This document shows, in pieces, positions 1-32,000 of a stretch of 32,000 bases of DNA (position 1 is its first letter; every line of letters starts with the position of its first letter). A model generated the notes under the pieces. It worked only from the letters and a program-made list of their open reading frames with translations, did not search any database and was not told the origin of the DNA. The stretch is from positions 74,746-106,745 of the forward strand of contig NC_015561.1 of assembly GCF_000214175.1 (NCBI RefSeq). The letters are read 5' to 3'. This DNA comes from Hoyosella subflava DQS3-9A1 (GTDB lineage: Bacteria; Actinomycetota; Actinomycetes; Mycobacteriales; Mycobacteriaceae). A program made the translations under genes and the position numbers.

Positions 1-1947
1 ACCCAGTTCGGCCATGCGCTGCCGGGCCTCTGGCCGGACCGAATCACTGGTGTGCGCCGAGGTGATCATCGCGATGTAACCGCCCGGAGCTGTCAGCGCG
101 AGGCTTTTCACGATGAACTGGTTGTGCAGGGAGAAACCCTCGGGGTTGTGGACCGGGTCGTAGATACCGGTTTTCGCGAAGGGCACGTTGCCGATCGCGC
201 CGCTGAAAGCACCGTCCGGCGCGAAGTTACGTTCAAAACCGTGGTTACGTATCTGGGCTGAGGGATAAAGATGGTGCGCGATTCTCGCGCTGACCGCCTC
301 AATTTCGACGCCCACCATGTTCACACCGGAAGGTGCGGTGCCGACGAAATTGCCGGAACCGCAGCCTGGCTCGACGATGAGCGCCCGGTCTGGCAGACCC
401 GCACGCTGCAGTGCCCTCCACATTTCCTGCACAACCCCGGGGTCGGTGTAGTGAGCATTGAGTGTGGTTGCGCGTGCGGCCGCGAATCCCTTTTCCCCGA
501 GCAGCTCACGCAGTTCGGTTTGCTCGGCCTGCCATTCCTCCGCAAACCGCTGGCGGTTGTCGAACACCTCCGGGGTGGCGCCCCACCCTGACCACTGCGC
601 GAGGATAGCTTGCTCCTCTGGAGAAGCATCCCGGCCCTGTTCCTCGAGAAGCTGGACGAGGCGGACTGCTTCTATGTTCGCGCGGACACGCGCCTTCGCT
701 CCCGACGGGACAACGACCTCGTCGCCAAGCTCGTAATTACCTCGGCCGAGTGTCTCCTGGCTCAGAAGAGGAGAAGGGGGAGGTACCGGCACGGACCCAG
801 GCTGGTGTTCAGGTGCTTCCGGTTCAGGCTGGTCCGGGGCAGAGACGGATTCGGGTGCTGCCGCCGCGCCCTGGTACTGCGCCGCCTGCTCGGGGGTGAT
901 GTAGCGGTTTGCCCCAGATTCTGTGACCGCGGGAATGAGCGTGCCGTCCCGCCAGGCCGGGTGAGTCAGCGGGGGACCCCACACGTCGTCAGGAATGACG
1001 ATCGTCGCCGGTGGGGCGATGCTCTCGGCCGGTAGCTGTGTACTTTCGGCCGCGATGATGTCGATAGCGTCTTGCTGCTGTGCAATCGCATCAGATCGCT
1101 GTGCGTCGGCGGCCCGGAGTTCGTCCGTATCGCTGGCTACTGATACCTCTGCCTCCGTTTGCGGGGCAGTGGTGTCGAGTATGTGCTGGAGGGCCGACAG
1201 TACCGGTTCACCTGGTTCGCGTTCTTGCTCGACCCGTTGACGTAGCTGCTCAACAGCCGGGTCTGGCTCTGCGGGGCCGCGGCGCTGCTCCCAGTAAGCG
1301 GCCGCGGCGCGCTCACCCGTCGCTCGCCAGCGCGACTCGTCGTTGAGGAAGGAGCGCAGTTCGTCACGGAGCTGCAGGCTCGTGTCAGGATCGAGAGCGA
1401 GTTCACCCGCCTCTAGCACTGCCCGCTGGGTGAATTGCTCATTCGCGATGATGGCGTACTGATCGAAAGTGTTAGACGGCGACGCTGCAACCGTGTCCAT
1501 CTCCGGATCGTGCTCGGAGAGACGCTGCAAGAGCAGCAACTCCACATCAACAGGCGATTCATGCCGGGTCTCAGTGGCTGGTCCCGACGCGGCTTCGTGT
1601 GCGGGACTCGTGGTCGGCTTGGCAGGTGGTTCCGGCTGTTGCGCGGGCGTGTTGAGGGCCTGGATTAAATCGCTGGCCTCGCCTTTCGTCAGACCCGGCT
1701 CGGGGGTGAAGTCCTGGCCAGCTTCACGGCTGAGGCGATTCAGCGTCGTCAATTGCCGCGGTGTCGCGGATTCGGTGCGCCAGTCACGCCCCGTCTTGCG
1801 ATTCGGGGACTGAGTAACGAGGGACTGCGGGACCTCAGCCGGGTCGATCCCGGCTTCCCGTAGCTGGTTGGCAAGCTGGGCGTCGCGGTCAGCTAGTGTG
1901 CGCCATTCACCACGCATCCGCTGCAATTCACTCTGCAGCTGGTCCAC
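1..1947 (-). CDS. Large plasmid/ICE-type multidomain protein, 5' portion (continues beyond nt 1), reaching an N6-adenine DNA methyltransferase domain
   Basis: Absent from the ORF track because it has no stop inside the window. Top-strand frame 1 has no reverse stop (TTA/CTA/TCA) from nt 1 to 2826. My minus-strand translation gives ...ATPRQLTTLNRLSREAGQDFTPEPGLTKGEASDLIQAL... Near the window edge it gives ...LIVEPGCGSGNFVG... (SAM-binding motif I, nt 372-346) and ...GAIGNVPFAK... (motif IV-like, nt 192-178). Start is uncertain. The first canonical in-frame starts below the upstream stop are GTG 1947 and ATG 1917; GTG 2280 would overlap the upstream gene by 178 nt. Confidence 0.7.
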   Translation of the reverse strand, partial: MDQLQSELQRMRGEWRTLADRDAQLANQLREAGIDPAEVPQSLVTQSPNRKTGRDWRTESATPRQLTTLNRLSREAGQDFTPEPGLTKGEASDLIQALNTPAQQPEPPAKPTTSPAHEAASGPATETRHESPVDVELLLLQRLSEHDPEMDTVAASPSNTFDQYAIIANEQFTQRAVLEAGELALDPDTSLQLRDELRSFLNDESRWRATGERAAAAYWEQRRGPAEPDPAVEQLRQRVEQEREPGEPVLSALQHILDTTAPQTEAEVSVASDTDELRAADAQRSDAIAQQQDAIDIIAAESTQLPAESIAPPATIVIPDDVWGPPLTHPAWRDGTLIPAVTESGANRYITPEQAAQYQGAAAAPESVSAPDQPEPEAPEHQPGSVPVPPPSPLLSQETLGRGNYELGDEVVVPSGAKARVRANIEAVRLVQLLEEQGRDASPEEQAILAQWSGWGATPEVFDNRQRFAEEWQAEQTELRELLGEKGFAAARATTLNAHYTDPGVVQEMWRALQRAGLPDRALIVEPGCGSGNFVGTAPSGVNMVGVEIEAVSARIAHHLYPSAQIRNHGFERNFAPDGAFSGAIGNVPFAKTGIYDPVHNPEGFSLHNQFIVKSLALTAPGGYIAMITSAHTSDSVRPEARQRMAELG

Positions 1948-2102
1948 TCGTGCAGCGTTGGTGCTCGCGCCCTCGCTGAGTCCGCGTGCCTCAGCGATTT
2001 CTAATGCGCGCTGGGCTGATGCGAGTCGCTTAGCGACTGTGCGCCCACGCGCGACGACGGCTAAAACATCCCGATGGGCACCGGCCCACGCGTACTGCAG
2101 GT

Positions 2103-2765
2103 CTAGAACGGAAGCTGCGGATCGTCGGGTGGATTCGCCTGGAGCTCGTCCAGAATCATCGCCTCCAGATCTTCCGCCAACTGATCGTGCGGCGTCGCCG
2201 GGACCGGCTGATTGTCCTCGATCCGCTGCGCGATGAGCGATTCCGCTAACGCTTTGAATGCCCCCGATTTGTGCATCCACACCCGGTCCACGACCCTCAC
2301 TGCCACCGTGTTCGGTTTGACGTTCTGTGTCTTCCACCGATCGGATTCGCGCGCCAGCATCGCCCGGTCGTACTCCTGCTGGATCTGCTGATCCAGCCCC
2401 GCGATATACGCTTCCTTCTCCTGCTTCATATCCGGGGTCACCTGTGAGTACAGTTCCTCGGCGAGCACCATCTCCCGCGCTTGCCTCCACGCGCTCTCCC
2501 GCGCCTGGACTTTGGTGCGGAAGCTCGGTGTCTGCCCCGGCGGGGTCCACTCCTTCAATGCTTGAGCTTCGAACATCTCGGCTGCGGCCTCGGTCATCTG
2601 CTGCAGCCGCAACGCTTCCCGCTCGATTTGATCCTGCTTCTCGGCCAGGCTCAGCCCCGGGCCGAGCCCAACCCACTCGGTCAGAATCCGCTGTGTCTCG
2701 CTCACGATCTGCTGATCGATTCCCTCGACCAGTTCCCTGTCCACCATCACCGTCGCTCCCCTCAC
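2103..2765 (-). CDS. Hypothetical protein (220 aa as tracked, probably 214 aa)
   Basis: ORF track 2103..2765. The tracked start is GTG. An ATG at 2747 lies 8 nt after GAGGGGAG and is a better start. The sequence is Glu/Gln-rich and helical with no motif I recognise. It lies directly upstream of, and co-oriented with, the methylase-domain gene. Confidence 0.6.
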   Translation of the reverse strand: MRGATVMVDRELVEGIDQQIVSETQRILTEWVGLGPGLSLAEKQDQIEREALRLQQMTEAAAEMFEAQALKEWTPPGQTPSFRTKVQARESAWRQAREMVLAEELYSQVTPDMKQEKEAYIAGLDQQIQQEYDRAMLARESDRWKTQNVKPNTVAVRVVDRVWMHKSGAFKALAESLIAQRIEDNQPVPATPHDQLAEDLEAMILDELQANPPDDPQLPF

Positions 2766-2848
2766 CGATATTGAACTCGAATGCGCCCTGATCCTCGTTC
2801 CGCTGCGCCACCCGGCCTCCTCGTATTCACCCCTGAACTCGGGTTGCA

Positions 2849-2878
2849 GCGCCCCGCGCGCGACCGCGGGAGGGGCGC
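2849..2878. repeat. GC-rich inverted repeat / hairpin (GCGCCCC ... GGGGCGC, with inner CCGCG/CGCGG pairing)
   Basis: Read directly: gcgccccgcgcgcgaccgcgggaggggcgc. It lies in the intergenic DNA between the IS256 element and the 220-aa gene. Function (terminator or protein site) is not established. Confidence 0.3.
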
Positions 2879-2944
2879 GACATGCCTACCGACCCTAGCA
2901 GCCGGTAACATGCAAAACCCTTTTGACCTGGGTGTTGAGCGGCC

Positions 2945-4320
2945 GGGAGTGTCCGATAAAGGGTGGATCTGATCTTGGCATTGTTAGTTTCCGCTCGGGT
3001 TAATGCGGCCTTCGAATGCGATCGCGAACGCGTTGAGCGCTGGCTTCCACCTCACTGCCCAGCGTGCCTTGCCGCGCCCGGTTGGGTCCAGGGAACGGGT
3101 CACAAGATAGAGACACGTCAACGCGGCCTGCTCGGTCGGGAAGTGCCCGCGCGCCCGGATCGCTCTGCGGTAGCGCGCGTTGATGCTTTCGATGGCGTTC
3201 GTGGAGCACACGACACGCCTTATCTCCGGGTCGTAGGCCAGAAACGGCACGAACTCGCTCCACGCCTGGTCCCACATCCTGACGATCGCCGGGTAGCGGG
3301 GACCCCATTTGGCTGCGAACTCGCTGAACCGCTCCGATGCTGCGGCAGCGGTTTTAGCGGTGTACACCGGTTTGATGTCGCGGGCGATCTCGTCCCAGTA
3401 TTTGCGGGAGCAGTACCGGAAGGTATTGCGCAAGAGGTGGATTATGCATGTTTGAACCACCGCTTCCGGCCACACGGTATTCACCGAGTCCGGCAGCCCA
3501 GTCAGCCCGTCGCACACCACGATGCACACATCGGCGGTGCCGCGGTTTTTGATCTCGGTGAGCACCTGCAGCCAGTACTTCGCACCCTCTCCGCCCTCCC
3601 CGGCCCATAGGCCGAGGATGTCGCGCTCACCGTGCACGGTCACGCCGATGGCGACGTAGATGGGGCGGTTGGCGACCTGGCCGTCCCTGATTTTGACGTG
3701 AATAGCGTCGATGAACACCACGGGATACACGGCATCGAGTGGGCGATTGCACCACTCGGCCATCTCCGCGACAACCTTGTCTGTAATCCGGGAGATGGTG
3801 TCTTTGGAGACTTTCGCCCCGTAGATCTCGTCGAAATGCGCGGCGATCTCCCCAGTGGTCAGGCCTTTCGCTGTCAACGACAGCACGATCTCATCGACGC
3901 CGGTCAACCGGCGCTGCCGCTTACGCACAATCACTGGGTCGAACGACGCATCGGTGTCGCGCGGGACCTCGATCTCAACAGGCCCGATCTCGGTCAGCAC
4001 CGTTTTCGGTCTCGTGCCGTTGCGCGAGTTGCCGCTTCCGCGCCCCGACCGGTCGTGCTTGTCGTAGCCGAGATGCTCGCTCATCTCCGCTTCCAGCGCG
4101 GTCTCCAGAACCCTCTTTGTCAGCCGGTTGAGCAGCCCGTCCGGCCCGACCAGCTCCACGCCCTGCTCTCTGGCCTGCGCGAGCATCAGCTCCGCGACAG
4201 CCTTCTCATCCAATGTCTCCGCCACGGGATCCAGTGTTTCGGTCACCTCGGTTCCTTCCCACCAAGCAAACGCTCAGCGTGTCGAACCAAGATCAGATCC
4301 ACCGATAATCAGACAGTCCC
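2945..4320 (-). mobile_element. IS256-family insertion sequence, complete (1376 bp)
   Basis: Left end is GGGAGTGTCCGATAAAGGGTGGATCTGATCTTGG (2945-2978). The reverse complement of the right end is GGGACTGTCTGATTATCGGTGGATCTGATCTTGG (4320-4287). That gives 29/34 identical inverted repeats. Flanking 8-bp direct repeats GAGCGGCC lie at 2937-2944 and 4321-4328. A single transposase ORF fills the element. Confidence 0.9.
2984..4246 (-). CDS. IS256-family (mutator-type) DDE transposase, 420 aa
   Basis: ORF track. The sequence has the typical family layout: ...LNRLTKRVLETALEAEMSEHLGY...NSRNG...PKTV.T..G...I.VPRD...SF.P..V.K...R......I..L.AKG.TTGEI..H...IYG..VS...IS.ITD.V......W..RPL...YP.VFIDA... 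followed by ...VCDGL.GLP......P....Q.C..H..RN. Confidence 0.95.
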   Translation of the reverse strand: MTETLDPVAETLDEKAVAELMLAQAREQGVELVGPDGLLNRLTKRVLETALEAEMSEHLGYDKHDRSGRGSGNSRNGTRPKTVLTEIGPVEIEVPRDTDASFDPVIVRKRQRRLTGVDEIVLSLTAKGLTTGEIAAHFDEIYGAKVSKDTISRITDKVVAEMAEWCNRPLDAVYPVVFIDAIHVKIRDGQVANRPIYVAIGVTVHGERDILGLWAGEGGEGAKYWLQVLTEIKNRGTADVCIVVCDGLTGLPDSVNTVWPEAVVQTCIIHLLRNTFRYCSRKYWDEIARDIKPVYTAKTAAAASERFSEFAAKWGPRYPAIVRMWDQAWSEFVPFLAYDPEIRRVVCSTNAIESINARYRRAIRARGHFPTEQAALTCLYLVTRSLDPTGRGKARWAVRWKPALNAFAIAFEGRINPSGN

Positions 4321-4463
4321 GAGCGGCCACCGCTGGGCGCGAGTGCCTAATAATAATGCGTTTGGTAGCGGACGGGTCGCGATGCAGAGTAGATGATGAG
4401 CATGATGATTGCGGGAAGGATAAATATTCCAGCGAATGCGCCGAGCACGGCACTCGTGGCGGT

Positions 4464-5075
4464 TCAGCCGGTGGTGTGGCCTGCCCATGCGCGGATGCGG
4501 GTCATACGGTTCTCGCGGGCGCGGGCGGTGTGCCCGATCGTGAGGAGCTGCTCGAAAAGCCGGGCTTCGGGTGCGGTGCGCGCGGCCTGATCAAGAGTGA
4601 CCGCGGCCGCGGTGTAGGCGCGGCGCGCGGCCGCGGCCGCAACGAGGTAGGTCAGTGCGGGCAGGTGCAGCGGGTCGGCAGGGCTGGTAGTCGCGGCGGT
4701 AAGCAGCCGGGCCAGCGTGGTCCCGTGCTGCCCGCTGGTTTTCCCCGTGGCAGTGAGGGCAGCGAGGATCGCTGCGGGGTGATAGTCCCGCCCGTCTGTG
4801 ATGCGCTCAATGATCACCGCGGCGAGCTCGCCCGCGGCGGGCCGGTAGAAATCGGCGGGACCGATCAGCCCGGCCGCGGTGGCAGCGAGGTGCTCCGGCG
4901 CCCACATCAACGCCCCAAGCAACTGCACCTCATAGGCTTCCGCATCCGCCCCGGCAGCCTCAGCGAGGTCGCCCTCGCTGATCAGGATCGTTTCCTCGCC
5001 CAACTTCCCTCTTCCTAATTCTGTACCGCCGTATTTCTGTCTTTCCGTGTTTACGTGTTGAGGTTGACCCCACAA
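4464..5075 (-). CDS. Stand-alone DnaB-helicase N-terminal-domain-like protein
   Basis: ORF track (203 aa from TTG 5075). ...DAEAYEVQLLGALMWAPEHLAATAAGLIGPADFYRPAAGELAAVIIERITDGRDYHPAAILAALTATGK... matches the AE..vLGall....l......l...dFyrp.h..if..i.....g...d...l...L pattern of the DnaB N-terminal domain. No Walker ATPase region follows. The true start may be TTG 5003, which lies behind AGGAAGAGGG. Confidence 0.55.
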   Translation of the reverse strand: MWGQPQHVNTERQKYGGTELGRGKLGEETILISEGDLAEAAGADAEAYEVQLLGALMWAPEHLAATAAGLIGPADFYRPAAGELAAVIIERITDGRDYHPAAILAALTATGKTSGQHGTTLARLLTAATTSPADPLHLPALTYLVAAAAARRAYTAAAVTLDQAARTAPEARLFEQLLTIGHTARARENRMTRIRAWAGHTTG

Positions 5076-5299
5076 ACGTTTGTTTTTGATTGGTGGAGTT
5101 TAGCTACTGAGGTGGAGGACTACCGTTGCTCGGGACAGGGGGAAGACCTCGCAGGTTTCCCGCGGGGTGCCCCGGTTGGCCCGTATTTGCTGACCTTGGC
5201 ACAGCTTGCCGACCGCCATGTGCGGGGGACGTTCGCTGACGCGACGGCCACACTGTCTGCCGCTTTCAGGCTAGCGTCGCGTACGGTTCCAGCGAGCCG

Positions 5300-6700
5300 C
5301 TAGCGACCACTGGGTCTAGCGACTTGCAGGGTCCTCTCCAAGTCTGGGTATGTGTAGTAGCTACCAGGCTCTTCGTCCTTTTCACGCACGGTGGCGAGAA
5401 ACTCTTCGAACGCTTGGGCCCGCTCACCGCCGAGGTGCACAGTGGCGTGAAACAACGAAACCGCAAGACCGGGCATAAGTGCCGCGATGCGGCATTGGTC
5501 GTTGGCGGCCCATTCAACAAGCACCGACTTAAGATCTTGCACCGACAGGTACGGCGCGTGCTGGACTGCAAGCTGGCCAGCTTGTTCGCCCACGCGGAAG
5601 CTGTAAGCCTCTTTCACGGAACTGATCACGGTCGGGACGAAGTACCGATCCGGGTGCGCGGCAGCGATGTTCGTCCGGTGCAGTGGTGCCAGTGTGGAGT
5701 ACTGCTGTTCAAGGATCGGCAGACGTTCGCGGGCGAGGTCTTCTCGAATCAGCGCAAGGTATGCTGCTGTCTCCACAGGAAGCGGCTCCCACGTGTTAGC
5801 CGCCATCGGAAGCTGACTTAGCTGCTCGTTGATCCGGCTGGCAAGTGCCGGATCAACCATGTCCCAGAAGAAGTCCTGATCACCGAGACGCAGGAGCGCG
5901 CGTAGCTGTGTAGCGCCGTCCAGTGGCTGAAATCGCGCACTGAGATCGACCACAAGACTTCGCACTAGTTCGCGATCTCGAAGAGCGAAGGCTTTGACGG
6001 CCGTCGCCATCCGGTCGGCGTGTTCAATCGGCGTCAGCGGCACTGTTTCCGGTGGTGGGATCTCGAGGAGCGCATGCTTCGCCGCGAGGGACACGATGTT
6101 GCGGCGGGTCGCCGTCCGAACTCTGTCGAAGAAGGTGGCCTGGATATGCGGCGTTGTGGGCACGAAGTACGTGTCGCAAATGTAGGCCTTGAACTCTTCG
6201 AGAACCTTACGACCTTGGGTGGGTGGGTGAGTCAGGAGCGTTGACAACGCTACCGCTAGATGGGCACGGGCAATCTCGGGACGAGGATCGTAAACGTTGC
6301 CTAGCCCCCGGAGTGACGGATGGACGCACAGGTTGCGATCCTCGCGGATCCGCACCAACTCGCGGGCGCCGATAGAGTCGATAAATTCGAAGGCCTCGGC
6401 CTCAGCCAGAAGTGTGTCTTCGATCTCGCGCATAGCGCGTACACCGGGCGGGGTGATGCCCTGGGCTTTAGCGCTGCTGAGCTTGTCACGGAAGTCGGCC
6501 GCTTTGGCGTCGCCATCATCTGCAAGACGGGTGAGTTTCGAGATGATATCGGCAGTGACCGCAGTCCAGGTGGCGGCGATGGAAGCGCGAAAAGCTCCGG
6601 CGTTGTAGCACCGCCATGCCTCATCAGCAAGCGGGCGGACGGCGGGACTCCACACCTGGCCAACATATGTCTCCAGATCCATCACGACGGACCCTTTCAT
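5300..6700 (-). CDS. 466-aa protein with an N-terminal HEPN-type (DUF4145-like) domain and a long unassigned helical C-terminal region
   Basis: ORF track. ATG 6700 is preceded by GGGAAAG. The N-terminal ~150 aa are helical and contain ...ARELVRIREDRNLCVHPS...; RNLCVH (nt 6320-6337) fits the HEPN Rx4-6H motif with the usual polar residue after R. It starts 35 nt after the stop of the upstream Abi_C-like gene. Confidence 0.75.
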   Translation of the reverse strand: MKGSVVMDLETYVGQVWSPAVRPLADEAWRCYNAGAFRASIAATWTAVTADIISKLTRLADDGDAKAADFRDKLSSAKAQGITPPGVRAMREIEDTLLAEAEAFEFIDSIGARELVRIREDRNLCVHPSLRGLGNVYDPRPEIARAHLAVALSTLLTHPPTQGRKVLEEFKAYICDTYFVPTTPHIQATFFDRVRTATRRNIVSLAAKHALLEIPPPETVPLTPIEHADRMATAVKAFALRDRELVRSLVVDLSARFQPLDGATQLRALLRLGDQDFFWDMVDPALASRINEQLSQLPMAANTWEPLPVETAAYLALIREDLARERLPILEQQYSTLAPLHRTNIAAAHPDRYFVPTVISSVKEAYSFRVGEQAGQLAVQHAPYLSVQDLKSVLVEWAANDQCRIAALMPGLAVSLFHATVHLGGERAQAFEEFLATVREKDEEPGSYYTYPDLERTLQVARPSGR

Positions 6701-6735
6701 TCCGGCTTTCCCTATCGTGGCATTGCCTGGAGTGC

Positions 6736-7584
6736 TTACCCGGTACGAAAGTACGGAGGGCGCGATCGATCGAGTGTGGCCAGTGTGAACTCGGCGACGC
6801 TACATGCCTCTCTCACTACTAGGCGCGCAAGTTCGGGCGGTACGCCGGTTGGCAACGTCCTTCCATGGCCTGTGCCCTGAGCATTCCTCAGCTCGTTTAC
6901 TTGCTCGGCGATCTTCCAGGCGCTTTGCAGGATTGCTTTGATGTTATTTGCTCCGGGTGTGTTGCCTGCGACTTGTTGCGGAAGGATGTTCAGCCGCTCG
7001 CGGGCGAAGTACCACAGCTGTGGAAAGTCGGTCTTCTCGTTGATCGGCCAGTTCAGTTCGTGGAGCACGAACTTCGCAATAGCCTCAAGTAGATCTTTCG
7101 CTGATCCGAGTGCCAGCGCCGGGTCGCCGTCGGCTTGCTGCAGTCGGTGCAGCTGCTCATCGAGGGCGGGCCGACCTCCAGTATCGAGGTCTACTGGAGC
7201 AGCGTTCTGTAGTTCTCCCTCGTCTGATAGCTTCCATCCCTGCTTCTGAAATGCGGATTGTGCTCGGGTAAGCACATCACGCGGAATCAAACCGTCGTCG
7301 AAGAATCCATCGGCCCGCAAGTCTCGTAGGAGTGCGTCTACCAGCTCGCGCGCTTTCGCAGGCCGCCGAGTTGCAGCTCCCAGCACAGTGGATACTCGGA
7401 CTTCCTTGCTGGGGGTGCGTGTCTCGGAATCGTAAGGGTCCGAATCGATATACCCACTGCGGCGGAATGCTGCGCTGAGCTTCGTGTGGGTAGGGCCGGT
7501 ACCGCCGCTGTAGAATCGTGCGACGGTGGCAGCAATGTCGTCACTAATGGGTGGTCGTGTCACAACCTGAAATCCTAAGCTCAA
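6736..7584 (-). CDS. AbiJ-like abortive-infection protein with a C-terminal Abi_C (HEPN) domain, 282 aa
   Basis: ORF track. The C-terminal region reads ...ALGSAKDLLEAIAKFVLHE...AWKIAEQVNELRNAQGTGHGR... RNAQGTGHG is encoded at nt 6862-6888 and is the RN..G.GHG signature I associate with Abi_C. Start is ambiguous: TTG 7584 has no SD, while GTG 7563 lies 9 nt after AGGA. Confidence 0.75.
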   Translation of the reverse strand: MSLGFQVVTRPPISDDIAATVARFYSGGTGPTHTKLSAAFRRSGYIDSDPYDSETRTPSKEVRVSTVLGAATRRPAKARELVDALLRDLRADGFFDDGLIPRDVLTRAQSAFQKQGWKLSDEGELQNAAPVDLDTGGRPALDEQLHRLQQADGDPALALGSAKDLLEAIAKFVLHELNWPINEKTDFPQLWYFARERLNILPQQVAGNTPGANNIKAILQSAWKIAEQVNELRNAQGTGHGRTLPTGVPPELARLVVREACSVAEFTLATLDRSRPPYFRTG

Positions 7585-7904
7585 CTGCTGACAAGGTCGC
7601 GTGCCAATCGCGCCAGGATGCTTTACGCAGAGTCAGGAGCCCAACCCGACATATGTTCCGTTTCGTTGTGACGACACCAGATGTCGGGCGTTCTCGGTGG
7701 ACATCCACTCCTCAACCCTAGTCCTGCCCTGTCGCAGGAGATGTCAGGTTGGGGTACACCCCAACACCAGGTGCCAGCAGCCTGCCGCGGTCAGAGCGTC
7801 AGTCTGCGGATCAGTGGTCTGATCCTCTGTTGATACTCGCGCGTATCCCAGCATCGTCACGCCTGCAGCGTCTCATAACCCACTGACACGCCGATGTTTT
7901 GCGC

Positions 7905-8270
7905 TCAGTGTTTCGAGCATGAGTTTTGATGCATTCGGTTCCTGGCGAAACCGTGTCCCGGACGGTAAGCGTTGAAGTGGCTCATAAACGGGGATTTTTG
8001 CTGCCGTTCGATGCGCGCGTTGTTCTGCGGGAAGAGGTCTAGGTCGGCGACATCGTCTTCTTCACTGATCTGGAAGGTGTCGGTGAGGACGATGCCCTCG
8101 AAGGGCTGGTAGTCGCTGCCATGGACGCCGTGGAAGGTGGCTTCGATGTTGACGGCGGTGATGTAGTAGGCCAGCAGCATGATCTCGTTGGCGTGCAACT
8201 CGCTGGCGTATTTCCCGAGTGGCCCGATCCCCAGCATGTGCAGCCCCGCCACCTGCAGAAACTCGGTCAT
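7905..8270 (-). pseudogene. Internal fragment of a type ISP / YeeA-like N6-adenine methyltransferase (R-M remnant)
   Basis: The 121-aa ORF contains ...GKYASELHANEIMLLAYYITAVNIEATFHG....YQPFEGIVLTDTFQ..., a block I recognise from the methylase region of type ISP-like enzymes. The expected upstream SAM-binding motif and downstream NPPY-type motif are both missing. Similarity is lost after ...RIERQQKSP. Confidence 0.45.
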
Positions 8271-8414
8271 CGCCGATAAGCACCTGCCTGTCTGGCGGCA
8301 CGGGAAGCCGACCTAGCCGACAAACTGAAGGACAAAGCGCATGGCGGCCGTCCACCGAGAACGGCTGCAGAAACAACTCGACGACGTCCGCAGGGTCACC
8401 CTTCAGGAGCCACG

Positions 8415-8735
8415 ATGACGGAACAGGCAGAGAAGCGCACCTCGCCCGTCGCGCCGGCAACCGAGGGTAAGCTGCGTGAGGCGATGCGGCGACTCCTGAC
8501 CGGGACGGCGACCAAGACCGAGGGCCGCCTGACCAAGGCGAACCTGCACGTCGAGGCGGGGTCAGCCCGCCACCATGAACCGGGCAACGCAGATCACCGC
8601 CGAATGGGACGCCGCCGTCACCGACGCGGCGCCCCGAGAGGCTAAGTACACCAAGCTGGAGGAAGAGATCCAGACCCTCAGACGCACCGTCGCCCGACTC
8701 CGCGAGGAGAATTCGGCCCTGCAGAAGAAAACCAG
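8415..8735 (+). pseudogene. Frameshifted small HTH/coiled-coil gene remnant
   Basis: Frame 1 reads MTEQAEK...[17 protein letters not shown]. This continues sensibly only in another frame as (T)[15 protein letters not shown]...[26 protein letters not shown], a switch near 8571-8577 in the run ccgccacc. The second frame then runs without a stop into hsdM, which creates the artificial 932-aa ORF in the track. Confidence 0.3.
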
Positions 8736-8970
8736 GCCACGATGGCGGTGTTCGCCGACCAACGCGCCCAACTCCTCGCACTCCCAGAGCAGAAAAACCG
8801 ACAGAGTCGGTCGCAGTCCTGTGTGGCCATCGCCAGAAGCGGGAGCGCGGCGCGGCATGAGACCGCGATACAGCCCGCGACGCGACAGCGCAGGGCCGTG
8901 CCCCACACCCGGCCAACCACCACAGCGCGACACCTATACTTTAACGACCCTCACCAGCAAGGATTCCTCT

Positions 8971-11373
8971 ATGGCCCGCCTGACCTTGCCGCAGCTCGAA
9001 CGGCACCTCTTCTCGGCGGCCGACGTGCTGCGCGGATCGATGGAGGCGTCGGCCTACAAGGAATACATCTTCGGGATGTTGTTCCTGAAGTACTCGTCGG
9101 ATCAGTTCGAGGCTGAGCGTGAGAAGGTCATCGCCGACCAGCTTGCCAAAGGGCGTGATCAGGCCGAAGCCGAAAAGCGGGCTGAGAACTCGTCGTTCTA
9201 CAAAACCTTCTACGTCCCCGAACGTGCCCGCTGGCCGTATCTGCGCGACCACGCACACAAGCAGGTCGGTGACGAACTGAACAAAGCACTACAGGCCCTC
9301 GAAGAGCGCAACCCCGCCCTCGATGGCGTGCTTCAGCACATCGACTTCACCCGCAAGGTCGGGCAGTCGCAGATGTCGGACAAGAAGCTGCGCGAACTCA
9401 TCATGCACTTCAACAAGGAATCCTTGCAGCAGAGCCGCTTTGAGTTCCCGGACCTCCTCGGTGCCGCATACGAATACCTGATCAGTGACTTCGCCGATTC
9501 AGCCGGAAAGAAGGGCGGCGAGTTCTACACGCCCCGCTCGGTTGTGCGCCTCATGGTGCAGATCGCCGACCCACAAGAGGGCATGAGCGTCTACGACCCC
9601 TGCACAGGCTCGGGTGGCATGCTGATCCTGTCCAAGGACTATGTCGAAGAGAACGGCGGCAACCCCCGCAACCTTGCACTGGCCGGGCAAGAGAAAGACG
9701 GTAGCGTCTGGGCTATTTCCAAGATGAATTTGCTGCTGCATGGCATTGCTGACGCCGACCTGCGCAACAACGACGACGGCACGCTCGAAGATCCTGCCCA
9801 CATTCAGGGCGGCGAGCTGATGCGTTTCGATCGCGTCATCACTAACCCGCCGTTCTCGCTGAATTACAGCAAGGACGCCATCCCGTTTCCTGAACGCTTC
9901 CGCTATGGCTATACCCCTGAGTCCGGCAAGAAGGCCGACCTCATGTTCGTCCAGCACATGCTCGCCGTCACCCACACCGACGGCATGGTCGCCACCGTCA
10001 TGCCGCACGGCGTGTTGTTCCGCGGTGGTGATGAGGGTCGTATCCGGTCGGGCTTGCTTGACGACGACATCATCGAAGCCGTCATTGGCCTCGGCCCGTC
10101 CTTGTTTTACGGCACCGGCATTCCCGCCTGCATCCTGATCCTGCGCCACAAGGGCTCCAAGTCCATCGAACGGCAAAACAAGGTGTTGTTCATCAACGCT
10201 GACCGTGAGTACCGCGAAGGTCGCGCGCAGAACTACCTCGAACCTGAGCACATCGAGAAGATCGTCTCCGCGTACCGCGAGTTCGACGACATCCCCGCGT
10301 TCGCCAAGGTCGTCAGTCGCCAAGACCTGAAAGAGAACGACGACAACCTCAATATTCGCCGCTACGTCGACACCACCCCACCCCCAGAACCACAGGACGT
10401 GCGCGCCCACCTGCACGGCGGCATCCAGAAGACCGAGGTGGCCGCTAAGTCAGAGCTGTTCACCACCCACGGCCTCAATGTCGACGACCTTCTGGTCGAA
10501 CGTGACGCCGACTACCTCGAATTCGTGGCCACTATCACGGCCAAACGTCAGCTCAAGGAACTGATCGAGACCAACACTGGGGTCACGGGAGCCGAGACTG
10601 CCGTCACCCGCGCGATCGAAGCCTGGTGGAAGACCGAACGGCACTGCTTCACGGAGCTCGAGGCGACCTCGGACCTGATCGACCTCCGCAAGCAACTGGT
10701 CTCCACTTTCCAGACGACGCTGCAACCCGTCGGCATGCTCGACCGCTTCCAGGTCAGCGGCATCATCGCCAGCTGGTGGGGTGACAACCAAGCTGATCTC
10801 AAAACGCTGGCCAACATTGGATTCAAAGGCTTGATCGACGCCTGGGTCAGTACCGTGCTCGACGCTCTCGCGGAGGAGAAGGCGAAGGTCGACCCACTTG
10901 ACCACAAGGTCGCCCGCGCCCTTTTGCCCGAGTACCTCGAGGGCTTAGCGACGATCGAAGCTGTAGTTGCCGAACTTGATTCGACCATCAAGGCTGCCAC
11001 GGCCAAACCCGACGATGACGAAGCCGACGAAGCTCCAGAGGAACTATCGCCCGCCGAGCTCAAGAAGCTGAAGGCGCAACTCACGGCCGCTAGGAAACAA
11101 CTGAAGGCGGACAGAGCCGGGTTCGCGCAGAAGTTGAGCGATGCTAGTCAGGGACTCGATGACTCTACTGCACGCGAACTTGTCCTCGATTTGTTCCAGA
11201 CCAACATCCTCACCGTGGCCGACCAACGTGTCACCCGACATAGGCGAAGCATTGTCGACTCGTTCGAATCTTGGTGGGACAAATACCAAGTAACGCTCGC
11301 CGATCTTGAAGCTAATCGTGATTCTGCGGCCGAAAAACTTGCCGGGTTCCTCAAGGAGCTCGGATATGAGTGA
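8971..11373 (+). CDS. hsdM: Type I restriction-modification system, methyltransferase subunit HsdM (long form, 800 aa)
   Basis: ATG 8971 lies 7 nt after AAGGA. The N-terminus [41 protein letters not shown] is a typical HsdM N-terminal domain. Motif [10 protein letters not shown] is at 9595-9621 and motif IV NPPF at 9844-9855. About 270 extra C-terminal residues are helical/coiled-coil (...[28 protein letters not shown]...). Confidence 0.9.
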
Positions 11374-12547
11374 CTGGCGGACGACCACACTAGGTGAGAT
11401 CGTCGACGTGCTCGATTCGCTGCGTTGTCCGATCAACTCAGAGGAACGAAGTAAGCGCCTCGGCGACGTGCCCTACTATGGGGCCAACGGTCAGCAAGGT
11501 TGGATCGACAAACCGCTATTCGACGAGCCGCTAATTCTGCTGGCCGAGGATGGTGGGAATTTCGACGATTATGCACGAAGGCCGATCGCGTATCGAATTA
11601 CTGGACCATCCTGGGTCAACAACCACGCCCATATCATTAGAGCCGTACGCGGAAATGATCAAAACTTCGTGTACTGGAGCCTAGTCCATCGCGATATCCG
11701 CCGGTTCATCTCGGGCGGTACACGAACCAAACTTACTCAAGCGGAAATGCGTTCGATCGAGCTCAAAATCCCCGAGTACGAGGAGCAGCGGCGGATCGCG
11801 GAGATCCTGGACACGCTGGACGACCAGATCCGCGCCACCGAGCAGATCATCGCGAAGCTCAAGCTTGCTCGGGCAGGACTAATGGCTGATTTGGTGGAGC
11901 GTGACGATCACCGGCATTCGGATCGACACTGCATCGCCGATTTGGTGGCACCAGGCCAGTTTGGATCTGCAATCGGTCCCTTTGGAAGTAATTTGGTAGC
12001 CTCCGACTATCGCAATTACGGAGTTCCCGTGGTCTTCGTCCGCGATATTCAATCCGGGGTATTCGATAGTAAAAGTCAAGTATTTGTTTCTCCGCGCAAG
12101 GCGCGCGAATTAAATTCCCATCGGACCGACCCGGGAGATGTGCTAGTTACCAAAATGGGCGATCCCCCAGGTACTGCGGCGCTTCACCCGGCAGATTTTC
12201 CTTCTGGCGTAATAACTGCGGACATAATTAGGATCCGTCCGAATGGCAATATTGTTCTCCCTGAATGGCTGGTTATGTACATAAACTCACTACCAGTCAA
12301 GCAGCAGATTGGAATGATTGCAGCCGGTGTGACCAGGCAAAAGCTCACCCTTGCCGACTTTCGAAAAGTCACAATTGCACTACCTGGCATTGATATACAA
12401 CATCAAGTAGCCGAGAGGGTCGCTTCCGCTGATCACCTAATCGCCCAAGAGAAATCCCGTCTTGAAAAGTCGCAGATACTCAAGGTGGGACTCATGTCGG
12501 ATCTGTTGGCAGGTCGAGTCCGTGTACCTCTGGAGGCTGCCTCGTGA
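11366..12547 (+). CDS. hsdS: Type I R-M specificity subunit HsdS (393 aa, two target-recognition domains)
   Basis: ATG 11366 overlaps the hsdM stop (ATGAGTGA) and lies behind GGAG. Two TRD-like halves are separated by the conserved helical spacer ...[43 protein letters not shown]... The second conserved helix reads ...[43 protein letters not shown]. The tracked start at 11306 lies inside hsdM and is not preferred. Confidence 0.9.
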
Positions 12548-15500
12548 CTTCCGGCGCCGAATACACGGAGTCCGAGAAGCCGCTACTGGATCAGCTGATC
12601 AGCCTTGGTTGGCTCCATATCGAAGGTTCGAAGTCCGATCCTGGTGTGACTGGCCGTGAGTCGTTTCGAGAGTCGCTCGTCGAAACGACTCTACGAAAAA
12701 TGTTGCGGCAGATTAACCTCGGACCCGACGGCGAGCCGTGGCTGGATGATTTGCGCCTGTCGGAAGCCGTCTCTACCTTGACGCGCACCGAAACGGGCAA
12801 GTTGATCGAGATCAACGAGCGCATGACTGATCGTTTGCTCGAAGGCGTCTCGGTGCCCGGGCTGCCCGATTGGGATCAGGGCCGCAACCAGCGTGTGAAG
12901 TTCATCGACTTCGATCATCCCGAACGAAACGACTTCCTCGCAGTTAATCAGTTCCGGGTCGATGAACCTGGCGGACAAGCCAAGAAGTTCGTTGTGCCGG
13001 ATGTCGTGCTGTTCGTCAATGGCATCCCACTGGTGGTGATCGAGTGCAAAAGCCCGTATGTCACCGACCGTATGGCGGCGGGCATCAATCAGCTGCGCCG
13101 CTACGCTAATCAGCGCGACCTGGGTGCTCCAGAAGGCAACGAGCGACTGTTCTGGACCAATCAGTTCGTTGTCTCGACCTACGGGGATAAAGCACGCGTC
13201 GGTACCTTCACTTCGGGGGCCGAGCACTTCCTGGAATGGAAGGACCCCGCACCGCTGAGCCGCGATCAACTGGCTAAGCAGCTCGGCAAGCCCACAGCGG
13301 AACTGACCGGGCAAGAACTCTTGGTTGCCGGAATGCTCACCCCAGTGAATCTGCTCGACATCGTTCGTCACTACACGCTGTTCACCGAGTTCGGTGGTAG
13401 ACGGGTCAAGCTGGTAGCTCGCTATCAGCAGTTCCGAGCCGTTAGCAAAGCACTCGTTCGTCTCCGCACCGGCAAAACCCGCAAAATTGACGGTGAGCAT
13501 GACCGTCGCGGTGGGCTGGTCTGGCATACCCAGGGGTCGGGCAAGTCCCTGACCATGGTGTTCCTGGTGCGTGCGATGCGGTCCGACCCCGCATTGCGAG
13601 CTTTCAAGGTTGTGATCATTACCGACCGTACTGACCTGGAAAAGCAGTTGGCCGCGACAGCCAAGCTGTCGGGCGAGGCGGTTCAGCGGGCCCGAAAGTC
13701 GTCCAAGCTGCGCACTATGTTGGCCGAGCACGGTCCCGCCCTGGTGTTCGCCATGATCCACAAGTACCGCGACACCGATGCCGCCAATTCCGATGAGGGG
13801 CTTGAGGGTGACGACAAGGCCGAGGCCTTTGGCGTACTTAACACCGATGAGTCGATCGTGATCATGGTCGATGAGGCGCACCGTTCCCAAACCTCCACCT
13901 TGCACGCCAACCTGATGGCGGCACTGCCGAACGCCGCCAAGATCGGCTTCACCGGTACACCGATCATGCGCGCTGGCAAGAAGCGCACCGAATCGGTCTT
14001 TGGTGAGTTCATCGACAAGTACACAATCCGCCAGGCAGAAGCCGACGGTGCAGTGGTCCCGATCTTCTACGAAGGGCGCACAGCAAAGGGTGCGGTGGCC
14101 GGCGGCAGTGACCTCGATGAATTGTTTGAGGATATGTTCGCCGAGCTCAGCGATGCTGAGGTCGAGGAGCTCAAGGCCCGCTACGCCACAACTGGGGCGG
14201 TGGTCGAAGCGCCCAAACTGATCGCAGCGAAGGCGAAGTCAATGCTGTGGCACTACGTCTCGACGGTCATGCCGAACGGATTCAAAGCGCAGGTCACCGC
14301 GTCGAGCCGACTCGCGACGGTGCGCTACCGCGAAGCGCTGATCGCTGCGCGCGACGACCTGGTCGCGCAGATTGAGGCACTGCCAGCCCCTCTGCTCAAC
14401 GCTGATGCAGACGTCGACCAGCTTGACCGCAAGACCCAAGTTCTCGTGCGAGCCGCTGACCAGTTAGAACTGCTCAAGGCACTTGAATTCGTTCCGGTGA
14501 TCTCGGGCAGCAACAACGACGATCCGACGTGGGCGCAGTGGACAGACAAATCACGCCAGGACGCGGTGATCGAGGACTTCAAAAAGAAGCTGGGGTTGCC
14601 CGGCGAGAAGGCCAGCCCGGTCGCATTCCTGATCGTGCGAACAATGCTGCTGACCGGATTCGATGCACCTATCGAGCAGGTTCTCTACCTTGACCGCTCA
14701 ATTCAAGACGCGGAACTATTACAGGCCATCGCCCGTGTGAACCGCACTGCCACCGGCAAATCCGTCGGACTGCTTGTCGATTATTACGGCGTCGGTGCGC
14801 ATCTACAAAAGGCGCTCAGGGCCTATGCGCCAGAAGATGCTGACGATGCGATCGGTGCGCTGGCATCGATCAAAGACGAACTGCCGAAGCTGCGTGACCG
14901 TCACGCACGGGTCATCGCGATCTTCGCTCAGGCTGGAATCGACACATTCGATACTGCACAGGACGTTGAGGCGTGTGTCGAGGTCTTAGCCGACGAGGCG
15001 CTCCGCGCTCGATTCGGTGTTCGGCTCAAGGAGTTCCTATCGACGATGGACACTGTCATGCCGCGTCCCGAGGCCCTGCCGTTCGTCAAGGATGCCAAGC
15101 GGTTAGGCGTCATCTCACTGGCGGCCAAACGGCGATACCGTGACGACGGGCTTGGTGACTTCGACAGCTCGCTATTCGGCGAGAAAGTGCGGAAGTTAAT
15201 CGACGAGCATGTCACCGCGCTTGATATTGCCACGAAAATCCCGCCGGTATCGATCACTGATCCCGACTTCCTCGCCAAGGTGCAGGGTCTTACGTCCGAG
15301 AAGGCCAAAGCCTCGGAGATGGAGCACGCGCTGCGGTACCACATTCGCAAGAATTTCGATGAGGACCCCGCCCGTTACACCAAGCTTTCCGAGCGGCTCG
15401 ACGACATCCTCAACACTCTCACCGGCAAGTGGGACCAGTTGGCCCTGGCGCTTACCGAACTCCTCGATGACGCGCAGGACGACAGCAGCGGCGGCGCCGT

Positions 15501-15816
15501 CCACGAAGACCCGCTGGTTGCGCGGTTCTACGGGTTGCTTGAAGCTGAGTTCGCCACCGATGCGACACTGCCCGACGAGGTGCGGATCGACATTGTTCAC
15601 CTCGCCCAGGACATCGTCGTCGAAATCGAACGAGGCGCGAGCATCGTGCGTTTCTGGCACAACCCGCACGCTCAGGACACACTGCGCAAACAGCTGATCC
15701 ACACACTTGATGACCGCGACCTGTTCCCGTTCGAGGAACAAGAGCCGCTGGCCGACAAGCTGATGGAACTCGCTAAGGCGAACCAGTCGTTGCTCACCTC
15801 CCGGAGGCGGCAATGA
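12544..15816 (+). CDS. hsdR: Type I R-M restriction/helicase subunit HsdR (1090 aa)
   Basis: GTG 12544 overlaps the hsdS stop (GTGA). Walker A GSGKS is at 13534-13548 (WHTQGSGKSLTMVF) and the DEAH box at 13870-13881 (MVDEAHRSQ). Later helicase motifs include ...LLTGFDAP... and ...QAIARVNR... Confidence 0.95.
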   Translation: MTSGAEYTESEKPLLDQLISLGWLHIEGSKSDPGVTGRESFRESLVETTLRKMLRQINLGPDGEPWLDDLRLSEAVSTLTRTETGKLIEINERMTDRLLEGVSVPGLPDWDQGRNQRVKFIDFDHPERNDFLAVNQFRVDEPGGQAKKFVVPDVVLFVNGIPLVVIECKSPYVTDRMAAGINQLRRYANQRDLGAPEGNERLFWTNQFVVSTYGDKARVGTFTSGAEHFLEWKDPAPLSRDQLAKQLGKPTAELTGQELLVAGMLTPVNLLDIVRHYTLFTEFGGRRVKLVARYQQFRAVSKALVRLRTGKTRKIDGEHDRRGGLVWHTQGSGKSLTMVFLVRAMRSDPALRAFKVVIITDRTDLEKQLAATAKLSGEAVQRARKSSKLRTMLAEHGPALVFAMIHKYRDTDAANSDEGLEGDDKAEAFGVLNTDESIVIMVDEAHRSQTSTLHANLMAALPNAAKIGFTGTPIMRAGKKRTESVFGEFIDKYTIRQAEADGAVVPIFYEGRTAKGAVAGGSDLDELFEDMFAELSDAEVEELKARYATTGAVVEAPKLIAAKAKSMLWHYVSTVMPNGFKAQVTASSRLATVRYREALIAARDDLVAQIEALPAPLLNADADVDQLDRKTQVLVRAADQLELLKALEFVPVISGSNNDDPTWAQWTDKSRQDAVIEDFKKKLGLPGEKASPVAFLIVRTMLLTGFDAPIEQVLYLDRSIQDAELLQAIARVNRTATGKSVGLLVDYYGVGAHLQKALRAYAPEDADDAIGALASIKDELPKLRDRHARVIAIFAQAGIDTFDTAQDVEACVEVLADEALRARFGVRLKEFLSTMDTVMPRPEALPFVKDAKRLGVISLAAKRRYRDDGLGDFDSSLFGEKVRKLIDEHVTALDIATKIPPVSITDPDFLAKVQGLTSEKAKASEMEHALRYHIRKNFDEDPARYTKLSERLDDILNTLTGKWDQLALALTELLDDAQDDSSGGAVHEDPLVARFYGLLEAEFATDATLPDEVRIDIVHLAQDIVVEIERGASIVRFWHNPHAQDTLRKQLIHTLDDRDLFPFEEQEPLADKLMELAKANQSLLTSRRRQ

Positions 15817-16541
15817 ACCCCGGCGTCATGACGCTGCGCCTCGACGGGATGTCCGTACCGGTCGACACCGGAGGCAGCAGCCGCAAAGCGAAGCTCACCA
15901 TCGACCGTGATGGCAGCCTGCGCCTGACCGCAGCCCCTGACGTGGAACGCGCTGAGCTGGAGCGATTTTTGGCCTCCAAGCGTGCATGGATCTACGGCAA
16001 GCTCGCCGAGAAGGAAGCTCATAGCCACACGCCCGTCACCAAGGAGTTGGTCAGCGGCGAGGGCTTCCTCTACCTCGGGCGCAGCTACCAACTCCGCATC
16101 ACCGACACCGATGATCACCGCGTGAGCCTGCGGCGCGGCAAGCTGATACTTCCGCGATCGCTCAGCGATTCCGGCCATCAGCACATCATCGCCTGGTATT
16201 GCACGACCGGCCTCGCATGGCTCAAACCGAGAGCCAAGGACTGGGCTGCCCGCCTCCGAGTCGACCCGCAAGCGGTCGAAGTCGCTGACCTCGGCAACAA
16301 GTGGGGAGCCGCACTCCCCAGCGGCCGTGTGCGCATCCACTGGGCAACAATGCAACTCCGCCCCACGCTGGTCGAGTACGTCCTCGCGCACGAACTAGCG
16401 CATCTTCGCGAAGCACATCATGGGCCTGCGTTTTGGCAGCTGCTCGGTCGGGTCATGCCTGACTATGACCAGCGCAAGAAGCAACTCGCCGACACGGGGG
16501 CTTCCTTGTGGCAAGGACATGCGGATCTCCGCAGCTCGTGA
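15813..16541 (+). CDS. YgjP/DUF45-type (M48-like) zinc metallopeptidase, 242 aa
   Basis: ATG 15813 overlaps the hsdR stop (ATGA). HELAH is at 16389-16403 within ...EYVLAHELAHLREAHHGPAFWQLL... This family is a frequent accessory gene downstream of type I hsdR. Confidence 0.8.
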   Translation: MNPGVMTLRLDGMSVPVDTGGSSRKAKLTIDRDGSLRLTAAPDVERAELERFLASKRAWIYGKLAEKEAHSHTPVTKELVSGEGFLYLGRSYQLRITDTDDHRVSLRRGKLILPRSLSDSGHQHIIAWYCTTGLAWLKPRAKDWAARLRVDPQAVEVADLGNKWGAALPSGRVRIHWATMQLRPTLVEYVLAHELAHLREAHHGPAFWQLLGRVMPDYDQRKKQLADTGASLWQGHADLRSS

Positions 16542-16651
16542 GGCGTGCGAGCCGCGACGCGGGGTGAGCCGCTGCGGTCAGCCGCCGAAACGTGAGCCAA
16601 CTCAGGCCAGACGGTCGGCTTACGGCGCAATGCATACTGCCCCTCTGTGAT

Positions 16652-17146
16652 TTACCCATAGGTTGCAGCTAGCCCTAGAGCAGCAACACCGATGGGTGCG
16701 AGGCTCATCGATATTTGCACGGCCCGGTGCTTCGCCCAGGCGATCTTGCTCATGTCAACTAGCTGCTTTGACAGCACGGGCAGGATAGGGCTGTTCTCCA
16801 GGTGTGCTTGCACAGCGTCAGGCGTCAGTTCTCGCAGGTGCCCGAAGTAAATGAAGTTGTTCTGCGACTCTTTAGCGAGATTCGTCGATCGGAGTCGCGG
16901 GCGGACCACCCATGCTGCAGATGCGACCGCTGCTACAAGCAGCAAGACACCGATGACGTACCAGAACAGCGACCATCCGGTTAGATCGCTAAACACGCGG
17001 CCCTTGCTCGACAGCGCAACTACTCCGGCTAGAACGGCGCTCTCGATCGTTAGGGCGAACGATGCCTTCGTGTCCACTTTGCCGGTCCAGTCGATCAGTG
17101 CCGAGTGGATCCTCCAGCCGGTGCCAACCGGGTCGGAACTGCTCAT
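16652..17146 (-). CDS. pycTM: Pycsar-type small transmembrane effector (164 aa)
   Basis: ATG 17146 overlaps the cyclase stop (ATGA, 17143-17146); the tracked TTG 17158 is less likely. The N-terminus ...HSALIDWTGKVDTKASFALTIESAVLAGVVAL... has the D.KA-type start of the Pycsar effector family. Hydrophobic helices are at FALTIESAVLAGVVAL, LFWYVIGVLLLVAAVASAAWVV and ISMSLAPIGVAALGLAA. Confidence 0.65.
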   Translation of the reverse strand: MSSSDPVGTGWRIHSALIDWTGKVDTKASFALTIESAVLAGVVALSSKGRVFSDLTGWSLFWYVIGVLLLVAAVASAAWVVRPRLRSTNLAKESQNNFIYFGHLRELTPDAVQAHLENSPILPVLSKQLVDMSKIAWAKHRAVQISMSLAPIGVAALGLAATYG

Positions 17147-17874
17147 GAGAATTTCCAAGAGTAGCTGGTCCGGTAGTAGTCATAGTTCTTGCCACCCATT
17201 GTGAGTTGGCAGGTGCCTTTCCACATTTCTTTGCCGTCTGACAGTCGGTGCGATTGCGACAGTCTGCCGTAAGTCCCTTTACCGATTCGTGTGACATACC
17301 CGGCTGCTGCGTTCGCGCGAATGTCGCTCAGCTTGGCTGCTAGGTTGGGCGCTGGCCCGATCGAGATCATGTCATCACTGCCCCGAAACCCTGCGCGAGC
17401 AAGGAGAGTCTCGCCTGTGGCGATTCCGCTGCACTGTTTTAAGGTCCACCCGGCGGATTTGAGACTTGGAAACTCGGAGTGAACTGCAGGTGTGACAAGT
17501 TGGTCGACCGCCCACTTAATTCTCATGGCGGCTTTAACGGCACGGTCTTCCTTGTTTTCTCCCGTGAAGATGCCCATTACCCGATCGCCGTCGAAGCTTC
17601 GAATGTGACCTTCGTGAAAGCGCATGATCTTGGTGCTGACGTTGAGAAAACCTCGGAATACCCGTGCTGCCGCTTCCTTGTCGCCGATCGCGGCGAGACC
17701 CGAAGAGTTGAGCATGTCCGTGTAGAGGTACGTGGCAGAAACCAGCTTTCCCTCTGCAAAGCCCAGGTCGGTCGCCTCCGGCACTGAGGTGCTGGACTCC
17801 TGCTTCTTTGAAACAGACATCACCGGCTTGATCGTTTTGGCAATCTGCGCGTTTACATCGTCCAGCAAACCCAA
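17143..17874 (-). CDS. pycC: Pycsar-type class III nucleotidyl (pyrimidine) cyclase, 243 aa
   Basis: TTG 17874 lies 5 nt after GGAGG. Cyclase-homology features: ...VSATYLYTDMLNSSGLA... (first metal Asp), ...IRSFDGDRVMGIF... (second metal Asp) and ...CSGIATGETLLARAG......ISIGPAPNLAAKL... It is a small stand-alone cyclase directly coupled to a small TM protein, which is the Pycsar architecture. Confidence 0.7.
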   Translation of the reverse strand: MGLLDDVNAQIAKTIKPVMSVSKKQESSTSVPEATDLGFAEGKLVSATYLYTDMLNSSGLAAIGDKEAAARVFRGFLNVSTKIMRFHEGHIRSFDGDRVMGIFTGENKEDRAVKAAMRIKWAVDQLVTPAVHSEFPSLKSAGWTLKQCSGIATGETLLARAGFRGSDDMISIGPAPNLAAKLSDIRANAAAGYVTRIGKGTYGRLSQSHRLSDGKEMWKGTCQLTMGGKNYDYYRTSYSWKFS

Positions 17875-17998
17875 GGCTTCCTCCTCTATCCAGGCTGGTT
17901 ACGCTAGTGCAAGACTCTGACATGGATGCCTTACCCGGGCGCCACGCAAACGGAATCGAGCTGGCCCCGGTGTGGGTGCTGGTAATGGGGAGTGTGAC

Positions 17999-18661
17999 TC
18001 AGCCCAGGGTTTGTATCGCTTCTACGGCGAGGCTGGTTATCTGCTTGCCTGCCTCCGTTCCGGCCGATACGGCCACTGCGCTGATTGCAGTTGCCAGCAG
18101 TGCGCGCAGCGCGCCTTTCTTGGCGTGAGGGTCTTTCGATGCCTCGCGGAGTTCGGCCGCGACAACCTGAGCACTGCTTGAGTTAGGCTCGTTCGAGGCA
18201 ACATAGCCCTCAAGCGCTTCCACCACCGCCTGAATCTTGTCTGTCGCGCTTTCGAGACCGTGGGTTTGGCTAAAGTCTTGGCTGTTAACTGCGACGTTCG
18301 CTGGTCCGTGTGTGGTGATGTGGTAGTTGTTGGTCGCTCCCGTTGTGTTCGCTTGTTGTGGGGGATCGGGACAAACGGACAGCCCAGAGGCGACCTGGTT
18401 TTCGCCTCGCGAAGTGATGCGGGGACGTAGTACTCCACCGCCCCATACACCTGCGCCGGCAACAAGGCCCTGGTCCTTCAGATAGTCAAGTGCTGCGTTC
18501 ACTTCTGGCTCAGTGATCGGGTCGGCCCGCCACTTTGCGGTGGTCTGAATGGAATTGCGATCAATATTCTGGGGAGCGTTATTGCCCTGAGCTTTCTCTT
18601 CGTACAACCAGAGCAGCAGGGCATCGCGAATGCTCCACATCCGATCAGCGACTGGACTCAT
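17999..18661 (-). CDS. Hypothetical protein, N-terminal winged-helix-like region (220 aa)
   Basis: The ORF track gives 17999..18724. ATG 18661 lies 5 nt after a strong GGAGGGAAAG and is preferred. N-terminus is MSPVADRMWSIRDALLLWLYEEK......VNAALDYLKDQGLV...ITSRGENQV. The middle is low-complexity and the C-terminus is Ala-rich and helical. It sits 125 nt upstream of pycC on the same strand. Confidence 0.6.
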   Translation of the reverse strand: MSPVADRMWSIRDALLLWLYEEKAQGNNAPQNIDRNSIQTTAKWRADPITEPEVNAALDYLKDQGLVAGAGVWGGGVLRPRITSRGENQVASGLSVCPDPPQQANTTGATNNYHITTHGPANVAVNSQDFSQTHGLESATDKIQAVVEALEGYVASNEPNSSSAQVVAAELREASKDPHAKKGALRALLATAISAVAVSAGTEAGKQITSLAVEAIQTLG

Positions 18662-19035
18662 TCGGACTTTCCCTCCATATTTTCGAGCGGTCGTGAAAGC
18701 AACGCTACGGGCGACGACGGACATGTTCTGACCTGAGTTAGCTCATTTCGTTAGTGCGTGAGTTCACGAAGCTGAAGGCCGGTCGATCAACACCTGGGTG
18801 TCGGCGTCGATGTCGGGCGAGAAGGTGTGCCGCTGACCGCGATAGGACCGAATCTGCCGATAAGGGGCAACCCTATTCGGAGGCTACCGAAGCTGCATCG
18901 GCTGGCGTGATAGTCGCGTCGACCGAGCCCTGGAGTGAGCCTGAATGCAACCGAAGGGAAAGAACCTAGCTGGACCCAGGATTCGGCTAGCTCGGCAGTC
19001 ATGCAACAACGAAGCTAGACCACGAGACGAGTCCG

Positions 19036-19086
19036 TGCGACAACTAAATTGAGCGTGTTGCTCACAATGCGACAACTAAAGTGAGC
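19036..19086. repeat. Two 19-bp direct repeats (18/19 identical), 32-bp period
   Basis: TGCGACAACTAAATTGAGC is at 19036-19054 and TGCGACAACTAAAGTGAGC at 19068-19086. The spacer contains GAGCgtgttGCTC. Both lie in the 524-bp non-coding gap between 18724 and 19249. Confidence 0.6.
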
Positions 19087-19192
19087 AAGTCACCGAATGA
19101 CTGAGCAGAGACAGTCCAATAGCAGTCTGACCTGGGTATTCACCTGAGGAATAACTCGATAGCTACAGACGCCGATAATTTATATTATGACA

Positions 19193-19216
19193 ACTAGTCG
19201 CACTAGTGTCACTAGT
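19193..19216 (+). promoter_or_regulatory. Three ACTAGT palindromes at 9-bp spacing; probable operator of the phd/vapC operon
   Basis: ACTAGT occurs at 19193-19198, 19202-19207 and 19211-19216 (aACTAGTcgcACTAGTgtcACTAGTc). An AT-rich TTTATATTATGA lies just upstream and the antitoxin ATG is 33 nt downstream. Autoregulation by type II antitoxins is well established, but binding here is inferred. Confidence 0.45.
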
Positions 19217-19248
19217 CTTACCGATCCTGCCGGGATATCATAGGCCAC

Positions 19249-19485
19249 ATGAGGACGATCAGCAGCACCGAGGCGAAGACGAAACTCAACGCACTCCTCG
19301 CCGAGGTCGAGGCGACCGGTCAACCGGTGACGATCACCAGCCACGGCCGGCCCGTGGCGATCCTGTCGCCGTCGGCGCCGGCACCGCGCACCTTCGGTCA
19401 GCTCACGGGGAAGATCACCGTTCCCGACGACTTCGACGCACCGCTCGACGAATCTGAGCTCGGCCTCTGGGAAGGCCGCGAGTGA
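19249..19485 (+). CDS. Phd/YefM-family type II antitoxin (78 aa)
   Basis: MRTISSTEAKTKLNALLAEVEATGQPVTITSHGRPVAILSP... is the canonical Phd/YefM N-terminus. Its stop overlaps the toxin start (GTGA). Confidence 0.85.
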   Translation: MRTISSTEAKTKLNALLAEVEATGQPVTITSHGRPVAILSPSAPAPRTFGQLTGKITVPDDFDAPLDESELGLWEGRE

Positions 19486-19895
19486 TCACGCGCACCGTAC
19501 TCCTGGACACAAACGCCTTGCTCTGGCTGACCGCAGCGCCAGAGAAGATGTCGCCACAGGTTCTCGAACTACTCGCCACACCGTCGACCGAACTCGTGGT
19601 ATCGGCCGCGTCCGCCTGGGAAGTCTCGATAAAAACCAGCACCGGCAAACTCCCCGGCGGGCACGCCTTGCTCTCAGTCTGGGGCGAAACCATCATCCAC
19701 CTCCGCGCGGAAACCCTCGCGATCGACAGCGCGGACGCCATCATGGCGGGGGCACTCCCCTGGCCTCACCGCGACCCCTTCGATCGGATGCTCATCACCC
19801 AAGCCGCCCGACGCGCGCTCACCCTCGCGACCAGCGACCCCACCATGATCCAAGGAGCACTCTCGCCGACGATCGATACCAGAAGCGATACCTGA
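19482..19895 (+). CDS. vapC: PIN-domain toxin VapC (137 aa)
   Basis: The acidic PIN residues appear in the expected order: LLDTNALLW, SAASAWEVSIK, DPFDRMLITQA, LATSD. Confidence 0.85.
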   Translation: MITRTVLLDTNALLWLTAAPEKMSPQVLELLATPSTELVVSAASAWEVSIKTSTGKLPGGHALLSVWGETIIHLRAETLAIDSADAIMAGALPWPHRDPFDRMLITQAARRALTLATSDPTMIQGALSPTIDTRSDT

Positions 19896-20100
19896 GCCGC
19901 CCAGATCTGGAGAGACCGCGAACCTCACCGGGGTGGCAACTCACCTTCCTCGCTGTTCGGTCTGGAATGATCTGGCGTCTTGCTGGCTTACACCTCCCGG
20001 TAATGCCCGGCGAATTCGTGGTCCAACTGGCGTAACCGCCAGGCGAATTCGCCTAGACCGACAGAGCCGATCGGCTATCGCCCGGGCACGGATCCGAAAT

Positions 20101-20946
20101 GCCACTGTCACGTTGTTTGCGGAACTTGGCGATTCGAGCCCGTTGGCCGATTTTGCGGGTGGGTGATCGCGGTCGGATGGGTGCCGGTCAGCCGACGGTA
20201 GCCTGCCCGGTGATCTCGGTCCAGACGGCGAAGCGGTCGGCCATCACCTGTCGGTATTCGGTCGCCGAGAGCCGGTGGCGGCGGGTCCGGAAATGCGGTG
20301 AAATTCCCGAGAAAGCGGACAGGAAGCGTTGCGCGTGCCCGGGTGAGGTGAACCGTTTCATCGCCCGCTCCCGGGCGCGGGTCGGTTGATGGGAATTCTC
20401 GGCCCGGTTGTTGAGGTAGCGTGATCGGCGGTGCTCGGCCGACGACACCACCTCGCGGTGCGCCACCTGGTAGCTGCCCAGCTTGTCGGTGATGATCACC
20501 CGCGGCACGTATCGCAGGCCCTTGAGCAGCTTGCGGAAGAACCGCTTGGCCGCCACCGCGTTTCGGCGGGACTGGACCAGCACATCGAGCACGTTGCCGT
20601 CCTGGTCGACCGCGCGCCACAGGTAGTGCTGGGTGCCATTGATGCGGATGAAGACCTCGTCGAGGTACCACTTGTCACCGGGCCGCGCCCGCCGTCGGCG
20701 CAGCTGATTGGCGTAGGCCTGCCCGAACTTGGCGCACCACCGCCGGATCGTCTCGTAGCTGACCACGACACCGCGTTCGAGGATCATCTCCTCGACCTCA
20801 CGGAAGCTGAGCGGGAACCGGAAGTACAACCACACGCAGTGGTTGATGATCTCGCCCGGGTAGCGGTGTCCCTTGTATGACGGCATTGCGGTGTTCACCC
20901 CACGGATCTTCCCAGCGGCCGCGCAGCCCACCAACGTGACAGTGCC
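20101..20946 (-). mobile_element. IS6-family insertion sequence, complete (846 bp)
   Basis: Left end is GCCACTGTCACGTTG... (20101-). The reverse complement of the right end is GGCACTGTCACGTTG... (20946-). That gives about 15-bp IRs (14/15), resembling the GGCACTGTTGCAAA ends of IS26-type elements as I recall them. A single 232-aa transposase lies inside. The flanking octamers differ (TCCGAAAT vs GATATCCC), so there is no target duplication. Confidence 0.85.
20188..20886 (-). CDS. IS6-family DDE transposase (232 aa)
   Basis: MPSYKGHRYPGEIINHCVWLYFRFPLSFREVEEMILERGVVVSYETIRRWCAKFGQAYANQLRRRR.RPGDKWYLDEVFIRING...YLWRAVDQDGNVLD.LV.SRR...AAKRFFRKLLK.....PRVIITDKL.SY...H.........HR.S.YLNNRAENSHQPTR.RER.MK.F.S...AQRFLSAFSGISPHF is the IS6100/IS26-type sequence. 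The tracked ORF (to 21330) extends 148 codons upstream beyond the IR and is not part of the gene. Confidence 0.9.
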   Translation of the reverse strand: MPSYKGHRYPGEIINHCVWLYFRFPLSFREVEEMILERGVVVSYETIRRWCAKFGQAYANQLRRRRARPGDKWYLDEVFIRINGTQHYLWRAVDQDGNVLDVLVQSRRNAVAAKRFFRKLLKGLRYVPRVIITDKLGSYQVAHREVVSSAEHRRSRYLNNRAENSHQPTRARERAMKRFTSPGHAQRFLSAFSGISPHFRTRRHRLSATEYRQVMADRFAVWTEITGQATVG

Positions 20947-21180
20947 GATATCCCCCAGCCAAAACGGCTGCGACACGATGCCGACCACCGAGGCGTCGAA
21001 GTCCAACGCCCCGGCGAGAACCGACACAGCCCTGCCGCCCCCTCGGCGCCGCGGGTGCCGATCGAGGTCGACGGCGGGGAGGTGCCGTGCTGGGCCACAC
21101 CAGGGCCAGCGCGTTGCGGGCAGCGAGGTCGTCGATGCGGTACCTTTCTGCGCCAGCAGCCCGAACGAGGCCGTACTCAT
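20947..21180 (-). pseudogene. Possible 5' remnant of a TnsA-like (Tn7-type) transposition gene, truncated by the IS6 insertion
   Basis: Reading into the IS6 right end: MSTASFGLLAQKG...RAVSVLAGALDFDASVVGIVSQPFWLGDIG|IS6. The LDFD..VVgi.sQPFWL block recalls the N-terminal domain of TnsA-like endonucleases as I remember them. It breaks exactly at the IS boundary. Confidence 0.25.
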
Positions 21181-21440
21181 CTTCTTGCGGCCGGGCTGGT
21201 GGTGTTGTGTCGCTGGTTGGTCTTCGCCGACAGGCTGCTGCGGCGTCTCTTCGTCCTGGTCACGGAGATCATCTCCCCGGTTTCCCGCATAGATTTTTAC
21301 CCTCTGGTGGTTAGCTATGCGAGTCACCAAAATCTTGATCGCTGATTTAAGAACTTACCTTGATGTTTAAGGTGTTGCGGCGTAGTTTAGGGGTCTGTCT
21401 TAAGTCGATAAGATCTAAACTAACGTGATAGGAAGTAACC

Positions 21441-22724
21441 GTGAGCATCACCATTGACCCGCTACGGCTCTCCAAGCCGATCTCCAGCAGCACCTACCTG
21501 GCCATGAGGACAGTCCAGGGCGGCCGCGTCGTCTACTCGACCCGCGTTCCGTTGCTCGATTTGCCTACGATCCTGCCGGTCCCCGACCCGAACGTGGTCG
21601 ACAAGGACAACCGCAAGGTTGACCGCAATCACGCCAAGCAGTTCGGCAAGTACCTCGACGACAAGGAGGAATGGCTGGCCCCGGCCCTCCTTGCTCGGGA
21701 CAACGGCGGCTGTGTCTTCGAGAACGTCCAGGGATCCGACGACGTCGGCTACCTCACCGTCCCGTGGGCGATCGGCGGCGTCGCCTGCCTGTCCACCATC
21801 GACGGTCAGCACCGCGTGTTGGGCGTGGATCTCGAGAAGAGGCGCATCACCAGCGACATCGCCCTCGTCGACCGCAGCATGGCGCGCAAGATCTCCGCGG
21901 AGCGGATGGAGAAGCTGCAAGCCGACCGCGAAAAGCTCGTCGCCCAGATCGGGCGGCTGAAGAGGGAGTACGTTGGCCTGGACATCTACGTCGAACTGGA
22001 CCCGATCAAGCACCGGCAGATGTTCGTCGACGTCGCCGACAACGCCAAGGGCATCAGCAGCGCCGTCCGCGCCCGCTTCGACAACTACAAGGTCGCCAAC
22101 CGCACCCTGGGCGACGTCATGGAACACCCGCTGCTGAAGGGGTGGGTCGACCCCGAACAGGACCGGATGACCCAGAGGAACCCGAACCTGTTGGGCGCCA
22201 AGCATGTCGCCGATATCACTCGGGCCGTCGTCGCCGGAGCCGGTGGCCGGATCAGCAAGAAGGCCGAATCCACGCTGACCGACGCCGAGGTGATCGAACA
22301 GGTCAAGGACTTCCTCGACGTTCTCTCCAACGCCTTCGTCGACTTCGCCACTCTCACGGAAGCCGACCCCGTGGCGGACCGGGAGAGATGGGACGACGGC
22401 AAGGGGGAGCTGACCACGGCCCAGAAGCTGCGCCGCAAGTCGCTGCTCGGCTCGGTGGGTATGCTGCGCGTCCTGGGCGGGGTGTTTCACGACCTGAGGT
22501 CCGGGGATCCGGACACGGCCGATCTCGGCGACGTCACGATGTTCTTCAAGCGCCTCGATCGCCACATGGCCGCCCCGGTCACGGAGACCAGCGTCTGGCG
22601 GACCAGCAACGCGTCCGATGACTTCGAGCCGAATGCGTCTGCGCCGATCATGCGTACCCAGAACATCGTGCACCTGGTGAACGCCATCGTCGGCTGGTAC
22701 AAGAAGCCGCCGACCACACTGTAG
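21441..22724 (+). CDS. DGQHR-domain protein (DndB-like, ParB/Srx-fold), orphan, 427 aa
   Basis: GTG 21441 lies 5 nt after AGGAAG. ...ACLSTIDGQHRVLG... places DGQHR at 21801-21815. Downstream, ...KHRQMFVDVADNAKGIS... fits the Q.F.D.N block of DndB-like proteins. No dndACDE, ssp or dpd genes are anywhere in the window. Confidence 0.8.
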   Translation: MSITIDPLRLSKPISSSTYLAMRTVQGGRVVYSTRVPLLDLPTILPVPDPNVVDKDNRKVDRNHAKQFGKYLDDKEEWLAPALLARDNGGCVFENVQGSDDVGYLTVPWAIGGVACLSTIDGQHRVLGVDLEKRRITSDIALVDRSMARKISAERMEKLQADREKLVAQIGRLKREYVGLDIYVELDPIKHRQMFVDVADNAKGISSAVRARFDNYKVANRTLGDVMEHPLLKGWVDPEQDRMTQRNPNLLGAKHVADITRAVVAGAGGRISKKAESTLTDAEVIEQVKDFLDVLSNAFVDFATLTEADPVADRERWDDGKGELTTAQKLRRKSLLGSVGMLRVLGGVFHDLRSGDPDTADLGDVTMFFKRLDRHMAAPVTETSVWRTSNASDDFEPNASAPIMRTQNIVHLVNAIVGWYKKPPTTL

Positions 22725-22940
22725 GAGGGACACTGCGACCGGTACCGCAGCCCGCGGTGCCCGGTCTCCGTGCAATCGAAGGTGATGATGCAACTGTGCG
22801 GGAACGACGACGGCGGCCGCCGAGTCGGCGCCGACCTTGTGTGCGAATGCGTGGACCGAACTTGGCCACCCGGGTCTGCATGTCTGTGCGTGCGGCGAAT
22901 CGTGGCCCGGATCACCGGGCACGCCCGCCGGGCTTCCTCA

Positions 22941-22986
22941 CCAACGGGCTCGAATCGCCAAGTTCCGCAAACAACGTGACAGTGCC
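22941..22986. repeat. Inverted copy of the IS6 left terminus (46 bp, 45/46 identical to 20101-20146), the end of a truncated second IS6-family copy
   Basis: CCAACGGGCTCGAATCGCCAAGTTCCGCAAACAACGTGACAGTGCC is the reverse complement of 20101-20146 except at one base. Weak transposase C-terminal similarity (...NAWTEL... vs ...AVWTEI...) appears on the + strand around 22840-22860. This suggests a diverged remnant of roughly 200 bp. Confidence 0.8.
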
Positions 22987-23194
22987 CTTCCCGGTGCGCG
23001 AATCCACAGCAGCGCTGCGCCCACTGCGAGATCCCGCAGCCGACAACGACCAGCCATGACAACGGCACCGTCTCGTGAATGTGCACGTGGTTGACGCATC
23101 CGCAGGGGCGATCTTCCCGCCCCCCGAGGTACCGGTGTCGTGGCGCGCGCCTCCTAGGTGTTCAAATGTAGTCACTTGTAATACATTTAGTTCT

Positions 23195-23500
23195 GTGGCG
23201 GAACTCTTCGATCTGGACCTCCTCGATGGAGACGACCCGTTCGAGATCGATGTTCAAGCCGCGCACCTGTTCAAACATCCCCGCTTGGGCATCGCGGACA
23301 TCCACGAGGTCTGGGCATCCGACCCCATGTTTTATCCCGCGAAACTGCCCGCGCACTGGCTGATGGTCGCCGAGGTCCACGGCCAGGTCCTCATGGTCCC
23401 CCTCGCCCCAACCCGGGACGCGAACCCCGCCAAATGCCGCCCCATCGGCTGCTACCAGGCATCCAACCACCTCGCCGACCAGTACCGGAGAGACCGATGA
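23195..23500 (+). CDS. Putative toxin, BrnT(DUF497)-like (101 aa)
   Basis: In-frame GTG 23195 is preferred over the tracked 23075 start. ...DPFEIDVQAAHLFKHPRLGIADIHEVWASDPMFYPA....WLMVAEVHGQVLMVPLAP........RPIGCYQAS... resembles the FEWD...hL.KH.v...e.eevf.dp......r....g...gr.L.Vv......iRiIsar layout of BrnT. Its stop overlaps the start of an RHH gene (ATGA). The family call comes from pattern memory only. Confidence 0.45.
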   Translation: MAELFDLDLLDGDDPFEIDVQAAHLFKHPRLGIADIHEVWASDPMFYPAKLPAHWLMVAEVHGQVLMVPLAPTRDANPAKCRPIGCYQASNHLADQYRRDR

Positions 23501-23718
23501 ACCAGCCCATGACCCCCGACGAGGAATACGACTTCTACGCCCGCCCAGAGAACCAGGAACCGCAAGGCCCCGGGCAACGTCGGCTGACCGCCACCGTGCC
23601 GGTCCGCTTCCCAGCCGACCTACTCGAGAAGATCCGCGCAGCAGCCGCTGCCGACGACCGGTCCGTCTCGGCCTGGATTCGACGCGCCGTCGAGCACGAG
23701 CTCCGCGATTCCGCCTAA
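23497..23718 (+). CDS. Ribbon-helix-helix (CopG/BrnA-like) antitoxin (73 aa)
   Basis: ATG 23497 overlaps the upstream stop. The C-terminal ...RRLTATVPVRFPADLLEKIRAAAAADDRSVSAWIRRAVEHEL... is a classic RHH beta-strand plus two helices. Confidence 0.7.
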   Translation: MNQPMTPDEEYDFYARPENQEPQGPGQRRLTATVPVRFPADLLEKIRAAAAADDRSVSAWIRRAVEHELRDSA

Positions 23719-23958
23719 AGGTGCGAGCGAGTCCCCTGACGAACGCGCAAAATGCCCAGCCGCTGGACGCTGTGACCGCGCTCGACACCGTGGGGGACTC
23801 CCAGCCCCGAACACGACGTGCCGGTAGTGGACCTCAACAGTCAATAACCGCGCCACGGCATCTATCGCAAACGACCGTCTGCGCGAGACCCCAGTACCGG
23901 GCAGCCCCCCGAGGATATTTCCCCAGGTCGCGAACTCACGAAACCCACCACGCAATCA

Positions 23959-24579
23959 ATGCCACACAACACCCTGCCGACTCTGGGTTCCGATAGAGTT
24001 CTGCGGGTGGGGCACAACATCGGGTACGCGCGGATCTCCACCGCTGATCAGAACCCGCAGCTGCAGCTCGACGCGCTCGGCGCCGCGGACTGCCTCAAGG
24101 TCTACACCGACACCGCGACCGGCACCAAAGCCGACCGCCCACAGTGGAACGCCTGCCTGGCCGACCTTCGCCCCGGCGACACTCTGATCATCTGGAAAAT
24201 CGACAGGCTCGGCCGCAACCTTCGCGACCTGATCGACATCGTGACCAGCCTGCAGACCCGCGGCGTCGGGGTCCGCTCACTGACTAACGGGATCGTGGAC
24301 ACCACCACCGCTCACGGCAAACTCGTCTTCGGCATGTTCGCCCTCATGGCCGAGTACGAGGCAGCCCTCATCAAAGAACGCACCGATGCCGGGCTGGCCG
24401 CCGCTCGCGCCCGAGGCCGCAAAGGCGGGCGCAAAGCGAAAATGACCCCCGCCCTGATCAACAAAGCCCAGCGCATGTACGACGCCCGCCAGTTCACCAT
24501 GACCGAAATCGCCCAGACCTGCGGAGTCACACCGATGACGATCTACAGACACATCAAAACCCGCGCCGCCGCGAACTGA
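23959..24579 (+). CDS. Serine recombinase (resolvase/invertase family), 190-206 aa
   Basis: ...IGYARISTADQNPQLQLDAL......VYTDTATGTKADRPQW...L..LRPGDTLIIWKIDRLGRNLRDLIDIV..L...GV..RSL...IDTTT..GKL.F.MFA..AEYE...IKERT.AGL.AAR.RGR.GGR. is followed by a C-terminal HTH (TMTEIAQTCGVTPMTIYRHI). The start may be GTG 24007, just before IGYARIST. Confidence 0.9.
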   Translation: MPHNTLPTLGSDRVLRVGHNIGYARISTADQNPQLQLDALGAADCLKVYTDTATGTKADRPQWNACLADLRPGDTLIIWKIDRLGRNLRDLIDIVTSLQTRGVGVRSLTNGIVDTTTAHGKLVFGMFALMAEYEAALIKERTDAGLAAARARGRKGGRKAKMTPALINKAQRMYDARQFTMTEIAQTCGVTPMTIYRHIKTRAAAN

Positions 24580-24757
24580 GACAACCCGACGGGATCTGCT
24601 TACCAGCGAAAACCACCGCTAGCGCTAACGACTGCACGGATCTTCCCCGACCCCGAATAAGTCGACAGACGAGCGGAGCGGCTGCACGGTACCGCTCCTG
24701 CACTCCGTGAAGAGCTGTCTGTGCGAGGCGTTCACTGTCTCCATGAACCACGTCGCC

Positions 24758-25120
24758 CTAAATCCATGCGAAGGTGAGAACGTTGTCCCCTACTGGTTCC
24801 CTGGGCGCATCTTCACCGATGCGCCCGACCTGCACGCTGTATGCAACGATGTCCTTACCCCGTGGGTTGAATTCGGCCCATTCCTTTTTCAGGCTGGCGA
24901 GCACATGGCGTGTGTCGTCTCGGTCCACGTCCCGGAGAAACCAGCCGAGCGCCTTCAGGGTGTGTTTGAAGCATGAGTCTTCATCTTGAAGAATCAGCGG
25001 TAGGACTCTCGCAGCAGCCGACTCGACGACTCTTCGGGAGGGGGTGTTTGCGTCACCCAGGTTTGTCCCGCCTCATCTCGGTCAATCTCGAAGGTAACGC
25101 GGCCAACTCGGGCCTAGCTG
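24758..25120 (-). pseudogene. Decayed ORF remnants (no intact start, at least two frame changes)
   Basis: Minus-strand pieces lie in three frames: MDYEQL.., ARVGRVTFEIDRDEAGQTWVTQTPPPEESSSRLLRESYR* and ..RVLPLILQDEDSCFKHTLKALGWFLRDVDRDDTRHVLASLKKEWAEFNPRGKDIVAYSVQVGRIGEDAPREPVGDNVLTFAWI* (stop 24758-24760). The last piece is protein-like but lacks a start codon. G+C is visibly lower than in the neighbours. No family assigned. Confidence 0.2.
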
Positions 25121-25287
25121 CTCATAGTCCATGTAGAGCGAGTGCTCCTTCACATGACGAGCACGAAGGATAAACGCCTCTATTCGAGATCTATGTCATT
25201 GATTCAGTTCGTCTATGTTCTGTGGGGTCAATCCGAATCCTCAATTCCCTGAGGGTGCTCGAAGCGGTGCCGAACGAGCGGGGATTG

Positions 25288-26457
25288 TTAGACCAGCTTC
25301 AGCTCGGGCCGGGTGTCACCCTGGCCCAGTAGTAGACGCAGTCTGGGGAGGTTTATCCGGAGCTCGGCGGCAAGCTCTTTGAGCGTCAGTCCGGTCGACT
25401 CGGCCATTTCCAATGCTGAACGGAGTAAGGCCGGTATCTCGCCTGGATAGCCTTGGACCGATTCGTTGACGAACAGTCCCGACGATCTGAGGGTTGCGAG
25501 TCGCTGATGGGCGCGCCGGTAGGTGGCTTCGGAGACTGCGCCGACTTCCTTACATCGGCGTAGGAGAGACTCGACTGACACGCCCCACTGCACGCTCAAC
25601 TCACCGAGTTTCTCGAAATCCAGCCGTAGCGGCAGTAGTGGCGTGATCTCCGCTCGCGGGGTCAGGAACTCTGCGGCGAACGCGTCAGCTTCTCGCTCTT
25701 GCCGTGCATCTCCGGGAAGACAGTCGCTGTGCATCAGCAAGTGCCCCAACTCGTGTGCGGCAGTAAAGCGATGGCGATACACGTCATCCGCTCGATCAGG
25801 CGTGAGTACCACGATGGGTCGTGGCAGCTTCGATGTGGAGAATGCATCGATGTTCTTGGTTGCATTACCGGCGAACGGTGCGAGCGTGACGACGATGCCG
25901 TGCTGCTCCATCATGCGGACCATGCGACTGATCCGGCCTGTGCCCAGCCCCCAATGCTGACGAAGTGCCTGTGCTGCTGTAGTGGGGTCAGTTGGGAAGT
26001 CGGTCTGTTCGACCTCGCCGGCGGAGAATCCGGGTAAATCGATTGCGGGGAATCGGACTCGCTTCTCCAGAGCGTAGGTTAGCTCCCAGACCTGTTCGGT
26101 GAATGAAACAGCTTTGTCCCTCTGGCTAACCGGGGTTCGTCGCAGGCTTCGGAAGTGCGCATCAGCGGCATCCAGACGTGCATACGGGCGACCGGCGGCG
26201 AGGAAGGCGATCGGGACGTCGAGAACCTGAGCGAGCGCCTCGATGTTGTCCGGTCGTGGTTTTGCCGTGCCGGCTTCCCACTGGCCGACGGCGACGGCGG
26301 AAACCCCGAGCTGATCTGCAAGGGCCTTCTTCGTCGCACCGGCAAGACGGCGAGCCTGTGTCAGCCTCGCCGAATCGAAGGCACCGCCGCTAAGCTCTTC
26401 TCCCACCAGATCCGTGTCCGGCACGAGATAAAGCTGACCCGACTCACGCTTACTCAA
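25288..26457 (-). CDS. Fused XRE-family HTH / ImmA-IrrE (COG2856-type) zinc metallopeptidase, 389 aa
   Basis: The N-terminal HTH is ...LTQARRLAGATKKALADQLGVSAVAVGQWEAGTAKPRPDNIEALAQVLDVPIAFL. The peptidase core is ...RFTAAHELGHLLMH...EREADAFAAEFLTP, with HELGH at nt 25741-25755. TTG 26457 overlaps the stop of the upstream gene (TTGA). Confidence 0.85.
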   Translation of the reverse strand: MSKRESGQLYLVPDTDLVGEELSGGAFDSARLTQARRLAGATKKALADQLGVSAVAVGQWEAGTAKPRPDNIEALAQVLDVPIAFLAAGRPYARLDAADAHFRSLRRTPVSQRDKAVSFTEQVWELTYALEKRVRFPAIDLPGFSAGEVEQTDFPTDPTTAAQALRQHWGLGTGRISRMVRMMEQHGIVVTLAPFAGNATKNIDAFSTSKLPRPIVVLTPDRADDVYRHRFTAAHELGHLLMHSDCLPGDARQEREADAFAAEFLTPRAEITPLLPLRLDFEKLGELSVQWGVSVESLLRRCKEVGAVSEATYRRAHQRLATLRSSGLFVNESVQGYPGEIPALLRSALEMAESTGLTLKELAAELRINLPRLRLLLGQGDTRPELKLV

Positions 26458-27269
26458 CTGTCCTCGCTACCCGTGTTCTGTTCATCAGCGTCCTGCTGCT
26501 CCTCCGAGGAGACCTGTTCGTCCGGGCTGCGTATGGACAGATCGAACCCATTTTCGTGCTCGGCGTCCGCGTCGAACCGATCGAGGGACTTGTCATCGTG
26601 GCCGATCACTTTCAGTGTCGGGGCGATTGTTTCGAGGTTCTTTATCGAGTACGGACCTCGGGTCCATGCCAGCTCGCCGGTGTCTTCGTTTACCAGTTCC
26701 GCGTCACCCCAGCCGAAATCGAAAAGACCGTCCGGGGAGGCAGATACCCAGAGCATTACCGTGCGGCCCTTTGCACGTGACATCTGCTCTCGGAACTGCT
26801 CGTCCTCGATGAAATGCTGCTCAAGTTCCTCCTCGGTCATCATTGCGTGCTCGAACGTCATTTGAGGTTCGGCGGACGACGGAGAGAGCGTCATCAGGTG
26901 CGCCTGCAGGCGCGAGGTCTTCCGGAGTTTTGCCTCGGAAATGGGCGTCTTGCCATCGCCGGGCACGCGCCACCAGTACAGGACGACGCCGGTTTGCTGG
27001 ATTACAGGGAGGTCGAACCGGGTGTGTTGCCCCTCGGGCTTAGCAGCTATGATGCCGGGTACACCTTTGAGTTCCCTGAGTAGACCGCGATTCAGATTTA
27101 CACGCAGGGCATTCGAGTAGGCGTCCCGGTCGGGCCAGCCCTGCTCGACATGTGCGCGCAGGGCTGCATCCTGAGCCTCGTTAACTGTCTTGATAAACGC
27201 GTTTCGGATGAACGGAGCGGCGTCGCCAAAACGTTCGATTTCATAGTCGGAAAACTCAGTATGTCTCAA
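26454..27269 (-). CDS. Hypothetical protein with a strongly acidic C-terminal tail (271 aa)
   Basis: ORF track. TTG 27269 lies 4 nt after GGTGG. I recognise no motif. The C-terminus reads ...DADAEHENGFDLSIRSPDEQVSSEEQQDADEQNTGSEDS. It is translationally coupled to the XRE-ImmA gene. Confidence 0.7.
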   Translation of the reverse strand: MRHTEFSDYEIERFGDAAPFIRNAFIKTVNEAQDAALRAHVEQGWPDRDAYSNALRVNLNRGLLRELKGVPGIIAAKPEGQHTRFDLPVIQQTGVVLYWWRVPGDGKTPISEAKLRKTSRLQAHLMTLSPSSAEPQMTFEHAMMTEEELEQHFIEDEQFREQMSRAKGRTVMLWVSASPDGLFDFGWGDAELVNEDTGELAWTRGPYSIKNLETIAPTLKVIGHDDKSLDRFDADAEHENGFDLSIRSPDEQVSSEEQQDADEQNTGSEDS

Positions 27270-27422
27270 CTTTCCACCCCTACAGGCTTAGTTGATCCAC
27301 CCACTCGGGGAGGTTTACTTTACTTTATCACACAATTCGATCACTACGTCGGCATTCCAGTTCGGGATTCGGGCTAGCCCTACGACCTGGCAGTCCTGTC
27401 CGATTAGACATCGCCTAGATGT

Positions 27423-27969
27423 ATGAGGACACCTGCATTCATTGTGGCGCCTCCGACTGAAGATCTAACCTGCTGGCACCCCGCGCCATGCCGGGCCAGA
27501 GCAACGTCAATGATGAGCTGGCAGACAGCCGATGGCGTACATGAGGGATATGCTGCGATTGAGGTCGCGGGCAGGCGGTTAGTGACCGCGTTCCAGGGCG
27601 ACAGCCTCATCCTTGACGACGAGAACACGGCGGACGTCTCGGCGACAGTTGGGTGGCTGGCACGGTGCACTTGCGGCCCGTTGATGATCGAGCACCTGAC
27701 GGACCGCTACGTTGCCTCAAGCCCCACCAGGTGTATGAGCCCGAAGGCAACCCGCGCCCAAGTGCGTGGAGGACACCTGTCACACCGAGTGGCTTGACCA
27801 TGTCCGGCCGGCCAATCTTGAGCGGCGCGGCGGCCGCCGAGGTGGCGGAAGCGTCCGATCATAGGCTCGACGAAGCCATGGCAGCCGCCCCTGGAACACG
27901 GGATCGTCTTGGTCGGACATTGGCGAAGCCGTCGGAATCAGCAGGCTACGGGCTACGGTAGGTCCGTGA
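27423..27969 (+). pseudogene. Multiply frameshifted gene (Cys-motif N-domain plus C-terminal HTH family) abutting gajA
   Basis: Sensible peptide blocks appear in order but in alternating frames. These are ...IEVAGRRLVTAFQGDSLILDDENTADVSATVGWLARCTCG (frame of 27423), HQVYEPEGNPRPS (27725-27763), VEDTCHTEWLDHVRP (27766-27810), AAAAEVAEASDHRLDEAMAAA (27827-27889) and GSSWSDIGEAVGISR (27901-27945). The last frame ends at TGA 27967-27969, overlapping the gajA GTG. At least four frame switches are needed. Confidence 0.35.
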
Positions 27970-29654
27970 GATTGAGCCGAATCGCGGTCAAGAACTTCCG
28001 CAATCTTGTCGACATCGACGTACCCCTGACCCGCCACACTGTGATCGTTGGCGAGAATCGGTCAGGCAAGAGCAACCTGTTGCACGCGATGCGCCTTGTT
28101 CTCGACAACACGCTTTCCGGCGACCACCGACGGTTACGGCCGGAGGACTTCTGGGATGGCCTCACGACCGCAGACGGAGATCCGACCGCCAGCGGCGAGA
28201 CCGTTGAGGTGTCCCTAGACGTCACGAATTTCGAAGACGAAGCTTCCGTGGTCGCAACTCTCGGCGATGCCCTCGTGACTGGAAGTCCGTTGACCGCCAG
28301 ACTCACCTATCGGTGGGAGCCCGATCCGTTGGTTAATGAGGACGTGGTCTACCGAGCGCGCCTGTACGGAGGCCTCGACGAACAGCCCATTTCCTCCGGA
28401 GACGTGCGTGATCGTCTGATCACTGTGTTCATGCACGCCCTCCGGGATGTCGAGAGCGACGTCAAGAGCTGGCGCCGATCACCGCTTCGAGCGCTTCTCG
28501 AAGCGGCGTCCCAGAACGCAGCCCCTGCCGACCTCGAAAATGTCCACAAGGCGATGAAGGCAGCAAACGACTCTCTGAACAATCTGGGCCCGCTCGTCAC
28601 GCTGAGTAACGACATCTCCGCCAGCACCGCAGCCGCCGTCGGGGCGAATCAGGGGCTGGAAGCGACCTTGGCCGCGGCACCGCCGGACCCGCGAAGGCTC
28701 ATACGGGCAATGCAACTGTTCGTCGACGGCAACGCTCAACGGCAATTAACCGGCACGAGTCTTGGGGCATTGAACGTTCTGTACTTCTCGCTACTTGAGC
28801 TGCAGCTCAAGCAACGATTGGAGAGTTCGGAGGTCGCGCATGTACTACTTGCCATCGAAGAGCCTGAGGCGCACCTGCATCCGCATCTCCAGCGGCTGCT
28901 GTTCAAACACCTGCAGCAGGATGACGTCAATCGGTCCACAATCGTCACTACCCATTCGCCGCACATCGCGAGCGCGACCTCAGCGCGGAACCTGGTCATG
29001 CTGCGCGCGACACCCGACGGTACCGTTGCACACGCTGCTGCCGAGGCGGACTTGACCCAGGACGAGTGGGACGACATCGACCGGTATCTGGACGCGACTC
29101 GCTCGGAGCTGGTCTTCGCTCGACGGGTGTTGCTCGTCGAGGGCGTGGCCGAGCAGCTCATGGTCCCCTCCCTCGCACGCACGATCGACGTGGACCTGGA
29201 CAAGGTCGGTATTTCTGTGTGCGCCATCGGCGGAACCCACTTCACCGCCTACATCAAGCTGTGCAAGGCGCTGGGAATCCCCTGGGCTGTACTGACCGAC
29301 GGTGACCCCACCATCAAGGTCACCGGTGCTCGCCGCAAGCAGCTGCTGGAACAGGGAATCGGTGCGGACACGGACGCCATCTTCGTCGGCGCGACCACGT
29401 TCGAGCACGACATCATCGTGGCATCGGACTCAAACCGCTCCGCGATCGTCGCGGTGCTGACCGACCTTCTCGACGACACTGAGGACATCCGAACTGTGAA
29501 AACCTGGGAGCAAGCGACTCCGGAGGTGAAGGAGTTCCTCGACATGATCTCTACGATCGGCGGCAAGGGACGATTCGCTCAAAGGCTGGCGAACACGCAA
29601 CTTAGCCCGCCAGCACATCTTGCAGCTGCACTCAAGTATCTGTTGGAGCAGTAA
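27966..29654 (+). CDS. gajA: Gabija GajA: OLD-family ABC-type ATPase + TOPRIM nuclease (562 aa)
   Basis: GTG 27966 gives the family-typical N-terminus (V)RLSRIAVKNFRNL; the tracked TTG 27909 is less likely. Walker A GENRSGKSN is at 28050-28076, and the Walker B/D-loop is ...VLLAIEEPEAHLHPHLQ... The TOPRIM region includes ...RRVLLVEGVAEQLMVPSL... and ...WAVLTDGD... Confidence 0.85.
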   Translation: MRLSRIAVKNFRNLVDIDVPLTRHTVIVGENRSGKSNLLHAMRLVLDNTLSGDHRRLRPEDFWDGLTTADGDPTASGETVEVSLDVTNFEDEASVVATLGDALVTGSPLTARLTYRWEPDPLVNEDVVYRARLYGGLDEQPISSGDVRDRLITVFMHALRDVESDVKSWRRSPLRALLEAASQNAAPADLENVHKAMKAANDSLNNLGPLVTLSNDISASTAAAVGANQGLEATLAAAPPDPRRLIRAMQLFVDGNAQRQLTGTSLGALNVLYFSLLELQLKQRLESSEVAHVLLAIEEPEAHLHPHLQRLLFKHLQQDDVNRSTIVTTHSPHIASATSARNLVMLRATPDGTVAHAAAEADLTQDEWDDIDRYLDATRSELVFARRVLLVEGVAEQLMVPSLARTIDVDLDKVGISVCAIGGTHFTAYIKLCKALGIPWAVLTDGDPTIKVTGARRKQLLEQGIGADTDAIFVGATTFEHDIIVASDSNRSAIVAVLTDLLDDTEDIRTVKTWEQATPEVKEFLDMISTIGGKGRFAQRLANTQLSPPAHLAAALKYLLEQ

Positions 29655-29657
29655 GCC

Positions 29658-31415
29658 ATGACGGGCCTGCGGCGGGCGATAGCCGAGCTGGAGACAAACC
29701 CCAGACAGCGGGAAGCATTCCACCATGAGGGCCACTGTGTCGTCCTCGCCCCGCCTGGCAGTGGCAAGACGAAGTTGCTGACCACGAAGGCGGTCTGGCT
29801 GGCGAACAATGCCGTCGCGCCGGATCGCGGGCTGGCTTGTATCACGCTGACGAACCCGGCCGCAGCGGAGCTGCGCACCCGAATCAGACGCCTAGGTCAA
29901 ACAGCGGGACGCACAGTCTTCGTCGGCACAGTCCACTCGTTCGCTTGGTCGCACATCATCCGGCCATTCGCTTCTGCAGCCGGGTACCCGAAATTGTCAA
30001 AGTACGCACTGGCACCACGCGGAGAGGCCAATGCCGCGATGCGAGAAGCCATCCGTCGAGTGTTCAGCTCGCACGAGGACACCCGATATGTGGACTCGAC
30101 GGTAAGGCGCCACCGCAAGCTCTGCCTGACCGAGGAAGAGTGGACCGCCACCGGCCCAGGCATTCGCGCAGTCGCCCTCGAGTACGAACGCCTATTGCGG
30201 GGCAATGACTACGTCGACTTCGACGACGTTATCGCCATGGCGGCACGCCTGGTCGAGGAGCATCTCTTCGTGAGGACGGTTCTTCACGCCCGCTACCCAT
30301 ACCTAATGGTCGATGAATACCAGGACCTCGCACCAGGACTGCACCGCATCGTCACCGCGCTCTCGTTTGATGCCGGAAACACGACGCTGTTCGCCGTCGG
30401 TGACCCGGATCAGGCCATCTACGGATGGACCGGCACTCGACCAGAACTCCTACTTGAGCTCGCCGGGCGCGAGTCTGTCCACCGGGTAGACCTGCGCATC
30501 AACTACCGATGCGGGGCACTCATCGCGGCGGCGGGACGGCGAATCCTCGGTAGCGACGGCCCCGAGGCCGTGACATCCCGAGAGGGCGGCTCCGTCACCA
30601 CCCGATGTGAACCTCGCGGATTAAGCGCACAAGCGAACTACATAGCCGGCCGGATCCTGGAGCTACAGGCAGACGAGGTCCCGCTGCACGAGATTGCCGT
30701 GCTGGCTCCCACCCACGACGACTGCGACGAGCTCGTCACCGCTCTCCGAAGTCACGACATTCCGGTGGCCTGGCGAGCAGACGCCTACTCGTCAACGCCG
30801 CTGACGACCACGCTGGAGTCGTTCGCCGCGTGGGCTTCCTGTGGCCGTGAGGACAGCGGCTACAAGCTAGGTGATCTCCTGGACCAGTGGCAGCAACTTG
30901 GCGACTGGGAGGTCCTACGAGTCGGCACCGATGACGTCGTCACCGTTCTTCTCTCTGCGGCGGCGGACACTTCCGCAGGCGAGTTCGTCGAGACCGTCAT
31001 GACGATTATGGAGTCAACGGGCGCTCTGAACGCTCTCAGGTCGGACGACGCCAACGAACTTGTCCATATGCGCGAAGCGCTGGACCCTTCCGGGGAGATG
31101 TCTCACTTTTCCGTGCGCGACCTGGGTCGCCTTCGCCTTCGTGACGGACGCGTCGAGGTATCGACAATGTCCGCAAGCAAAGGACTGGAGTTCGACCATG
31201 TCTTTATCGCGGCGTTGGAGCAGGGCAAACTGCCGTTCTTCAACTCCGCTCGCGGCTCGGCAGCGTGGAACGAGGATCGACGCAAGTTCTACGTCTCGTT
31301 CACCCGAGCACGAGAAACGGTCGAGGTTCTCTACTCTGGCTGGTACATGACCAAATGGGGATCTAGGAAGAGCAACGGACCGAGTGTGTTCCTTCGTGAA
31401 TCAGGCTTGGTTTAG
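29658..31415 (+). CDS. gajB: Gabija GajB: UvrD/PcrA-like superfamily 1 helicase (585 aa)
   Basis: ATG 29658 lies 7 nt after GGAGCAG and 3 nt after the gajA stop. ...NPRQREAFHHEGHCVVLAPPGSGKTKLL... places Walker A at 29748-29771. Further helicase motifs are ...YLMVDEYQDLAP..., ...AVGDPDQAIYGWTG..., ...NYRC... and ...STMSASKGLEFDHVFI...YVSFTRARE... Confidence 0.85.
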   Translation: MTGLRRAIAELETNPRQREAFHHEGHCVVLAPPGSGKTKLLTTKAVWLANNAVAPDRGLACITLTNPAAAELRTRIRRLGQTAGRTVFVGTVHSFAWSHIIRPFASAAGYPKLSKYALAPRGEANAAMREAIRRVFSSHEDTRYVDSTVRRHRKLCLTEEEWTATGPGIRAVALEYERLLRGNDYVDFDDVIAMAARLVEEHLFVRTVLHARYPYLMVDEYQDLAPGLHRIVTALSFDAGNTTLFAVGDPDQAIYGWTGTRPELLLELAGRESVHRVDLRINYRCGALIAAAGRRILGSDGPEAVTSREGGSVTTRCEPRGLSAQANYIAGRILELQADEVPLHEIAVLAPTHDDCDELVTALRSHDIPVAWRADAYSSTPLTTTLESFAAWASCGREDSGYKLGDLLDQWQQLGDWEVLRVGTDDVVTVLLSAAADTSAGEFVETVMTIMESTGALNALRSDDANELVHMREALDPSGEMSHFSVRDLGRLRLRDGRVEVSTMSASKGLEFDHVFIAALEQGKLPFFNSARGSAAWNEDRRKFYVSFTRARETVEVLYSGWYMTKWGSRKSNGPSVFLRESGLV

Positions 31416-31517
31416 AGGGATTAGACTGTCCCGAGGTTGGTTGACGCAATGACCTGCCCTACGGGTAGGTTTCCAAATCCGGTGATGAGTCGAGGGCCTT
31501 ACTTAAAGCCTCCGACC

Positions 31518-31598
31518 ATGCCCCGTCCCTACGCTCCGGATTCCCGTGCCCGTGCTATCGCGTTGGTTCGATCCGGCAAGCAGGTCAAGCAGACCTGA
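31518..31598 (+). pseudogene. IS3-family transposase OrfA N-terminal remnant
   Basis: ATG 31518 gives MPRPYAPDSRARAIALVRSGKQVKQT*, the typical IS3 OrfA opening (MP.PY..EFR..AV.LV..G). Weak similarity continues in another frame (..LAEFGSDEHSV..) and is then lost. A TG-initiated possible IRL (TGACCTGCCCTACGGG...) lies at about 31454. Confidence 0.45.
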
Positions 31599-31757
31599 CG
31601 GCGCTCGCTGAATTTGGATCTGACGAACATTCGGTGATTTCGTTGCGGCCCTTGACTATAAATAGCGGAAAATGCGTTTTCGGAGTAGGGGCCAGGTTCT
31701 GCCGCAGATGCCACCGGCCGGCTACCTGCACAGCGTCCGGCGCGCCGCTCCAATGTC

Positions 31758-32000
31758 TTAGAAGGCTGGCGCACGCAACCGTCTACCGCACCCCGCCCTC
31801 AACTGGCTTCGTAGCTTCTCTGAATGAGCGGTATGGCTCTCTGCAACGACTGAGCGTCGTACCTTGAACTCGAGGTCCGCCGTGCCGAAGTGTCCGATCT
31901 TGCGCACGTCTCGACTGAAACCGGGCTCAAGCTCGACGGTGTCAGAATCGACCTTCAGGAAGAACAGCAACTCATGATTGTTGGGGTGGAGGCTACACAC
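31758..32000 (-). CDS. Partial ORF (3' end only; gene begins beyond nt 32000), unknown function
   Basis: The track ORF 31758..32000 starts at a fortuitous GTG at the window edge. ...NNHELLFFLKVDSDTVELEPGFSRDVRKIGHFGTADLEFKV... looks protein-like. The Arg/Ala-rich tail (..LRAGCGRRLRAPAF*) may be out of its native frame next to the IS3 debris. Confidence 0.3.
   Translation of the reverse strand: MCSLHPNNHELLFFLKVDSDTVELEPGFSRDVRKIGHFGTADLEFKVRRSVVAESHTAHSEKLRSQLRAGCGRRLRAPAF

What the first reader, a model, noticed from the sequence alone, without database searches (positions are those of the whole stretch)
5300..7584. Operon of two different HEPN-motif proteins (AbiJ/Abi_C-like plus DUF4145-like with a 330-aa helical tail): candidate two-component abortive-infection RNase system
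Two co-oriented minus-strand genes are only 35 nt apart (stop at 6736, next start at 6700).

The upstream 282-aa protein ends with ...LGSAKDLLEAIAKFVL... and ELRNAQGTGHGR (nt 6862-6888). This is the RN..G.GHG signature I associate with the Abi_C/AbiJ HEPN domain.

The downstream 466-aa protein has an N-terminal helical domain with RIREDRNLCVHPS (RNLCVH, nt 6320-6337). That is a second, different Rx4-6H HEPN-type motif of the DUF4145 kind. About 330 aa that I cannot assign follow it.

AbiJ-like proteins are normally treated as single-gene systems. HEPN RNases work as dimers with a composite active site. A fixed pairing of two divergent HEPN proteins could therefore be a heteromeric or a sensor/effector arrangement.

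The location, between IS256 and R-M debris inside a defence island, fits a defence role.
Basis: partly seen in the sequence, partly recalled or inferred. Interest (0 to 1): 0.75.

Follow-up and report, generated by a model that had tools for sequence, protein, structure and literature searches.

The report
Two known HEPN defence genes, adjacent
Two neighbouring genes in a Hoyosella subflava defence island each belong to an already described single-gene family of phage-defence RNases (Abi_C/AbiJ/SadR-type and DARNA/PD-T7-3), and they are not found together anywhere else surveyed, so this is two ordinary systems side by side rather than a new two-part system.

Summary
Two intact, co-oriented minus-strand ORFs (282 aa, 6736-7584; 466 aa, 5300-6700) lie 35 nt apart, each with an invariant HEPN Rx(4-6)H motif at the stated coordinates.

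Both genes match named single-gene systems. The 282-aa protein is an Abi_C-domain protein (Pfam E 6e-20, RNAQGTGH motif, HEPN-fold C-terminus) of the AbiJ/SadR kind. The 466-aa protein is not DUF4145-like. It is a full-length homologue of DARNA (PD-T7-3, PDB "Dandelion"), a tRNA anticodon nuclease activated by ssDNA bound by phage SSB. Its "unassigned 330 aa" correspond to DARNA's helical ssDNA-sensing domain.

The pairing is not conserved:
- Among 56 non-redundant homologue loci of the 466-aa gene, 41 have enough upstream sequence and none has this Abi_C gene.
- None of five independent neighbourhoods of close Abi_C homologues, nor one distant viral-contig homologue, has a DARNA-like gene.
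- The nearest relatives of the two proteins sit in different genera.

The window is a dense defence island (type I R-M, Pycsar, Gabija, an RmrA-like gene), where unrelated defence genes often abut.

Best reading: two independent abortive-infection RNases, possibly co-transcribed here. The remaining novelty is modest: an actinobacterial DARNA clade with a strongly diverged sensor domain.

The parts
6736..7584 (-). Gene A: an Abi_C-domain HEPN protein. The ORF is 282 aa from a TTG start; NCBI annotates 275 aa from the GTG at 7563. It is an 'abortive infection family protein' of the AbiJ/SadR type.
   Evidence: - ORF.
- Pfam Abi_C PF14355, E 6.2e-20, 71.5 bits against a cut-off of 24.
- PADLOC AbiJ, E 4e-6, C-terminus only.
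- 513 homologues, all carrying Abi_C.
- AF2 model pLDDT 87.5.
6781..7023 (-). Abi_C / HEPN catalytic domain of gene A (residues 188-268). It contains the R-Phi-X5-H motif RNAQGTGH (R233..H240, nt 6888..6865).
   Evidence: - Pfam envelope.
- R233, G237, G239, H240, G241 and R242 are invariant.
- Foldseek matches HEPN domains 1o3u, 2hsb, 1wol and 7bxo_F with probability 0.95-1.0 and target-normalised TM-score 0.55-0.62.
- The motif type equals the commonest Abi_C form reported in PMC13590631.
7180..7563 (-). N-terminal domain of gene A (about residues 8-135). It is mostly helical with a small beta-hairpin, is conserved in the family and is unassigned. It is the putative sensor/regulatory domain.
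   Evidence: - No Pfam hit at E<=10 apart from noise.
- Conserved residues H33, G44, K60, R63.
- Secondary structure.
- No structural match.
6701..6735 (-). 35-nt intergenic spacer with a GGGAAAG Shine-Dalgarno-like sequence and no terminator. It is compatible with co-transcription of A and B in this genome.
   Evidence: Sequence. No minus-strand terminator-like site and no sigma-70-like promoter in 4900-8300.
5300..6700 (-). Gene B: a 466-aa DARNA / PD-T7-3 / 'Dandelion' family protein of a divergent actinobacterial clade.
   Evidence: - ORF.
- PADLOC PD-T7-3, E 2.7e-18.
- PDB 9wxf/9wx2, E 1e-10 for the single sequence and 4e-15 for the family profile.
- hhalign against the DARNA clade: 98.6% probability.
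- Full-length bridging through intermediate sequences.
- AF2 model pLDDT 92.1, all-helical.
6206..6700 (-). HEPN RNase domain of gene B (about residues 1-165), with the catalytic motif R122-NLCV-H127 at nt 6337..6320.
   Evidence: - It aligns with the solved 'Dandelion-hepn' construct (9wx2) and with DARNA residues 1-159.
- R122/H127 align with DARNA R117/H122.
- Both residues are invariant in all clades.
5303..6205 (-). C-terminal alpha-helical repeat domain of gene B (about residues 166-466). It is the counterpart of DARNA's ssDNA-binding domain. Pocket equivalents are F368 (nt 5599..5597), E372 (5587..5585) and N400-D-Q-C403 (5503..5492).
   Evidence: - hhalign extends to residue 286.
- Intermediates match the B profile end to end and the DARNA profile or PADLOC model to positions ~405-428.
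- Bridged alignment: DARNA F368 maps to F368, D372 to E372, N401 to N400 and Q403 to Q402. W406 and N408 are not conserved.
- Weak alpha-solenoid Foldseek matches.

Best explanation
The locus holds two independent, self-contained abortive-infection RNase genes that happen to be neighbours in a defence island of Hoyosella subflava.

**Gene A (282/275 aa).** It is an Abi_C-domain HEPN protein of the AbiJ/SadR kind. By analogy with SadR, it most likely acts as a homo-oligomer, probably a dimer. When an infection cue is sensed, presumably through its conserved but unassigned N-terminal domain, its C-terminal HEPN site (R233/N234/H240) degrades single-stranded RNA.

**Gene B (466 aa).** It is an actinobacterial member of the DARNA (PD-T7-3, 'Dandelion') family.
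- An N-terminal HEPN domain (R122/H127) dimerises to form the active site.
- A ~300-aa C-terminal helical repeat domain is the sensor.
- In E. coli DARNA this domain binds ssDNA presented by phage SSB within a homododecamer and switches on cleavage of host tRNA anticodon loops, which arrests growth.

**What is shown here:**
- domain homology
- motif conservation
- fold predictions
- lack of any conserved partnership

**What is inferred from the characterised relatives:**
- RNase activity
- homo-oligomerisation
- the triggers
- the abortive outcome

The two genes may share one transcript here (35-nt gap, no terminator), but that is a local arrangement.
For: **Gene B is a member of the DARNA family.**
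- PADLOC PD-T7-3, E 2.7e-18.
- PDB 9wxf 'Dandelion' (460 aa, 12 chains) and 9wx2 'Dandelion-hepn', E 1e-10 and 4e-9, with RNLCVH aligned to RHLSAH.
- Dandelion numbering equals DARNA numbering +5.
- Family profile against 9wxf: E 4e-15 over chain residues 12-292.
- hhalign of the actinobacterial clade against the DARNA clade: 98.6% probability, E 8.5e-16, B residues 8-286 against DARNA 7-282.
- Intermediates such as P0315 and P0374 match the B profile end to end. They also match the DARNA HMM and the PD-T7-3 model to positions ~405-428.
- The catalytic residues and part of the ssDNA pocket are conserved.
- Same length and an all-helical architecture.
- The DARNA mechanism comes from bioRxiv 10.64898/2026.02.22.705581.

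**Gene A is an Abi_C protein.**
- Pfam E 6e-20.
- Invariant RN..G.GHGR motif.
- HEPN fold.
- SadR, a 266-aa single-gene Abi_C protein, is an ssRNA RNase that runs at ~66 kDa on native PAGE. Its R/N/H motif is needed for RNase activity and for defence.
- 2,257 of 2,815 surveyed Abi_C proteins have no recognised N-terminal domain.

**The two genes are independent.**
- Across the B-homologue loci fetched, an HMM of gene A found only the window's own gene plus one different AbiJ (AbiJ_NTD3 + Abi_C) 1.1 kb downstream in L004.
- 41 of 56 non-redundant groups have at least 900 bp upstream, and none has the partner.
- Annotated or called-gene neighbourhoods of close B homologues show IS3, a T4SS coupling protein, a methyltransferase, a pPIWI-RE REase, Vsr/Dcm and Shedu, never Abi_C.
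- Neighbourhoods of A homologues show OLD/UvrD (Gabija-like), AbiTii, AAA_21+HNH, a resolvase and a type IIG R-M, never a B homologue.
- Clustering of neighbours finds no recurrent neighbour for B's own clade.
- The one plasmid found with both families has them 270 kb apart.
- The nearest relatives lie in different genera.

**Context.** The window also carries type I R-M, Pycsar, Gabija and an RmrA-like gene.
Against: - In this genome the genes are only 35 nt apart, co-oriented and without a detectable terminator. Co-expression, and therefore some functional interplay, cannot be excluded.
- No experiment exists for either protein.
- Gene B's C-terminal domain is highly diverged from DARNA's. 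The PADLOC model covers only the N-terminal 37%. DARNA's W406, N408, R98 and the dodecamer-interface residues F6, N33 and E347 are not conserved. The trigger, substrate contacts and oligomeric state may therefore differ.
- The sample of gene A neighbourhoods is small (5 independent close contexts plus one distant viral contig).
- L004 shows a second case of a DARNA-like gene near an Abi_C gene.
Confidence: 0.8

Rival explanations
1. The two HEPN proteins form an obligate two-component system, either a heteromeric composite RNase site or a sensor/effector pair, encoded as a fixed operon.
For: - Adjacent, co-oriented genes with a 35-nt gap and no terminator.
- HEPN sites are formed at dimer interfaces (DARNA paper).
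- One other locus (L004) has a DARNA-like gene with an Abi_C gene 1.1 kb downstream.
Against: - The pairing is absent from all other informative loci of both families.
- In L004 the Abi_C gene belongs to a different subfamily (AbiJ_NTD3), sits on the other side of the DARNA-like gene and is 1.1 kb away.
- Characterised relatives of each gene work alone as homo-oligomers: the DARNA homododecamer and SadR at ~66 kDa.
- The two HEPN domains belong to different HEPN families. The gene A HMM does not hit gene B, and the gene B HMM does not hit gene A.
Confidence: 0.04
2. The two genes are mechanistically independent, but in this lineage they form a co-transcribed cassette that gives layered or synergistic protection. 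For example, both RNases may respond to phage ssDNA-handling proteins.
For: - Short gap, SD-like site and no terminator.
- Literature: DARNA is escaped through phage SSB mutations. Lactococcal AbiJ is escaped through mutations in a phage ssDNA-annealing protein. Related triggers are therefore conceivable.
- Defence genes in islands are often co-regulated (general knowledge).
Against: - There is no evidence of co-inheritance. The nearest relatives of A and B come from different genera and different contexts.
- Gene A's N-terminal domain differs from that of L. lactis AbiJ: PADLOC AbiJ matches only the C-terminus. Its trigger cannot be transferred from AbiJ.
- No transcript data are available.
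Confidence: 0.13
3. One or both genes are decaying remnants with no current function. They sit next to an IS256-family element in a region with gene fragments.
For: - An IS256/Mutator transposase at 2984-4246 and a DnaB N-terminal fragment ORF at 4464-5075 lie immediately downstream of gene B.
- An unassignable 121-aa ORF lies at 7905-8270.
Against: - Both ORFs are full-length relative to their family profiles: A covers HMM positions 1-270, and B matches 456-478-aa homologues over 97-99% of its length.
- All catalytic and invariant residues are intact.
- Both AF2 models are confident.
Confidence: 0.03

Closest known systems
DARNA (ssDNA-Activated RNase), also called PD-T7-3 (Vassallo et al. 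2022) and PDB 'Dandelion' 9wxf/9wx2; bioRxiv 10.64898/2026.02.22.705581
   Same: - Length of about 455-466 aa.
- N-terminal HEPN domain with the aligned, invariant Rx4H motif (R122/H127 against R117/H122).
- All-helical C-terminal domain of about 300 aa that is homologous through intermediate sequences.
- Conserved aromatic-368 / acidic-372 / N..Q pocket positions.
- Stand-alone gene found in defence islands and on plasmids.
   Different: - Only about 19% identity over the columns aligned by hhalign.
- The PADLOC model covers only the HEPN domain.
- Not conserved: the ssDNA contacts W406/N408, the RNA contact R98, the occluding loop 81-85 (DPYSP against VRAMR) and the dodecamer-interface residues F6/N33/E347.
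- The ligand motif, regulation and oligomeric state may therefore differ.
- Actinobacterial host rather than gammaproteobacterial.
SadR / AbiJ (Abi_C-domain HEPN RNases; PMC13590631, PMC3710099, PMC13064643)
   Same: - Protein of about 270 aa with a C-terminal Abi_C HEPN domain.
- R-Phi-X5-H motif (RNAQGTGH against SadR's RNEYGDAH) about 40 residues from the C-terminus.
- Single gene with variable neighbours.
- Located in defence islands, next to an R-M system, as noted for AbiJ solos.
   Different: - The N-terminal domain matches none of the Pfam AbiJ_NTD3/4/5 models, nor the L. lactis AbiJ N-terminus. PADLOC AbiJ aligns only residues 159-273.
- The trigger is unknown.
- AbiJ-NTD1 and NTD2 could not be tested because no model was available.
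HEPN-MNT (HepT/MntA) toxin-antitoxin pairs
   Same: A two-gene locus in which a HEPN RNase is adjacent to a second small gene. 7bxo, which I recognise as a HepT toxin-antitoxin structure (the PDB title says only 'toxin-antitoxin with AMP-PNP'), is among the structural matches of gene A's HEPN domain.
   Different: The partner here is another HEPN protein, not a nucleotidyltransferase antitoxin. The pairing is not conserved, and no MNT domain was detected.
HEPN 'backup effectors' embedded in BREX loci (PMC12839542)
   Same: A distant, full-length sub-clade of the same DARNA-like family lies between BrxC and PglXI in at least 8 non-redundant loci.
   Different: Gene B's own clade has no BREX neighbours, and no BREX genes were found among the window ORFs scanned.

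Membership tests
DARNA / PD-T7-3 / Dandelion | N-terminal HEPN domain homologous to the DARNA HEPN domain (aa 1-159) | tested here: met
   - PADLOC PD-T7-3, E 2.7e-18, residues 9-170 against model positions 6-163.
- 9wx2 'Dandelion-hepn', E 3.6e-9.
- Family profile, E 3e-13.
- hhalign, 98.6% probability.
DARNA / PD-T7-3 / Dandelion | Catalytic Rx4H motif equivalent to R117/H122 | tested here: met
   R122 and H127 align with the DARNA motif. They are invariant in 34 close homologues and in all 46 sequences of the bridged alignment.
DARNA / PD-T7-3 / Dandelion | C-terminal alpha-helical (Pds5-like) domain of about 300 aa homologous to DARNA residues 160-456 | tested here: met
   - Direct hhalign alignment to B residue 286.
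- The distal part is bridged by intermediates that match both profiles and the PD-T7-3 model to positions 416-422 of 432.
- The AF2 model is all-helical, with weak solenoid matches.
- Evidence for the last ~170 aa is indirect. No superposition on 9wxf was possible.
DARNA / PD-T7-3 / Dandelion | ssDNA 'CT'-recognition residues F368, D372, W406, N408 | tested here: inconclusive
   Bridged alignment: F368 maps to F368 (aromatic in all clades) and D372 to E372 (acidic). W406 maps to I405 and N408 to A407, so these two are not conserved. They also vary within the DARNA clade itself.
DARNA / PD-T7-3 / Dandelion | Stand-alone single-gene system with no conserved partner | tested here: met
   No recurrent neighbour in gene B's clade.
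DARNA / PD-T7-3 / Dandelion | Homododecamer assembly; dodecamer-interface residues F6, N33, E347 | tested here: not met
   The interface residues map to M7, A34 and A347 and are not conserved in the clade. The oligomeric state itself cannot be tested with these tools.
DARNA / PD-T7-3 / Dandelion | tRNA anticodon-loop cleavage activated by ssDNA presented by phage SSB; abortive infection | not testable with these tools
   These are biochemical and phage assays, known only for E. coli DARNA.
Abi_C / AbiJ / SadR | Pfam Abi_C (PF14355) domain above the gathering threshold | tested here: met
   71.5 bits against a cut-off of 24, E 6.2e-20, residues 188-268 covering model positions 1-82 of 83.
Abi_C / AbiJ / SadR | HEPN R-Phi-X(3-5)H RNase motif in the Abi_C region | tested here: met
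   R233-N234-AQGTG-H240, with R233 and H240 invariant and N234 present in the family consensus. An X=5 spacer is the commonest form. The equivalent SadR residues are essential.
Abi_C / AbiJ / SadR | HEPN fold of the C-terminal domain | tested here: met
   Foldseek top specific matches are HEPN domains 1o3u, 2hsb, 1wol, 7bxo_F and 3o10, with probability 0.63-1.0 and target-normalised TM-score 0.47-0.62. The E-values are weak, 0.2-2.5.
Abi_C / AbiJ / SadR | AbiJ-type N-terminal domain (AbiJ_NTD3/4/5 in Pfam; L. lactis AbiJ N-terminus) | tested here: not met
   No Pfam N-terminal-domain hit. PADLOC AbiJ aligns only residues 159-273 to model positions 170-279. The protein therefore falls in the 'no recognised NTD' class. 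AbiJ-NTD1 and NTD2 were not testable.
Abi_C / AbiJ / SadR | Single-gene system with variable neighbours | tested here: met
   Five independent neighbourhoods have different flanking genes.
   No Pfam family at E<=1 for the whole protein or at E<=10 for residues 1-170.
   - None of 41 informative non-redundant B loci has the partner.
- None of 5 independent close A contexts, nor one distant viral-contig context, has the partner.
- The one plasmid with both families has them 270 kb apart.

The most novel reading that the evidence does not exclude
The actinobacterial clade represented by gene B may be a functionally distinct DARNA variant. It keeps the HEPN tRNase core and part of the nucleic-acid pocket (aromatic 368, acidic 372, N400/Q402). 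It has replaced the other ssDNA contacts, the active-site occluding loop and the dodecamer interface. It could therefore sense a different ligand or assemble differently. In Hoyosella it may additionally be co-expressed with an Abi_C RNase whose relatives are escaped through phage ssDNA-annealing-protein mutations, which would give two RNases that monitor phage ssDNA metabolism from one transcript.
Probability: 0.15. Interest if true: 0.45.

Novelty: new member of a known kind. Interest (0 to 1): 0.2.

Why it matters
For annotators the main result is negative. Adjacency of two defence-type genes inside a defence island is not evidence of a system, and this pair should be annotated as two separate single-gene systems.

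The positive points are modest.
- The DARNA/PD-T7-3 family is large: 1,853 cluster representatives at E<=1e-3.
- It includes a sizeable actinobacterial clade, found on chromosomes and plasmids of Streptomyces, Amycolatopsis, Nocardia, Rhodococcus, Gordonia and Mycolicibacterium.
- The PADLOC PD-T7-3 model matches only the N-terminal third of these proteins, and the local Pfam-A copy has no model that hits them.
- These proteins are currently labelled 'hypothetical'. They can now be given a mechanistic hypothesis: a tRNA-cleaving HEPN RNase activated by ssDNA.
- The divergence of the sensor domain points to where ligand specificity might vary.

Tried and rejected
1. **Genome scan.** I compensated with the alignment-based metagenome scan, plasmid tblastn and the look-up of encoding contigs.
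2. **Fold search, gene B.** Foldseek of the gene B model against the PDB gave only weak alpha-solenoid matches, and 9wxf did not appear; it is probably absent from that library (releases up to 2026-04-08).
4. **DUF4145.** The assignment was rejected: no Pfam hit.
5. **NCBIfam.** No hits for either protein.
6. **PHROGs.** Only a weak unknown-function hit for A.
7. **RNA antitoxin or repeat array, as in AbiF/AbiV-type HEPN systems.** No tandem repeats and no Rfam match in 4900-8700.
8. **False alarm in L100.** A 466-aa gene upstream of the closest gene A homologue has the same length as gene B. It is an unrelated proline-rich membrane protein.
9. **115-aa ORFs.** The ORFs following a B homologue (L098) and an A homologue (L099) are unrelated.
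10. **Viral-contig scans.** They gave one locus each and no co-occurrence.
11. **Replicon.** Megablast of the region against plasmids found nothing.
12. **Literature.** Searches for 'Dandelion' found no paper.
13. **P0129 look-up.** No contig on record.


Full report
**Observation.** The window comes from Hoyosella subflava: the 466-aa product is 100% identical to an NCBI H. subflava protein. It contains the two minus-strand ORFs exactly as described. Gene A is 6736-7584 (282 aa from TTG; NCBI annotates 275 aa from the GTG at residue 8). Gene B is 5300-6700 (466 aa, ATG). They are separated by 35 nt that carry a GGGAAAG Shine-Dalgarno-like sequence. No terminator-like hairpin lies between them on the minus strand. 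The motifs are not chance matches: R233/H240 and R122/H127 are invariant across the respective families.

**Gene A.**
- Pfam Abi_C (PF14355) matches residues 188-268 at E 6e-20, 71.5 bits against a cut-off of 24.
- PADLOC's AbiJ model matches weakly and only over the C-terminus.
- All 120 listed homologues carry Abi_C, and those that carry a name are annotated 'abortive infection family protein'.
- The AF2 model (pLDDT 87.5) has a conserved, mostly helical N-terminal domain (about residues 15-127) with no Pfam or structural match.
- Its C-terminal helical domain finds HEPN structures as its best specific Foldseek matches: TM0613 1o3u, AF_0298 2hsb, ST0689 1wol, the toxin-antitoxin entry 7bxo, and the sacsin HEPN domain. 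Probabilities reach 1.0, although the E-values are weak.
- The motif R233-N-AQGTG-H240 is the R-Phi-X5-H form reported as commonest among 2,815 Abi_C proteins, of which 2,257 have no recognised N-terminal domain.
- The characterised member SadR (266 aa) acts as a single gene, degrades ssRNA, runs at about 66 kDa against a 30.4-kDa monomer, and needs R225/N226/H232 for RNase activity and defence.
- For lactococcal AbiJ no mechanism is known, but escape mutants map to a phage ssDNA-annealing protein.

**Gene B.**
- Pfam and NCBIfam give nothing, so 'DUF4145-like' is not supported.
- PADLOC's PD-T7-3 model matches residues 9-170 at E 2.7e-18.
- The PDB sequence search finds 'Dandelion' (9wxf, 460 aa, 12 chains) and 'Dandelion-hepn' (9wx2) at E 1e-10 and 4e-9, with RNLCVH aligned to RHLSAH.
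- PD-T7-3 has been renamed DARNA. It is a single-gene abortive-infection protein of 456 aa.
  - It has an N-terminal HEPN domain (R117x4H122).
  - It has a C-terminal Pds5-like helical domain that binds ssDNA 'CT' motifs.
  - It forms a homododecamer.
  - It cleaves tRNA anticodon loops when ssDNA is presented by phage SSB.
- Dandelion's chain numbering is DARNA's plus 5 (F11/N38/R122/H127 against F6/N33/R117/H122). P0390 is 94% identical to the reconstructed Dandelion fragment and carries all the residues named in the paper. It is PD-T7-3 by PADLOC over its full length, E 2e-164.

**Is the homology full-length?**
- The family profile aligns with 9wxf to chain residue 292.
- hhalign of the actinobacterial clade against the DARNA clade gives 98.6% probability over B residues 8-286.
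- The distal 170 residues are bridged by intermediates. Proteins such as P0315, P0374, P0372 and P0346 match the gene B profile end to end. They also match the DARNA-clade HMM and the PD-T7-3 model to positions ~405-428.
- In a bridged alignment, DARNA's F368, D372, N401 and Q403 map to gene B F368, E372, N400 and Q402, which are conserved in kind in all clades.
- W406, N408, the RNA contact R98, the occluding loop 81-85 and the dodecamer-interface residues F6/N33/E347 are not conserved.
- The AF2 model (pLDDT 92.1) is entirely helical and gives only weak alpha-solenoid matches. 9wxf did not appear among the Foldseek matches and is probably absent from that library, and the other fold libraries were unavailable.
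- The '330 unassignable residues' are therefore the DARNA sensor domain, strongly diverged.
- The family is large: 1,853 cluster representatives at E<=1e-3, mostly about 450 aa.

**Is the pairing conserved?** No.

*Gene B side.* I collected one genomic locus, 80 metagenomic loci and further plasmid and assembly loci with gene B homologues, and searched six-frame ORFs with an HMM of gene A's family.
- The only hits next to a B homologue were the window itself and L004.
- The L004 gene is a canonical AbiJ (AbiJ_NTD3 + Abi_C), a different subfamily, lying 1.1 kb downstream rather than upstream.
- Of 56 non-redundant groups, 41 have at least 900 bp upstream. In the close clade, 15 groups are informative and none has the partner.
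- Annotated neighbours of close B homologues are IS3 transposases, a T4SS coupling protein, a methyltransferase, a pPIWI-RE REase locus, Vsr/Dcm and Shedu.

*Gene A side.* Neighbourhoods of gene A homologues, including the closest one at 76% identity, show Gabija-like OLD/UvrD genes, AbiTii, AAA_21+HNH, resolvases and a type IIG R-M. None shows a DARNA-like gene.

*Other evidence.*
- The one plasmid found with both families has them 270 kb apart.
- The nearest relatives of A are in Rhodococcus, Mycobacterium and Mycobacteroides. Those of B are in Nonomuraea, Streptosporangium, Micromonospora and Amycolatopsis.
- Neighbour clustering finds no recurrent neighbour for gene B's clade.

**Context.** The window is a dense defence island.

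| Coordinates | Feature |
|---|---|
| 2984-4246 | IS256/Mutator transposase |
| 8575-16541 | apparently intact type I R-M (hsdM/S/R) plus a YgjP-like peptidase |
| 16652-17874 | Pycsar (PycTM + PycC) |
| 25288-26457 | RmrA-like gene |
| 27909-31415 | Gabija (GajA/GajB) |

In such islands unrelated defence genes routinely abut. Anantharaman et al. also noted that AbiJ-family solos often sit beside R-M operons. No RNA antitoxin-like repeat or Rfam element lies near the pair.

**Conclusion.** The best-supported reading (confidence about 0.8) is two independent single-gene HEPN RNase defence systems, an Abi_C/SadR-type RNase and a divergent DARNA-family tRNase. They are juxtaposed and possibly co-transcribed in this genome. 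The heteromeric or sensor-effector model is not supported (about 0.04). A looser 'co-expressed, synergistic cassette' cannot be excluded (about 0.13). Activities, triggers and oligomeric states are inferred from characterised relatives, not shown here. The divergence of gene B's sensor and interface residues means that its ligand and assembly may differ from E. coli DARNA.

**Novelty.** These are new members of known kinds, and interest is low. The useful by-products are:
- a mechanistic annotation for a large set of actinobacterial 'hypothetical proteins' that the PADLOC PD-T7-3 model matches only over the N-terminal third;
- the observation that a distant sub-clade of the same family is embedded between BrxC and PglXI in BREX loci. 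This is consistent with the 'backup HEPN effector' idea already published for BREX.

Noticed in passing
L036:1097-9161 (also L032, L033, L034, L038, L040, L043, L046, L078): A distant, full-length DARNA/PD-T7-3-like gene lies directly between BrxC (DUF6079, PADLOC E=0) and PglXI methyltransferase (PADLOC E=0) of a BREX locus, in at least 8 non-redundant groups. In L036 it is at 4956-6284 (PADLOC PD-T7-3 E 1.4e-34 over model positions 6-398 of 432). HEPN 'backup effectors' in BREX loci are described in general terms in PMC12839542. I did not find the link to the DARNA family stated there.
   Followed up: partly
window:16652-17874: Pycsar system on the minus strand: PycTM effector 16652-17158 (PADLOC E 2e-46, Pfam PycTM) overlapping the PycC cyclase 17143-17874 (PADLOC E 1e-65).
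   Followed up: partly
window:27909-31415: Gabija system: GajA 27909-29654 (PADLOC E 2e-190) and GajB 29658-31415 (E 1e-176).
   Followed up: partly
window:25288-27269: RmrA-like HTH + ImmA-type peptidase gene at 25288-26457(-) (PADLOC RmrA E 2e-92). A 271-aa ORF at 26454-27269(-) overlaps its start by 4 nt and has no PADLOC hit. This may be a two-gene defence or regulatory module.
   Followed up: no
window:8575-16541: The type I R-M system looks intact rather than 'debris'.
- HsdM: N6_Mtase E 3e-98. The ORF has about 140 extra N-terminal residues before HsdM_N, so the true start is probably later.
- HsdS: 11306-12547.
- HsdR: 12544-15816.
- YgjP-like metallopeptidase: 15813-16541.
   Followed up: partly
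window:4464-5075 and 7905-8270: A 203-aa ORF with only a DnaB N-terminal domain (E 1e-5) lies between gene B and the IS256-family transposase and is probably a truncated gene. A 121-aa ORF between gene A and hsdM has no hit in Pfam at E<=10.
   Followed up: partly
L099:2154-3848: In Rhodococcus sp. GG48 a 564-aa protein lies 152 nt upstream of the gene A homologue, on the same strand. It has no Pfam hit and ends with '...RRLYRQRNLLMHGGS', a HEPN-like RNxxxH motif. This is a second case of an Abi_C gene next to a different putative HEPN protein. I did not examine it further.
   Followed up: no
L004:798-4369: This metagenomic contig carries a close gene B homologue (63% identity) followed 1.1 kb downstream, on the same strand, by a canonical AbiJ (AbiJ_NTD3 E 5.5e-53 + Abi_C). 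It is the only other DARNA-like/Abi_C proximity found. The subfamily and gene order differ from the window.
   Followed up: yes
L105:2904-5371: A 65%-identical gene B homologue lies 152 nt downstream of a Shedu SduA_C gene (E 2e-16) on the same strand. This is another example of this gene abutting an unrelated defence gene.
   Followed up: yes
P0054, P0114 (gene B homologues): The precomputed annotation lists Pfam PF27235.1 for two gene B homologues, but the local Pfam-A copy has no such model and gives no hit for P0054. A newer Pfam family may already cover part of this protein family.
   Followed up: partly
literature: DARNA is escaped through phage SSB mutations. Lactococcal AbiJ is escaped through phage ssDNA-annealing-protein mutations. 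Both HEPN families adjacent here have relatives linked to phage ssDNA-handling proteins. This may be coincidental.
   Followed up: no

What the first reader, a model, noticed from the sequence alone, without database searches (positions are those of the whole stretch)
20101..22986. Orphan DGQHR (DndB-like) gene carried between a complete IS6 element and an inverted truncated IS6 end
The 846-bp IS6-family element (20101-20946) and a 46-bp inverted copy of its left terminus (22941-22986, 45/46 identical) bracket a 2-kb segment. Weak transposase-C-terminus similarity lies just inside the inverted copy. The layout is that of a composite transposon whose second IS copy has decayed.

The only intact gene in the segment is a 427-aa DGQHR-domain protein (DGQHR at 21801-21815).

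DGQHR/DndB proteins normally belong to multi-gene DNA-modification systems such as Dnd phosphorothioation and related ParB-like components. No dnd, ssp or dpd partner is present in 32 kb.

No 8-bp target duplications are present, either around the single IS or around the whole unit. This is consistent with IS26-style cointegrate or deletion history.

A stand-alone, IS-mobilised DGQHR protein in a defence island may act autonomously, as a nuclease, a sensor of modified DNA, or a regulator of a distant system.
Basis: partly seen in the sequence, partly recalled or inferred. Interest (0 to 1): 0.65.

Follow-up and report, generated by a model that had tools for sequence, protein, structure and literature searches.

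The report
Stand-alone DndB-like gene beside IS6
A lone relative of the DNA-modification regulator DndB sits with its own conserved promoter between one working IS6 element and a stub of another; the IS layout is ordinary, but the gene belongs to a widespread, unstudied group that normally lives without partners.

Summary
An 846-bp IS6 element lies at 20101-20946. A 46-bp inverted copy of its transposase-distal end lies at 22941-22986. Between them is one intact gene, a 427-aa DGQHR/DndB-family protein (21441-22724). There are no target-site duplications and no dnd, ssp or dpd genes in the window.

The composite-transposon reading is possible but unproven. The second copy is at most 84 bp, and no other copy of the unit was found.

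The "orphan" reading is strongly supported. In 84 related actinobacterial loci no neighbour is conserved, and DNA similarity stops at the stop codon. A complete 38-kb plasmid carries a homologue without dnd genes.

New findings:
- Free-standing copies, including this one, carry a conserved palindrome TTAAGnnCTTA beside the promoter, about 93 nt before the start codon.
- A confident structure model (pLDDT 95.5) shows a ParB/DUF262-type fold plus a helical domain, with no nuclease or HEPN signature.
- Relatives are fused to primary-type sigma-70 factors at the head of Pgl/BREX-2 operons.
- Other relatives are paired with DNA methyltransferases, or sit just before phage terminase genes.

Best reading: a self-regulated, nucleotide-gated DNA-binding regulator, not a nuclease. 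Its target is unknown.

The parts
20101..20946 (-). Complete IS6-family insertion sequence (846 bp). The terminal inverted repeats are at 20101-20115 and 20932-20946. The tip next to the transposase 3' end reads GCC instead of the family's GGC.
   Evidence: It is 83-89% identical to IS6 copies on Rhodococcus plasmids.
20188..20886 (-). IS6 transposase gene (232 aa plus stop).
   Evidence: NF033587 3.2e-67 (226 bits, cut-off 125); Pfam DDE_Tnp_IS240 4.6e-37.
20947..21320 (.). Spacer of unknown origin between the IS and the DGQHR cassette. The in-frame minus-strand ORF here is probably not a gene.
   Evidence: No homologue. No match in related loci. Weak codon-position GC signal. The weak TnsA-like hit, E 1.3e-3 over 18 residues, is rejected.
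21347..21357 (+). Operator-like palindrome O1, TTAAGAACTTA, directly upstream of the inferred -35. Its centre is about -42.5 from the inferred transcription start.
   Evidence: It is conserved at -88 to -112 from the start codon. 36 of 83 loci have at most 2 mismatches, against 0 of 166 control windows. The exact core occurs in 17 of 83 loci at 91-101 nt.
21360..21388 (+). Inferred promoter: -35 TTGATG (21360-21365), a 17-nt spacer, and -10 TAGTTT (21383-21388, TAnnnT type).
   Evidence: Read from the sequence and from the aligned TAnnnT column in 43 upstream regions. The E. coli-consensus scan found nothing. This is an inference.
21409..21419 (-). Second operator-like site O2 (TTTAGATCTTA on the minus strand, 1 mismatch), in the 5' leader 62 bp from O1.
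   Evidence: 4 matches in the window against 1.1 expected, and two of the four are this promoter.
21441..22724 (+). DGQHR/DndB-family protein gene (427 aa, GTG start). DGQHR is encoded at 21801-21815. All family-invariant residues are present.
22725..22902 (.). Spacer of unknown origin downstream of the gene.
   Evidence: No match in related loci. No terminator-like site.
22903..22986 (+). Remnant of a second IS6 end in inverted orientation. The solid part is 22941-22986. A possible diverged transposase C-terminus lies at 22903-22940.
   Evidence: The tip is an intact GGCACTGTCACGTTG (reverse complement of 22972-22986).

Best explanation
Two things are superimposed here.

(1) Mobile-element scar. 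An intact IS6 element and a solo, inverted IS6 end flank 2 kb of DNA in a defence island that IS elements have visited repeatedly. The pair may be what is left of two inverted IS copies. Nothing shows that the unit ever moved as one.

(2) The cargo. It is a self-contained 1.4-kb cassette (about 21321-22724) made of a palindromic operator, a promoter, a leader and a DndB-family gene. It belongs to a widespread actinobacterial clade that normally has no fixed partner.

Proposed mechanism:
- The protein has a ParB/DUF262-type nucleotide-binding fold with the invariant DGQHR motif, plus an all-helical, arginine-rich C-terminal domain. It has no nuclease signature. This part is shown.
- I infer that it works like DndB, as a nucleotide-gated (ATP/GTP) DNA-binding regulator.
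- I infer that it binds as a dimer to TTAAGnnCTTA at about -42 and to a second site in the leader, and so controls its own transcription.
- I infer that it acts in trans on other DNA, probably at or with the RNA polymerase sigma subunit. The sigma inference rests on relatives that are physically fused to primary-type sigma-70 factors heading Pgl/BREX-2 operons.
- Its trans target in this genome is unknown. It could be a modification-based defence system, or incoming DNA.

Shown: family membership, the fold, orphan status, motif conservation, the fusions and their genomic contexts. Inferred: DNA binding, autoregulation, nucleotide gating and the link to sigma.
For: IS anatomy.

Family and fold:
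- Pfam DndB 2.2e-25 and TIGR03187 above its cut-off.
- AlphaFold model pLDDT 95.5, pTM 0.91.
- Best structural matches are viral DndB-like, GmrSD-N (DUF262) and ParB proteins.
- Invariant residues are P48, R58, Y71, D121, Q123, H124, R125, G128, F195 and R331, across 61 sequences at 26-75% identity to the window protein.

Orphan clade:
- Homologues of 421 aa at about 75% identity occur in many genera.
- Across 84 loci no neighbour is conserved.
- DNA similarity is confined to the ORF plus about 15 nt upstream.
- The complete plasmid NZ_CP108160.1 has a 52% homologue and no dnd genes.

Operator:
- Its position is fixed and it is far above background.
- The window has two sites bracketing the core promoter.
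- Free-standing copies have an AT-rich upstream region with the motif. The 13 copies next to an N6 methyltransferase do not.

Link to transcription and to modification-based defence:
- There are 14 clusters of DndB-like::sigma-70 fusions.
- 4 of 6 inspected fusions lie directly upstream of PglW-PglX-PglY. The other 2 are followed by an overlapping stand-alone DndB-like gene beside a C5 methylase.
- 12 metagenome loci have a C5 methylase immediately upstream.
- Phage relatives lie just before terL in 29 of 35 viral loci.

Literature:
- DndB/DptB represses dptBCDE (PMC4507180).
- A DndB-like protein binds ATP and GTP, and a ParB-fold::Sigma70 fusion binds ATP (PMC12704722).
Against: - No experiment or direct computation shows that this protein binds DNA or its own promoter. 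A conserved host factor could read the palindrome instead.
- The promoter is inferred, and the consensus scan found none.
- The sigma fusions are only 36-39% identical to this protein, their upstream regions lack the palindrome, and a fusion does not prove that the free protein contacts sigma.
- No trans target was identified. The only other near-match to the motif in the window (5529-5539) is within chance expectation.
- No solved structure resembles the whole protein, so function cannot be transferred from structure.
- The rest of the genome could not be inspected for dnd/ssp/dpd genes.
Confidence: 0.55

Rival explanations
1. Decayed composite transposon. Two inverted IS6 copies once flanked the DGQHR cassette and carried it into this island as a unit. 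One copy was later deleted down to its outer 46-84 bp.
For: The inverted outer ends are both transposase-distal ends and match at 44/44. The remnant keeps the canonical GGC tip. A collinear trace of a transposase C-terminus lies inside it. The IS6/IS26 family is known to build such units and to leave no duplications after cointegrate or intramolecular events (established knowledge).
Against: No target duplication surrounds the unit. The inner flanks (20947-21320 and 22725-22902) are unrelated to anything. No other copy of the unit or of its junctions was found in plasmids, genomes or metagenomes. None of the 84 related loci has IS6 next to the gene. The trace at 22903-22924 is offset by 38 bp from the intact IS, so the remnant may come from a different IS6 isoform.
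Confidence: 0.25
2. Autonomous single-gene defence effector. The DGQHR domain senses modified or foreign DNA, as the DUF262 domain does in GmrSD, BrxU and SspE. The C-terminal domain then damages nucleic acid or aborts infection.
For: The gene lies in a defence island. Some neighbours in other genomes are defence genes, including GmrSD_N, MrcB_N, RmrA, BrxH and type I methyltransferases. There is structural kinship to GmrSD N-terminal domains. Makarova et al. 2013 (PMC3632139) describe DndB as ParB-like plus HEPN. The clade uses weak start codons (GTG, TTG, ATC, CTG), as tightly limited proteins often do.
Against: No nuclease, HNH, PD-(D/E)xK or HEPN family hit was found, even at E 10. The R405-x5-H411 motif is not conserved, with H411 replaced by A, Q, G or K in most relatives. 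The only PADLOC hit is DndB. Fusion partners are sigma factors, not effectors.
Confidence: 0.15
3. Displaced canonical partner. The gene serves a DNA-modification system elsewhere in the same genome (dnd, ssp, dpd, or the type I RM at 8575-16541) and only looks orphaned because the island was rearranged.
For: 13 of 83 clade members sit next to an N6 methyltransferase, with type I RM genes or with kinase and helicase genes. Relatives pair with C5 methylases and Pgl systems. A type I RM lies 5 kb away in the window.
Against: Most clade members have no such neighbour and carry their own conserved promoter and operator, which the methyltransferase-linked copies lack. The TIGR03233 DndB equivalog score is 22.5 against a cut-off of 328. 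A complete plasmid carries a homologue alone.
Confidence: 0.2

Closest known systems
DndB / DptB of the Dnd phosphorothioation system (Salmonella enterica Cerro 87, Streptomyces lividans)
   Same: Same Pfam family (PF14072), the same DGQHR motif and a similar length. The architecture is also the same: a ParB-like domain plus a helical C-terminal domain. DndB is a DNA-binding repressor acting at its own operon's promoter (PMC4507180). This gene likewise has a conserved palindrome at its own promoter.
   Different: It fails the DndB equivalog model (22.5 against 328 bits). It has no dndCDE neighbour here or in 84 related loci. It occurs as a one-gene cassette, and its operator sequence is different. 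DNA binding has not been tested.
ParB-CTPase-fold fusion proteins surveyed in PNAS 2025 (PMC12704722): the 'DndB-like' protein and the ParB-fold::Sigma70 fusion
   Same: The same fold class. That paper reports ATP/GTP binding for a DndB-like protein and ATP binding for a Sigma70 fusion. The window protein's relatives include 14 clusters of DndB-like::sigma-70 fusions.
   Different: The window protein is not fused. The paper gives no function, operator or genomic context. It is not known whether the proteins it tested belong to this clade.
DUF262 (GmrS-like) domains of GmrSD, BrxU and SspE type IV restriction enzymes
   Same: A related ParB/Srx-type NTPase fold with a DGQ(Q/H)R motif and a following F..N..G motif. 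The best structural matches in the viral library include GmrSD N-terminal domain proteins.
   Different: There is no DUF1524/HNH nuclease domain. The C-terminal half is an unrelated helical domain. Foldseek found no significant match to any solved structure, including these enzymes.
IS26/IS6-family pseudo-compound transposons
   Same: An IS6-family element with a second IS6 end flanks a passenger gene. The absence of 8-bp duplications is common after IS26-type cointegrate or intramolecular reactions.
   Different: The second copy is a 46-84-bp stub, and the copies are inverted rather than direct. The intact copy has a mutated terminal dinucleotide. There is no evidence of movement.

Membership tests
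IS6 family insertion sequence | DDE transposase of the IS6 family as the single ORF | tested here: met
   NF033587, 226 bits (cut-off 125); PF13610 4.6e-37.
IS6 family insertion sequence | Short terminal inverted repeats starting with GG, and an element of about 0.7-0.9 kb | tested here: met
   846 bp with 15-bp inverted repeats. One tip reads GCC instead of GGC.
IS6 family insertion sequence | 8-bp target-site duplication | tested here: not met
   Flanks are TCCGAAAT and GATATCCC. Absence is common in this family after cointegrate or deletion events.
Composite (compound) transposon | Two IS copies flanking the passenger | tested here: not met
   Only 46 bp (at most 84 bp) of a second copy, with no transposase remnant.
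Composite (compound) transposon | Target duplication around the whole unit | tested here: not met
   TCCGAAAT against CTTCCCGG.
Composite (compound) transposon | The same unit found at other sites | tested here: inconclusive
   None in PLSDB, 84 genome loci or 77 metagenome loci. No close relative of this replicon was available.
DGQHR-domain / Pfam DndB family | Profile match above the curated cut-off, with the DGQHR motif | tested here: met
   PF14072, 89.9 bits (cut-off 29.1); TIGR03187, 73.4 bits (cut-off 58.85); motif at residues 121-125.
DndB proper (Dnd system component, TIGR03233 equivalog) | Equivalog-level sequence score | tested here: not met
   22.5 bits against a cut-off of 328.
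DndB proper (Dnd system component, TIGR03233 equivalog) | Encoded with dndCDE (and dndA/iscS) | tested here: not met
   None in the 32-kb window. None among the neighbours in 84 related loci. None on plasmid NZ_CP108160.1. The rest of this genome was not available.
DndB proper (Dnd system component, TIGR03233 equivalog) | Binds and represses its own operon's promoter | not testable with these tools
   Only indirect support: a conserved palindrome at about -42 and a second site in the leader.
GmrSD / BrxU / SspE-type DUF262 restriction enzymes | C-terminal DUF1524/HNH nuclease domain | tested here: not met
   No Pfam hit in residues 243-427 other than a weak DndB match, even at E 10.
HEPN ribonucleases (proposed for the DndB C-terminus by Makarova 2013) | Conserved R-x4-6-H motif at the start of the last helix | tested here: not met
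   R405 is conserved (53 of 61), but H411 is variable (A14, Q8, G8, K5, E5). No HEPN family hit.
ParB-CTPase-fold nucleotide switches | Conserved nucleotide-binding motifs of the fold (Box II-like arginine motif) | tested here: met
   D121, Q123, H124, R125, G128 and R58 are invariant, and N57 is near-invariant (57 of 61), across 61 diverse relatives. Weak structural matches to ParB-like PadC and pNOB8 ParB-N.
ParB-CTPase-fold nucleotide switches | Binds or hydrolyses an NTP | not testable with these tools
   Reported for a DndB-like protein (ATP/GTP) in PMC12704722. Not tested for this clade.

The most novel reading that the evidence does not exclude
The free-standing DndB-family cassette is an autonomous, portable transcription-level immune or regulatory module. 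In this reading, a nucleotide-gated ParB-fold protein docks on the host's primary sigma factor or RNA polymerase, the arrangement that is hard-wired in the sigma-70 fusions heading Pgl operons. It would then switch transcription of foreign DNA, or of modification-based defence genes, according to DNA or nucleotide state. Phage relatives placed just before the terminase genes would use the same device to time late transcription.
Probability: 0.2. Interest if true: 0.75.

Novelty: new variant of a known kind. Interest (0 to 1): 0.45.

Why it matters
NCBI names many of these proteins "DNA sulfur modification protein DndB", which suggests phosphorothioation where no dnd genes are nearby.

Three results make the function testable:
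- A large clade lives alone with its own conserved operator and promoter.
- Close relatives are welded to primary-type sigma factors in front of Pgl/BREX-2 operons.
- Phage relatives occupy the slot just before the terminase.

The test system is small: one gene, one 100-bp promoter and one motif. A positive result would link the ParB-fold nucleotide switches to transcription control in anti-phage defence.

The IS6 bracket itself is routine island wear and matters little.

Tried and rejected
- HEPN RNase C-terminus. The window protein has R405-x5-H411 at the start of its last helix, but H411 is not conserved and no HEPN profile hits. Rejected.
- Truncated TnsA-like gene at 20947-21330. It rested on an 18-residue NCBIfam hit at E 1.3e-3. 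There is no homologue in plasmids, in related loci or in 5.8 billion proteins, and the coding signal is weak. Rejected.
- Structured 5' leader or riboswitch. Rfam found nothing, and RNAalifold gave no consensus structure on 35 leaders. Some leaders have CCUCC...GGAGG hairpins, but this is not general.
- First structure prediction with 17 close homologues failed (pLDDT 43). It succeeded with 61 diverse relatives.
- Solved-structure relatives. None by sequence and none by fold.
- Empty-site or sister-replicon comparison. No plasmid shares the flanks beyond generic VapBC or resolvase similarity. The window's own protein is not indexed for contig look-up.
- The palindrome is absent upstream of the sigma-70 fusions.
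- No further convincing operator sites were found in the window.
- The E. coli-type promoter and terminator scan found nothing in 20900-23100.
Full report
**1. The observation**

- An 846-bp IS6-family element occupies 20101-20946.
- Its 232-aa transposase lies on the minus strand. It matches NF033587 at 226 bits against a cut-off of 125, and DDE_Tnp_IS240 at 4.6e-37.
- The 15-bp terminal inverted repeats are at 20101-20115 and 20932-20946.
- Alignment with an IS6 copy from a Rhodococcus rhodochrous plasmid places both ends at exactly these bases.
- The best matches anywhere are IS6 copies on Rhodococcus plasmids, at 83-89% identity.

A copy of the transposase-distal end lies inverted at 22941-22986.

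- IS positions 3-46 match at 44/44, E 1.4e-17 within the window. Overall the match is 45/46.
- The one difference is the second base of the intact element. It reads GCC, whereas the remnant and the Rhodococcus relative read the family-typical GGC.
- Inside the remnant there is only a 23-nt, 87% match (22903-22924). It would encode ..ITGHA.. against ..ITGQA.. in the transposase C-terminus.
- That match is collinear but offset by 38 bp, and it is not significant alone.
- No other trace of a transposase is present.
- The 8-bp flanks (TCCGAAAT, GATATCCC, CTTCCCGG) show no duplication around the IS or around the unit.

The single intact gene between the ends runs from GTG 21441 to the stop at 22722-22724 and encodes 427 aa.

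- DGQHR is encoded at 21801-21815.
- The minus-strand ORF that runs in frame out of the IS (20947-21330) gave a weak TnsA-like hit.
- That ORF has no homologue in plasmids, in related loci or in 5.8 billion proteins. Its codon-position GC signal is weak. I treat it as non-coding.

**2. Surroundings**

The window is a defence island with several mobile-element scars:

- IS256 transposase, 2984-4246
- an Abi-family gene, 6736-7584
- type I RM with a YgjP-like gene, 8575-16541
- Pycsar cyclase and effector, 16652-17874
- VapBC, 19249-19895
- a serine recombinase, 23959-24579
- RosmerTA, 25288-27269
- Gabija, 27909-31415

No dnd, ssp or dpd component was detected. The stretches not scanned are too short to hold such a cluster.

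**3. What the protein is**

By sequence:

- It matches Pfam DndB at 2.2e-25 and the TIGR03187 DGQHR domain above its cut-off.
- It scores only 22.5 bits against the DndB equivalog TIGR03233, whose cut-off is 328.
- PADLOC returns only a partial DndB match.
- It is therefore a member of the DGQHR/DndB family, but not a canonical DndB.

By structure:

- A model built on 61 diverse relatives is confident (pLDDT 95.5, pTM 0.91).
- The model shows an N-terminal mixed alpha/beta domain that leads into DGQHR at the start of a long helical hairpin (residues 123-175).
- A second conserved block follows (FVDVADNAKG, residues 195-204).
- The C-terminal half is all-helical.
- No solved structure resembles it. 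Only weak ParB-like matches appear: PadC and pNOB8 ParB-N.
- In the viral library the best matches are DndB-like, GmrSD-N (DUF262) and ParB proteins.

Conserved residues:

- Invariant across relatives at 26-75% identity: P48, R58, Y71, D121, Q123, H124, R125, G128, F195 and R331.
- Near-invariant: N57, D197, N201, A202, G204, D214, R221, R261, G266, G269, R270, S338, R343, W386 and P402.
- The nucleotide-binding motifs of the fold are therefore intact.

The HEPN idea (Makarova 2013, PMC3632139) does not hold for this family. H411 of the R405-x5-H411 motif is variable, and no HEPN or nuclease profile hits even at E 10.

**4. It is one of a clade of orphans**

- Homologues of 421 aa at about 75% identity occur in Frankia, Nocardia, Streptomyces, Saccharothrix, Micromonospora, Arthrobacter, Rhodococcus, Mycolicibacterium and others.
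- Across 84 fetched loci, all-against-all clustering of ORFs within 8 kb found no neighbour family in more than 14 of 85 loci.
- Among 149 immediate neighbours, no Pfam family occurs more than three times.
- Those neighbours are a mix of resolvases, integrases, Tn3 transposases, methyltransferases, GmrSD-N, MrcB-N, RmrA and unrelated genes.
- Nucleotide similarity between the window and these loci starts about 15 nt before the start codon and ends at the stop codon. The same holds for a 74%-identical copy on a viral contig.
- A complete 38-kb Streptomyces plasmid carries a 52% homologue beside an integrase, with no dnd genes.
- IS6 is not a neighbour in any other locus.

**5. A conserved control region**

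Although BLAST sees nothing upstream, 43 distinct upstream regions align. They share these elements:

- a palindrome, TTAAG(A/T)(A/T)CTTA
- a variable -35
- a TAnnnT -10
- a leader of 50-60 nt
- a purine-rich ribosome-binding site

Support for the palindrome:

- The exact core TAAGnnCTTA occurs in 17 of 83 distinct loci, always 91-101 nt before the start codon. The background rate is 1.3e-4 per 200 nt in the rest of the loci.
- Allowing up to 2 mismatches of 9 fixed positions, 36 of 83 loci have it in the expected 25-nt window. None of 166 control windows do.

In the window:

- Site O1 is at 21347-21357, immediately before TTGATG-17 nt-TAGTTT. Its centre is about -42.5 from the inferred transcription start.
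- A second site with one mismatch, O2, lies 62 bp downstream in the leader, at 21409-21419.

The clade exists in two states:

- 13 loci sit next to a PDLC03037-type N6 methyltransferase. In Streptomyces it comes with type I RM genes, and in Nocardia with a Ser/Thr kinase and an SNF2 helicase. Their upstream DNA is GC-rich (mean 0.69) and lacks the motif.
- The other 70 loci have AT-rich upstream DNA (mean 0.50). All 36 motif-bearing loci are among them.
- The window copy is of the free-standing type, with an exact motif.

The leader shows no consensus RNA structure and no Rfam match.

**6. The wider family points to transcription and DNA-modification defence**

A full scan of 1.84 billion representative proteins found 392 clusters at E up to 1e-3. 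Most are full-length proteins of 410-480 aa.

Sigma fusions:

- Eight of the ten longest hits are the whole DndB-like protein fused to a complete sigma-70 factor with regions 1.2, 2, 3 and 4.
- The sigma part is about 52% identical to actinobacterial primary sigma factors.
- 14 such clusters were listed, including proteins from Cellulomonas sp. HZM and Promicromonospora sp. NFX87.
- In four of six inspected loci, the fusion gene lies directly upstream of PglW (NERD plus kinase), PglX (MmeI-type methyltransferase) and PglY. That is a Pgl/BREX type 2 system.
- In the other two loci, the fusion is followed by an overlapping stand-alone DndB-like gene, beside a C5 methylase and DUF1156/DUF499 genes.

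Other contexts:

- Twelve metagenome loci have a C5 methylase immediately upstream of the DndB-like gene.
- Thirty-five viral contigs encode full-length relatives at 30-37% identity. In 29 of them the gene is followed by a 170-aa ORF, the large terminase, portal, protease and capsid genes.

Literature:

- DndB/DptB represses the dpt operon (PMC4507180).
- A DndB-like protein binds ATP and GTP, and a ParB-fold::Sigma70 fusion binds ATP (PMC12704722).
- The 2026 BREX survey (PMC12839542) has no passage linking a sigma factor to DndB or to a ParB-fold fusion.

**7. Explanation**

- The IS layout is real but incidental. It is a working-looking IS6 (with one mutated tip) and a solo end in a much-rearranged island.
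- The layout may descend from two inverted copies, but nothing shows that the unit moved.
- The cargo is a self-contained operator-promoter-gene cassette of the DndB family.
- The best-supported mechanism is a nucleotide-gated, dimeric DNA-binding regulator. It would control its own promoter through O1 and O2, and act in trans, plausibly at or with sigma and RNA polymerase.
- The shown steps are family membership, the fold, the absence of a nuclease signature, orphan status, motif conservation, and the fusions and their contexts.
- The inferred steps are DNA binding, autoregulation, nucleotide gating and sigma contact.
- The trans target is unknown.

**8. Verdict**

- Observation: confirmed.
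- Novelty: a new variant of a known kind, namely a partner-less, self-regulated DndB-family cassette.
- Interest: moderate. It comes from the gene family, not from the IS bracket.

Noticed in passing
L200:10001-12259, L202:10001-12703, L204:6509-8842, L205:4282-6753: Whole DndB-like proteins fused to a complete primary-type sigma-70 factor lie directly upstream of PglW (NERD plus kinase), PglX and PglY. They look like dedicated sigma factors at the head of Pgl/BREX type 2 operons. The 2026 BREX survey has no passage linking a sigma factor to DndB or a ParB-fold fusion.
   Followed up: partly
L201:10001-13818, L203:10001-14643: The sigma-70 fusion gene is followed by an overlapping stand-alone DndB-like gene (420-430 aa), next to a C5 DNA methylase and DUF1156/DUF499 (DISARM-like) genes.
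   Followed up: partly
L164-L197 (IMG/VR contigs), e.g. L106:9352-15025: Phage and prophage relatives (30-37% identity, full length) sit immediately before a 170-aa ORF, the large terminase, portal, protease and capsid genes in 29 of 35 viral loci. From general knowledge of phage genome layout, this is the slot usually held by late-gene activators or terminase-associated nucleases.
   Followed up: partly
L059, L064, L065, L068, L070-L073, L079 (Streptomyces); L001, L035, L048, L052 (Nocardia): In 13 loci the DGQHR gene lies next to a 690-830-aa N6 methyltransferase (PADLOC PDLC03037 type, with mad1/mad2-like parts). It comes with type I RM genes, or with a Ser/Thr kinase and an SNF2 helicase. 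These copies lack the AT-rich operator and promoter found at free-standing copies.
   Followed up: partly
L008, L021, L027, L030, L039 (ATC); L051 (CTG), at the aligned start codon: Several clade members have ATC or CTG where the others have GTG, ATG or TTG. This suggests selection for weak translation initiation.
   Followed up: no
window 20101-20103 versus 22984-22986: The intact IS6 has GCC at its transposase-distal tip. The remnant and a Rhodococcus relative have the family-typical GGC. The complete copy may therefore be impaired at one end.
   Followed up: partly
window 8575-11373: The type I methyltransferase subunit is unusually long at 932 aa. It has about 140 residues before the HsdM N-terminal domain and about 330 after the methylase domain.
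   Followed up: no
window 23075-23718: A 141-aa ORF with no family match overlaps a 94-aa ribbon-helix-helix protein, just outside the IS remnant and before the serine recombinase. This may be an uncharacterised toxin-antitoxin pair.
   Followed up: no
window 2984-4246 and 5300-7584: There is an IS256-family transposase (81% identical to Rhodococcus copies), a 466-aa hypothetical protein common on actinobacterial plasmids, and an Abi-family protein. Both IS elements point to a Rhodococcus-like host.
   Followed up: partly

Follow-up and report, generated by a model that had tools for sequence, protein, structure and literature searches.

Two overlapping genes on a Hoyosella subflava DQS3-9A1 plasmid raise the question of whether an unannotated acidic protein, here termed T, is a toxin held in check by the fused regulator-protease encoded immediately downstream, here termed A. 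The window analysed comprises 32,000 nucleotides of a 106.8-kb replicon, which is a plasmid by its locus tags. The initial annotation, made from the sequence alone, had proposed a new effector or toxin controlled by proteolysis or repression. RosmerTA is a widespread defence and toxin-antitoxin system in which one HTH-protease antitoxin controls many unrelated toxins. Our results make it probable that the T-A pair is a RosmerTA-type two-gene toxin-antitoxin or abortive-infection module, carried on a plasmid within a defence island.

Results and discussion

Gene organization and translational coupling

The open reading frames and the sequence confirm a minus-strand pair of 271 and 389 aa joined by a TTGA overlap at 26454-26457. 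The principal features are as follows.

26454..27269, minus strand: T gene, 271 aa, pI 4.7, putative toxin/effector that resembles RmrT in its position only (GenBank AEF43159.1 / WP_013798166.1 by exact look-up, annotated as 'hypothetical protein')
25288..26457, minus strand: A gene, 389 aa, RmrA-type, putative antitoxin/regulator/protease (RefSeq WP_148262673.1)
26454..26465, minus strand: coupling junction GAGGAcagTTGA, read from the sequence, with the A Shine-Dalgarno within T codons E-D-S
27290..27344, minus strand: non-coding stretch conserved across 7 aligned loci, the remainder of whose flanks cannot be aligned; putative operon promoter and candidate operator
27344-27335, minus strand: conserved box GTGATCGAAT upstream of T
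27330-27322, minus strand: conserved extended -10-like element TGnTAAAGT upstream of T
27297-27290, minus strand: conserved box GATCAACT upstream of T

In the 4-nt overlap, A starts with TTG (26457-26455) and T stops with TGA (26456-26454), and a GAGGA Shine-Dalgarno for A (26465-26461) is embedded in the final codons of T. Because the codons GAG GAC form the ribosome-binding site of A, the acidity of the last T residues is partly dual-coded. The junction GAGGA-n3-TTGA is identical in 7 close loci, and more distant loci carry ATG-overlap or short-gap variants. For T, a TTG invariant in the 7 loci is the sole start past the in-frame TAA at 27290-27288. An older GenBank annotation of A (AEF43158.1, 378 aa) is 11 residues shorter than the RefSeq protein, and its start we read as the GTG codon of V12; both the junction found in the 7 close loci and the conservation of residues 1-13 at the protein level support the 389-aa TTG start.

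Dozens of homologues, together with purifying selection (dN/dS of 0.13-0.25 for T and 0.07-0.08 for A), indicate that both ORFs are genuine genes, T evolving 2-3 times faster than A. The order T then A, the genes overlapping or lying no more than 91 nt apart, holds in 17 of 18 loci, the A call being frameshifted in the remaining one (L010). As in RosmerTA, T and A are two adjacent, co-oriented genes of one operon.

A conserved promoter-like region is found 5' of T only. As a sigma-70 consensus scan upstream of T detected no promoter, this call is one that we infer. No palindromic operator was found upstream of T, nor was there a conserved hairpin in the leader, for which RNAalifold gave a consensus of only -1.13 kcal/mol with several pairs broken.

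A is a clear member of the RmrA family

The domains and motifs of A are arranged along the protein as follows.

26419..26436, minus strand: motif Q8-L-Y-L-V-P13 near the N-terminus, in the clade-specific extension (residues 1-26) ahead of the HTH
26200..26358, minus strand: XRE/Cro-C1-type helix-turn-helix, residues 34-86 (Pfam HTH_3 6.8e-13, HTH_31 4e-11)
26140..26160, minus strand: linker A100-H-F-R-S-L-R106 between HTH and peptidase, invariant in 18/18 A proteins
25549..25908, minus strand: M78 / ImmA-IrrE zinc-peptidase domain, residues 184-303 (Pfam Peptidase_M78 5.7e-20)
25291..25548, minus strand: C-terminal region, residues 304-389, conserved with many invariant residues and inside the RmrA model

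The Pfam matches bear out the description of A as an XRE-type HTH fused to an ImmA/IrrE peptidase. Against the PADLOC RmrA model PDLC03955, residues 25-388 align with model positions 18-369 of 371 (E 1.9e-92), and 13 other PADLOC RmrA models also match (14 in total). PHROGs returned phrog_2439 (3.6e-72), while the NCBIfam spr1629 antitoxin family matched residues 29-369 (8.7e-30). The HELGH reported at nt 25741-25755 is intact as H235-E-L-G-H239, and a downstream motif, EREADAFAAEFLTP, holds E254, E256 and D258. These three residues and H235, E236 and H239 are invariant across 18 homologues, so the metal/catalytic motif is preserved. The full-length PADLOC match, the HTH_3 and Peptidase_M78 domains and the invariant metal-site residues mark A as a clear RmrA family member at the sequence level. 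One detail of the initial annotation needs revision: the stretch beyond the M78 envelope is not some 130 residues but 86 (304-389), and it belongs to the RmrA model. Within it, residues 344-374 are weakly HTH-like (sub-threshold Pfam matches to Sigma70_r4, HTH_25 and Xre-like-HTH).

Two segments of A differ from its phage relatives. The N-terminal motif, which lies outside the PADLOC RmrA model, reads Q-L-x-L-[L/F/I/P] in 15/18 partner A proteins, mis-annotated starts included, with the exact QxxLF forms QLELF, QPSLF and QPPLF among them; it is absent from phage RmrA homologues that have a different partner family. The same homologues read AHMRRQK or AHMRRLK where A has its invariant AHFRSLR linker. 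Self-cleavage at the S-L-R of this linker, modelled on the cut that IrrE makes in DdrO at L106/R107, is for this reason kept only as a weak idea.

T is a predicted soluble protein whose fold has no detectable relatives

The following parts of T were delimited on an AlphaFold2 model built from a 77-sequence alignment and on the conservation of its columns.

26640..27269, minus strand: folded core, residues 1-210 (AlphaFold2 model)
26850..26864, minus strand: loop motif Q136-M-T-F-E (column counts, 77 sequences)
26457..26639, minus strand: disordered C-terminal tail, residues 211-271 (pLDDT 44-70)

The model has a mean pLDDT of 83, with most of the core above 90 and lower values around 131-140 and 151-170. 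In the core, a long helical hairpin (8-43, 49-67) is followed by three strands (73-102), helices (120-165) and a three-stranded sheet (169-208). The loop motif has the family consensus Q-L-[TS]-[LIF]-[DE], with an acidic residue at position 5 in most members and F/W there in 11/77; it is preceded by a P/S/T/A-rich linker of variable length and lies in a region of low pLDDT. The tail contains the conserved motifs R231-F-D233 (nt 26571-26579) and L244-x-x-R247-x-P, and then the acidic stretch SPDEQVSSEEQQDADEQNTGSEDS, the very acidic ending that had been noticed from the sequence. Across the T family, 65% of tails have a net charge of -4 or lower. No transmembrane or hydrophobic segment was found in T, read here as a soluble acidic protein whose fold is without detectable relatives.

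That T carries no recognized motif is upheld by searches of Pfam, NCBIfam, PHROGs and PADLOC (RmrT models included), none of which produced a match. The 77 family members gave only scattered, chance-level matches to the same four libraries; a single member matched the RmrT model PDLC03937 at E 0.0052, chance level for so many scans, and no member matched an NCBIfam toxin family. A sequence-profile search of the PDB with T returned nothing. The Foldseek check suggested by the initial annotation gave no significant match in the PDB or BFVD (best E 0.19, TM <=0.31), and no recognizable catalytic residues are conserved throughout the T family.

Three candidate identities for T were set aside. The D...(D/E)xK set of a PD-(D/E)xK nuclease is not conserved family-wide, the equivalent strand reading L-Y-P-W-R. 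EspG, the label on the UniRef cluster of homologue P0015, found no support: scanning all 77 members against Pfam (E <= 0.1) gave no EspG family, and no EspG chain is among the best 50 PDB fold matches of T. Homology to a partner family of approximately 205 aa (T2), encoded beside two phage RmrA homologues, was rejected, as hmmsearch returned nothing and the hhalign probability was 1.9%. As side observations, the weak Foldseek lists (PDB and BFVD, best E 0.19) are enriched for PD-(D/E)xK-type folds, with SfsA, EcoRV, Hjc, BglI and viral PD-(D/E)xK proteins at the top; P0015 is a hypothetical protein at NCBI; and T2, which adjoins the RmrA homologues of Gordonia phage BBQValindra (gp34) and Mycobacterium prophage prophiGD44-1 (gp28), resembled T by eye.

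T and A are strictly linked and mobile

The T family comprises approximately 106 clusters at 50% identity, all of them from Actinomycetota. In 18/18 loci examined, 6 of which were retrieved through A alone and not T, a T-family protein is encoded directly upstream of an HTH+M78 gene (A2 profile, E 1e-29 to 1e-102). Linkage of T homologues to XRE-ImmA genes, on which the initial proposal had been staked, is strict and reciprocal. Pairwise identities of T and A correlate (r = 0.93). The flanking genes, on the other hand, differ between loci, with no gene set conserved beside the pair across the 18, and the T-A pair therefore moves as a unit. In several loci an integrase or recombinase gene is found no more than a few kb away. 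One locus has decayed, T having been lost through an IS3 insertion and A being truncated but kept, and truncated T variants occur in strains of Prescottella equi; both are indirect hints that T may be toxic.

The pair was described as lying next to Gabija in a defence island, and indeed GajA (2e-190) and GajB (1.2e-176) adjoin it. The window also holds Pycsar, a type I R-M system and AbiJ-like and PD-T7-3-like genes, with a resolvase and IS elements close to the pair. Elsewhere, defence-associated proteins are frequently encoded in the flanks: TIR, STAND NTPases, SIR2, Abi, Gabija, PLD and a restriction endonuclease. Plasmids carrying the A gene or the pair account for 22 records and make up most records with the pair, which also occurs on chromosome-size contigs of P. 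equi (5.2 Mb) and Aeromicrobium (3.7 Mb). T was sought in phages (IMG/VR patterns, INPHARED) and none was found. T-family accessions were not found in the NetFlax supplementary files examined.

A proposed mechanism and its alternatives

By analogy with RosmerTA, Kita RmrTA and RipAB, we infer the toxicity of T, its neutralization by A, a role in phage defence and any bond cut by the peptidase. A single conserved promoter upstream of T would drive transcription of both genes, and translational coupling would keep T and A in a fixed ratio, with the XRE HTH of A probably autorepressing the operon. In uninfected cells, A, as an RmrA-type antitoxin, would hold T harmless. Phage infection or another stress would alter the state of A: its zinc peptidase might be activated and cut A itself or the conserved tail of T or, alternatively, A might be titrated away or degraded. 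T would then be released and growth stopped. Counting against such a module, T itself has no feature that points to a toxin.

The preponderance of plasmid records is as compatible with plasmid addiction as with defence. The same T/A logic could serve post-segregational killing that stabilizes plasmids or islands, a reading consistent with the 22 plasmid records, the 106.8-kb plasmid replicon and the nearby resolvase and IS elements. Nevertheless, the pair is also found on the chromosome-size contigs of P. equi and Aeromicrobium, and defence genes recurrently adjoin it; we consider addiction in place of phage defence unlikely. The two roles are compatible. The repressor-type HTH and ImmA/IrrE-type protease of A, the integrases or recombinases in several loci and a strongly acidic T (pI 4.7) without a toxin signature would also suit a regulatory switch of a mobile element, comparable to ImmR/ImmA or IrrE/DdrO, with A as a repressor cleaved under stress and T as an accessory that is not toxic, such as an anti-repressor, a sensor or co-regulated cargo (for example, a DNA-mimic-like acidic protein). 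This seems quite improbable, given that no regulated gene set is conserved and the flanks differ in every locus, that searches of phage genomes and viral contigs did not turn up T and that the experimentally studied relatives of A are antitoxins.

It is very unlikely that the roles are reversed, with the COG2856 protease A as the harmful component and T as its inhibitor or sensor. Such an assignment draws on a 2009 comparative-genomic prediction for Xre-COG2856 pairs (PMC2701414) and on a Brucella ZnMP/HTH-Xre study (PMC10538038), and the faster evolution of T is what might be expected of a phage-exposed sensor. However, the RosmerTA protease gene is undeletable and that of RipAB is essential only with its partner gene present, which together argue that the protease protein is the protective component; fusion of A to its own HTH is, moreover, the usual antitoxin/autorepressor layout. 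A toxin under a fused regulator-protease is the supported and, by analogy, the expected reading of the pair. The named precedents (RosmerTA, Kita RmrTA and RipAB), which the initial annotation had missed, make that reading expected and the finding less novel.

A possible connection to the sliding clamp

A more speculative, and on balance doubtful, extension of the RosmerTA-type module would place its action at the replication sliding clamp. The clamp-binding motif has the consensus QL[S/D]LF / QxxLF (PMC12309361), read here as Q first, L fourth and F/L fifth within an exposed, flexible segment. Compared with it, the N-terminus of A reads Q-L-x-L-[L/F/I/P] in 15 of 18 proteins, and position 5 of the T loop is mostly acidic, F/W occurring in 11 of 77. 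The N-terminal Q-L-x-L-[L/F] of A and the Q-L-T-L loop of T would be putative clamp-binding-type motifs; T might poison DnaN or its partners, as the toxins RipA (a Rosmer toxin) and SocB do, A might compete for or guard the pocket, and the RFD...LxxRxP tail of T might be a handle held or cut by the A peptidase. If so, T would represent a further Rosmer toxin family, independent of the first, that targets the clamp (DnaN), and the module would be a soluble, structurally tractable model for RmrA-type control of unrelated toxins. Should the motifs be non-functional, the locus becomes one more member, by architecture, of a described system. The soluble T family, with its confidently modelled core and with conserved motifs in disordered segments of both T and A, offers a practical system for studying T-A recognition and peptidase cuts.

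Comparison with known systems

The HTH plus M78 protease logic of A recalls CapH/CapP, which control the defence operon of CBASS. Unlike in CapH/CapP, the two parts are fused and not encoded by two genes, and the PADLOC matches of A (capP, 1.2e-15, residues 222-306; capH, 2.2e-5, residues 30-103) are partial and far weaker than those to RmrA. There are no CBASS genes next to the pair, the neighbours being Gabija and the resolvase, and this assignment was rejected. ImmR/ImmA of ICEBs1 and DdrO/IrrE of Deinococcus likewise combine an XRE repressor with a COG2856/M78 metalloprotease that cleaves the repressor under stress. In A, by contrast, the HTH and protease form one polypeptide, a third, unrelated protein (T) travels along and the pair is without an associated regulon or integration module; with no conserved neighbours in 18 loci, a system of this kind was also rejected.

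RipAB (Spr1630/Spr1629) of Streptococcus pneumoniae is a closer parallel. RipB (spr1629) neutralizes RipA, and the protease gene is essential only with the partner gene present (PMC12795458). Like T-A, RipAB is a Rosmer-family pair with the same gene order and an XRE + ImmA-like antitoxin, although the match of A to the spr1629 family is far under the cut-off (104 vs 335 bits). The RmrTA pair of Gordonia phage Kita (NetFlax D25/D5) defends against phage and illustrates the partner promiscuity of RmrA (PMC10440598). Its toxin is membrane-localized and depolarizes the membrane (PMC10440598), in contrast to T, which has no hydrophobic segment. The RmrA homologues retrieved from Gordonia and Mycobacterium phages are only approximately 30% identical to A, and the T2 family, which neighbours two of these, shows no homology to T.

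[quoted passage not shown] RmrA partners are diverse, unrelated toxins, and the order is toxin-first in 58%. The present locus shares with RosmerTA the two-gene operon, a Zn-peptidase protein as the putative antitoxin, a partner of unknown function and the defence-island setting. It departs from RosmerTA in that T matches none of the RmrT profiles and A carries the clade-specific N-terminal extension, with Q-L-x-L-[L/F], outside the RmrA model. As published RmrT proteins are diverse and of unknown function, the lack of an RmrT match lowers the case for a known RmrT and not that for a Rosmer-like pair. PADLOC-style rules that require both components would probably miss this locus and, as the profile libraries overlook the T partner family, a tool requiring RmrT and RmrA probably skips such Actinomycetota loci. 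The architecture of the pair already bears the name RosmerTA; what is new is T, an unannotated partner family restricted to Actinobacteria.

A probable RosmerTA-type gene pair

The minus-strand pair formed by T, a 271-aa putative toxin, and A, a 389-aa putative antitoxin, is best read as a RosmerTA-type module.

Features of the pair (all minus strand)
26454..27269: T, 271-aa ORF; AEF43159.1 / WP_013798166.1, annotated 'hypothetical protein' (exact-sequence match)
25288..26457: A, 389-aa ORF; WP_148262673.1, annotated 'XRE family transcriptional regulator'
26465-26454: T/A junction GAGGAcagTTGA; Shine-Dalgarno within T's last codons, TTG start of A overlapping TGA stop of T
A residues 34-86: HTH_3 (Pfam)
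A residues 184-303: Peptidase_M78 (Pfam)
A residues 235-239, nt 25741-25755: HELGH (sequence)

Both ORFs and the TTG/TGA overlap are seen in the sequence, as the initial annotation had described for a coupled pair, and the ribosome-binding site of A shares codons with the end of T's acidic tail. An older annotation of A, at 378 aa, is 11 residues shorter; the 389-aa TTG start is favoured because seven close loci have the same junction and residues 1-13 are conserved. Both genes are under purifying selection, with dN/dS values against three homologous loci of 0.13-0.25 for T and 0.07-0.08 for A. Judging by the locus tag AS9A_P20114, the 106.8-kb carrier replicon is a plasmid.

The Pfam domains and HELGH motif agree with the earlier description of A as an XRE-HTH fused to an ImmA/IrrE-type peptidase. 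PADLOC places it in RmrA, the RosmerTA antitoxin: the best RmrA model matches residues 25-388 (E 1.9e-92) and 13 more RmrA models match, while capP and capH matches are partial and much weaker. The NCBIfam 'spr1629 family repressor/antitoxin' aligns with residues 29-369, scoring under the family cut-off, and PHROG 2439 matches over the full length. In 18 partner-linked homologues there is no variation at the HExxH residues, the E254/E256/D258 motif, the AHFRSLR linker (residues 100-106) or across much of the final 86 residues, so the peptidase looks active. A solved 393-aa 'HTH cro/C1-type domain-containing protein', PDB 9vzy_A, has weak two-segment similarity to A (25291-26457, minus; E 2.2e-5) and the same order of HTH then peptidase; among experimental structures it may be the one closest to RmrA-type proteins, and a literature search found no paper on it.

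In front of T, seven loci that cannot otherwise be aligned have in common GTGATCGAAT, TGnTAAAGT (which resembles an extended -10 element) and GATCAACT, all at fixed spacing from an invariant TTG start. We take this conserved region to be the putative operon promoter, with the boxes as candidate operators for A's HTH. Scans of it for a sigma-70 consensus and for palindromes were negative, and a putative leader hairpin found no support.

Linkage and mobility

The claim that T homologues are linked to XRE-ImmA genes held throughout our sample, drawn from three reference genomes, nine plasmid records and several assemblies and metagenome contigs: a T-family gene (profile E-values 1e-29 to 1e-102) lies directly upstream of an HTH+M78 gene in 18/18 loci with readable downstream sequence. 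The linkage is reciprocal, since six of the 18 were reached only via their similarity to A. Identity to the window proteins spans 18-91% for T and 48-96% for A, and the divergence of the two correlates across all 153 locus pairs (r = 0.93). The T family extends over Mycobacteriales, Streptomyces, Arthrobacter, Cryobacterium and Aeromicrobium. Because the flanking genes differ at each locus, the pair is an autonomous module.

Comparison loci
L017, Cryobacterium sp. MDB2-10, 1-2174: distant T-A copy with a Gabija pair (GajA-like and UvrD-like) a few kb away; also PLDc_2, DUF6602 and Tn7-like TniB genes
L013, Rhodococcus sp. WAY2 plasmid pRWAY02, 2774-5023: decayed module; IS3 transposase in T's place, A 5'-truncated to 338 aa, SIR2-family gene adjoining
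L010, MAG GCA_963555895.1, 5150-6378: A gene split by a frameshift between HTH and peptidase

The L010 frameshift, which marks a pseudogene or else comes from faulty assembly, led the gene caller to give only a 332-aa M78 protein.

Defence context

The window is a defence island, and the pair does lie next to Gabija, as first noted: Gabija is immediately upstream and divergent, and Pycsar, type I R-M and others are present.

Defence genes in the window
16652-17874, minus: Pycsar; PycC cyclase 17143-17874 (PADLOC 1.2e-65) overlapping the start of PycTM effector 16652-17158 (2.4e-46)
8575-16541, plus: type I R-M operon; HsdM, HsdS, HsdR (1090 aa), YgjP-like metallopeptidase
6736-7584, minus: Abi_C/AbiJ-like gene, 282 aa, adjoining a 466-aa gene (both in 5300-7584)

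HsdM, at 932 aa, has ~140 extra N-terminal residues ahead of HsdM_N, and the YgjP-like gene (15813-16541) is translationally coupled within the operon. The N-terminal 170 residues of the 466-aa protein match PADLOC PD-T7-3 (2.7e-18); it and its AbiJ-like neighbour may form a further defence pair. Transposases and a resolvase lie scattered among these genes and a DndB-like gene. The 241-aa ORF at 17999-18724, close upstream of Pycsar, has no Pfam or PADLOC match. Elsewhere, the neighbours of T-A include TIR, STAND NTPase, SIR2, Abi, PLD, restriction endonuclease and again Gabija, whose proximity recurs, through L017, in another order of Actinomycetota.

The DndB-like gene (Pfam 2.2e-25; 21441-22724, plus) adjoins an IS240-type DDE transposase (20188-21330, minus), with no other dnd genes seen; a long antisense ORF without matches (21462-22922) is probably an artefact of high GC content. 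Two small overlapping ORFs (141 and 94 aa; 23075-23718, plus) precede the resolvase (23959-24579) and match nothing in Pfam, PADLOC or PDB sequences; by eye, the 94-aa product, with C-terminus …VRFPADLLEKIRAAAAADDRSVSAWIRRAVEHEL, looks like a ribbon-helix-helix antitoxin.

The T family

As the initial annotation had it, T bears no recognizable motif: the single sequence has no match in Pfam, PADLOC (including RmrT models), NCBIfam or PHROGs. Searching these libraries with 77 diverse members, and PDB sequences with the family profile, gave scattered chance-level matches only. Word-indexed search retrieved just 18 relatives (56-91% identity), of which those with names come from Rhodococcus, Prescottella and Nocardia; exhaustive profile search yielded 106 clusters at 50% identity, almost all of 240-285 aa.

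The AlphaFold2 model (77-sequence alignment; mean pLDDT 83, residues 11-210 mostly >90) predicts a core that combines a long hairpin of helices with a three-stranded meander, other helices and another sheet of three strands; residues 211-271 are disordered. Foldseek found no significant match in PDB or BFVD. PD-(D/E)xK nucleases head the weak lists, but with E >=0.19 and TM <=0.31, and their catalytic acidic/lysine set is not conserved in the family; we rejected this assignment. T is acidic (pI 4.7), and no hydrophobic segment was found. The best-conserved positions are G15, Y51, G52, R101, S119, Q136, V171, W187-G188 and W202, with R231-F-D233 and L244-x-x-R247-x-P in the tail. The very acidic tail remarked upon earlier is frequent without being universal: in 65% of members the last 30 residues have a net charge of -4 or lower.

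The phage RmrA homologues that we examined lack the N-terminal extension of T-partnered A proteins and pair with an unrelated ~205-aa family (hhalign probability of homology to T, 1.9%).

Partner plus RmrA-type gene in phages
L022, 1902-3565: Gordonia phage BBQValindra gp34-gp33
L023, 1793-3520: Mycobacterium prophage prophiGD44-1 gp28-gp29

This family, with 168 matches in Mycobacterium, Gordonia, Amycolatopsis and Gordonia phages, likewise has a strongly acidic tail, its final 30 residues carrying a median net charge of -8. Such tails may be a recurring trait of partners of this RmrA lineage.

Clamp-binding-like motifs

The extension of T-partnered A proteins beyond the RmrA model carries Q-L-x-L-[L/F/I/P] in 15/18, some in exact QxxLF form. 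In two loci it is encoded ahead of the annotated start.

A homologues with an upstream motif
L014, 3894-3990: GQLSLL in frame, upstream of RefSeq start
L018, 2394-2454: the same

Both RefSeq starts appear too far downstream. T has Q136-L-[TS]-[LIF]-[DE] in a low-confidence loop after a variable linker, position 5 being F/W in 11/77. The clamp-binding consensus is QL[S/D]LF or QxxLF (PMC12309361); the resemblance of both motifs is suggestive only, and T's fifth position usually disagrees.

Comparison with known systems

In RosmerTA the antitoxin is a Zn-peptidase gene whose deletion was not obtainable, and the toxin's function is unknown (Millman et al. 2022). RmrA is a promiscuous hub whose partners are unrelated toxins, with toxin-first order in 58%. 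RmrTA of Gordonia phage Kita confers phage defence in E. coli (PMC10440598), and RipB (Spr1629) neutralises RipA, which binds the DnaN hydrophobic pocket and depends on ClpX (PMC12795458). By analogy, A would repress the operon and neutralise T, a trigger would lift this control, plausibly via A's peptidase, and released T would halt growth.

The proposal that T could be a new effector or toxin controlled by a fused regulator-protease is supported, although the architecture is already known as RosmerTA. What is new is a partner family unrecognized by current libraries and for which PDB and BFVD yielded no structural relatives, together with the clade-specific N-terminal motif of A. The Rosmer toxin RipA already targets the DnaN pocket, whose binding consensus the motifs of A and T resemble.
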